A stretch of 53,414 nucleotides of DNA, filler included, from Jimgerdemannia flammicorona (Eukaryota): assembly GCA_003990765.1 (NCBI GenBank). It is 3 parts of 3 records of this genome, joined end to end, with 100 filler letters (N's around TTAATTAATTAA, not from the genome) between each part and the next. Parts side by side here need not be neighbours in the genome. Positions count along the whole stretch, not along the records: positions 35,679 to 53,414 come from RBNJ01002430.1; 2 more parts are not named here. The stretch is one strand, 5' to 3'. This document shows, piece after piece, positions 1-53,414 of the stretch (position 1 is the first letter of the stretch; every line of letters begins with the position of its first letter). The position numbers and the translations under genes are program-made. The notes under the pieces are model-generated. The model was not told the DNA's origin, did no database searches, and saw only the letters and a list, made by a program, of their open reading frames with translations.

Positions 1-1968
1 CTCTTCAGCCCTCTGAGCCTCCAGTCCAGCCAACAGCTCATTCATCTCCTCATCAGCCTTCTCCTCAAACTCTTCTCGGTACTCGATGCAAGCCTCCTGC
101 CAAAGCTGCAACCCATGCCGCCTGTTCCAACAGTACTCAGCCTTCTCTCCAGCGACCACTGCCAACGCCGCCTCCCTCTCCTTATCCACCTCATACCCTT
201 CCTCCTCTAAGTACACCACAAGAATTTCCGCCTTCAGCGCCATCGCCACTCCTTCCCCCCACAAAATTCTTGTCCAGTGCTCATCACCCATTCCATGCAA
301 GTCCACCTCCCCCAGCTCTTCTGCCGCCAGATTGTTCATCATCCGGCACATCCAAAGTAGGTTCCCCACCTCCTTTCCACTAGGGGTCGCCGGCCTCCCT
401 CCATCCAGCATCGTGGTGTCTGCTCCCGCACTCGCGTCCTCATCCCACACCTCCGGGACATCCACCAGTTCCTCCTCCCCTGCCGCCCCTACTTGGTCCC
501 CCTCCAACACCTCTGGAACGCTGAATTTCACCTGCTGGGTCCCCAGCATCGTCACATCCTCCCCAGGCTTGTTCCTGGAGGCCGGGCCCCGCCTGATTAG
601 AGGGGAAGGGGTGGGGGAGTTCTCCCAGCCATCATCCCAGATCTCCAAGGTGCCGTCTGCATACAGGTCTCTAATCTGCACCTCCTTCGCCTGCCCTGAC
701 CCTGCCCCTTCATTCCCCCCCCTCTCTCCAGCCCAGACACTCGCTCTGGCCCCATCGGCACCCATCTTCATGTTCTCATCCTTCTGTTGTCCACCCCCCA
801 GCTTGGCCAGCAAATCCTTCTACCTCTTCCGCCTCTGAGCCCTTTCCCACTGCACCTTGTCCACTCGAATCCTCTTTCCATCCACCACCTCCAGGATCGT
901 TGCCTCCTCGAAGGTCTTCCAGGCCTTAGCTCTCCGTTCCACAGCCTCATCCAGCTCCTCCAGTGCTTCCAATAAATCTTCCTCCTCTTCCTCACTTCCT
1001 TTCACCCTCGTCACCTTGCACAGGAAAGCCCTCCAGACCAACACTGACGGCCAGTCCCTCGTCTTCCCAGTGGCCTCTCTCCCAGCCAGTCGAATCCTCA
1101 CATCCACATCTCCAGTCCTGAGCATGGTCCCTTCCCAGACCCTGAATCCGATATCCACCACCTCTCCATACTCCGCCATGACGTCCTCCACTCTCTTCCT
1201 CGTCTCCATCGCTATCACCATGGGTACTCCTTTTACCAGGAGTTGGACCACCCTCGGATCCCATTTCAAACATCTTGCCATCAGAACGTACACCTCCCCA
1301 ACCATTAACCCAACCTTCAGCGCCTCCTCCAGTGGTTCTGCCTCCTCAAATCCCACCTCCACTCCCTCCAGACCCTTCAGAAACTTCACCGAGGCCGCTC
1401 CTGCCACCTGCTTAGCGATAAGCCCCAACACCATTTTCGCTGTCACCGCTAAGCCTCGGAAGCACAGTGTGACTGCGAACGCCGAGATCGACTTCTTGAG
1501 TAATGGGGCCACAGCCAGTCCCGTTACACCATCTGCTAGGTCCCCGGGCCTCATGCCCTTCCCACTGCTCAGCCCACCATCAGCAGTCCCATCTAGATTT
1601 TTTTCCTGATCATCCGTCACACCCCCATCAGCAGTCCCTGCCCCAGCCGCTACCCCCCCAGCTCCACTCCTATGGCCTTCCAGAGAGGTACCCCCAAGAG
1701 GTTGCTGCCTGGAAGTTGTCGCCGGTACCTTCCCCCCTCTCAGCCAGCTCTCCAGTCCCGCTCCCTGCCGACCCCCCTTCACCTTCTCCGCAAAGCTCAC
1801 CCTGCCAGACCCTTGGCCTCCAGCTCCGCCCCCTCTTCCACCGCGGCCCCCCGCCAGCAGGCCCCTCATACTTCCCCCCAAGCCGGGGCCTCTCCCCACT
1901 TGCTGCCATTCAAATGCTCCAGGGCCGCCCTGCCCAGTACGTACCTCCGGATGCTCGTTGGTCGCCAT
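1..1968 (-). pseudogene. LINE ORF1 (MATNEHPEV...), RRM-like core, one in-frame TAG at 820-822
   Basis: ATG at 1968. The frame continues past TAG as KDLLAKLGG...LEAQRAEE to base 1. Copy C has CAG at the same codon (KRQRELLAK). Confidence 0.85.
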
Positions 1969-2049
1969 ATTACTAGTAGCTTTCTCCAGAAACCGTGTCG
2001 AAAGTGTTGCTAAAGGGTTGTGTAACCTGAATGTTACCGGAGAAAGGGT
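1..2049 (-). mobile_element. L1/Tx1-like LINE copy A (5' UTR + ORF1; continues beyond window start); young, CpG-retaining; inserted into a gypsy 3' LTR
   Basis: The 5' end ACCCTTTCTCCGGTAACATTCAGGTTACACAACC is shared with copies starting at 7444, 11874 and 39887. ORF1 is colinear with those copies, which continue into APE+RT ORF2 and, in C and D, an A-tail. Confidence 0.9.
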
Positions 2050-2312
2050 TGTTGTGTAATTATGACCTTTGTTAGATGGTTTATAATCAAAAAACACTTT
2101 ATAATCAGAATCTCTATTGTTAGGCAATAACCAGTTGCTGTAGTACTTTTGTTGTAGCACTGGTTGCTAGAGATAAGCTAGATATTATTATTTATATTAT
2201 TTGTATTATTTTATATATCATATATTATTAATGGTGACATCATCACTAGGTTACATAATCACTCATTATATGTCATATCTCATCTGTTTGTTCATTCACT
2301 CATTCTATTATA
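2050..2312 (-). repeat. G1 3' LTR (partial, interrupted by LINE A)
   Basis: Aligns by eye with 5300-5568. Begins TATAATAG (from TGTAATAG) immediately after the PPT. Confidence 0.9.
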
Positions 2313-2325
2313 TCCTTCTTCTCTT
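2313..2325 (-). other. Polypurine tract of G1
   Basis: AAGAGAAGAAGGA on the minus strand abuts the 3' LTR start. Confidence 0.8.
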
Positions 2326-3030
2326 AAAAGTCAATATCTTCATTGATTCGAAAATTAAGAACTAGGGAAGAGAAGAGTGGGGAATCCTCCTTCTTATCCA
2401 ACTCAGTATTATTACCATCTCTACCAAAGGTTGCTGATGACTTGATATTAAGAATAAAGAAGTTAATAAGGTTTGAAAATAGTTCTTAAACTGATATAAG
2501 TAGTGGTATAAGAGTTCTCTATCTAATATAGTTGGAGCTATCTAAATAGAGTTCTTGTTCCTTATATCTGAGGATATCTATTTGGATAGATAGTTCTTCA
2601 AAGAGATCAGAGAGGCCTTAGAGTCATTGGTCTGGATTGTCATTCAGAATGGAGCTCTAGTGGAATTCATAGTCAGTGAACTTAAGAGTAATCCAGAAGT
2701 TGGCTTCTTGGGCAATCTTGATCTCCAGTTTATCAATTTTAGAAAAGAAGAGATTCTGGATATCTTTCAGTTATACATAGTTGAGGTTGGAGGTTGCAAA
2801 AGATATATGACATATGATTTGATAGACCTTCTTGGCTAGTCTTTGCTCATACCTATCCAGATTGGTCCAGTCTGAGATCAGATCAATGGATAGGCCTTTT
2901 GTATGTTGAAGAAGTTGATGACTAATTTATATAAGATTAATAGATCTTGGTTTTCTTTTTTTTTAACTTATTGGTATATTTGCAAGAACTGGCCATTCTT
3001 GTCTAGAGTGAGGGCTCTCATTATCATAGC
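2324..3030 (-). pseudogene. Decayed extra ORF (ORF3) between chromodomain and PPT of G1; 5' boundary approximate
   Basis: Minus frame reads YEQRLAKKVYQIICH...NLNYV*LKDIQNL...EANFWITL...ILNDNPDQ*L*GL...VLNFRINEDIDF*, ending at the PPT. The core matches ORF 36559-37377 without gaps. Confidence 0.8.
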
Positions 3031-3369
3031 TGGGAGTTCAAATCTCTTAGAAATAGTATTTCTTATAATTCAAGACAATTTCTAGTAACAATATCTGTCA
3101 TGTAGATGGGCTTGATATTGGGGTTAATATTGTTGACTTTCTTAGATACTACATATATGAAGTATCTATCATCAATAAAGATAAAACAGATGGTATGAAT
3201 AGAGTTGTTCAAATATATTTTACTAAACCTTACTGAATTAGTTTAGAGGAGTTCTTTTTCTGAATATCTTCTTATTAGTAAAATATAGTATTTCTTTTTC
3301 TATAATATTCAGTATTGTATATCTAGATAAATATATATTATCTCCTTTATTTACTATATACTCTAAGTT

Positions 3370-4345
3370 TAGGACTGCAGTTTCTTCTTTTGCTATAGGG
3401 TGAGTATTTCTATATAGTTCTGAAGAGTTTTACATATATTCTTCAATACTTCTTCTTTTTCTCAAGTAGCATCATAGATGGAGTAACTCTTCTACTTAAT
3501 GAGGAAGAACTACTTAATATTTGTAGACCTTGTGGTCAAGTACTTCCTCAATTTCAAATTCCTTATAATTATTGATCCTAATTAGGGGTAGCATTAGAAC
3601 TATATACTTAGAAAATAGATTCACATAATAGTCCACCAGTTGACTGATATAGAACACTGAGTATACTTGAATATTATAGGAGAGTTATAACTTGTAGTTG
3701 ACTTTACTGACTTTTTCTACAATATTATATAGTCTAATTCTCCTTATATAGAGTTTTTTAACTAGTTGTTATATCAGAGTATCTAGATAGAGATGATCTG
3801 TTCTAAGCATAACTATGTTACTAATATTATAAGAGACTGTTTTTTGCTTTAAGTTGGTATACTTAGTCTGATAGTTCTGTACTTTTATGAGAGTATATCT
3901 TATTATTTACATAAGATCAGAAATGGTCTCAGTCAGATCTTAGACTAATTTTGTAGTAGTGCTTAGAGTTTTTAAATATTGACCATAGTTTAGAAAGAAT
4001 GAAGTCTTCTTCATAGAGGTTTGCTGGCTATTATTGTAGACAAACTCAGCATGGGCTAGGTATTTGTCTCAATCATTTTACTTATAATAGTAGAAGATAC
4101 TAAGTATCTACTTAAGAGTCTTATTAATTCACTCAGTCTGATCATTAGTCTAAGAGTAGTAGATAGTAGAGAACTTCAGCTTAATTCTATAGAGAGAGAA
4201 AAATGTCTTCCAGAAGTTACTGGTGAACCTTGCATCTCAGTCAGATATAATAGTGCTAGATATATCATATAGTCTAAATACTTAGTTGAGAAAGATTTTA
4301 GCAATCTCTAGTACTCTCATATCTTGATATAGTAGAGGTATAATA
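3370..4345 (-). pseudogene. G1 integrase core/C-terminus + chromodomain (degenerate)
   Basis: IISD*DARFTSNFWKTFF, FSTIYYS*TNDQTE*INKTL, AEFVYNNS, VNYKL*L...VFYISQL, then EFEIEEVLDHK...FLIK*KSYSIYDAT*E (chromodomain ~3400-3560). Confidence 0.9.
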
Positions 4346-4806
4346 AACAACTAGTCTATAGTAGAGAGAGGTCCTGGTAGGAGTATAATGGTATCTGTCA
4401 GATACAATTTACTCAGCAGCTACTTCTCTTACTATAGGGGGTAAGATATAGTCTAAAAATTCCTAGGTAACTGCAATAGTAGATTCTTAGATCCTAGTGG
4501 TTCTAAGGTAGTTATGGAGAAGTATGTAGAACCTACAGTAGCTGATTATATTCCTAAAACCTAGATGGAAGTTTCTAAAGGTCTTATATAGATTTCTATA
4601 TACTTGGTCAATTACAAGTTAGTGGGTTCTTAGATTAGTAGTATTCTAGAACCACCTAGTTCTAATGACAATAGCTTATCTGGCTCTAGTTTGGGGGTTT
4701 ATTCTTAGAGAATCTACAGTTGGTTCTGGGGGTTACTTCTGTCCAAGGTTGGTCTTATTCTAACTTCTCAGAAGTATATTCTTGATGCCTTCTTAGCTTA
4801 GTAATT

Positions 4807-4818
4807 CCACTATTACCA
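4807..4818 (-). other. Primer-binding site of G1 (family consensus TGGTAGCAGTGG; resembles the complement of an initiator tRNA-Met 3' end)
   Basis: Lies 3 nt (ACT) after the LTR end; the sister copy has the same site at ~48439-48450. tRNA identity is inferred from the ...TGCTACCA ending only. Confidence 0.6.
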
Positions 4819-4821
4819 AGT

Positions 4822-5568
4822 AGTAATAACTCTTATTTCTACCACTCTCTTATTTTTTGGATAATTAGAGAAATAAGATATTACTTAGAGACTTGGTACA
4901 CAGTATACCAAGAAACCTTCAGTGTGAGAAAGTACTTGCTTAAAAGTAGTTATAATAGTAGTACTCTTCTTATTAACTATAGTTATAAGAGACTTGTTCT
5001 TTGCTATATACAGACTGAATTCACCTTAGAATTCAGGTTCAATAAAGGGTTTACTTAAGTCTTTATGATTTATATACTAGTCTCAGTTCTGGTAGAAGTT
5101 AGTTAAGCTTCTGAAGTTTAGTCAGAAACACTAGAGTCACTTAGATATTATTACTAAGACTCAGAGAAATATATATATAGAGGGAGAACTTGATTCTTAT
5201 ATTAAGAACTAAACTAAAACTATCTTTATTTTGAATAAAAACTGGGGGATATTTATATAAGTTGGTTTATAATTTCTGACTGGTAACTATAGATAAGATT
5301 TGTGATCATAATCTTTATTAGGTAGTTTGTAATCAGGAACACTTTGTAATCAGGACCTCTATTGTTAGGTAATAATCAGTTGTTACAGTACTTTTACTAA
5401 AGTGCCAGTTGCTGGAGATAAGCTAGATATTGTTATTTATATTATTCACATTATTCATTATATTTATTATATATTGTATATCATCAATAGTGATATTATC
5501 ACTAGGTCACATGATTGCTTATCATATATTATATCTCATCTGTTCATTTGTTCACTTGTTCTATTACA
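4822..5568 (-). repeat. G1 5' LTR (~747 bp)
   Basis: Minus strand begins TGTAATAG and ends TATTAC(T/A). TATA-like TATATAAAT lies near 5251-5259. Matches 48454-49101. Confidence 0.85.
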
Positions 5569-7443
5569 GATATAAATAGAAAGATGATCATAAAAGTGAT
5601 TATTATATAGCTGTAGAAGGTGGCCTAATAGGTATTGGGTGAGAAGTAATAGAGCTTTGTTGAAGGCTATCTTATATAAGATGAGATAATATGAGTATAT
5701 AGTATTATTGAAGAAGTAAGAACTAGTGAGTTGGATGAGAAGTTGGTCTTTCTGGACCACTATGATCATGTGAGGAGAGTTTGGCTAGAGAAGATATTAG
5801 ACAAGATTGATATTTCTCAGAAATTTTAAATATTGATGATTAGTCTGCTAGAGGGTAGTAGGATAGTACTTATATATAATAGTTACTATAGTATTGCATT
5901 TCTATTAGAGAGAGGAATTCCTCAGAGGGATCTATTGTCTCTAATTTTATATGCTCTATTATTAGAACTATTAATAGATAGGATTTACTACAAGATAGCT
6001 AGGCTCTTAATTTATAAGATAGTTTAGAAGATTGGGGCCTTTACTGATAATATAGTAATTGATCTTAACTCTATTACTAATATTAGAGTATTGAGAGAGA
6101 ATGTAGAATAGTATAAGAAGTACTCTGAGACAAAGCTCAACTGATATAAGTATAAGATAATAGTGCTGAGAAATAGCTTAGTAGGGAGAGATATCATTAG
6201 AACAATTGTCCCTATAAAGGTCATATAGTATCTGAGCATCTTCCTATTAATCTATGGGTCTGTCTTGCCTAGAGTTTAATAGAAGAGGAAGGTGGTCATT
6301 TGAAAAAAAAAAAAGCTCTTTATAGCTAGAGGGGGCATCATATCTCTCTAGCAGAGTAGGTATTAATACTGAATATTTACTAATTATTAAAGTTATAGTA
6401 TCATCTGACATACTACTTGAATTTTCTAGACTGGATAGTGAAGAGATTATTGAAGTTGGTCAAGGATTAGATATGGGTTGAGAGATAGTATTAGATAGAT
6501 TAGAAAGTCTTAATGTTACTAATAGATATAGGAGACCTTAGATTAATAGACTTCTCTAGGAGACTACATTGCTTGAGAGCTTAGTGATTAAAGCAAGCTG
6601 TTGAACTATAGGATAGTAGATATGTAGGTACCACTGTTATAGAAGATTTAGAAGATGAGATTCTCTTCTAAAGGCTCTTTTGATGATCTGCTATCATTGG
6701 TAAAAACTGAGTAGTAGTTAGTATTCATAGTTTAAGAGCTTCTAATGGAGAGTAGTAGATAGTGCTTATTATATTAATTTGTAATAATATAATACTGAGG
6801 GGAAATTAGTTTGGAGCTCTGCAATATAATAATGAAATAGACTTCTATTAAGGAGTTCTTCTCTAGTTAACTTTAATCTTAGTACTAGTATAGAGTACTA
6901 ATGAGAAATGGACCAAGATTTGTAACCTGTTGAATGATAAATAGCTGAGATTAGTGAGGAGTGAAACTGAGCAAGTATCTGATCCTAGTGTATCAAGATA
7001 TAGTAGTAGATTTCTTCAAAGTTCTAGATAGTATAGTAATATTTACTGAAGAGAAATATCATGCTGAACTTTAGGTTAGATTATTTGATAGATAGCAGGA
7101 TCTTCAAATATGAGGAGTACTTTAATGTGAAGTAGAAGAGTGATTTTATATAGATGCTAGAATATTGGCTAGATGAGTATGAGGTTTTTAGTAACTTCTG
7201 AGTAGTAATTAAGAATTATCTAGGAGTAGTAAGAAAGATAGATAGTGTGCAGAATCAGTGGGAAGATTTGTAAAAATAGTTGATAAGATATATTGATAAT
7301 GAGTAGCTTATATTGAGTAGATATTGATGGTTTGAGTAGGACTGGCTAGATACTGATTATATGTATTTGAGGAGAGTAGGTAGATGAGTTTAGAAAAGCA
7401 TCTACTATAGTAAAAAGAGCTGATAGAAAATATTCTATCTATG
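5569..7443 (+). mobile_element. LINE copy E (RT to near 3' end), oldest layer, host of G1 and of LINE B
   Basis: Degenerate RT motifs: FVEGYLI*DE, RGIPQRDLLSLILYALLLE, GAFTDNIV, YLSI. Many stop codons. Confidence 0.85.
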
Positions 7444-10400
7444 ACCTTTCTCTGGTATAATTTAGGTTATATAAACTTCTAATAATACTTTCAGCATTGT
7501 TTTTAGAGAAAAGTACTAATAATATAATAATCAATGAACATTTTATAGAATATGCTAGGCAGAGTAGTCCTAATATATTTGACTAGCAGTATATGGAGAG
7601 GAGTCATAGATTGAAAGAAAGTCAGTTGGATACTCTCTCTAATGAATAAGAAGGTAGTAGAGGCAGGTCTAGCTGATAGGGGCCTAGGAGGATAAGCTTT
7701 GCTGACAAGGTCAAGGTGGGGCATCCAGTAACTGGATTGGAGGAATGGCTATAGAAGAGCAAGGAGAAGAAGGGGGCTACAGGACCTAGTAGGGAGATCT
7801 ATAGTAGTAGTTATAGTAGAGCTGTGGGAATAGAAGCTGGGGAGAGTGAGACTGCTGATAGAGAGAGAACTACTAATCTGAAAAAAAAAAATCCAGATAT
7901 AACAACTAATATTAAGACTGAGCAGAGGGGGGACCTGAGGTCTGGAGATCTGTCTGACTAGTGATATCCAGATTCCTCTCTACCTCAAGCTTCTCAACCT
8001 CTCCCTACTAGGCATCTAGAGTTGCCAAGATCTCTCAATAGTCCTCACTATCTATAGCTTCTATATTAGACTAGTACTCCTTACACACTATCTGCCACTT
8101 TGCCAACCCCTTTCTAGGACCCCACAAATAGGTTGTATGGTCATTCATAATTTCCAGAAGTGCTACCTCCCTATTGCCATCTATCTTATACTCCTATATC
8201 TCTAACAGACCTACCATCAGCTCATCTCAAAGCTTCTGCACTATCTCTTTACCTCACAGAATCTCTCTCTAGTATTACTCACTAATTATATAAAAATCAA
8301 TCTCACTCAACTTATTAGCTATAACATTCATCAATATCTTCTACAGCTATCTCTTCTTACTAATGATCTCATTAACACTAAGAGCTATCTCCTGCCCCCC
8401 AACCTCCAGGCCTCTCTCAGTATTCATTCTCACTGATTCATCTCAGACCTTCTCTAGTATATTCTGCAACTCATTGGGTTCCCTCTCACCTGAGGGTACA
8501 TTATACTATACTTATACCTCCTCTATCATCATCTCACTCTCAGCCACTATACTCTGCCCAGAGCCTCCACTCTCCCCCAGAACTACTATAGGTACTATTC
8601 TCTTTTTCTCAGCCTAAGCACTGGTCTGCAATTCAGCCTTTCAGTAATATTCTCTCCTACTGTCCTCTCATCCAACTTTACCAATAACTCTTTCTGAAGC
8701 TATCTCTCCTATGCTCTCTCCCAGACTGCTCAATCCAGATGCACTCTCTTGCCATTCATAATCTCTATCACTGACTTTATCTCAAACTTCTTCCAGGCTA
8801 ACCATTTCTTCTTTACCACCCCAGCCAAGTCTTCCAATGCCTCCAGTAAGTCCTTCTCCTCCTCTGGTATCCCCTTCACCCTCAAGACCTTATACTTCAC
8901 TGGCTCTCACTTAAGCACTATTAGCCAATCTCTTTCTTTTTCAGTATTCTTCTTGTCTATCAGCCTTACCCTAATATCTATATCCCTAGTCCTGAACTCC
9001 ATATCCTCTCAGACCCAGAACCCAATATTCATTACATTGTTATACTCCTTGATAATATCAACAATCAACTCTCTGGCCTTCTCCTTCTTTACTATAGGTA
9101 TTATTTACCATCACCAGCTATACTATCTGGGGGTTCTAGTATAGATACTGGGCTATAAAGATTACTACTCCTCTTATTACTACTTTCTTATCCAATGCTC
9201 TCAATATTAATTCCTCCTCCTCAAAGCCCACTTCTACTCCTTTCAGACTCTTTAAGAACTTTACTAATACTGCTTCTTTTATCTTCTGAGCCAGAAGCTC
9301 TAGAACTATTTTAGCTATAACTGCTAAGTCTCAGAAGTACAATATGATAGCAAATTTAGATACTAATTTCTTGAGTATTGGTGCTGCCACCAGACCTATT
9401 ATACCATGATATAGTGAGTATGGAATATAGAGTATATAACTTTTTCCATAACAATTATTCAATATAAATAGTATGACTAGAATTCTATCTTTGAACATCA
9501 ATAGTTTATAAGATGTAATAAGATATAGGAATATTTTCTACTAGTTAAAGGGGCTGGATGTGGATCTGTTTCTGCTACAGGATATTGGATGTAATGTGGA
9601 CTTAGACATACTAGACTGGATGAGAGAATGGGGTAGAGTGGCTGCTTGGTAGAGCTGGATGGACATTTTGGTTAGGAAGAGCAAAAGAGATATTAGAGAT
9701 ATTGAACATTATGAGAGCAGAGTAATGTGAGAGATTTGGTGGAGACTAGGTTAAAGCCCCTTAACTATTGGGTCTTATTATTGCTCAGCAGAAAGAGGAG
9801 AGCATATGGAATAGATAAGCAGACTCTGAGATACAGAGATGATAGTAGAGGTAGAGATGGATTGTTTGGGTGGAAACTTTAACATAATTCAAGATGGGCT
9901 GTTAGATAGAACTGATGGAGAGAGAGGGATGACTAAGGGGCAGGGGTATAGAGAGCTGGAAGGAGATTGAAAGATTGAGCTCTTTGGTAGATGTAGAGTG
10001 ACTTGGGTGAGAGAACCATAGAGTCTATACTTACTGGATAGCAGAGTTAGGCTTAAGGATTGATTGGATCTTAACTATAGAGTGCTAGGGTAAAGATATC
10101 TAGAGTTCTCTAGAGACAATTTGGTGTCTATAGTATGATTATTGAGAATTGCTGAATTGTAGAAGGTTTGGAAAAAGTGGGGAAGAGTCTGGATATTAGT
10201 ATCTGAATGCCTCACTGTTGGAAGAGTCCTCATTATGAGATACATAGGTGGTGGACATAAGTTCCAGAATTCTTAGTTAGAGGGTGAGAGGGCTGAAGAT
10301 TAGAGACTAGTAGTGATATTTGAAATTTGATACTCAAAGGTTCTGGGGGAAGGTAGGGAAGATGAGGGGCAATGAGAGGGGAATTTGGTTACAGTGAGTC

Positions 10401-11873
10401 TCTCAGAGATTGGAGAAGTTATTATTGACCTCAGCAGATTTGCTGAACAATGGAGAGGAGGGAGATTAAAGAGTTTAGCAGATCTGATACAAGATAGAGG
10501 AGCTGAAGAAAATACTGAGGTAGGAGAAAGATCTGCAGATAAAGAGTATGATAGTTTAGTTGAGATAGCAGGGTATCAAAGAGAGAGAGTAATCTATGAA
10601 GTTCCTGTCATGACTTCTTTAGATAAGGAGAGTGAGATAATAGTGGGAGAGAGTATTAGATGAGGCAGAGGAGATAGTGGTTAAAACTCCAGAGATCTTA
10701 AACCAGTTGAGCTCAAAGTGGGGGCATTTGTAGAGTGAGGAGGAAGGTGGGGAAGATGTCCTGGACATTGAATAGTATCTAGAGAATTGGTACCTAGACC
10801 TGGTAGAGAGCCTTAGAGACTTTGAAGGATCTATTCAAAGTGGGAAAATATGTAGGGTTTTGATAATAATAAGTCTCAGGATAGCTCTTAGGAAGGATAA
10901 TCTATCTTGGAATTTCTAGAAGAAGATGACAGGTATAGAGTTAGCTTTGGAGGATATGATATAGATATATAATGAGATTATTGGATCAGAGGAGTAGATT
11001 AGAGGACAGTGCCTAAGACTGGTAGCTCTGTTGTATAAGAATAAGAAGAGATAGGAGGAGTGGAAGAACTAGAGGCTAATTATACTTTTGAATATAGATT
11101 ATAAGCTAGTTATAAAGATATTGATGACAAGGCTGTAAGAGGTGGCTCAGCAGATACTAGAGACTAAACAAAGGGACTTCATTAGAGGATACTTGATAAG
11201 AGATGAGACAGCTTAGATATATAGAATTATTGAAGAAGTATAGACTATAGGGATAGATAGTTGACTAGTTTTCTAAACCAGGAGAAGGCATATGATAGGG
11301 TCTGATAAGTATGGCTGGCAGGAGTACTAAAGTATATGGGAGTTTTCTCAAGATTCAGACAATTATTAATCAGGCTGTTAGAGGGAAGTCAGGCAGTAAT
11401 ATTGATAAATAGGTATAGGGAGATTTCATTTTTCCTGAGCAGAGGAGTACTGTAAGGTTGAGTAGTCAAGAGACTATTGAAGATGGCCAGGTCATAGATA
11501 TAGACAAGATAGCAGAGTCAGATTGGCTGAGAGATATTGACATTATTAGTAGATAGAGGAGGGCTGGGTCTGATAGACTTTACCAAGTACCTACACTGCT
11601 TGAGGGTATGATGGCTGAAGCAAACAAGTAAATTGAGGAGTCAAGAGTAGATATCTCTTATATAGAGGGTGTGGGAGATTTGTTTCTCTCTCTGGAGCAT
11701 AACTGGCAACCTGCTCTCTCTGGTGATACTGGAGGGAAGTTAGAAGATATACTATAGGGAATTCTAGTAGAGAGTGATTGATGGTACTCATTAAATTAGA
11801 CTTGTAATGAGAAAGAGAAAGACTGGAGACCCCAGATATAGAGGTGAGATTATTCAAAGATCTTTCTGGTAAC
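7444..11873 (+). mobile_element. LINE copy B with internal inversion (7958-9406) and ~0.5 kb RT deletion (~11457); interrupted by copy C
   Basis: Family 5' end at 7444, ORF1 pieces on both strands, APE start (RILSLNINS) at ~9480. RT jumps from RGVL*G to *VVKRLLK, skipping the FADD motif. Confidence 0.85.
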
Positions 11874-14800
11874 ACCTTTCTTCAGTAACATTCAGGTTAC
11901 ACAGCCTTTTGGTAATACTTTTGATATAGTTTCTAGAGAAAAGCTACTAGTATTATGGTAATTGATGAGCATCTTGAGATATATACTGGGTAGAGTGGCC
12001 CAGGCACATTCAACTAATAGTATGTAGGGAGGGGCCCTGGCCTGGGAGGAAGCATGAGGGGCCTGTTGGCAGATAGACATGATAGGGGAGGGGGCAGTGT
12101 TGGAGGTCAGGGGACAGGGAGAATAAGTTTTGTAGATAAGGTGAAGAGAGGTCAGCAGGGAGCTGAGTTAGAGAGCTGGCTTAGGAGAAGTAAGGAGACA
12201 GCAAAAACTACAGGGCAGCAGCCTCAAGGGGGAGTCTCTCTGGGGGGCCAGAGTAGTAGAACTGATAGAGTAGAGGCTGAGGGAGTGACTACTGATAGAA
12301 GCATGATGGGTGATCAGAAAAAAAATCTAGATGGGACTACTGATGGTGGACTGAGCAATAGGAAAGGCATGAGGCCTAGCAATCTGGCTGATGATATAAT
12401 GGGACTAGCAGTGGTACTATTACTCAAGAAGTCAATCTCAGAGTTCACCATCACCTTGTGTTTCTGAGGCTTAGCAGTGACAGCAAAAATGGTCCTGGGG
12501 CTGATTGCCAAGCAGGTAGCTAGAGTAACATCTATGAAGTTTCTGAAAGAACTGAAAGGAGTAGAGGTTGGCTTCAAGGAGGCTGGCCATTAGAAGAGGC
12601 TCTGAGGGTAGAGTTGATAGTTGGAGAAGTATGTGTTCTGATAGTACATTGCTTGAGGTGGGACTCCAGAGTGGTGCAGCTGCTAGTGAAGAGAGTGCCC
12701 ATAGTGACTGCTGAGGAGACAAGGAGGAGAGTTGTGGAAGTTATGGCTGAGTATAGTGAGGTGATTGATGTTGGGTTCCAGGTCTGGGAGGGGACCTCTT
12801 TCAGGACTAGGAATATTGATATTCATATTCAGTTAGTAGGGAAGAAAGCTACTGGAAAGACTAGGGACTGGCCTTCAGTGATGGTCTGAGGGGCTTTCTT
12901 ATGCAAGGTGATGAGGGTAAAGGGGAGTGAAGAGGAGGAAGAGAATCTGCTAGAGATACTAGAAGGGCTGAGTGGTATTGTAGAGTAGAGAGTGAAGGCT
13001 TAGAAGGTATATGTCGAGTTGATGCATTTGGAGGTAGTAGATGGAAAGAGGATTCAGATAGATAAGGGGTGATGGGAACAATCTCAAGGATGTAAGAGGC
13101 AGAGAGAGCTGTTAGCAAAACTGGATAGTAGGGTAAAAAAGAATGCTGATGGTATTGAAATCATAGGGGGAGCCAAGGCAAGCATCTGGGCTAGCGAGGA
13201 TAGAGAGAATGCAGAGAAGGAGCTGGGAGAGAGAGAGGAGGAGAAGGGAAATAACTCTTATACAGATGGCACCTTTGAGGTCTGGGAGTCTTCCCTAATC
13301 TCTATGCTGCTTATTAGAAGAGGTCTAGCTTCAAGGAGCAGAGTGGTAGAGGATGTACCTATGAGGAGAGCCCAGAGGGTCCACTTTGAAGTTCCAGAGA
13401 TAGTGAAGGGTGGGCAGGTGGTAGTAGTAGGTGAGGACAAACTGGTAGATGTTCAGAAGAAGGAGTGGAATGAGGCTACAAGTATAGGGGCCAATATCTC
13501 AATACTGGATAGATGGTGGCCAGTGATCTCTAGGGGAAAGGAGGTGGGAAATCTGCTATAGATGTACAGGATAATGAATAACTTTACAGCAGAGGAATTG
13601 AGGGAGATGGATCTGCAAGTGATGAGTGATGAGTATTAGGTGTGTATCCTGTATGGTGAGGGAGGAGAATGGGTATGAGATTGACAAGGAGAGAGAGGCT
13701 GGGCTGGCAGTCACTGCTGGTGAGAGGACTGTTTTCTGTTGGGTAGAGCAGTATGGGTTATAGCTCTGACAGGAGACCTGCCTGGAATATTATAAGAAAT
13801 TTGAGGAGAAGGAGGATGGGGAGCTTGCAGAACTTCTGATTGGACTAGAGGCTAAGAGGACTGAAGAGGAGGCAGTGGCAGCAAGATATAATCTGGACCT
13901 GGCTCAGAAGGAGATAAATATAGAGCAGTAGAGAATATGAGTATTATTATACATTATTCCTTATAAACAGTACAACCAATATTCTCTCTTTAAATGTGAA
14001 TGGGCTCCAGAGTTCATTGTATCAATAGAATATTTTTACTTGGTTAAAGAGATTGGAGGCTGATCTCTTTCTTTTACAGAATATTAGATATAAGAATAAT
14101 TTAGACAAACTGGAATAGACCAAGGAATGGAGAGAGAAAGCAGTTTGGAAGGACAAAGTTGGGATTCTGATCAGAAAGAGTAGAGGGGAGATACTGGATG
14201 TGCAGACAGACTGATCTGGGATGAGTGGATTTATACTAGGCAGGAACCAGTTATAATTGGATTCTACTACTGTTCTGCAGTGAGGGGCAAATGGGTAGAG
14301 TGGGTGAAAGGTCTGCAAGAGAAAGGGACTCTGGCAGGGGTTGTAGTGGATATGCTCAGAGGAGACTTTAATATCAGTCTTGAATATATAAGAATATTCC
14401 TGAGGAGACTTTAATATAATCAAGGGTGTATTGTTGGATAGAACTGATAGAGAGTAGAGGGTAGAGAGTAGGAGTGGAGGTTTGGAGGTATGGGAGGAGA
14501 TAGAGAGACTGAGTACTTTGGTAGATGCTGGCAGAGAGCTATAGGGTAACAGAAGGGTATATACTTATTGGGTGAGTGGCCTGGAGATGAGGATTGACTG
14601 GATTTTGACAGCAGATTGCTGGGGTCTGAATGTTTGGAGGTCTCTGGAGGCAGAATAGTGTCCATGGTCCAATCATTAGGGACTGCTGGGACAGGGACAT
14701 TTTGGGGAGAGTGGGGATAGACCAGAATATTGATATCTCAACTTCTCTCTAGTAGATGATAAGATATTGTAGGACAAGTGGGCTGAGGACATTCAGTAGA

Positions 14801-17709
14801 GGGTGGAGAGGTAGATAAGGAAAGGGGTCTTAGTTGACATTCAGTAGATAAAGCTGAAGGAGGCTGCTAGGGTTTATTGGGGAGAGGCAGGTGTGGAGGC
14901 TGGGAGACAGAGGAGGAAGAAGAGGACATGGACCTCTGCTAGATTGATGAGGCTGTTGAAAGATTGGGCAGATCTGATGGCTCTGAAGAGAGTGGAGGAT
15001 TAGAGATTGCTATAGATAAGGAAGAAGATAGTAGAGCTATAACAGATATTATGAGAGGAGGAGAAAGTGTGGGTGTAGAGTATGGCAGCACATCTCCATT
15101 GGCAGGGGCTAGAGAAAAGAGAGAGATCCTCTAAGTTTCTCATAAGGGCCCTTCGAGCAAGGAGGGTTCAGTAGAGGTAGGAGGGGGTTCTTAATTCTGA
15201 GAAGATACTGGTGTATGGCATATAAGATATTCTTGGATCTCTGAAGGAGAAGTGGAGTGGCTTGTGGAGTGAGAAGGAGGATGGGGCTGATGGTGCCTTC
15301 ATTGGTACTGCCTTGGAGGATTAGTACCTGCCATAGGCAGAAGAGCTGGGCAATCTGGTAATGCCAGTACAGAAGGAGGAGATTCACCAGATTCTTGCTG
15401 CAACTACATTGGGTACAGCACTAGGGGAGGATGGCCTGCCCTGGGCATTCTGGAAGAAGATGGTGGATGTCTCTAGTGTACTAGGAGACCTGAGAGCACT
15501 TTGTGATTTGGTACTATAGTCAGGGAGATGGGTAGGGGAGTAGAATTTGGAGCTGGTGGCACTATTGTATAAGAACAAGAGAAAGAGGGAGGACTGGAGG
15601 AACTGGAGACCAATTATGCTTCTGGAAGTTAATTACTAAAGTGGTAGTAGCAAGGCTGCAGAAGGTGGTCTAGCAGGTCTTGGGGGTAGAGCAGCAGGGA
15701 TTTGTCAGAGACTGACTCATTAGAGATGGCACAGCTTGGGTACATGGTGTTATTGAAGGGGCAAGGGCCTGTGGACTAGATGGGCACCTAGTTTTCTTAG
15801 ATTAGGAGAAGATATATAACTATGTTTGGAGAGTCTGGTTGGTAAAAATACTGGACAGGATTGGAGTCTCTCATCTGTTTGGAGCAGTGATGATCAGCTA
15901 CTAGAAAGGAGCAGGGCAGTACTTATGTATAATGAGTATTGAGGGGTGACTTTCTCTTTAGATAGGAGTGTTCTCCAGGGGGACCCACTGTCTCTCATTT
16001 TGTATGCTCTCTTCTTAGAGCTCCTAATGGATAGGATTTGATAGAAGATAGGAAGGCTTTTGATCTATGATATTGAGTGGAAAGTTGGTGCTTTTGCAGA
16101 TAATATGGTGGTTGGCCTGAGTTCAATTGCTAATATAGAGGAACTCAAAGAGACTATAGAGTGGTATGAGAAGTACTCTGGGGCTAAACTCAATTGATAT
16201 AAGTATGAAACAATGGTGCTGAATAATGGACTAGTAGAGGGAGAGGTTATTGGAACAATTGTCTCTACTGAAGAGATAGTGAGATACTTGGGTATCTATC
16301 TATCTATATGTATACAGGTCCATTCTTCCAAAACTCTGGTGGAAACAATAGGTGAATATCTGAGAGGAGGCTCTGCAAAGCTAGAGAGGCTACTACTTGT
16401 CTCTGATAGGACAAGTTTTCATCTTGAATATTTACTGGCTACTGAAGTTATAGTATCTGGCATACTATCTGGACTTCTTAGCATGGGTGGTGAAGAGACT
16501 ACTGAAACTGACTAAGGGGTGGATCTGGGCAGAGAGAAGGAGTCAGATTAGCTGAGAAATTTTGTCCTTACTGATAACTAGAGGGAGACTTGAGCTGGTT
16601 GACTTTCCAAAGAGGTTACACTACCTGAGAGTATGGTGGCTGAAGAGAGTGATTGAGCTGAGGGAAGGTAGCTGGGTTTCTTTGCTGAAGAAGGTCTGAG
16701 AGATGAGGTTCTTGTTGAGAGATTCTATAGGAGATCTCTTGTCCTTGGTTGGGCTTCAGAATAATGAGTATATGTAGTTTAAGAACTTCTGGTGGGAAGT
16801 TGCTAATAGAGCACACTGTATTAGCATTTGTTGGGAGGGAGATGAGGGAGATAGGTCTTGGGGCCCAGCAATGTAGAGATAGGACCAAGTGTTACTAGGG
16901 GGTATCTCTCTTAGTGACTTTGATATTAATGATAGGGTGGAATGCCAGAGGGGATTGGGGCAGGATCTGTAGCTCAGCAGATAGCAGTCAGTAGGTGTTG
17001 GTGAAGAGTGGGACTGGAACAGAATCTGAAACTAGAGTGCTGAGGTTTAGTAGTGGCTGCCACCAAAGTATTAGATGGTCTGGTGGTATATATTGAGAAG
17101 AAATATCATGCTCAACTTTTGCTCTAGCTACCTGATAGAAGGGGGAACCCTTGACTATGAGGAGTGCTATAATGTTAGACAGGAAGGAGGTTTTGTACAG
17201 ATGTCTGAACATTGGCTAGAAGAGTGTAAGGTGCTCAGTAACTTCTAGATAGCAGTTGAAAAGAGGCTGGGTGTCATACAGAGGGGGGATGGTGTGAGGG
17301 GACAGTGAGAGAATCTGTGAGATAGACTGGTGAGAGTGATTGGAAAGGAGTAACTTACTTTAGAGTAAGTTCTGACAGTATAAGTAGGTTTGGCAGGATA
17401 CTGACTATATGTATTTGAGGATAAGAGATGTCTAGATTTAGGAGCATGATTGTTGCAATGGAAGGGACTGATGGAGGATATACTGATGGGTTGGTAGTAT
17501 AGGTGGGGCCTGCAGAGTAGTTGGCAGCATTGTTTGGTAGAGAAGATTTGTAGGCAGAGTGGGGAAAGGGTGGAGATTATAGGAGATAGGATGATTTTCA
17601 AATATAAAGAGATAAGAGAGGGGGGGGCTCCCCTATGGGGATTGGGTAGTGAGTAGAGATATTGTAAATATATGCATAGACTGGTAATAAATGGCTAAGT
17701 CTGAGTGAC

Positions 17710-17740
<31 letters not shown>
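11874..17740 (+). mobile_element. LINE copy C, near full length with poly(A) tail, inactivated
   Basis: 5' end ACCTTTC. ORF1 11955-13940. APE (ILSLNVNGL, GDFN). RT (QGFV, GVLQGDPLS, FADN, YLGI). C-terminal Cys/His motif, then GTGACTAT + poly(A). Confidence 0.9.
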
Positions 17741-17840
17741 NNNNNNNNNNNNNNNNNNNNNNNNNNNNNNNNNNNNNNNNNNNNTTAATTAATTAANNNN
17801 NNNNNNNNNNNNNNNNNNNNNNNNNNNNNNNNNNNNNNNN
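17741..17840. other. Artificial contig-joining spacer (N44-TTAATTAATTAA-N44)
   Basis: Exactly 100 nt; the central 12-mer gives stops in all six frames; identical to the second spacer. Confidence 0.95.
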
Positions 17841-17854
17841 AAAAAAAAAAAAAA

Positions 17855-18563
17855 GCCATTACAGATAGGAGAAAGGGCAATTATGGTGAATCAGTAGAGT
17901 ACTAGGCTGGGAGCAGTTATTGAGACTGGGGCGAGTACTGCTTTGGTGGGACCTTTTGATTAGTACAGCATAGTTAGATGGTAGATATCACTCTTAGCTT
18001 CTTTTGGCAATTCAGTAGATTGGATCCCGGTTGTCTAGGGAGATTAGAGGGCCTGAGGCTACTCATTTTAGGCATCTTAGCTGCACTTAACTAAAACTGG
18101 AAGCTGATATAGCAATATGATCGAGGTCTGCAGGCTTGAGTAGTGGGGTATTGAGGGTCTCCTCTCACCTCACATATAAGTCCTTTACTCATCTCAACTA
18201 AGAGAACTAGGTCCTACTCACTATATTATACTTTGATGAGAGTTTTTCTTTACCTATTACTCTCTTTGGGATGGCAGGAGCTTTTCTATTTGGCTTGGAC
18301 ATGGCCTTGTACATACATTGGGTTCTTGGGTATGTGCTTTCAGTCATTAGCATATAGCTGGATTTCTCCTGATAGTAGGGAGAATATGATACACAGAATG
18401 AGGTATGAGCCAATATAGGCCCTATTGTGCCTGACATGGTTGAGCTGCTAGACAATAGTTAGCCTAGGTTAATAGGGGGACAGTGCTTAATGGGTGGTGG
18501 GGGAGGGTTTTGGCCTATATAGTCTAGATTCCCTTCCAATAAAAATCTGCAGGACATTGAGTT

Positions 18564-18594
<31 letters not shown>

Positions 18595-18596
18595 TA

Positions 18597-18638
<42 letters not shown>
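17855..18638 (+). mobile_element. 3' end of a second poly(A)-tailed repeat family (probable non-LTR retrotransposon)
   Basis: Reverse complement of ~49175-50103. AATAAA at ~18538, followed by poly(A) at 18568-18638. Confidence 0.7.
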
Positions 18639-18641
<3 letters not shown>

Positions 18642-19061
18642 CAGTATCTCCACTATTAGTATCAAAACCTAAAAGCAATACTTGGACTATACTACCACAA
18701 CAGGCAATTGGAATTTAATGCTTCCTTACAAGAACTCAGAACTTAGGACTAATAGTCAATCTTGATTATCTATAATATATATATTAATTCTATTAGTATA
18801 TAGTTTTATTACAATTTTATTCATTAAGAATATTATAGCTATATAATAAAAATTCAGCAAGTTTAAAATATAAGAATTAGATAATATTATAAATTATTAT
18901 AATAAATCAACTTAATTCATTAGAAATATACTAATTCTAGCAACTTTGATAAAATAGCTTAGAGTAATACTTAGTATACTTGGTAAGAGACGCGTTATAA
19001 AATTGAAGCACAGCCACGATTTGGGGCTGGCAATTTTCTTTGCAAGCTCGCCCAGCGAGCA

Positions 19062-22000
19062 ATGGTCTTCCTTCAAATCGCCTTCCTCCTTCTCAGTACT
19101 GTCACCACACTTTGGGCTGTTCCTATTCGACAGCAGAATGCCTACAATCTCCCCAACGGCCTCCCGATTTCCGTCGATATCGTACATGACCTCGTGAAAC
19201 GCCGACTTCCTCAGCACACGCACTCGTCCTTCATATTCGAGCTCGCAGGGCCCCAAATCGTGCCGGCCCTTCACGATACCTACACTATCTCAAATGCCCA
19301 CGACGAGAAAATTCTCATCCGTGGTTCCAGCCCCATCGCGATCACTTCTGGTAATGTATCATAGCGTCAATTTTTTTTTTTTTTATTTTATTTTATTTTT
19401 TTTTTCGCGTTTATACGTTATGAGACACTAGCTTATTTACATCTCCTTTACCACAAAGGTCTAAATCACTACCTCAAGTACTATTGTAAAGTCGACTCCT
19501 ATTGGAGCTCAAACCGTTTCGCCGAGATCCCGATAACTTTGCCACGCGTGAACGGCACAGTTAGCGGCGGTAGCAACGTACAATGGAGGTATTACCTTAA
19601 CGTCGTCACGTTCAGCTACTCGACCGCCTGGTGGAATTTTGAGCGGTGGGAGCAAGGTTAGTTTTCCAGATAAATGTGAGGTTCAGGCTTCAGCTGAACT
19701 AGAAATGCGATATGATACGGAACGAAACGGTCCTTCAATGTTAATTTTGCATTGGGTCTCCCATATGCTTGTACAACTCACACTGCGCTGCCACTAACCC
19801 ATCCCAGAAATCGACTGGATGGCACTTAACGGCATCAACATGCCTCTCGCTTTTGTTGGCCAAGAGTATGTCGCCCAAAAGGTGTTCAAATCCTTCGGTT
19901 TGAATGACATTGATATCTCTACCTTTCTTGGTGGACCCGCTTTTCTCGCATGGCAACGCCTGGGTAATATTCAGGGCTCTTGGCCCGTACCCTGCCCTCA
20001 ATTTTGGATCGATGCCCAGTGGGTCTTACAAAGGCGGATAATCCATCGCCTCCGTTCATTTGGCATGACCCCTGTACTGCCGGCTTTTGCCGGATTCGTT
20101 CCCGAAGCTATTACAAAGGCTTTCCCGAATGCCAACCTGACCCACGCGGCGCATTGGGCAAACTTCCCACCGCAGTTTACCTCCGTTACAGCCATCTACC
20201 CGCTAGACCCCGAATTTCTCATCATTCAGCGACGATACCTGCACGTCCAGCGGTTGCTCTATGGAGGTTGGACATCACATATCTATAACGTTGACCTTTA
20301 CAATGAGCTGAAACCCGCGAGTTTCGACCCTGAGTACCTCAAGAGTAGCACACACGGTGTGTGGAAGTCTCTCAAGGCCGGCGATTCCAAGGCGATATGG
20401 ATGATGCAGGGGTGGCTGTTCCATGCTTCGTATTGGACAAACGAGAGGATTGCGGCCCTGTTGGCCGGGGCGCCGGACGAAGATGTAATTGTACTGGATC
20501 TATACTCCGAGGAGAAGCCTGTGTGGAATAGGACGGATTCGTACTATGGAAAGCCGTTTATTTGGAATATGTGAGTCTATTTGTTTCGACTATGTTTATT
20601 TCATGTTTCGGCGTGAATGGTATTGTCCTCCTAACGTTGTAGTTAAGTGTACTGAGCAGTCGTTACAAAACTAACATTTTTCTTATTGGTTTTCTTTGGG
20701 TACTCTCATACTCTGTGTGTGCCTCAGGCTGCATGATTTTGGTGGAAATCAAGGACTTTATGCGAAGCTTCAGGTCATCGCCAAAGATCCGTTGGTTGCG
20801 TTGAATTCCTCTAACTCTATGGTCGGTATGGGTATCACTATGGAAGGTAGGTCTTACTCTGATAGTTCAATTTCAAAATTTCCGCGAATCACACTGACAC
20901 TTTGTTAGGTAACGCATTCTTCTGAACGTAGCTAACCACATCGCACGCACATCACAGGTCTCAACACCAACGAGATTGCATATGCCTTAATGCTCGAAAT
21001 GCCATGGCGTCATCGGCCCGTCAACACTACCGAGTGGGTTCAAGCGTTTATTGGAAGGCGGTACGGCACTGAGAGGGTGAACAACAAGTTGGCTGCGGCG
21101 TGGGAGCTGCTGAGAAGGACAGTTTACGAGAATAAAGGGGGAACGAACGGTGGGGTTGTTAAGTCGATTTATGTGAGTTTGTTGTGGCGTGCGGCGTTGA
21201 GGCTGGTGAAGTGCGGGCTTGATTGGTGGTTATTTCGCGTGAGTTTGATCAGTGGAGTTCTGACGACTTTGTGCTCATGTTTTGTAGGAACTGCGGCCAG
21301 CACTGCAGGGCCTTGTCAACCGTACTGGGAAGCATTCCACTGCTCTCACGTATGATGCTAGAGATCTGTGAGTTTATTTTTTCCGTTGTTTCAATTGCGC
21401 TTGGCTTCCACAGTAATAAAGTCTTAATCGCTACATAAATCTATATAGCATTGACGCCTGGCACCTCTTCCTCGCCGCCGCCGCCTCTCCCACGTCAACT
21501 CTCCGGACGCTTGACTCCTTTCGATACGACTTTGTCGACCTCACGCGTCAGGTTCTGACCAATCTCTTCGTTGTCCTATACGGGCATCTCATATTGGCTT
21601 CGCGCTCGGGTCTGCCGGATCACGCGCGCAAGTGGGGTGACCTTGTCGTAGATCTGCTTGCGTCAATGGATGAGGTGTTGGCAACCGACAAACATTTCTT
21701 GCTGGGTACCTGGATAGCTGACGCGAGAAAGTGGGCGAACGGGGACCCAGAGCTAGAGAAGTTTCTGGAGTACCAGGCGAGGAATCAGATGTGAGCGAAT
21801 CCATTTATTACATGCGAACCTCTCGAACATGTCATTGTGATTCTAACATCCCCCCCTCCAAAAAAAAAAAAAAAAAAAAAAGCACCCTCTGGGGACCTGA
21901 TGGCGAAATCTCTGACTATGCCTCAAAGCAATGGTCAGGCCTGGTCAGCACCTACTACCAGCCACGCTGGCGCATTTTTGTTAACCACCTAGTCACGGAG

Positions 22001-22177
22001 TGGAACCATACGGCCTACCTGGAGGAGGTGACCCAGTTCGAGTATCGGTGGCAGACACAGACGTGGGGTGAGCGCGAGGGAGAGGTTTGGGAGGTCGTAG
22101 GAGACACTTGGGAAGTCGTACAGAAGATCGGAGAAAAATGGGAGCCGGTGTTGAAGGAAGTGTATGATATAAAGTGA
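19062..22177 (+). CDS. NAGLU: Secreted alpha-N-acetylglucosaminidase (GH89, NAGLU-like), 8 exons: 19062-19350, 19459-19656, 19808-20570, 20728-20846, 20958-21172, 21288-21367, 21449-21790, 21883-22177
   Basis: Signal peptide; [60 protein letters not shown] and MEG (catalytic Glu motifs), [39 protein letters not shown] introns join in frame. Confidence 0.95.
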
Positions 22178-22618
22178 AAGCAAATGAGGAATAGACAGGA
22201 AGTTGAGGGTGTTGCGCACCATGAAGCACACCTCTTCCATGTTTACATTGTTAGTCAAATGCTTTTTATTATCATGGGGGTCAAAGTGGAGCAAAAATGA
22301 TGATTTTGGTTTGGGGTGTGCTCGAACATTACGATTTACTTCATCTCCACAAGATGGCGGGCGGTGCTACCTATACTCGTGTTTATAGGTTTATGGATCC
22401 CCGTAATTGATTTTGTTAGCGCAGGTTGGTATCATTTATGTCCAATTCAGCAGAGGTTTCACCGTTACGTGGGTGGGTTGGAAAATGGGATGGGGAGGAG
22501 GGCGCATTTAAAAAGTGGGCAGTTATACAAGGTGTGTTGAAATTTCTGGATATCTAATTCAAGATCCCATAGTCCTACGGAACTGCGTAAATGGTCGGCA
22601 TATCCTGAACACATCTGC

Positions 22619-23117
22619 TCAGAAGTGAACGTTCTGCAGGTTCGGCAGGGTGATTTGAGGAGGGTGGATGTGGTTGAAAATGCCAGTGCCAAGGAGCGCG
22701 ACACCTGTGAGATAAGGAGATAAATGAATCAGGGGATGGTGGATATATCGTTTCCCGTTACCTCGATCTTTTATTGGAAAAGTGAACGAAATACTCACCA
22801 CCAATGCACAGAATGACCAGGATAACGATGCAATAGCATGCACTCTTAAGAAAGCTGATACAGCAGCACACGAAGATCAGACACCCCACGAGGAGTCCAA
22901 CTCCACCAAATAGGTAGGGCCATTCCCTGATGTCGAGGATATTACCCTGGCCAGTCTGGGTCGTGTTAGTGGGCTGGCTGGGACTCGAGAGATCGGTTGG
23001 GGGTTGCGAGCCGCCAGGGACGGGATTGGCCAGGGTCGCCTGCAGAACGAGAACTAGAAGGCAGGCGAGGAGGAGAGCGAACAGGTTCGAGGTTGTGGAG
23101 GGACGGGATATCGACAT
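22619..23117 (-). CDS. Small membrane protein (~134 aa): signal peptide, Pro/Ser/Thr-rich stalk, two hydrophobic helices, Cys cluster; exons 23117-22799 and 22704-22619
   Basis: MSISRP...LFALLLACLLVLVLQATLA|NPVP; LFGGVGLLVGCLIFVCCCISFLKSACYCIVILVILCIGGVALLG. The GTGAGT...CAG intron restores the frame. Confidence 0.75.
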
Positions 23118-23479
23118 GTTGGGTATGATGCTGTGCAAAGGAGCTGTGCAAAGGAACGGGCTGAGCTCATGTCGAAGGCTTGATATTCCTTAATTGGGTA
23201 ATTGGGCCTGTCAAATCATCACTCTTGCCAAGCAAGAGTTAGGACTATACTTATAAAAAATAAAATATAAAAAAATGTCCGCACACGTAACGTCAGAGAA
23301 AGTAAATGTGAAAGGTTATTACGGACAGATCACGATCTCTCAAGAGAGGAGCGCGCAGAGAAATAGCTGCAGTAACAAAAATTCATATTCTAGGAATGGG
23401 TGAGCAGCGGCTTTTTTGTATATACTCTTTGTATCAATTGTGATGTGCTCTATTCTCTTCAATACCTGCAAGTTTTAAG

Positions 23480-23900
23480 GGTTAGTTTGTCATAAAAATT
23501 AGTGATACATACATTAGATATAGTAAGCAATTACAATTATATATTATATGTTTGTTATTTGTAATACTTTTTATAATATAATAATTATAATATTTTTATA
23601 TTTATAATTACTTATAATATATAATAGTTTATATTATATATTTTAAAATATAAGTTTTAAAAATAGCTTCATAAATAAATAATAAATTTAAAAACAAAAT
23701 AAAATTTATTAATATAATTAAATTTAAAATTATATAATAGAAAAATATACCAATAATATATAATAATAATAATATATTATTATTATTAATTATTTATATT
23801 TAAATTCAAAATAAAGCATATAAATACTTATCTATTTAGTTTTTATTCTTCACTATATCTACACCATATAGATTTAAATGAAATCTCTCCCAATGATAGA
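23480..23900. repeat. Extremely AT-rich, TpA-rich island (probable decayed repeat relic)
   Basis: Almost only A/T and no CpG, in sharp contrast to the flanking genes. Confidence 0.5.
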
Positions 23901-24149
23901 ATTTATAACAATTATGTTATATTGGCATTATTTTCCACCTGCGTTACATATTATTGTAAATCGGCAAAACCGCTTACTGCCATAAATGCGTTCCAACATT
24001 TTCGTGTCTACTGTGCCTCGTTTGGTTTCCTCATTATCCCAGTTATCGTTTATTTTCGTACATAGCCAAGAAAAATCCCCTCTTTGATTTGTAATGGATC
24101 GATCCGCAAGCTCCAAATATCAAAACTCATGCTTTACAATTCCATCACA

Positions 24150-27031
24150 TTAGGGCTCAAGCCTCTTAGGGTCACGGGGGAACAGCGATGTCTTGCGGAT
24201 GTTGCCAAGATTGAGGTAAAGCATAATGACTCGCTCAAGGCCTTAAAAATGGAATTGGACAGGGAAACTTTCAGTAAGAATATAGTGCACTGGCTCATCT
24301 CACCCTGTAACGCATGTATCGTGCAAATATCTAGATACGAACCAATACCACCACCTGCATGCGGGGGCGCCGCGTGCTTAAAAGAGTCGATGTAGGGTTG
24401 GATGGTTGCCAAATCAATACCATGAGCACGAGCACGTTCCTCGAGAAAGGCGGGGTCGTGAACACGCTGCGCGCCAGAGAGAACCTCTTCGCCACGCATG
24501 AAGAAATCATAGGAATTCGAGTAGTTCTATATGCAAATTTAGGCCAATGGGAGTAACAAATCCGAGAGGAAAAAAAGAAAAAAAAAACAAAGGTCAGTCA
24601 ACAATCAAACCGCGCAACACAGATAATGCCATTAAGTCATTGACATGGCTTCTTGGACATGACGAGACCCATGATTTACTTACGGGATTGGTAGGGTCAG
24701 GCATAGTATAAAAGGGACGCACAGATAGAGGGAATTTGTCCAACATGTAGAAGTCAGTGTGATACTTCTCCTTTACGAGTCGACCTAAACGGCGTTCCTG
24801 CTCGGTACTAAGTTTGTGTGGTATTGTAAGGGTTGGAGATTACAACATAAATAATCAGCGCGGGTTTAAGGTTGAAAGGCAGCAAAACATTCTACTATAC
24901 AGTTCCACTCACTTGAAATCATCGTAGTCTCCGATTTCGACACCCGCCTCCCTCAGCATTTTTATCCCCTCCGCATATTGCAGCCTCAATGTTTTTGGCA
25001 AAAACTCGAACTCTTCAAACGGATACTGTCGACGCACGGCCTCGATCTCCTTGCTGAAGCGCTGTTTGAGCCCTGTGAAGATACTCACGAATAGCTCGTC
25101 CAACACATCCAAAACTTCGTAGTAATGCTCCTCGAACGCCATTTCCATATCGAGCCCGATAAATTCGGTCATGTGGCGGTGAGTATTCGAGTCTTCAGCG
25201 CGGAAGACGGAGCCAATCTCGAAGACTCGATCGAAGTCGGCGGCAACCGACATTTGCTTGTAGAATTGTGGCGATTGGGCAAGGTACGCTTCGCCTGGAA
25301 TGGATGGATGTTCAGGAGTGAGCTACGAGTATTCCACAACAACATCGGAAACACAATGTAACGAAGGATGGCAGGCACTTATGTAGTCTGAGTAAAGCGT
25401 GCTATGTACATACCTTTGAAATACCTGACGCGAAATACATTCGCGCCACCTTCAGATGCAGCACCAATGATTTTTGGAGAGTGGATTTCCATGAAGTCTT
25501 TGCCAATGAGATATTCGCGGAAAAGTTGGCACACACCAGATTGGATTTTGAAAATGGCATGGTTGGCGTTGGTCTGTGACAGGATATGATGGCACAGGTG
25601 AATTTCTGCAATCTCCCAGTATAAAATCGTCACGTGAAATCAGCACTGGTATTCTCCAAATCGAGTATCCCACCCTCAAATCAACAACACGGTTATTGAG
25701 TCGTGTATCAAGGTTTACGCGAGAGAACTGGGCGTCTTCCTATTTACAATGCAAGAGAGGTACAGAAGCTGTCAGTCATTGGGGCTGCGAAAATGTAAGA
25801 TTAAACAGCACATTAATCCAACCGTATTTAACAACCTTCCCAAACTCGGCCTCGGGCCTGGAGGCATCTTCAAGCGAAAATGGTAGCCGCCCCAAGGCCT
25901 CGGAAATGACGTGAATCTGAGCGTGGAGTAAAGACATGCGGTGGCGGGGATTTCATCGTTAACAAAAAAGACCGAAACTAGAGGCCAGCGGAGAATTGTC
26001 CAATGATGATACCTTCTGGATAGACAATTCAGCATCAGAGACCGTACAACTTTTGACATCGTCGACAGGCTTGGCAACGACAGCCTCAACCAGAACGATG
26101 GATTCAAGAGGGATGCTACATTGTATACAGAAGTGGGGTGAATAAGATGAGGCGAAGCCAAGGTACAAATGCAAAGTACATAGAGATTCGAGCATACTCG
26201 ACTGCGAATTTTATCATGTTCTTGCTAATATTATTAGGATCAGCTTGGACGAGACCCTGGATAGTGGCGACACCCTGACGGAATACAAAGAAGCACATTT
26301 TCGCACCTGAATCAGGTTCCAATGGTCAGCAATTCCACGCGAGAAAAAAAATTGCGTCCTCTTGAATAGATTATTCGGAGATTATACGTACCAGTCGGGC
26401 GCGAATTGTGAACACGGGCGCGAACGAGGACAATTTCACTCGTGCGGGAGGCATTGATGTCGGTAATCCTCTCACGCTTCAACCCTGTGAATAATAATAA
26501 CAAACCAGTATGTCAGCGTCTTTTTCTCATTTCTTCTTTCCATGGATGAAATTGTGCAACTCTACATACCAGTGCGTTGCTGTGACTGATTCATCGGTAA
26601 CTTGCCATAGCGGTCAGTTGAGTAGTCCTAAAAAAAAACAAAAAAAAAAGCCCTGAATACGCTTCGAGAAGATAGGAGGTTTACGCAATCTTCGCATGAC
26701 ATGGAGGTTTCTGGCAACATTTGAATGCCTTAGGGTAGTTTGCCCTTCAACATACCACGTTACTGGCCTCCCGTGCGGCACGCTCGGCTGCTTCTTTGGC
26801 GGCACGCTCTGCTTTTTTAGCTTCCTTCTCACGCTCCTTTTCGAGTTTCTTGAGGGCCTTCTTGGAGATTGGTTTACCCTCAGTACTAGCAAAGAATACG
26901 GTACAGGGGTGATGAATTACGGTCGGGATTTGGAAGAGCTAGTGTGGCATATTTCGGAAGGATACGTACTCCAAGACAAGGTCCTCTGTCTTGTCGACGA
27001 GGTTGACGTCGGGGGTGGTTTGGTCGGCCAT
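24150..27031 (-). CDS. DPS1: Cytosolic aspartate--tRNA ligase, about 13 exons
   Basis: SKKALKK N-terminal helix; OB-fold [49 protein letters not shown] (motif 2); [12 protein letters not shown] (motif 3); ends [10 protein letters not shown]. Confidence 0.97.
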
Positions 27032-27201
27032 AGGAGATATAGGGAAAAAGTATAGGGAAAAAAGTATAAAGCAAGTAAAAATCTTTTATCATGCGTGCTA
27101 CGCCGCCGTGGCAATTGACTCACACCTCTTCGGGTGACGTCACCACAGCCATAAATTTGTGAAATTTTTTTTTTTGTACTCCTTCCCAAGACGTCTTAGC
27201 A
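27032..27201. promoter_or_regulatory. 170-bp divergent intergenic/promoter region with TGACTCA (27116-27122) and GGTGACGTCACC (27133-27144)
   Basis: Head-to-head ATGs at 27031 (-) and 27202 (+); perfect AP-1/Gcn4-type and CRE/ATF-type motifs. Confidence 0.65.
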
Positions 27202-28203
27202 ATGCCTCCCACCGCCCGCTCAACCCTTTCCTCGCCACCCGACGACGGCGAACCCGCTATCAGCCAACCCACCCTCTTCCTCGCCTTGCCTTCAGACATA
27301 CTCTTTACCATCACAGACAACCTAATCCTTGCCGACCTGTTCGTGTTATCCCAAGTTTCACACGCGTGCCGCTTGCTCTCGCACAAGGCCATTTTCGCTC
27401 GTCATGAATTGGATCTTATTGAATTTTATTCCGATCCGAAACCCAATGCTGCAATCAATCTTCAAGGCTTTCTGCTTTCTACCCACACCACGACCTCCGA
27501 ACCGTATGGCAGTCACACTCTTGACACCACCTTGCTGACGCATATCCACACCGCCATGCTCAGCGAGCAAGTCCGCTACGACGAGGACATTCTTCGCAAG
27601 AATTTGCAAAGCATTGTGACCATCTTGATCAAAGATGGCATGCTGACACGCTCGTCAACTCCGCATCATGTATTCTTGCTGCGAGTTCTCAAATATCTCC
27701 CAACCTATATCAGCCCACCAACTGGGGATAAAGGAGGTCAGCAAAATACACAAGCCCTTGCTACTGTTCGTGACGAAATTCCCAACATCGTGGCGCAAGG
27801 CTTTATGGACTTGCTTAATGACACCCTGGTCGCCGGGCAGCTCTCGGCCCCTGCATCGACCGCGACATCATCCCCAAAATCTCCCGCCGGAACCGCGCTC
27901 ATCTCTTTCGCCCAACGTAAAAGAGCCCACGCACACCTTCAATCTCTCACCCAGTTCCTCTTCACTTGCCACGTGCTACGGCATTCTCAAGACGGATCGT
28001 CGTCCTTCCTTTCAGAAGATTCCGTACTGGCGTACCTCGAGCATGTCTCGAAATTGCTTGATAGCACCGGATGTGAGGAGGACGCGGTTTACAAAATCAA
28101 TGTTTTCAAAAGGGCAATTGCGCAACTGCAGAAGTTGTCATCGACTCGTTTGATGGAAGCGCTGAAGGAGCGGTTCCCTGAGGTGGCGGATATATCGGAG
28201 TAG
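27202..28203 (+). CDS. F-box domain protein, 333 aa, single exon
   Basis: N-terminal FLALPSDILFTITDNLILADLFVLSQVSHACRLL fits the F-box consensus; uninterrupted ORF. Confidence 0.8.
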   Translation: MPPTARSTLSSPPDDGEPAISQPTLFLALPSDILFTITDNLILADLFVLSQVSHACRLLSHKAIFARHELDLIEFYSDPKPNAAINLQGFLLSTHTTTSEPYGSHTLDTTLLTHIHTAMLSEQVRYDEDILRKNLQSIVTILIKDGMLTRSSTPHHVFLLRVLKYLPTYISPPTGDKGGQQNTQALATVRDEIPNIVAQGFMDLLNDTLVAGQLSAPASTATSSPKSPAGTALISFAQRKRAHAHLQSLTQFLFTCHVLRHSQDGSSSFLSEDSVLAYLEHVSKLLDSTGCEEDAVYKINVFKRAIAQLQKLSSTRLMEALKERFPEVADISE

Positions 28204-28342
28204 ACGCTAGATGAATTGGCTGGTTATGTTGGGGGTTGGTGTAGTTGGTATGACGTCAGTCATGAGGCGTAAAGATAAACAGTCACTGCCCCTATATATA
28301 AACGCCCTTGCCCCTCTGCCCTTTCCCTTTTCGCTGTCTGGA

Positions 28343-29057
28343 ATGACCTCCGGCTATTCATCTGCTGACAACCAGAAACGCACAATGAATATCGTCGCCG
28401 ACATCTCGTCCCTGGACGAAATGGACCAACGACGCAAAGGGGTGCGTATGCGTTCGACAAAAATCCACCTTCCAAAAATAAACAGGTCATTGGGTATCTT
28501 CGTTGCCCTTAAACTCAAACAATGTCTATAATGGAGGCCACTCCAGTCGGGGCTCTAGTACTTTACGCGATTCAAATCCTCTGACAACGTTCCCCCCAAA
28601 TCGCACAGCCGTCTACAACTTTCGCATCCGCTTCTGCAACCTCTACGACCTCCCTAGGGGGGGCGGCAACTACGTCTTCACTCTCCTCGTCGTCCGCTGC
28701 ATCATCTTCGCATGACAAATCTGTTATCGATTTCGCTTCCCTCGACATATCCGCTCTAGAAAAGTACCAACATGCGTTCCGTGTGCAGACCAAACGCGTC
28801 CGTCCAACTATGCAGGAGCTCACACGGGCCGTTGCCGATCACTACCGGCAGGCGAACCTCGTGGATGGCGAAGAGACCGAACAGGAATTGCTGACACACT
28901 TTGTTTGGCGTGTGCGGGGAGATAGTGAGTATCTTTGTCTTTGCCTTTGACATCAAAGTCTAAAAAAGGACATCCGTCTCACGTTTCTGTCTCTATCCGG
29001 ATTGTTCCACCAGCACCAGCCATGAACACAGGTCTCCTGCGTTCCAAACACACGTGA
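28343..29057 (+). CDS. SAP30: SAP30-like Sin3-binding domain protein (~152 aa); exons 28343-28441, 28609-28924, 29014-29057
   Basis: IDFASLDISALEKYQHAFRVQ...ELTRAVADHY...ETEQELLTHFVWRV resembles the SAP30 Sin3-binding domain. Introns are in phase. A TATA (~28293) and TGACGTCA (28251) lie upstream. Missed by the ORF track. Confidence 0.75.
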
Positions 29058-29479
29058 TCTCTCTGCTTAACGACCAATGATGATGTAATTTATTACAATC
29101 GTGCATATTTCTTCACCTTTGTATATAGTTGTTTCAGAAGTTTAGTTGATCGGAAATTGTGTGCATGCTTTAGGGACGCTGTGCCCACTTCGAATTTTAG
29201 CATTTTCATAATAATTCTTAACGCTCCGCAGCACAATCCATTTGCTACCATTATATGCCTTCCTAATATGTTTTGTTGTCGATATTTAATTTAATTTATT
29301 TATTTATTTTATCATGCAAGAGATCTACGGTGAGAAAAAAAGAAATTCTACACGCAGTTTACCAGACTGTTTATATTATAGGTGTATTTCATGTTCACAC
29401 TATTCAATAGTATCATATATTATTATGCAAAACGAAACATACTAAATATGTTACCCAGTCAGGTTCATATATCAACGTC

Positions 29480-32400
29480 TCACGTGCGGCGATTCCTCCT
29501 ATCGGCATATGTCCGTCTGTCATGCGGGTTTTGACCGATCAAAGTGGGCGACAATGGTCGGAGGGAATGTCGAGTAGCGTTGGCAGATCCGAACTGGAAA
29601 ATGAAAGTGACTGGTTAAGCTTCATGAACAGTGCAAAATGATTCTCCAAATGTGATTAAGCAGCGTTACATACTGAGATAGAATCAGGATTCCCTTGTGC
29701 ACGATGGGGCAGGATGTTTCCAAAGTTGCTTCTAATATCTGCTGCTGAAGACATTCACGAAGTTCGAGCATGTCCCAAACGTAAAACGGGTGCCCATGGC
29801 AAGCGAACGGTATCGTGTCCCTAATGATCTACAGCTGCAAATCCAGCATAAATCTTACCTAATGTATCGGTAAATAACTGTTGGACCACCCTTTCGTTCC
29901 TAACCCTTCTGGGAGATTGCACTGAAGTTCCGGTACCACTCGTAGGTGTTCGTCCGGGGCTGGAATTACCAGATACCAAAGTTGAAATCGAGTTATGATG
30001 ATCAGATGAGAAGACATGTCGGATCTCGCTATGCAGATTATCGCGAACAATGTCCGTCCGAATAGTAGGATTTCATGAACTTACCTCGTCGTGTTTCGCT
30101 TCGCCTCGACATAAGTCTTCCAGATGAGAAATGCCTTTCTCTTCTTGGCTTTGTCGGCCCACGTATCCGCATATATCTATGTTGTTATAAAGCAGCGGAC
30201 ACATAACAATTCAATGCTGATGTTACGAATATCTTTTCCTTGTTAAAGAGTCTTTAGTAGATGCCTACAAAATTAGAAGCACACTCACCAACTTCCTCTC
30301 TTTTTGAAACACCCTTTCCTTCAGCGCCGCCTTCCACTTTCCCCATGTCATCCTTACCAACCGCTCTCTTGAAAACGTGGCCGTCCTCAACATTTCATGC
30401 AAGTTATCAACGGGAATTTTAGTATTTCCTCTTGTCCTCAGTCGAAATGGCCCAGCAAGTGTTGAAATCGTGGCGTTCTGGGGACGTTGCATCACATACT
30501 TCACTTCCAGACGGCGCTCGTCAGCTCGGCTTTGCCAAATCGTAAATGCTTCGTTAAGGAGGCTACGGAAGTAAATGGTGTCGGCTTGCGACGCATTTGT
30601 GACGATGATGAATAATGAACAAAGGGGATAAAGATTACTACATGCAGGCTATAGGATTTTACATACCAATTCTCTGTGATGTCTTGCTTCTCCATAGGTT
30701 GAAATGCCTCGCTATCAAGTGCCGTTTTCCTACATCACGATTACCTGACGCCCGCTCATACCAACGCAACAGCACCTGCCGCGAGAATCCATAATATTTG
30801 AAAGCTGTTCTTTAGGTTCTCCGTAAAATAGATATACGTACGAACATACTCACTGCTCTTTTTATCGAAGCCACCTCCCTCCTTTGTTGCTTCGCCTCAC
30901 TTCGGTTTGCCCAAATATACCAATACTTTCTCGCAAACTGACGATTGCGCGCATCCTCCAATCGCTCGAGACTAGTTGTCAACTGCGGCAAATTCACTTC
31001 AGATTGACTGAGTAAGCGAATAACTATTTTCTGTTGCCAACGAGTTAGGTAATTCCGGACAAGCGTTTTCATTGGCCTGGATGGAATGCCCAAAACATCG
31101 ATTCCACAATAGGAATAAAATTTAAGTCAATCTGATATCAAGTTAAAAAATTCGTGATGACAACCAAATGTGTAGACCTTGCTTTTATGCTATTAGCAAA
31201 TGACATAGCTTGCTGCTCCATCGCTCGATACTAAAAATAATGAGATCCAAATCAATACATAATACATAGCAGTAATCTCGAATTCACTTCCAAAGATTTG
31301 CATGCCTTTTCCTGTCGGCCTCTCCACTTATCCATCGCGCTGCGAAGCAAACTTAACGAATGAAACATTCGCGGATTTGTAAAATCTTGTGAAGTGTCAA
31401 TGTATTGGGTGTCATTGATCACAGCCGTGCGCATTGAGTTCATGGAATGTTTGTGCGTACCTATTGCTGACGATGTAAATATGGGTGAGGTGCCCGTAAG
31501 ATGCGCAAAACCTTTCAGTTTAAGATATCTCGATTGTGTATTAAAAATCAAAATCAAAATCAAAACCCTCCAATTTAGGAAGCTGAAGACCTTCAAATTT
31601 TGTCCGCATCGTCCTTTCCTCCAATTCCGCCATGAGTGACTCGCTTTCGAGAACCTTTCTCCATCGTTCCAAGACAGCCTTTAAAAGACACAATCGGTAC
31701 AGTTCATTGGCTACCTCGTTATATTTTCTTTTCAATTCCATCCGATGCCTCCAAATCCTCCATGCTACCATAGCCATCTTCCCATCTCTCTTCAAATAGT
31801 CTAAGTCCATACTTCTCCCCAATGTCACCATCACATTGCCTTCCAACGCAATACGGATTCCAAAGGTTCCTCCAAGCTCTCTTTGTTCGTCAAACTTCCT
31901 AGCTAAGTCTGTCATCTCCCATCGCGTTTGTGTAATGCCTTTCCATTTCGTTAGCCCACGCGAGAGCACTCGCCGCTCATGCAATTTGACGGCCCTCTCC
32001 ACATGCGCAGAACATACTGCCCACTTGTATTGCCATGCGCTAAAAAGACGACGAATTTTTGACTTTCTGTACAATATAACAGCCTGCTTCTCTTGTCGGT
32101 GCTGATACGTCATCTGCCAAATCCAAAGACGCCAAGCGTTGTCGAGGTATGCCTTATCCAGACGGAATTGAAATTCGACTTCAAGGGCACGAACGTGACG
32201 TATTTTCCGCGAGTCCTTTTGAAGCCGTTGGAAAAAATTCCGTTCCACTCTTAAAACATCATATGTTGAAGCCAGCAATTGGACGTGCTTATTCCACCGG
32301 ACATTGATCCGCATTTTCGCAAGGCAAATCTTGGCGAGACTATCGGCGGTAAGCTTACTGCTATCGTAATGTCTGCTCAGAGCGGTAAGGTGAACACGTG

Positions 32401-35232
32401 ATGCTTTTCAGATAACAGATTCGACAAATACAATTTTGAAAACATAATACCTATTCCACTCAATTATATTGAATTTCTCTCGGTAACCTTTCAGCCAAAA
32501 GTACATTGTTCGCTCTAATATTCCGGATGAAAAGAAAAAAAAGAAAAAAGAAAAATCAGCCACAATTCAAGGGTGGTGAACTGTTTGAAAACCAACAGTT
32601 AGGCTGACCTTTCAATCTTTTCTCGTAGAATTTCTGTGCCGTATGGTCTCGCCTCGATAACTCAAGTTGCTTTGACCAGGTGTGCCATGATTTTTTGAGT
32701 AACACGTCTTTAAGCTGACGAAGTACCCGAAGGCTCTATATTCAGGAGGAAGCAAAAGTAAATCAAAATCTGTGTAACCTAATGAATCTGAGAACGCGTA
32801 CGTCGGTGTGGGTGTGTATTGAGTGTATTATGCGTGTGCCAGCGAGAGACTCACCTGTGACGAATCCCTCCACGCAAGAAACAATTGTTTCGTAGTTTCT
32901 GTCGACCGTTGCTTTGTGAATCGCTTCTCCTGATGAAAAAAAAAAAAAAAAGAGTAAAGATACCTCCTTTCCTTAAGTGCGCCAGTGGGCTCGAAATGCT
33001 AATTATATTGCATGCAGAAAATCAACGTTAAACGTACCATTGGCACCAAACGACCAATTTTCAATCTGCCCTTCAACTCCTCCATGATCCATTGACACCG
33101 TCTTCGATCCGCTGATTCCACGAACATTTGATACACGACTTTCAGGGTGGCTGATGCTGTGGCAACTGAATGCCATGCTCGCATTATCCTTCGCAAATTC
33201 GCTATGCAGTGCAGTGGACGATGTTTTCAGAAAAAAAATACATGCTTTCTAACAGGCAAATAGGCATTCATACCAGTACCTTGCATTAGCTCATCCTGGA
33301 ACATTTTTATCCGCCTTTTCTGAGTATCCTGTCGCTCCAATCTAAGTTTCCATGCATATAGGCGTCCTCTGATTTGTGATGAATGTGATCAAGAGTCGAT
33401 TATTTTTTTATCGGATGGGCGTCAGAAAGTGCTTTACAAATCAACTCGCAATAAACCTTAGAAGACTTCGTTCGTGGTGCCGAGCTGCTAGGTGTTTCTG
33501 CTCAGAAAGGTCATTGACGCGAATTCTCCATTCACAGAAACAGGAACCCGACAAAATCTATAAGAGAGAGAGACGGGATGTCGATAAACCATACAAATAT
33601 TGAAGGTCGAATCTATCAGCCATACTTGATTTTAACCTTCTTCCGTTGAGAACCAAGGATGTTTTCACGAATCCTGAGCCGTCGCTGCCACTGTGCTTGT
33701 TCCTTCCAAACTGACGTGTGAGCAATATCAAGTTATCCCTAATCGTCGATGATACAAGAAAAACGATAATAATAATAATAATCACCATGGAGTATGCTGA
33801 CCAAACCTTTCTTCTGCCGTTCTTCCATCCACTGCACAATCTGCTTAGCTTGTCTGGCTCGCTTTCTTCTCTCTATCCTACAATAAACACATGCCACGAC
33901 GAAATGCTTTAACTTCACGTCTTCCTTTCGCCAATGGAATCTGATAATTTTCATGATGAAACCATTGAGAGACTGTGAGAGCGACCTGGCACGCCAACCG
34001 AAAAAGGACTGGCCAAGGAAGAACAACCCGCGGGTCATTTCGGCCTTCGCAGCCATTTGGCGATGATAAACGAGCTGCGTTTGCCATCTACTAAAAGAAT
34101 GCTGGAGGAGGTGTGCTTGATACGAATTCTGGTTGGAGATCGGTACAGTTCAGCATGACGACATATTTTCAGCGCAAATAATTTCTTAGAGATAACGCGC
34201 GAAGAAGATATTACATCGGCAACAGAAGTCATTGCCTTGTATCTGGAGTATTTCCATTTCCATTCACAGAGCATTTTTCGCAGTCGATTTTTCTGACGTA
34301 CAGCACAAACAACAGTGTGCTTCGCTAAGGATTAATTGAAAGATTATAGTTGTACTGATGAAAATGCAAACTTCTCCAAATTTCAAGAATAGATGCGACA
34401 CTATGAAGCAATAAACACCTACCTTCTAATGTTGCCATCAAACTCCTATACTTGGTGTGAATATATGATCCCAGAAGAGCGAGTTAAGGGGAAAACAAAA
34501 TTGACATCGTAAAACTATTCTTTCACTCAGACAAAAGCTATATAGAAATACATAGGCCGCCTGCTCGCTCCAACACCAAAAAAAGATAACCCTTGAAAGT
34601 TAGGTAATGTATGGAAAGGATATTTCCCAAACCATCAGCGCGACTTGAACCGTCCTTTGATTTCTTTCCTGCTCAAAATTTCGTGTCCTGGTCTGGGTCA
34701 GCCATAAACGGAACGCACTTGAGATTGCCTGACGCTCGGATATGATCTGATGCCGCCGCAATATTAGCTGGCGCTGCTCCTACAGAGGACACAGATACAT
34801 TAGCGCGATACTGTCTCATATCATCATCACATCTATGGAACTGGAATTGTGAGAAGAAACCAATCAGTTTCACGTACCATCCTGGTCAGCGTTTGATTCC
34901 GCCACTGTGCGTACAATGCGCGCAGCAGACGGCGTTGCTGAAATCGATCAAAGCGTATCGCCAGGGAATGAAGTGTATCGAGCGCGCTTTTACTGTTGAA
35001 TAATAGAAAATTACCAAGTATGTGATACAAGTCAATTTCTCTCGATTAAATATTTGATCGCAATACTACATTCAATGAAGCGCAGAAAATATGCATTGGA
35101 ATTGCCTGCAATGCCATTGGTTTAAACAGTTTCTTGCTAAATGGGTTTTCCGCCAACTGTCCGCCAACTTCTTATCAGTGGCTTAAAAACAAGGGAAATC
35201 CTGTAAATAATACACAAATATTGCCAAAAAGG

Positions 35233-35304
<72 letters not shown>

Positions 35305-35490
35305 AAACGGAGAGACGAAATAGACTGTACCTTGCCGAGTACTGTCCATCCACGATCGCATCGCCTTCCGGAGCACGAAATACCTCTCACGTCTCTGCAA
35401 TGCCTGTAGCCGTGTTAAATGCTTGATGCGAGCGAAGAAGCGGGCCCGCCACATCTTATATGCAATGGTATAATCATAATTAAAAAACAA
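29480..35490 (-). CDS. SFI1: Sfi1-like spindle pole body/centrin-binding protein, multi-exon, probably 5'-incomplete; ends approximate
   Basis: Many Trp-ending repeats of the A-x7-(L)L-x3-F/L-x2-W type, e.g. AVILYRKSKIRRLFSAW, AVKLHERRVLSRGLTKW, ANELYRLCLLKAVLERW, AIRFDRFQQRRLLRALYAQW. Confidence 0.8.
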
Positions 35491-35578
35491 CCGAATTAAA
35501 GGTGGTGTTTTTGTTTGTTGTTTGTTTGTTTGTTTTGTTGTTTGTTTTATATTTTTGTTTTTTATTTTTGTTTTTATG

Positions 35579-35678
35579 NNNNNNNNNNNNNNNNNNNNNN
35601 NNNNNNNNNNNNNNNNNNNNNNTTAATTAATTAANNNNNNNNNNNNNNNNNNNNNNNNNNNNNNNNNNNNNNNNNNNN
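35579..35678. other. Artificial contig-joining spacer (N44-TTAATTAATTAA-N44)
   Basis: Same 100-nt construct as 17741-17840. Confidence 0.95.
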
Positions 35679-35947
35679 TGTTGGCAAGTTTGGCTGCACC
35701 AGCATCAGTAATGGTGGCTGCATTGAACTTGTCTCTGGCAGGTCCTCTGAGGCTGACTAGTAGAAGGGCCAATTGAGCATCCACACCAAGGGCTCGTATG
35801 GCGGCGAATTGTTCAAAGTCTTCAATGAAGGTCAGGATTGACTCTTCAGTAGTATATCCATAGAATGTGGGGGGATGCATTTCCATCTTGTCTTGAATTC
35901 TTGCAGGGGTAACTCTTGTAGTCAGGGTAGTTGTTGTGGGGGTTGTT

Positions 35948-36075
35948 CGTTTTTCAGCTTGAAAGTGAGGGATTCGTCTTGAATCACCAGCCAATGGGCA
36001 CCAAGTTGTCACGTTTTTCAGCTTGAAAGTGAGGGATTCATCTTGAATCACCAGCCAATGGGCACCAAGTTGTCA
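35948..36075. repeat. 64-bp tandem duplication covering the LTR terminus and PBS of G3
   Basis: 35948-36011 versus 36012-36075, one mismatch (CG versus CA). Confidence 0.95.
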
Positions 36076-36446
36076 TGTAGTGGTCGCTGAGTCCTTCAAA
36101 TATGCCAGATTCTCTTCAAGGTATATCTCTTAGACTAACTCAAGTTTGTTATAAGCAAGTTCTTATTGGAGTGCCTTCCCAAGGTCTTATAGTCCTCAAA
36201 CTTCTTATCTTTAACTATCTTGTTATCTCTTAGATTGCTTGCAAGGAAGTGTGTGTAAGTGAAACTGGAACTGACTGACTTTATTTCAGAGGAAATAAGA
36301 GAGGTATTTATACAAAATATAATTCAATGGTTGCTAAGATATAAAGCTAAATATAAATTCCGATAACTAAAACTACTGAGTTCCAGAGCTGGCATTATTT
36401 AGTACCATATCAAAATACCAGTGCTGGAACAATTTCACATCACCTC

Positions 36447-36549
36447 AGAATACCAGTGCTGGCATTATCCAGTGTTACATGAGAATACCGGTGCTGGCAT
36501 TATCCAGTATTACATGAGAATACCGGTGCTGGCATTATCCAGTGTAACA
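36447..36549. repeat. Three 35-bp tandem units at the U3 end of the G3 LTR
   Basis: AGAATACC(A/G)GTGCTGGCATTATCCAGT(G/A)TTACATG at 36447, 36482 and 36517; degenerate partial units at ~36383 and ~36412. Confidence 0.9.
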
Positions 36550-37618
36550 AAGAATTTTTTAGAGCAGAAAGTTCAGGACCATGGGGGCTTCATCATCATC
36601 ATCATCACTGAAGGAGATGAGATCCACGAATTCGTCATGCAGGTCGCACATCTCGCATACTTCGGGTATGTTGTGTGGGATGACGTCATCGCCGATGACA
36701 TCATCATGTTCGGCAGGGAAATCGGGGACAAGATTTGGAGCTCTCCAATCTATGAGGTTCTCTTCCACAAAATAGGGGACAAATGTGGGGTCTTGGGGGG
36801 ATCTAACTCAGATGCTTGGGCCTTGGAATACTGAGATCAATCCTTGCAGGAATTGGTCTGGGTTGTCCTGAAGGATGGGGTGCCAGAAGTCTTCTACTTC
36901 TTCACTGTTGAGGGTGATGGTGGACTGGGCTTCTATAGCTACCCTGGCTTCTAGTGCATTGATGCGGCGGGATGACAGGTCTCTGAAGTCTGAGACTCTA
37001 ACATACTCCAAGTTGGGGATCGACCATAGTGTATGCCTGAAGATCTGATGGATCTTCTTTGCTGTCCTTGCCTCACATAGGTCTATGGGGGTGGCATCTT
37101 GTAGCTCTTGAGGGCTGGCCTGTGGGAACTCCCAGCAGAGGAGGTTTCCTATTTCATATTCCTGCCACATTTGGAGGCATTTGGTGGCAATGGTGATCCT
37201 TGTTTCCATTTCATGGTGGTAGAGGATAAAGTGATAAGGGTCTGCAGTACTCAGGTTGACACTAGGAGTCCTTCTTGAGCGGGTCCTCATGGCTCTTCTG
37301 ATGTCTTGAAATATCCTTTCCTCGACTGAGATACCTTGATGATTCCTTGACCTTGAGGTTTGGTGGGCAGCAGGCATTTTGTTTGTGGTAAGTCTTTGAG
37401 CTATTTTGGGATTGGGGTTCTTGTTGGCTGCTGCTACTGTGGTTCCTTGATCCTTCTTTTATATTCTTCAGGATGCTTGTGCTGTGGTCACAATGACTCA
37501 CAGTTGGTCATTGTTGCTCATCTCGCATGCCGTATGATCTTCTTATACTCTGATCTGGTGGCTTGTAAAGAAAGGCTGTCTCCTGTGCTGATGTCATCAT
37601 TCCAGGGTCACCATTACA
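36550..37618 (-). mobile_element. Element E4: LTR-like start (TGTAATGG) at the break in the G2 integrase, carrying the ORF3 homologue; interrupted by G3
   Basis: G2 integrase stops at KQAYFVP exactly where TGTAAT begins. TGACATCAG motif, TATAAAAG at 37456-37463, and more CpG than adjacent G2. Confidence 0.6.
36559..37377 (-). pseudogene. Retroelement accessory ORF of unknown function, 272 codons with one in-frame TGA (36808-36810)
   Basis: ORFs 36808-37377 and 36559-36768 share a frame. CAAACAAA-ATG context; basic N-terminus, acidic C-terminus; homologous to G1 2324-3030. Confidence 0.8.
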
Positions 37619-39872
37619 GTGGGTACAAAGTAGGCTTGTTTGCTCAGATAGTCCACAAATACTATAATAGCATCTTATCCTACCTTAGTCTTAGAGAGCT
37701 AGACAATGAAGTCCATAGTAATTTGGTTTCAGTTATGACTAGGAATGGGTGAGGGTTGCAGAAGTTCTATGTGTAGCTTGTTACTACTTTTAAATCTTTG
37801 ATATATCTTATATAAGACCACAAAATCTTTAATATTCTTGATTATCTTTAGCCAGTAGAACTCTCTTGAGAGAATATGTAGGTCTTCTCAAAACCAAAAT
37901 ATCTTGCTGTAGGAGTATTATGGAGTTTCTGCATAATATTGAGCTACAGAGCATTATTGTTAAATATAACTACTCTATTATGATTTCTATAAATAAGTCC
38001 ATTATAGTAATTGAATCTTTTGGACATTTGTCTCATGGATTCTGAGACCTCAGCCTCTGAGTCTTAGTAGAATTGAAGAAAATTCACCAGGAGGCTATTT
38101 TGTTAGTAGCTATTCTTAATTATCTGAGTAAGATCTTCAATTATCTCAACTATGAAGACAAGTTCATCTTCTATATACCTAGAGAAACTATTAGTCATAT
38201 TTGGTTTTGTCTGGGATATTTTGATTTCTATATCAAATTTGATAATGATTTCTATCCAACAGACTTGTCTGTAGATCAGCATAGGCTACATATGTGTGAA
38301 TATACTACAGAGCATAGTAATTAGTATAGACTATAAATGGTTGTCTTAGGAGGAAGTAGTGCTATTTCTGAAGTATAGTGATAATGGCCAGGAGTTCCTA
38401 CTTATGGATAATATACTGAATCTTAGCTGGCTTGAGCTTTTGGGAGAGGTAGGCTACTAGACAGTCTTTTTGACTAAGTACTGCCCCAATGGCAATATTA
38501 GAGGTATCTGTGATCAGAGTGAATAGTCTAGTAGGATTTGGTGCAATTAGTACTAGAGCCTCAGTAAGAAGTCTCTTGAGGTAGTCTATGGCCTGGGTAT
38601 ACTCAGGAGTCTATTTAGTCTTAATGTTTACTTCTTTGTAAGTTAGGCTGATTAGTGAGACTGCAATAGCAGAGTATCTTTGGATAAATCTTTGATAATA
38701 ATCTACAATATCCAGAAAGTACTGAAGTAGCTTGAGGGTAGTAGAGATAGAAATATCCTTGAGGGCTGATACCTTTTGAAGATCTATATTGATATCTTTA
38801 GCAGAGATAATATATTCTAGATACTTAATCTGATCTTAATTAAACTTACACTTACTCATCTTAGTATAGAGCTGGTGTTCTTATAGAAGAATCTGCCTGA
38901 GGTGGGTATAGTATAGTTCTACTGTTTCACTATAGACTAATATATTATTAATATATACAAGAACACAAATGTTGAGCAGTGGTCCAAAGATATCATTCAT
39001 CAGATACTGAAATATTACTGATATATTGATCAAATCAAAAGGCATGACTCAGAACTGATAGTATCCAAACCATATTCAGAAAGCTGTCTTCTTGATGTCC
39101 TTTTCATTAATAAGAATCTGGTGGTAGTCATTTTGTAAGTCCAATAGGGAAAAAGTCTTGGCCTTGAAGATCTAGTGTAATAACTTGTCAATTCAGAACA
39201 AGGTATACTGATTCTTAATAGTGATCTTGTTGAGGGCTCTATAGTTAATGCACATTTACAGAGAGCCATCCTTCTTCTTGACAAACAGAATGGAGGCTCC
39301 AAATAGAGAATAGCTAGGTTCAATATATCCTTAGACTAATAGTTTAGTCAACTCATCCTTAAGAATCTTGAGTTCAGGTTAGGCTAAATAGTAGATACTC
39401 TTATATGGAGATTCAGATCCTGGAATAAGATCAATTCCATATTGGATTTGACACTTGGGTAGAAGTCCTTGGGATTTCTAGAATATATCTTGGAATTCCT
39501 TAAACAGTTCTTGAGCTTCTGGTGAGATTGGACTACTCAGAGCTTTAGTGACTTCTTACATAGTACAAATGAAGTATATATTTTCCTTTTTATAAGAGAG
39601 TCTCTTCATTTAAATAGCAGAGATAATTTTGATTTCTTGGTAGTTAGTATCTTCTTGAGGTAATAGAGTGATCTTTCTGCCTTTATAGATCAGGTTAATC
39701 TTGTTAGTCCTCCAGTTGATGTCTGGGTTGTACTAGGTCAATCAGGCCTTTCCTAAGATAATGTCTTATCTGAGAGATCTATAATGCTGAAGTCCAACTT
39801 CTCTTAGTATTTTCCAATCTTAAGCAATAGATCTTTACAGATTTTGATCAATAGTATAGTCTTATTATTACT
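37619..39872 (-). pseudogene. G2 pol remnant: protease C-half, RT, RNase H, integrase zinc-binding and start of core
   Basis: CINYRALNKITIKNQY, FSLLDL, KKDIKKTAF, VMPF, CVLVYINNILV (YIDD mutated), IKYLEYIIS, LITDTSNIAIGAVL, ELLAIITILQK, KLHNTPTARYFG, TMDFIV. Confidence 0.9.
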
Positions 39873-39886
39873 AAAGGTGATACTTC

Positions 39887-42800
39887 ACCTTTCTTCAGTA
39901 ATATTCAGATTATACAAACTTTAGACAATACTTCAATTGATGTTTTTAATAAAAAGATGATAACAATATAACAAGTAATGAGCAATCTGGGGAGTGTATG
40001 AGGTAGGGCAGACTCAGTACCTTTGACTGGCAGTATGTGAGGAGAGGTCAAGGTGCAGATTTGGGAATGCTAAGTACTACTCTAAGAGACTGGTGGGCTG
40101 GTAGTAGTGGAAGAGGTGGTTCAAGGTAGCAGGGAATGAGACATTTGACCTTTGCTGACAAGGTCAAGATAGGAGCTCAGGCAAAGGGACTAGAGAGATG
40201 GCTAGAGATGGGGAAGGAGAAGGAAGCTGCTAGGGGGAAGAGGGGAGCTCCTCTGAGGGGCCAGAGTAGGGGGGCTGGCAGTATAATAGCTAAAGGAGTA
40301 ACTGCTGATAGGAGTGTGATGGGCAATCTGGAAAAAAATCTAGATGGGACTGCTAATGGTAGACTGAGCCATGGAATGGACATGAGGCCTAGTGACCTTG
40401 CTGATGCTGTAATAGGGCTAGTGGTGGTACTATTACTCAAGAAGTCAAGATCCAAATTTATAGTCATAATGTACTTCCAAGGCCTAGCAGTAATGGCAAA
40501 GATAGTGCTAGGGCTCCTGGCAAAGAAAGTGAAAGGCATGACCTCAGTGAAGCTTCTGAAGAAGCTTGAGTCAATAGAGATAGACTTTGAGGAGGAGGAG
40601 GTATTGTTGGAGATATTGGAGAAAGGGCTGATATTTGGGGGGATGGCAGTTCCAATAGTGAGGTGTATATACTGAGACCCTCAGATAGTGCAACTAGTGG
40701 TAGCTAACTTGTTGACTATCAAGAAGGAGAAGACTAGGCAACTGGTTGTCAATGTAGTCAAGAAGTATAGAGATGTTGTGGATATTAGATTTAGAGTCTG
40801 GGAGGGGATAGAGCTCAAGACTAGAGATGTGGATATCAGAGTGAGGCTGGTAGAGAAGGAGAATACTAGAAAAGGGAGGGATTAGTCAGTAGTACTGAGG
40901 TGGGGACCTGTGGAATACAAGGTATCAAGGGTGGTGGGAATACAGGAGGAGAAGAAGAATTTGCTAGAGGTACTAGAGAATATGGTGGGAACAGTCAAAA
41001 GGAGGTAGAAGGCTTGGGAGAAGTATGAGGCTAGAATAGTGATTGGGGTGGTCAATAGTAAGAAGGTGTAGATGGACCAGGTTCTCTGAGAGAAGGCACA
41101 GAGGAGGTAGATTCAGAAGGAGCTATTGGTGAAGTTAAGAGGGGAGATGGTGGAGGGGTCCACAGTTGAAGATACTGGTTTGCAAGTGAGTGCCTGGACA
41201 GAAGAGGAAGAAGTGACCCTGGAGGTGATCCAGAGAGCAGAAGAAGGATCTGGAGTGAGTGTGGTCATAGAAAATATAGAGATGGTTAAGGGGAGGCACT
41301 CTCAGTATAGAGTACCTAGGGAGGCTACAGGTGAGGAGGAACTGCAGGATGTATTGGAGGAGGATTGAGAAGAGTCAGTAAGGAGAAATACTGAGGGAGG
41401 GCAGGTAGAGGAGGTGAAGGGGGTGGCTGAGAGAGTTAGGGAAGCTGTGAATGAAGAGAAGTGGCTGTAGAAGATACTGAAGAATATGATGGCAGAGAAA
41501 CTGAGGAAGGAGGACTTTCAGGTACTAAGTGAGAGGTACTGGAGTGAAATTCTATAGAGTGAGGAGGTGCTGAGGAAGATCTGTAATTAAATTATAGTAG
41601 TACTACTGGAGGCTGAGGTCTATCAAATGGATGATAACAGAGAGACAGTACTTAGGGCAATTGTAAATAATTGCATAGCTTACATATGGGAACCAAAGAA
41701 GAGACTGGAAAAGTGGTAGGTAGTATGTGAGAAATACCAGTCAGAGATGGAGACTGTGGATGAGGTAGACTATCAGAAGATCTTGATAGCACTGGAGACT
41801 CAGCAGGGGGAGGCAGATGAGATTGAAGTAGAAAGAAACTTGGATCTTACAGGTGATAGGATAAGTATAGAATTATATATAAGATAGACTCTCTCTTTCA
41901 CAAAATATTATTAACTATGAACAGTACAACTAGAATCTTCTCTTTGAATATCAATAGACTGAGGAGTATAACAAGATGATGGAATCTCTTTAGCTGATTG
42001 AAAGAGCTAGATACAGATCTTTTCTTATTATAGAATGTGGGTTATGATGCAGACTTGGACTTACTGGACTAGACAAGGGAATGGGGTGGTATAGCAGTGT
42101 GGTAGGGTCAGATGAATATTCTGGTCAAGAAGAGGGTAGGGAACATTGGAGACATTGAACATTAGGGGAGCTGATTAGTGTGGGAAGTGTAGAGGAGGTC
42201 AGATTAGAGCCCCCTGACTATGAGATCATACTATTATCTAGTAGAAAGGAGGGAGTGAGTGGAGTGGGTGCAGAGTCTGCAAGAGGCTAGTGTTTTAGTG
42301 GATATGGGAATTGACTGTCTGGGGGGTAACTTTAATATGATGTGTAATAGCAGGTTAAACAGAACTAATGAAGGGAGGGATATGGCAGACAGGAGTAAAG
42401 AGATAGAGGACTGGGAGGAGATTGAGAGACTGAGTTCTTTGGTGGATACTAGGTGACTTGGGTGAGCTGATCATAGAGTTTATACTTACTGAATAACAGG
42501 ACTGGGATCCTGAATAGACTGGATATTAATGGCTGAGTACTGGGGTACAGATGTTTGGAGTGAGATTGAGATAGTCTAGTATCCTTGATCTGACCACTGG
42601 GGGGTTGCTGGGTAGAGAGAGGTCCAGGGGTAGTGGAGATGGGTCTGGATATTAGTATCTGAATACTGTATTACTGGAGGATAGTACCTTGTAGAGAGAA
42701 TGAGTGTTTGAGGTTAACACTAAGATAGTTGGCTGGAGGGTACAGGGGTTGGAGATTGGAGATTGGTAGTGGCAGTTGAAATCTGATGTTCAGAAGTATT

Positions 42801-45649
42801 AGAGTGAGATAGAGAGAAGAAGGAGGGTACAGCAGAGGCAGTATATTAGGTGGGCTTCACAGAGACTGGTGAATCTACTAGAGCAGTGGGCTGAATTATT
42901 AGAAAACTGTAGAGTAGAGGACTAGAGGATTCAGAGGATCCAGCAGGAGGTGAAAGAACTAAAGGGGCTGCTGAGACAGGAGGAGATATTATAGGTAAAA
43001 GGACTGGTGACTTAGCTGAGGTGGTAGAGTGTAAAGGAGGGAGAGTGGCCCACTAGATACCTATTAAGACTGTTATAGGCAAGAAGGACAAGACAGTGGT
43101 GGAAAGAGGTACTGGATAAGGTAGGAGAGATGATGACTGAGATACTGGGGATCTTGGGCCTATTGCAATCTCATTGAGAATAGCTATAAATTAAGAAAGA
43201 GGAGGGAGAATATGCCTTAGATATTAAAAGGCAGTTGGAGGATTGATACCTGGCCCTGGCTGTGGGCCTGGGCAAGCTTAGAGGCCTGGTAAGTGAAGAG
43301 GAGATATATTGGATCTTAGTGATGATGAGTATGAGGATGGCCCCTGGCTCTAGGATTTTTGAAAGAAGATGACCAGCATTGAGGTTATGTTAGAGGAGAT
43401 AGTATAGATGTATGACAAGGTCATTAGCTCAGAGTCCTGGATTGGGAGACAGTGCCTGGGACTTATAGCTCTGTTGTATAAGAATAAGGGAAGAAGAAAG
43501 AATTGAAAGAACTAGAGGCTAATTATGCTTCTGAATATGGATTGCAAATTGGTGACAAAGATTTTGGTAGCTAGGCTGCAAGGAGTGGCTCAGCAGATAC
43601 TAAGAGCTAAGCAAAGGGGATTTATTAGTGGTCAGTTGATTTGAGATGAGATGATATAGATCTATGATATTATTGAGAGTACTTACACAGCTAGGGTTGA
43701 TGGCTGACTAGTCTTTCTAGATCAAGAGAAGATATATGCCAGAGTTTGACATATATGGCTGAAGGGAGTGTTGAAGAGAGTGGGGGTTCTACAAGGGTTC
43801 AGAAGATTATTGATTTATCTGCTGGAGGAGAGTTGAGTAGCTATTATAGTAAATGGACATAGGGAAGAGTCCTTCTCTCTGGGTAGAGATATGCTACAAG
43901 AAGATCCACTGTTGCCAATTCTCTATGCCCTCTCACTAGAGTCTTTGCTGGACAAGATTTAGTACAAAGTTGGAAGTTTGAATATTTTAGTAGTAAACTG
44001 GAAGATTGGGGCCTTTACTGATAATATGGTAGTTGGGCTGGGCTCTATGAAGGATATGACAGCACTAAAGAGTGTAGTGGAATGGTATGAGGGGTGTTCA
44101 GATACTAGGCTCAATTGATATAAGTATAAGACTCTGGCTTTAGGTAGAGAAATAGTTGGAGGTGATATAATCAGAATAGTGGTTCTGGCTGGTAAGATGG
44201 TCTACTATTTGGAGATTTATTTTTCAGTATATAGTTTCTTGCTACCTCAGGACTGGTGGGAGCAGTGGCTACTAGCTTGGAGGAATGTCCTCATGAGATA
44301 GAGAGGCCAGTACATCTCTCTGGTAGAGAGAGTAATAGTACTGAATATATACTGGCTACTGAAGCTGTGATATATTAGATATCACTTGGACTTTCTGGTA
44401 TAGGTAGTCAAAAGGTTGTTAAAGATAGCCAGGTTGTAGATTTGGGTAGAGCAGAGAAGCCATATCAGCTGAGAGGTATTGATACTACTGGTAAATAGAG
44501 GTGAGCTTGGCCTGGTGGACTTTACCAAGTATTTGCACTGCTTAAGAGTATAGTTACTGAGGTGAGTGAGTGAATTCAGGGATCAAGAGTGGGTGCCCCT
44601 TATGCAGAGAGTGTGGAAAGCTCAGTATTCTCCCTAGGGCATAACTGGTGACCTGCTCTCTCTGGTAGTTCTCAAAGAGAGTAAGAAGATATACTATCAA
44701 GAATTCTAGTGAGAAGTAGTGGATGACACCTACTGCATTGGTCTCTGATAGAAAGGTGATAAGGGAGAGGAGAAATAGAGACCACAGATGTGGAGATGGG
44801 ACCACCTACTGTTAGGAGGTAAACTGGTGGAGGATTTTTAACTAGAAGATAGCATAAAATATCTATAAGAGCATAGAAGAGATTTGTGGTCAGAAGTATG
44901 GCAGAGGTGGGGATTGGCAAAGAGTGAGACTGGAATAGTATCTGGTCTTAGTACAAGCAAGTGGTAAAGTGGCTCCCCCCTAAGTTCTGGGTGGTATGAT
45001 TGCAGATTTTGAGACATAATATCATACTGAACTACTAGTTAGGATATTTGGTAGAAGGGGGTGCAGTGGAGTGTGAGGAGTGTCTGAATATTGAGCAGAT
45101 GAGAGGTATGGTACAGATCCCTGAGCATTGGCTTGAGGAGTGTAAGGTTCTGAGAGATTACTAGTAAGTCATTAAGGACTAACTAGAGCTGTGATCTTTG
45201 GGAGGAGAGGAGAGGGGGAGGTGGGGTGACCTTCAGCATAGGTTAGTAGGAGGAGTTGGAGATGAGTGGCTGACTTTGGGGTGGGCTCTGGCTATTTGGA
45301 TTAGGCTTGCCAGACATTGGCTCTATATATTTGAGGATGGTCAGTAATTAGCAGTTGGGGTCAGAGTTGCAAAATAGAAGTAGTTATTGCTGGACATCTT
45401 GAATGGGTGATGGCAGGAGTGGAGACCTGGAGGGGATAGCTATAGAAGACTTGTGAAATATATTTCTGAGAAGAGCAGGGAGAGGGTTGAGGTTACTGGG
45501 GGGTTGATGAATCTCAGAAGAGGGAGAGAGAAAAGAATGGTAGGGGGGTCTATATGGGATTGAGTAAAGGGTATATCAGTATCTTTGTATTAATATAACA
45601 TAGATTAAATAATAATTGGTAATAAAAGTAGAAGTCCAAGTGACTATAA
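39887..45649 (+). mobile_element. LINE copy D, full length, with 14-bp target-site duplication AAAGGTGATACTTC (39873-39886 / 45650-45663)
   Basis: Family 5' end, ORF1, APE, RT (LDQEK, FTDN), C-terminal CEEC...HWLEEC, 3' GTGACTATAA. Removing the element plus one TSD restores the G2 protease. Confidence 0.93.
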
Positions 45650-45663
45650 AAAGGTGATACTTC

Positions 45664-45790
45664 TTTTTTCAGTAGCTTGTCTGCTTTGGACTCTAATCCT
45701 CTTAGTAGTCTGATATAGTTTCTAGTAGCTCTACTATCTAGTAGGACATTGATATCCTGTCTGTAAACTTGGTCTGTGAATTTGATGCAA
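45664..45790 (-). pseudogene. G2 aspartic protease N-half
   Basis: QDINVLLDSRATRNYI corresponds to LLDSGAT with G>A changes. Confidence 0.8.
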
Positions 45791-46107
45791 CTGTCTTCCT
45801 TCTTAATAGTATTGAGCTCTTTGTTCTCATTGTCCTAGTTACTATTAGTCTTCTTGAAGTTAGTCTCTTCCTATTCTTTACAAAGAGAGTGGTCTGGTTT
45901 GAGTTCCTCAGTCTGTTGGGCTTGGTGTCTTTCAGAATTGATTTTGAAAACTTTGGAGAGGCATGTATGAGATTTATCAACATATTCCATGCAGTATATT
46001 TAAATAAAATAAGGACATTGTCCATATAGTACATAACTATCTACAATTCTCTTATACCAGTTTTTATTATCTTTCTTTATTATGATAACCTTTTGACTAG
46101 AGAGTTT

Positions 46108-46495
46108 GTTGGTTGATCCAAACTCTTTCTTACTACAGTTTGTCTGAGAGAGCTCAGAGACTTCTTCAATAGTAAGATCTTGATAGATTTCTTCAATAAT
46201 TGTCTGAGCAATTCTTTGACCTACTTTGACTTCAAATGAGATGTCTCTAAAATTTCACAAAATGATATAGATTTTACTGATAAATATTTGGTCAACTACT
46301 CCTCCTCTTAGTCCAATATTGAATTCTTTAGCTAGGCTACTTTACTTAGCTAGGTAGATATATGTTTCTTTGGAGGCTTATATTGTAATTCTAGTATACA
46401 CTGTAGTATTGGTACTTAGTGAAATAGTGAGGTCTTGGTTACTATAGAGGTCATATTCTATATCAGTGGGGTAGTTCTTAGTAGAGATAGTAGCT
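46108..46495 (-). pseudogene. dut: dUTPase domain inside G2, between gag zinc knuckle and protease
   Basis: One frame carries all five trimeric-dUTPase motifs in order: DIEYDLYS (AGYDL), *SSLA (RSxLA), GGVVDQIFISKI (GVIDxDYxGEI), GQRIAQ, CSKKEFGST (RGxxGFGST). Confidence 0.9.
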
Positions 46496-46499
46496 CTGT

Positions 46500-47547
46500 A
46501 CTTTGATGATATTCTCAGGATTCTTCTTTTCTGGGTCTTCTCTAATAATAGTGATGTTCTGATTATTGAGTTCATCTGATCTATTTCTCTTCTCAGAGTA
46601 TCTGAAGGAAATGTATCCTGCCTTCTTACAAATAAAGTACAATTCTTTTTTATAAAGCTACTTCTTTTTATCCTCAGTGAGAGATTTTGGTCCTCTGGAG
46701 TTTTACCAGTTCCTTTGGTTATTTCTTTGATTATTTCTTTGATCATTTCTTTTGATGGAATTTCTCTTATCTTAGTTATCCTTCTTGTATTCTAGATTTT
46801 GTAGAGCCTATATAGCAAGGATTTCATGTGCTCTTCTTTATATCTGGGCAAAGTACTATGAGTAGTAGAGATATTCTTGAGAGAGGCCTTATTCCTTAAT
46901 CTTCTGAGTAAGCCAGTCTAGTAGAGCTGTAAATAGATAATTGACTCTGATACTATTGATGGCCAAATTTTTTTTCTAATAGATAAGTCCTATAGTCTTA
47001 AAGCAGACATCTATTCTAGTGATAAAAGTTTTTAGATTCTCCTTGCTATTCTTGTAGAACTTCATCTGAGCTAGTTTGTTCTAAGTTTCTTATATATAGA
47101 CTATATTTCAGAATTTGGTTAGTAGTAGAGCCTTAAGTCCTGGACCTACTACATAGTTATTTCAATCTAGTCTATTTAGATAGTTACTTATCTATTAACT
47201 TGAAAGCAATCTTTCTAGGTTATTGGGTATTCTTCTAAGATATACCAGAACTTAGCTACTGTTCTAGTAAAGAATATTACTACTATTTCTACTTATACTA
47301 CTGATGTGGCAAACAATTGTTAGAGAGTATTGTCTCAGTTATTGATAAGCATCTCTATAGATACTTAGTTATCATTTCATTGGTTTGCTCAGTACTCTAT
47401 ATCAACTACATTGATGAAGATTTCAATATCACTGTTTTTTCTACTAAAAGTTAGAATTTGCAAGATCTTAGTTGATTTGTTCTGTTCAACTATTTCTACT
47501 AGTGTGGCTAGCTAGGTAGTCAGAGCTGTAATATTGGTATCTACCAT
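46500..47547 (-). pseudogene. G2 gag with degenerate CCHC zinc knuckle
   Basis: ATG at 47547 (MVDTNITAL...). ELYFICKKAGYISFRY at ~46596-46645 corresponds to CxxCxxxGHxxxxC after G>A/C>T changes. Confidence 0.75.
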
Positions 47548-48453
47548 TATGATGACTATTGATAGTAGATCTGTGAGAGTAGATTCTTCTGAAGATTGTT
47601 CTATCTGATGAGATTATAGTATTATATGACTTGGAGTTACTTAGTTCCCAGAGATTAGATCAAAAAGTCCTTTAAGAGTAGATAGATCAAATCTTTGTAT
47701 AGATGACTGGATTAGTTCTGGGGTCTAATTTTCTTAATCTATAGATTCTTGGTAAATTCTTAGGCCTGCTGCTTCTTATTGGCTATTATTAAACTAGTAT
47801 CCTACAGAGTCTTCATCTGACTCCCTTCTCTGATAAGATAGTGTATCCTTATACTGACTAGATTCTTTAAAGAGAATATCCACTTCTGGCTAAGTAGATG
47901 GGTCTACTTCTTGATCAGCAGTAAGATATGAGTGATCTGCCTATTCAGTCTCATATCTTATTATAGCAGAGGCATAGTAAGCAACTAGCTTGTAGTAAAG
48001 GGAGGTCCTGGTAGGAGTATGATAGTATCTGTCAGATGCAATCTACTCAGCAGCTACTTCTCTTACTATAGGGGGTGAGATATAGTCTAGAAATTCCTGG
48101 ATGGCATAACAGTAGATTCTTAAGTCCTAGTGATCTCAAGATAGTTATAGAGAAGTATATAGAATTTATGGTAGTTGACTATATTTCTAAGACCTGAGTA
48201 AAAGTTTCTAAAGGCCTCATATAGATCCTTATATATCTGGTCAATTACTTACTAGTAGGTTTCTGGGTCAGTGGTATCCTGATACCACTTGGTCCTAATG
48301 ACAATAGCTTGTCTGACTCTGATTTGGGAATTTGTTCCTAAAGAATCTACAGTTGGTTCTAGGGGTACTCCTGTCTAAGATTGGTCTTGTTTCAACTTCT
48401 CAGAAGTATATTCTTTATATCTTCTTAGCTTGGTAATTCTACTGCTACTAAGT

Positions 48454-49094
48454 TATAATAACTCTTATTTCTACCCTCTCTTATTCTTTAGATAATTAGG
48501 AAAACAAAGTATTACTTAGAGACTTAGTATATAAGTATACCAAGAAGCCTTCAGTGTAAGGAAGCACTCACTTAAAAGTAGTTATAGTAGTAGTGCCCTT
48601 CAGATAACTATAGTTATAAGAGACTTATTCTTTGCTATATATAGACTGAATTCACCTTGGAATTCAGGTTCAATAAGGAGTTCATTTAAGTCTTTGTAAT
48701 TTATATACCAGTCTCAATTCTGGCAGAAGTTAGCTAGACTTCTGGAGTTTAGTCAGAAATACTAGAGTTACTTAAGTGTCATTACTAAGACTTGGGAGAA
48801 TATATATATGTAAAGAGAGACTTTATTCTTATATCAAGAACTGAACTAAAACTATCTTTATTTTGGATGGAAACTAAGAGATATTTATACAAGTTGGTTT
48901 ACAATTTCTAACTAAGTATAAGTAACTAATTTGATAACTATGGATGAGGTTTGTGATCAGAAATACTTTGTAATCAGAACCTTTATTGTTAAGTAATAAT
49001 CAGTTACTATTGTACTGATTACTATAATGCTGATTGCTGGAGATAAGCTGGATATCATTTATTTACATTATTTACATTATTCATTATATTTATC

Positions 49095-49101
<7 letters not shown>
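48454..49101 (-). repeat. G2 5' LTR (truncated by a poly(A)-tailed insertion)
   Basis: Matches 4822-~5470 and ends abruptly at poly(T) 49102-49172. Confidence 0.85.
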
Positions 49102-49173
<72 letters not shown>

Positions 49174-50530
49174 TTTTATTTAATAGACTTAGAGTTCTGA
49201 AGATTTTTATTGAAAGAGAACCTAGACTATATAGGCCAAAACTCTCCCCTACTACCTACTGAGCACTACTCTCTTATTCTATACTTATACATAGTTATAT
49301 ATATATTCTACTAAGCTATATTCTTTTAGAATATTTAATATATAATAGATCTAGATAATATAGTTTTTATTATCAAAGATTTAATATAGATCTTTAACTA
49401 TATTTACTATTATAGAAGTATATATATATCTAGACTATATAGGCCAAAACCCTCTCCCACTACCCATCAAGCACTGCCCCCCTATTAACCTAGGCTAGCT
49501 ATTGTCCAGCAGCTCAACTATACCAAGTGCAGCAGGGCCTATATTGGTCTGTACCTCATTCTGCACACCATACTCTCTCTACCACCAGAAGAAACTCAGC
49601 CATATACCAACAACTGAAAGCATATGTCCGAGAACCCAACATATGTACAAGACCACGTCTAAGCTAAATAGAATAGCCTCTGCCACCCCAAAGAGAATGA
49701 CAGGCTAAGAAAAAACCCTCATCAAAGTACAATATAGTGGATAGGGCCTGGTTCTCCTAGTTGAGGTAAGTAAAGAACTTACACATAAGGTGGGAGGAGA
49801 CCCCCAATACCCCACTACTCAAGCCTGCAGGCCTTGATCACATTGCTATATCAGCTCCTAGTTCCAGTTGAGTGTTCCCAAGACACTTGAAATGGGTAGC
49901 CTCAGGCCCCCTGACCCCCCCTGATGACTGGGACCCAACCTGCCAAATTATCAAAAGAAGCTAAGAGTGACACCTACCACCTAACTGTACTGTACCAATC
50001 AAAAGACCCCACCAAAGCAGTATCCACCCTAGTCCCAATGACTGCCCCCAGCCTGATACCCTACTGGTTCACCATTATCATCCTTCCTCCTATCTGTAAT
50101 GGCCATCTTCCCCCCCATCCCAACAACACCTAAAAAGCAGTCACCTATGCCAGAACCATGCTTGCTGGGAAGCTCGCCAAAGCCAGAGGGCCCCACTACA
50201 GATACTGAGGACCTGTAGGTAACCTACACTAAGCACTTGATACCCAAAGTCAGCTGACTCTCTATATAGCCTGAGATATACCAAGACAGTACCTTATTAG
50301 CAATGGCAAAAGGAAAAAGGCATCGCACCAAAATAGATACACTCCAGATATAGCTGAAGGTATCAGAAACTATGAAAAAATAGAGAAGACACTGATCTGA
50401 TACCAATAAAGAGGCAACTTGTCACCATTGCCTCCCTCCTACTGTCCTGCAATAGATATAGCAAACCAACTCAAGGTAGAGGGGGTAATAATTGTAAAAA
50501 GTAGACTCAGAAGGTTGCCTACCAAACCAT
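49102..50530 (-). mobile_element. Second poly(A)-tailed family copy, with a ~65-bp segment duplicated around an AT-rich insert; 5' boundary approximate
   Basis: Poly(T) tail on +; homology to 17855-18567; CTAGACTATATAGGCCAAAAC occurs at ~49222 and ~49430. Confidence 0.7.
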
Positions 50531-50578
50531 TGTGACTAGTAAGGTAGTAGAGAAAGAGGTATATATATATAATATATT

Positions 50579-52894
50579 AATGGCACCTGGGGAGAGTGGG
50601 TTGCCTTGAGACTTCTGAAAGAAGATGGTGAAGGTCCCTGAAGTATTAGGAGAGATGGCTGCCCTCTGTGACTATGTTCTTCTGAATGGTGAGTGGGTGG
50701 GTGAGCAAGACCTGGGGCTGGTGGCCTTATTGTTTAAAGACAAGGGTAGAAGGGAGGAATGGAAGAACTGAAGGCTGATCATGCTTCTGGACATGGACAG
50801 GAAGTTGGTTACTAAGGTGATTGTTACAAGGCTACAGAAGGTTGCTCAACAGGTGCTAGGTGAGGAGCAGAGGGGCTTTGTAGAAGGGAGACTCATCAGG
50901 GATGGGACTGCCTGGGTACATAGCATCATAGAAGGGGCCCAGGCATGTAGACTAGATGGTAGGCTGGTATTTCTAGACCAGGAGAAGGCCTATGACCATA
51001 TTTGGCAGGTATGACTAGGCAAGGTGCTGGATAGAATTGGTATTCCACAACAGTTTAGGGCTTCTATATTGAAGTTATTGGAGGGCAGTAGAGCAGCGCT
51101 AATGTGCAATGGTCATAGGGGTTTGGCATTTCCCTTAAGAAGAGGAGTTCCTCAGAGTAACCCGCTGTCCCCTATTCTTTATGTGCTTTCACTGGAACCT
51201 TTGATGGATAGGATCCAGAGGAAGGTGGCAGGGCTCTCTATATGGTATAGTGTAGAAGGTGGGGGCCTTTGCTGATGATATGGTAGTTGAACTTGGATCA
51301 GTAGCAGATATAGAGGTGCTTAAAGAAACAGTGGAATAGTATGAGGTGCACTCTGGAGTGAAACTCAACTAGCATAAGTGTGAGACAATGGTGTTGGGGA
51401 ATGAGCTAGTAGGAGGGGATGTCATTGGAACAATTGTCCCCACAGGAGAGGTAGTGCAGTACCTTGGTATCTTTCTTTCTGTATATGGGTCTGTCTTACC
51501 ATGAGTATGGTGGGAGAGGAGGTTGGCTATTTGGAGGAAAGCTCTTCAAGGTTGGGAAGGTCATCACATCTCCCTGGCGGGGAGGGTTTCGATATTGAAT
51601 ATTTACTGATTCCCCAAGCTATAGTATGTGGCATATCACTTAGACTTTCCTGCCTGAGTGGTGAAGAGGCTGATGAAACTGGCTAGGGATTGGATTTGAG
51701 CAGTAGAAGGTCCCAGATCAGTTGGAATACTCTGGTGGAGCTGGGAATTAGGGGAGGCCTAGGTCTGGTAGATTTCCCTAAGTGGCTACACTGTCTGCAT
51801 GCCTGGTGGTTGAGAAGGGTGGTGGAGCTGCAGGGAGGAGGTTGGGTACCATTGATGCAGAAGGTGTGGGAGAAGAGATTCTCCTCTCAAGAGTCCTCAG
51901 GCAATTTGCTCTCTCTGGTGGGTTTGAATGGAAGCCGCCAGATGAGGTATAGGGGCTTCTGGTGGAGAGTGGTGGATGGAGTACACCAGATAGGCCTGTG
52001 CTGGTGTAGTAATGAGGGGGGAGGTAGTGTGGGGCCCTGCTATGTGGCAATGGGACTGACTGCTTCTAGGGGGGTCTCTACTTACTGATTTTGACATTGG
52101 CAATGGAGTGGAGTGTTAGCAGGGACTTGGCCAGGACCTTTGGCTGAAGAGCTGGCAGACAGTAGGGATTGGTGAGGAGTGAAACTGGGCAGAAATCTGG
52201 TCCTGGAGTGCTGAGGTGCGGAGATAGCTCTCTCTCAAGTTCTGGATAGTTTGGTAGAGAATGCTATAAAGGAATGTTATGTTGAATTTCTGTGCTGAGC
52301 ATCTGATGGTTAGTGGTCAACTGGATTGTGAGGAGTATTATAATATAGGGTATGCTGGGGGAGTTGTGCAGATGTCAGAATATTGGCTGGGAGAATGTAA
52401 GGTGTTGAGAAACTTTTGGATAGCTATAGGGGACCAGCTGGATGTAGGAAGGAGGCCAGATAGTGAGGGGGGTCACTGGGAGAATTTGAGATCTAGACTA
52501 GTGGGAGGTGTAGACAATGAGTGGCTCATGGTAGAGTGGGTTATAGTAGTGTGGGTTGGTTTAGCTGGGCATTGACTATTCGTTTTTGAGGAAAAGCAAC
52601 AATTAGGGATACAGGAGAAGTTGTTGAGGTGGGAGGCTTTGGTGGAAGATCTAATGACTGGGTGGTGGATTGGTTGGGGTCTCCAGGGTGGGTGATGTCA
52701 TTGGCTGGTAGAGGAGATCTGTAAACAGAGTAGTGGGTGGGTGGCAATGGTGGGTGACAAAGTGGTCTTTTGTTAAGAAGAGATGGGGGGAGGGGGACCC
52801 CCTAGGGAGATCAGATAGGAGTAGGGCACTGTGTATTAGATAGAGGATAGACAGGAGTATTAATAAAAGATGGAGTCCAAGTGATTATAAAAAA
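50579..52894 (+). mobile_element. LINE copy F, 5'-truncated (RT to 3' end)
   Basis: EQRGFVEGRLIRDG, LVFLDQEKAYD, GVPQSNPLSP, FADD, YLGI, GGLGLVDF, CEEY...WLGECK, 3' GTGATTATAAAAAA. Confidence 0.9.
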
Positions 52895-53414
52895 TATATA
52901 TATATATAATATATTTGAGTTATCTATATTTAATATCTTTTTAGTATATATAATAGTATATATTAAAGAGATATTTTTGTTATTATTATTAGCTACTTAA
53001 ATACTAGTAGAACTCATAATCTTTATTATAAAATAACTAAATAGAGAAAAAAAAGAATAATTATTTATTAAATTAAATAAGTTATATTTTTATATATTAA
53101 GATTAATAATATTAAGTTATATAAGTTATATACTTATATATTGAGTTATATATAAAAAAACTAGAATTTTAACAAAGTAATTATTTTATTTAGTTTTAGT
53201 TTTTATTTTCTTTTTAAATAATTTAAACTTACTTAATAATTTAAATAAAAAAAATTTAAAAAAATTTTAAAAAAAAAAAAATAATAATAATTTAGTTTTA
53301 ATATTTCTTTTTCTTATTTAATTTATTTTCTTGACTTTATTTTTATAAGTTTTAATAATATTTAAATAATATTTAGATAATTTTTATTCTATTTTTTTTT
53401 TTTTTTTAACTTTT
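52895..53414. repeat. AT-rich low-complexity tail
   Basis: Nearly pure A/T with no recognisable coding motif. Confidence 0.6.

Follow-up and report, generated by a model that had tools for sequence, protein, structure and literature searches.

Amid retroelement remains in the genome of Jimgerdemannia flammicorona (assembly GCA_003990765.1) lies a frame of 272 codons, broken by a single TGA, which a sequence-only reading had taken for an accessory gene of two divergent LTR elements, G1 and E4. The locus raises the question of whether this frame is a retroelement gene and, if so, to which element it belongs and where it stands with respect to pol and the LTRs. We analysed it within a window of 53,414 nt, the whole stretch of DNA considered here, whose relevant features are collected in Table 1.

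Table 1. Positions of the accessory gene, its decayed copy and the surrounding element features in the window.
Feature	Position	Strand	Details
Accessory ORF	36559..37377	minus	ATG 37377-37375, 271 sense codons, terminal TAA 36561-36559
Decayed accessory ORF copy in G1	2516..2926	minus	HMM 1.9e-33; tblastn E 7e-15
Decayed older Ty3/gypsy pol	37619..39282	minus	RT 39282-38808, RNase H 38610-38292, integrase N-terminal part to 37619
G1 pol end	3238..3813	minus	integrase SH3 3813-3627, decayed chromodomain-like stretch, pol stop 3240-3238
G1 purine tract AAGAGAAGAAGGA	2313..2325	minus	directly after decayed ORF, flush with 3' LTR; from sequence
G1 3' LTR, 5' part only	2055..2312	minus	starts TATAATAG; 76% identity to 5301-5566
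G1 5' LTR	5062..5568	minus	starts TGTAATAG at 5568, TATAAATA at 5257-5250; end approximate
Proposed 5' LTR, young element	36071..37618	minus	1548 bp; starts TGTAATGG, ends ..ACATGACA; ORF in U3
TATAAAAG box	37456..37463	minus	79 nt upstream of ATG; then ATG-free leader 37378-37455
Tandem repeat	36447..36549	minus	2.9 copies of 35 bp, just past ORF stop; Tandem Repeats Finder, 94% matches
Promoter/poly(A) block	36280..36312	minus	TATAAATA 36312-36305 and AATAAA 36285-36280
64-bp tandem duplication	35948..36075	minus	PBS-like TGGTGCCCATTGG at 36067-36055 and 36003-35991; Tandem Repeats Finder, 98% matches
Putative gag start	35680..35886	minus	ATG-led frame open to contig end, 69 codons

On translation, the internal TGA falls at 36810-36808, a site at which the best-supported alternative letters in aligned contigs of sequencing runs give sense codons. 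When the encoded protein was compared with the window by tblastn, the sole other place matched was 2878-2579 on the minus strand, with 40 of 100 residues identical and no gaps, the next-best matches having E values of 0.88 and worse. Likewise, when 11 members of the family were made into a profile HMM and all six frames were scanned with it, exactly two places matched, 37314-36562 (8e-128) and 2926-2516, and the accessory-ORF match was the only one in a tblastx comparison of 35680-39500 with 2000-8000. At the DNA level the two copies align only over the core (37085-36688 with 2859-2430), scoring 139.5 with transitions scored mildly, against 59.4 ± 7.1 (maximum 72) in 20 shuffles. The gapless match to a decayed frame in G1 is thus as it had been read from the sequence, and the weaker NLIDWRA/NYIR and VLNF matches lie within or just beyond the HMM match.

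An exhaustive phmmer search of 1,835,955,588 representatives gave six matches at E<=0.001, five of them credible (138-342 aa) and none of these bearing a functional name; the suggested likeness to abundant hypothetical proteins of Glomeromycotina is not supported by just five credible clusters in so large a set. The 920-aa protein P0005 was rejected as a spurious member, being a repeat protein of which seven short stretches matched residues 109-160 (52 residues). Six of the 310 candidates scored in a word-indexed search were relatives and a profile search found 12, so that about a dozen stand-alone relatives with 27-90% identity are known among billions of proteins. In the family alignment of nine rows, all seven that have an N-terminus start with MP (the other two are shorter gene calls), and the LNF-type end is also common to relatives. 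The protein, of ~271 aa, represents a new family; the literature searched, with partial coverage, contained no report of it.

Were the frame instead an extension of the pol C-terminus, translated through read-through or a frameshift, this would fit its G1 copy, which begins ~310 bp past the pol stop and in sense. We consider this highly improbable, because the relatives stand alone with an MP start of their own, the leader of the intact copy is free of ATG and has its own TATA box, stops part the ORF from pol in G1 as well as in the intact copy, and the exhaustive search returned no credible long protein, the 920-aa match being the repeat protein above; a search for longer, fused forms also found none, which is weak evidence.

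A scan of metagenomes yielded one locus with the accessory gene, L001, and among viral contigs the family was present in none of 78 pattern matches. Over 271 codons, the window ORF and L001 gave dN 0.33 and dS 1.72 by the NG86 method, a ratio of 0.19 (0.12 in the core) that comes from one pair only and with dS saturated. Mild evidence only comes from the 15 variant places listed in the ORF, of which six are synonymous, seven residue-changing and two in the stop. Could the frame be a host gene, captured by retroelements or simply lying beside them? It has no known retroelement domain, and its predicted relatives are found alone on short contigs. LTR signals, however, adjoin the gene in three independent DNA contexts (G1, the intact copy and L001), the five credible clusters without functional names are unlike what a conserved host gene would give, and hundreds of contigs in four runs (131-2243 per run, in several identity classes) matched the stretch, as for a multi-copy repeat; we regard a host origin as very improbable. 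The accessory frame is therefore a genuine gene of a Ty3/gypsy-type LTR retrotransposon lineage, under purifying selection and present in at least two element families.

The protein combines an arginine-rich N-terminus (pI 12.0 for residues 1-45), a helical core of ~150 aa in the middle (residues ~57-216) and a disordered, acidic tail (pI 4.05 for residues 201-271) in which hydrophobic motifs are conserved. In the four members tested the highest 19-residue Kyte-Doolittle mean was 0.64-1.07 and the N-terminus was basic and hydrophilic, so that neither the signal peptide nor the TM helix of an env-like protein was found in them. The description of a protein with a basic start and an acidic tail holds. 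The view of a selected, element-borne gene that is neither env-like nor a pol extension is supported by the conserved start, the stand-alone relatives, the dN/dS ratio, the lack of a TM helix and the finding of no fused long form. Pfam assigned no family to the ORF (MetW, VopS_N, ATG5_HBR and NpmA appeared at E 0.026-0.1, under their cut-offs), a sequence search of the PDB gave no match at E up to 10, and the ESM Atlas gave a best feature score of 0.83 with a best TM of 0.33, which is chance level. Structure prediction and fold search, as had been proposed, brought no match at E<=0.001 with either model: none of 238 Foldseek rows for the full-length AF2 model, which was poor (pLDDT 49.5), and none of 174 rows for a core model with mean pLDDT 76.4 and pTM 0.66, three of the five core models reaching only 52-57 pLDDT. 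A VIA wide search with the core model found none of 48,161 chains at Z>=5 (best Z 4.6). Helix-turn-helix DNA-binding regulators (ParB/KorB type, sigma region 4, LuxR) were considered for a fold match of the core. About half of the 50 VIA rows listed are DNA-binding proteins and six rows are ParB/SopB/KorB/VirB/Spo0J DNA-binding domains (Z 3.0-4.0), but no row rises above the level that VIA treats as noise when a model is helical. Tentatively, the protein may be a nuclear nucleic-acid-binding regulator, acting in trans on the LTR promoter of its element or against host silencing.

The place of the gene can be read directly in G1. Its pol ends with an integrase whose SH3 domain is recognised by Pfam (SH3_Tf2-1, 9.9e-07 and 1.1e-07) and the C-terminal part of whose core was read from the translation, followed by a chromodomain-like stretch at ~3560-3400 that was identified by eye, Pfam giving no Chromo match at E up to 1 in read-through frames. 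The likeness of the two G1 LTR copies begins exactly at TGTAATAG (5568) and TATAATAG (2312), and AAGAGAAGAAGGA precedes the 3' copy only, which is itself interrupted at ~2050 by a GC-rich, undecayed repeat. An LTR extending past 2312/5568 was ruled out, the flanks upstream of the two starts being not significantly alike (84.5 compared with 63.4 ± 11.5, maximum 104, in shuffles). The accessory gene of G1, in the same sense as pol, hence follows the pol stop and precedes the purine tract with the 3' LTR, which is the env position; that the frame follows pol and ends at the purine tract, as had been proposed, is confirmed by the sequence and the LTR alignment.

The situation is different at E4. 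The decayed pol next to the intact gene has reverse transcriptase and RNase H domains found by Pfam (RVT_1, 1.2e-15; RT_RNaseH_2, 7.5e-22) and integrase motifs read from the translation, in the RT-RNase H-integrase order of Ty3/gypsy elements, but the integrase breaks off ~40 residues into its core, at 37619. Only 241 bp separate this break from the accessory ATG, where G1 has the rest of the integrase, the SH3 domain and the chromodomain-like stretch. The two sides of the junction also contrast sharply: a GC content of 0.34 with 33 stops in 560 codons for the E4 pol, compared to 0.45 and one stop in 272 for the accessory ORF. Since the decayed E4 pol element is 81% identical to G1 over 1202 bp, the two belong to one family rather than to divergent elements, and the intact gene lies in a third, younger unit. 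"E4" is thus a composite of an older, decayed pol and an undecayed unit starting at its break, and the env position that had been assigned to the gene there does not hold. An integrase-like motif in one frame at 37600-37560 was rejected as an integrase remnant; in this unscored reading its spacing from the integrase motif before it was off by 11 nt and its frame was a different one.

Were E4 nonetheless a single element, the gene would take the place of an env in the element with the decayed RT, RNase H and integrase, whose 3' end decay would have spared. Gene and pol are indeed adjacent on the same strand, and read-through translation places the pol frame and the ORF in one reading frame. We give this very little credence, however, in view of the broken integrase so close to the ATG, the abrupt change in GC content and stop density, the contigs of other copies that part from the window exactly at 37618, and the PBS-like site and ATG-led open frame that come after the LTR signals.

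The first letters of the undecayed unit are TGTAATGG, the motif with which LTRs of the G1 family begin; since TGTAAT occurs in the window at 0.32 per kb per strand, its presence at the exact junction base is unlikely to be due to chance. At 37618, three contigs of run X3 (agreement 0.93) and one of X5 (210 further letters) continue alike and unlike the window, where an unrelated decayed integrase adjoins. The sequence of these contigs beyond 37618, read in the minus sense, ends in a purine run, AGGAGGAAGA, flush with TGTAATGG; this context comes from four contigs of two studies, among 24 of 146 loose ends listed. Contig cover is almost nil beyond ~37634 and was not used as evidence. None of the runs listed was of RNA, which has no bearing on whether the gene is expressed. 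Downstream of the gene, the block TATAAATA..AATAAA is kept in all four LTR copies aligned (the young copy, L001, decayed E4 and G1 5'), while the 35-bp repeats belong to a variable part of U3, with indels and skips among metagenome contigs and absence from L001. The 3' end of the young LTR probably lies at ~36071, as suggested by TG..CA, a 6/8 inverted terminal match and the adjoining PBS-like site. The window contains no tRNA gene and no tRNA partner for this site was found; in the young copy, the start of R and the leader showed no complementary stretch of at least 8 nt, as for Tf1-like self-priming, and Rfam gave no matches. The open frame that follows may be the start of the young element's gag; Pfam (E up to 1) recognised nothing in it, and tblastn gave it no significant match elsewhere in the window.

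The ORF would thus stand between an LTR 5' terminus, suggested by the terminus motif and purine tract at 37618, and the TATA/AATAAA signals of the U3/R block, with no second LTR seen. Because of the junction motif, the purine tract in other copies, the downstream TATA/AATAAA, the PBS-like site and the open frame, we place the accessory gene, with fair probability, within the 5' LTR of an element that inserted more recently. Only the first 207 nt of the presumed gag precede the contig end, so that the pol of the young element lies outside the window, and no full-length young copy, LTR pair or target-site duplication is visible; the aligned contigs of the sequencing runs, of 100-390 nt, are too short to link the ORF with both LTR ends. 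In the literature searched, with partial coverage, no sense ORF within the LTR of a non-retroviral LTR element was reported.

A different arrangement deserves attention, in which the young family is laid out like G1, with the gene between pol and a short LTR from ~36545 (TGTTACAC..), and the window copy is either a 5'-truncated element sharing its 3' LTR with one that follows in tandem, or a recombinant, its break happening to fall where pol ends. G1 itself is so arranged, the space from pol to the 3' LTR is where sense accessory ORFs (aORFs) have usually been described (PMC7264820), and an unscored comparison finds that a 30-letter loose end upstream of 37618 resembles the end of the G1 pol frame (3275-3240). 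Moreover, TGTAA(T/C)ACTGG heads the 35-bp repeats directly past the stop of the young ORF (36514, 36479), which could be an ancestral or still-used short-LTR start, in which case the window copy might be a one-off product of priming at an upstream purine tract. We judge such a layout, and with it a truncated tandem or recombinant window copy, to be unlikely: besides a tandem pair, a deletion would have to be assumed whose end falls exactly where the purine tract meets TGTAATGG, which makes two additional events; no purine tract follows the ORF stop, so that the supposed short LTR lacks one before it; and an undecayed unit abutting heavily decayed DNA is the pattern of later integration.

On the preferred reading, with the gene inside the young LTR, a younger element would have inserted into the integrase of the decayed E4 element, its 1.5-kb LTR reaching from TGTAATGG to ~36071 with the whole accessory gene within U3. 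As the gene is outside the LTR in G1, the young arrangement requires a shift of the LTR boundary; second-strand priming may have come to use a purine tract where pol ends, pulling the gene into the LTR. Transcription could then start from TATAAAAG, the putative promoter of the gene, ahead of the ATG-free leader, and end by way of the AATAAA that follows the gene together with the element's TATAAATA; the L001 ORF is likewise preceded by GAATATAAAAG and a 56-nt leader without ATG. Each LTR, solo LTRs included, would in that event be a complete transcription unit with an mRNA of ~1.2 kb. Overall, we lean towards the view that this accessory gene, which follows pol in G1, lies inside U3 of the young LTR, with signals of its own and a putative regulatory role.

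Within this single window the gene seems to be present on each side of an LTR boundary; if this is true, its two copies are a concrete example of a retroelement moving a gene into its LTR. The dose of the gene would thereby be doubled, its expression uncoupled from gag-pol, and solo LTRs would be potential coding units. The gene is also a candidate, open to testing, for a transactivator or anti-silencing factor encoded by a retrotransposon. More speculatively, the long young LTR might be a self-contained gene, from its own TATA box through leader and ORF to its poly(A) signal, and all its copies, among them solo LTRs that remain once the element is lost, could go on supplying a regulator that acts in trans to boost the promoters of the family or blunt host silencing. 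It is a rather doubtful but conceivable extension that such an LTR gene would be to retrotransposons what a transactivator is to retroviruses, having left the env position through a shift in plus-strand priming.

It is chiefly in plants and animals that LTR retrotransposons are known to carry accessory genes, most of them, to our knowledge, of no known function. In mammalian retroviruses, the U3 of the LTR contains the sag ORF of MMTV and is overlapped by nef in HIV, both genes encoding membrane-associated proteins. If the young LTR is as proposed, the accessory gene resembles them in having its coding sequence inside U3 and would therefore occur in each of the two LTRs as well as 3'-terminally in the genomic RNA. 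No similarity of the accessory protein to Sag or Nef emerged from the PDB search by sequence (no match at E up to 10), from Foldseek (none at E<=0.001) or from VIA (best Z 4.6), although a relationship may escape such searches, and the gene seems, unlike sag and nef, to have its own upstream TATA box in the LTR. Foamy virus Tas is expressed from an internal promoter and HTLV Tax acts on U3 repeats; the basic N-terminus, the acidic tail with bulky hydrophobics, the promoter-like box and the adjacent U3 repeats would suggest a likeness to these in type of function only. There is no homology to Tas or Tax, L001 does not share the 35-bp repeats, and the accessory gene is known from sequence alone.

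Closer in kind are the sense aORFs of LTR retrotransposons found between pol and the 3' LTR, such as the env-like ORFs of Athila and Bagy2, as reviewed for the internal region (PMC7264820). The accessory gene shares with them the gag-pol orientation, a site in G1 before the purine tract and 3' LTR, occurrence in several element families and a lack of relatives outside elements. Unlike the Athila and Bagy2 proteins, its product has no TM helix or signal peptide and is unrelated in sequence, and unlike the aORFs of internal regions described in the same text it is preceded by a TATA box of its own and a leader free of ATG and lies, apparently, inside the young LTR. The Podospora element crapaud is likewise of the Ty3/gypsy type, with a chromodomain, and its LTR is highly variable in the 5' half (U3, before the TATA box), and RIP can change its terminal TG to TA, as in the 3' copy of G1 (PMC10787394). 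The accessible account of crapaud gives LTRs of 339-443 bp and two ORFs (gag and pol) and describes no LTR ORF, in contrast to the 1548 bp of the young LTR with, as proposed, an ORF inside. Additional ORFs are also common to diverse retroelement types of bdelloid rotifers (PMC5408684) and the fungal element Boty carries an antisense aORF (PMC7264820); these are different proteins, the Boty ORF differs in orientation, and the available portions of both sources describe no LTR-internal position. With the rotifer elements, as far as that source extends, the accessory gene shares the pattern of one accessory ORF family across divergent LTR elements, for which they provide a precedent outside plants (PMC5408684).

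The accessory ORF (36559..37377, minus strand) is interrupted by one internal TGA (36810-36808). In a tblastn search of the window it matched a single other place, 2878-2579 (minus), in the old decayed Ty3/gypsy-type LTR element G1 (40 of 100 residues identical, ungapped, E 7e-15), the next-best matches having E 0.88 or worse. A profile of 11 family members against the six frames of the window found the same two places, 37314-36562 (8e-128) and 2926-2516 (1.9e-33), and at the DNA level the ORF and the G1 copy align in the core only (score 139.5, compared to 59.4 +/- 7.1 for 20 shuffles). The similarity of the two frames proposed in the sequence-only reading is thus real.

Coordinates of the features of the accessory gene, the elements around it and the host genes
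Feature	Position	Strand	Remark
Accessory ORF	ATG 37377 to TAA 36561-36559	minus	271 sense codons
TATAAAAG	37463-37456	minus	79 nt before ORF ATG
Young TATAAATA	36312	minus	conserved block
Young AATAAA	36285	minus	conserved block
Proposed LTR end ..ACATGACA	ends 36071	minus	inverted match to start, 6/8 letters
Open frame	ATG 35886 to contig end	minus	
Decayed E4 RT	39282-38808	minus	
Decayed E4 RNase H	38610-38292	minus	
G1 integrase SH3 domain	3813-3627	minus	Pfam 1e-7
G1 chromodomain-like stretch	after SH3 domain	minus	by eye only
G1 pol stop	3240-3238	minus	
G1 AAGAGAAGAAGGA	2325-2313	minus	after last motif of decayed ORF
G1 TATAATAG	2312	minus	right after AAGAGAAGAAGGA
Second G1 LTR copy, start TGTAATAG	5568	minus	
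G1 TATAAATA..AATAAA block	5257	minus	in 5568 copy
Alpha-N-acetylglucosaminidase (NAGLU)	18987-22174	plus	host gene
Class II aminoacyl-tRNA synthetase	24137-25639	minus	host gene
F-box protein	27163-28200		host gene
SAP30-like protein	28585-28947		host gene
Sfi1-like protein	about 30.3-34.3 kb	minus	host gene

That the accessory ORF is a gene is borne out by its relatives. An exhaustive phmmer search of 1.84 billion representatives gave six matches at E<=0.001. Five are credible; they stand alone and are 138-342 aa long. The remaining one, a repeat protein of 920 aa to which only residues 109-160 of the ORF protein align, in seven short stretches, is probably spurious. A word-indexed search of 5.8 billion proteins yielded six matches, or 12 with a profile. 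The contigs that carry the relatives are 567-4848 bp long and all come from JGI or ENA, and the sole name attached to them is 'hypothetical protein'. The database protein P0007 (271 aa, 73-76% identity) starts and ends as the ORF does, without the stop, and the metagenome contig L001 carries an intact version of 323 codons. In the family alignment the N-terminus is present in seven of nine rows, starting with MP in all seven, the other two being shorter gene calls. For the single pair of window and L001 (NG86, 271 codons), dN was 0.33 and dS, which is saturated, 1.72, a ratio of 0.19 (0.12 in the core, 0.32 in the tail). The 15 best-supported variant places listed for the ORF in sequencing-run contigs (212 further places lie on the compared stretch) comprise six synonymous, seven residue-changing and two in the internal stop; both of the latter give sense codons, and hence the TGA looks like a defect of the window copy or of a minority of copies.

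In G1 the decayed ORF is recognisable from 2926, ~310 bp past the pol stop. The ORF is unlikely to be an extension of pol. The G1 stretches 2312-2055 and 5566-5301 share 76% identity, with no significant similarity upstream of the two LTR starts (score 84.5, shuffles 63.4 +/- 11.5, maximum 104). The G1 LTR therefore starts past the ORF, which occupies the 'env position', as had been placed from sequence alone. The 2312 LTR copy is cut at ~2050 by a GC-rich undecayed repeat, and G1 itself is a deletion derivative in which a leader and gag region (81% identical to 47920-49102 over 1202 bp) joins the C-terminal portion of the integrase core at ~4289 in a fusion.

The retroelement region E4, which holds the intact ORF, is a composite. 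Its RT, RNase H and integrase-core start show heavy decay (GC 0.34; 33 stops in 560 codons) and come from the old family to which G1 also belongs, with the 5' part at 49102-47920; the integrase ends at 37619, after ~40 residues of its core. From 37618 downwards GC is 0.45, as in host genes, and the ORF has one stop in 272 codons. A single element with the gene beside its decayed pol is accordingly unlikely, and the earlier interpretation was half right, its 'env position' holding for G1 and its treatment of E4 as one element falling. The break points at 4289, where the G1 integrase resumes after the gag region, and 37619, where that of E4 stops at the young insertion, lie less than ~10 codons apart in the integrase core (read from translations), which may reflect either coincidence or a hot spot. 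A dUTPase domain (PF00692, 9.3e-20) at 46110-46494 (minus) belongs to the decayed old element; it is upstream of RT, in the same read-through frame, and separated from RT by ~6 kb of another repeat family (~39.4-46 kb).

The young unit begins at 37618 with TGTAATGG, which differs from the G1-family LTR terminus by one transition; TGTAAT occurs in the window at 0.32 per kb per strand. When contigs of four public runs (X1, X2, X3 and X5) were aligned to 35680-38200 at 85% identity or more, at least three X3 contigs (agreement 0.93) and at least one X5 contig (210 further letters), among 24 listed of 146 rows, departed from the window at 37618. They share one common sequence beyond it, which (minus sense) ends AGGAGGAAGA, flush against TG. 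Two contexts therefore exist at one base: in some copies a purine tract and conserved element sequence, a 3' LTR context, and in the window foreign decayed DNA, a 5' LTR context after integration. Past the young ORF stop there is no purine tract: the sequence is CTCTAAAAAATTCTT, then TGTTACAC, and 2.9 copies of a 35-bp repeat come first downstream. The TATAAATA..AATAAA block is conserved across four sequences: the young and the decayed copies of E4, L001 and the 5' copy of G1. After the proposed LTR end at 36071 come ACT and TGGTGCCCATTGG, within a 64-bp duplication, and then the open frame. This order of features is that of U3-R-U5, PBS and gag, and the simplest reading, which we consider likely, is that the old integrase was the insertion site of a younger element, whose 1548-bp 5' LTR contains the gene. 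This proposed LTR-internal position is drawn from one junction and four short metagenome contigs. The main rival, that the young family keeps the G1 layout and the window holds a tandem pair with a deletion ending at the purine tract, seems rather improbable; in its favour are the repeats headed by TGTAA(T/C) that follow the ORF (36514, 36479) and could mark a former start of a short LTR. In a related view, the window copy may have arisen as a one-off, primed from the upstream purine tract.

The 64-bp tandem duplication (35948-36075, 98% matches) spans the last letters of the proposed LTR, a PBS-like site and a small hairpin, GATTCA..TGAATC. Linkers N44-TTAATTAATTAA-N44 at 17741-17840 and 35579-35678 join three contigs into the window scaffold, so the third contig starts at 35679, ~900 bp past the gene (read in the gene's direction) and within the young element, as expected for an assembly break in a multi-copy repeat. 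In X1, X2, X3 and X5, respectively, 364, 25, 33 and 46 contigs match parts of the young unit (35680-37618) with at least 99% identity, and hence the element or its host is present in these samples; three of the four runs are soil metagenomes, from different studies.

The ORF has putative expression signals of its own. The leader behind the upstream box lacks an ATG, and L001 has the same GAATATAAAAG and a 56-nt leader without ATG. A transcript from this box would be ~1.2 kb long and end at the LTR's own signal. The AATAAA lies ~27 nt past the element's TATA box, probably at or just before the genomic RNA start, and from general retroelement knowledge would be complete only in read-through transcripts.

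Elsewhere in the window, a large repeat family covers 1-2047, 8000-17740, 40000-46000 and 50500-52900, and in its decayed copies one strand is very strongly GC-skewed (+0.39 to +0.50 per 2-kb window). One undecayed, GC-rich (0.59) copy, which is the one that cuts the G1 3' LTR, contains a frame of 448 codons (2166-823, minus); part of this frame is rich in Gly and Arg, and it has no Pfam match. Undecayed sequence at 49111-50250 (minus), inserted within the 5' LTR of the old element, towards its 5' end, terminates in AATAAA signals and a run of ~70 A and resembles a poly(A) retroposon's 3' end; an inverted copy (81-88% identical) at 17855-18638 (plus), at the start of contig 2, adjoins the NAGLU gene. 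Host genes with short introns occupy 18987-34331.

The ORF protein matched no Pfam family and, at E up to 10, no PDB sequence. Residues 1-45 have a pI of 12.0 (9-10 Arg+Lys) and residues 201-271, the acidic tail with conserved motifs PYFVEEN.IDWR, DLI.F and LNF, a pI of 4.05 (21 Asp+Glu); the protein has no hydrophobic stretch approaching a TM helix. The full-length AF2 model was poor (pLDDT 49.5). Modelling the core only (160 aa of L001, 13-row alignment) gave eight helices and a small hairpin (best pLDDT 76.4, pTM 0.66), three of five models reaching just 52-57. Foldseek returned no match at E<=0.001, and VIA over 48,161 chains a top Z of 4.6; its weak rows include many helix-turn-helix DNA-binding domains (six of 50 of ParB/KorB type, by our count), all below the tool's noise bar, so this likeness is a lead only. 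Given the Arg-rich N-terminus, helical core, acidic tail, separate expression signals and promoter-adjacent site, a nuclear trans-acting regulator is the best fit, tentatively, from architecture; alternatives are an adaptor for RNA export or packaging, or one that counters a host silencing or restriction factor.

In plants, additional ORFs in either orientation, sense or antisense, are well described between pol and the 3' LTR, and the fungal element Boty has an antisense one (PMC7264820); ORFs common to divergent elements are reported from rotifers (PMC5408684). In the literature covered by a partial search, neither this protein family nor a sense ORF within the LTR of a non-retroviral LTR element is reported. 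The family is new and an accessory gene of a retroelement, for which origin by host-gene capture is unlikely. MMTV sag and HIV nef have coding sequence within U3, and the position proposed for the ORF in the young LTR would be like theirs.
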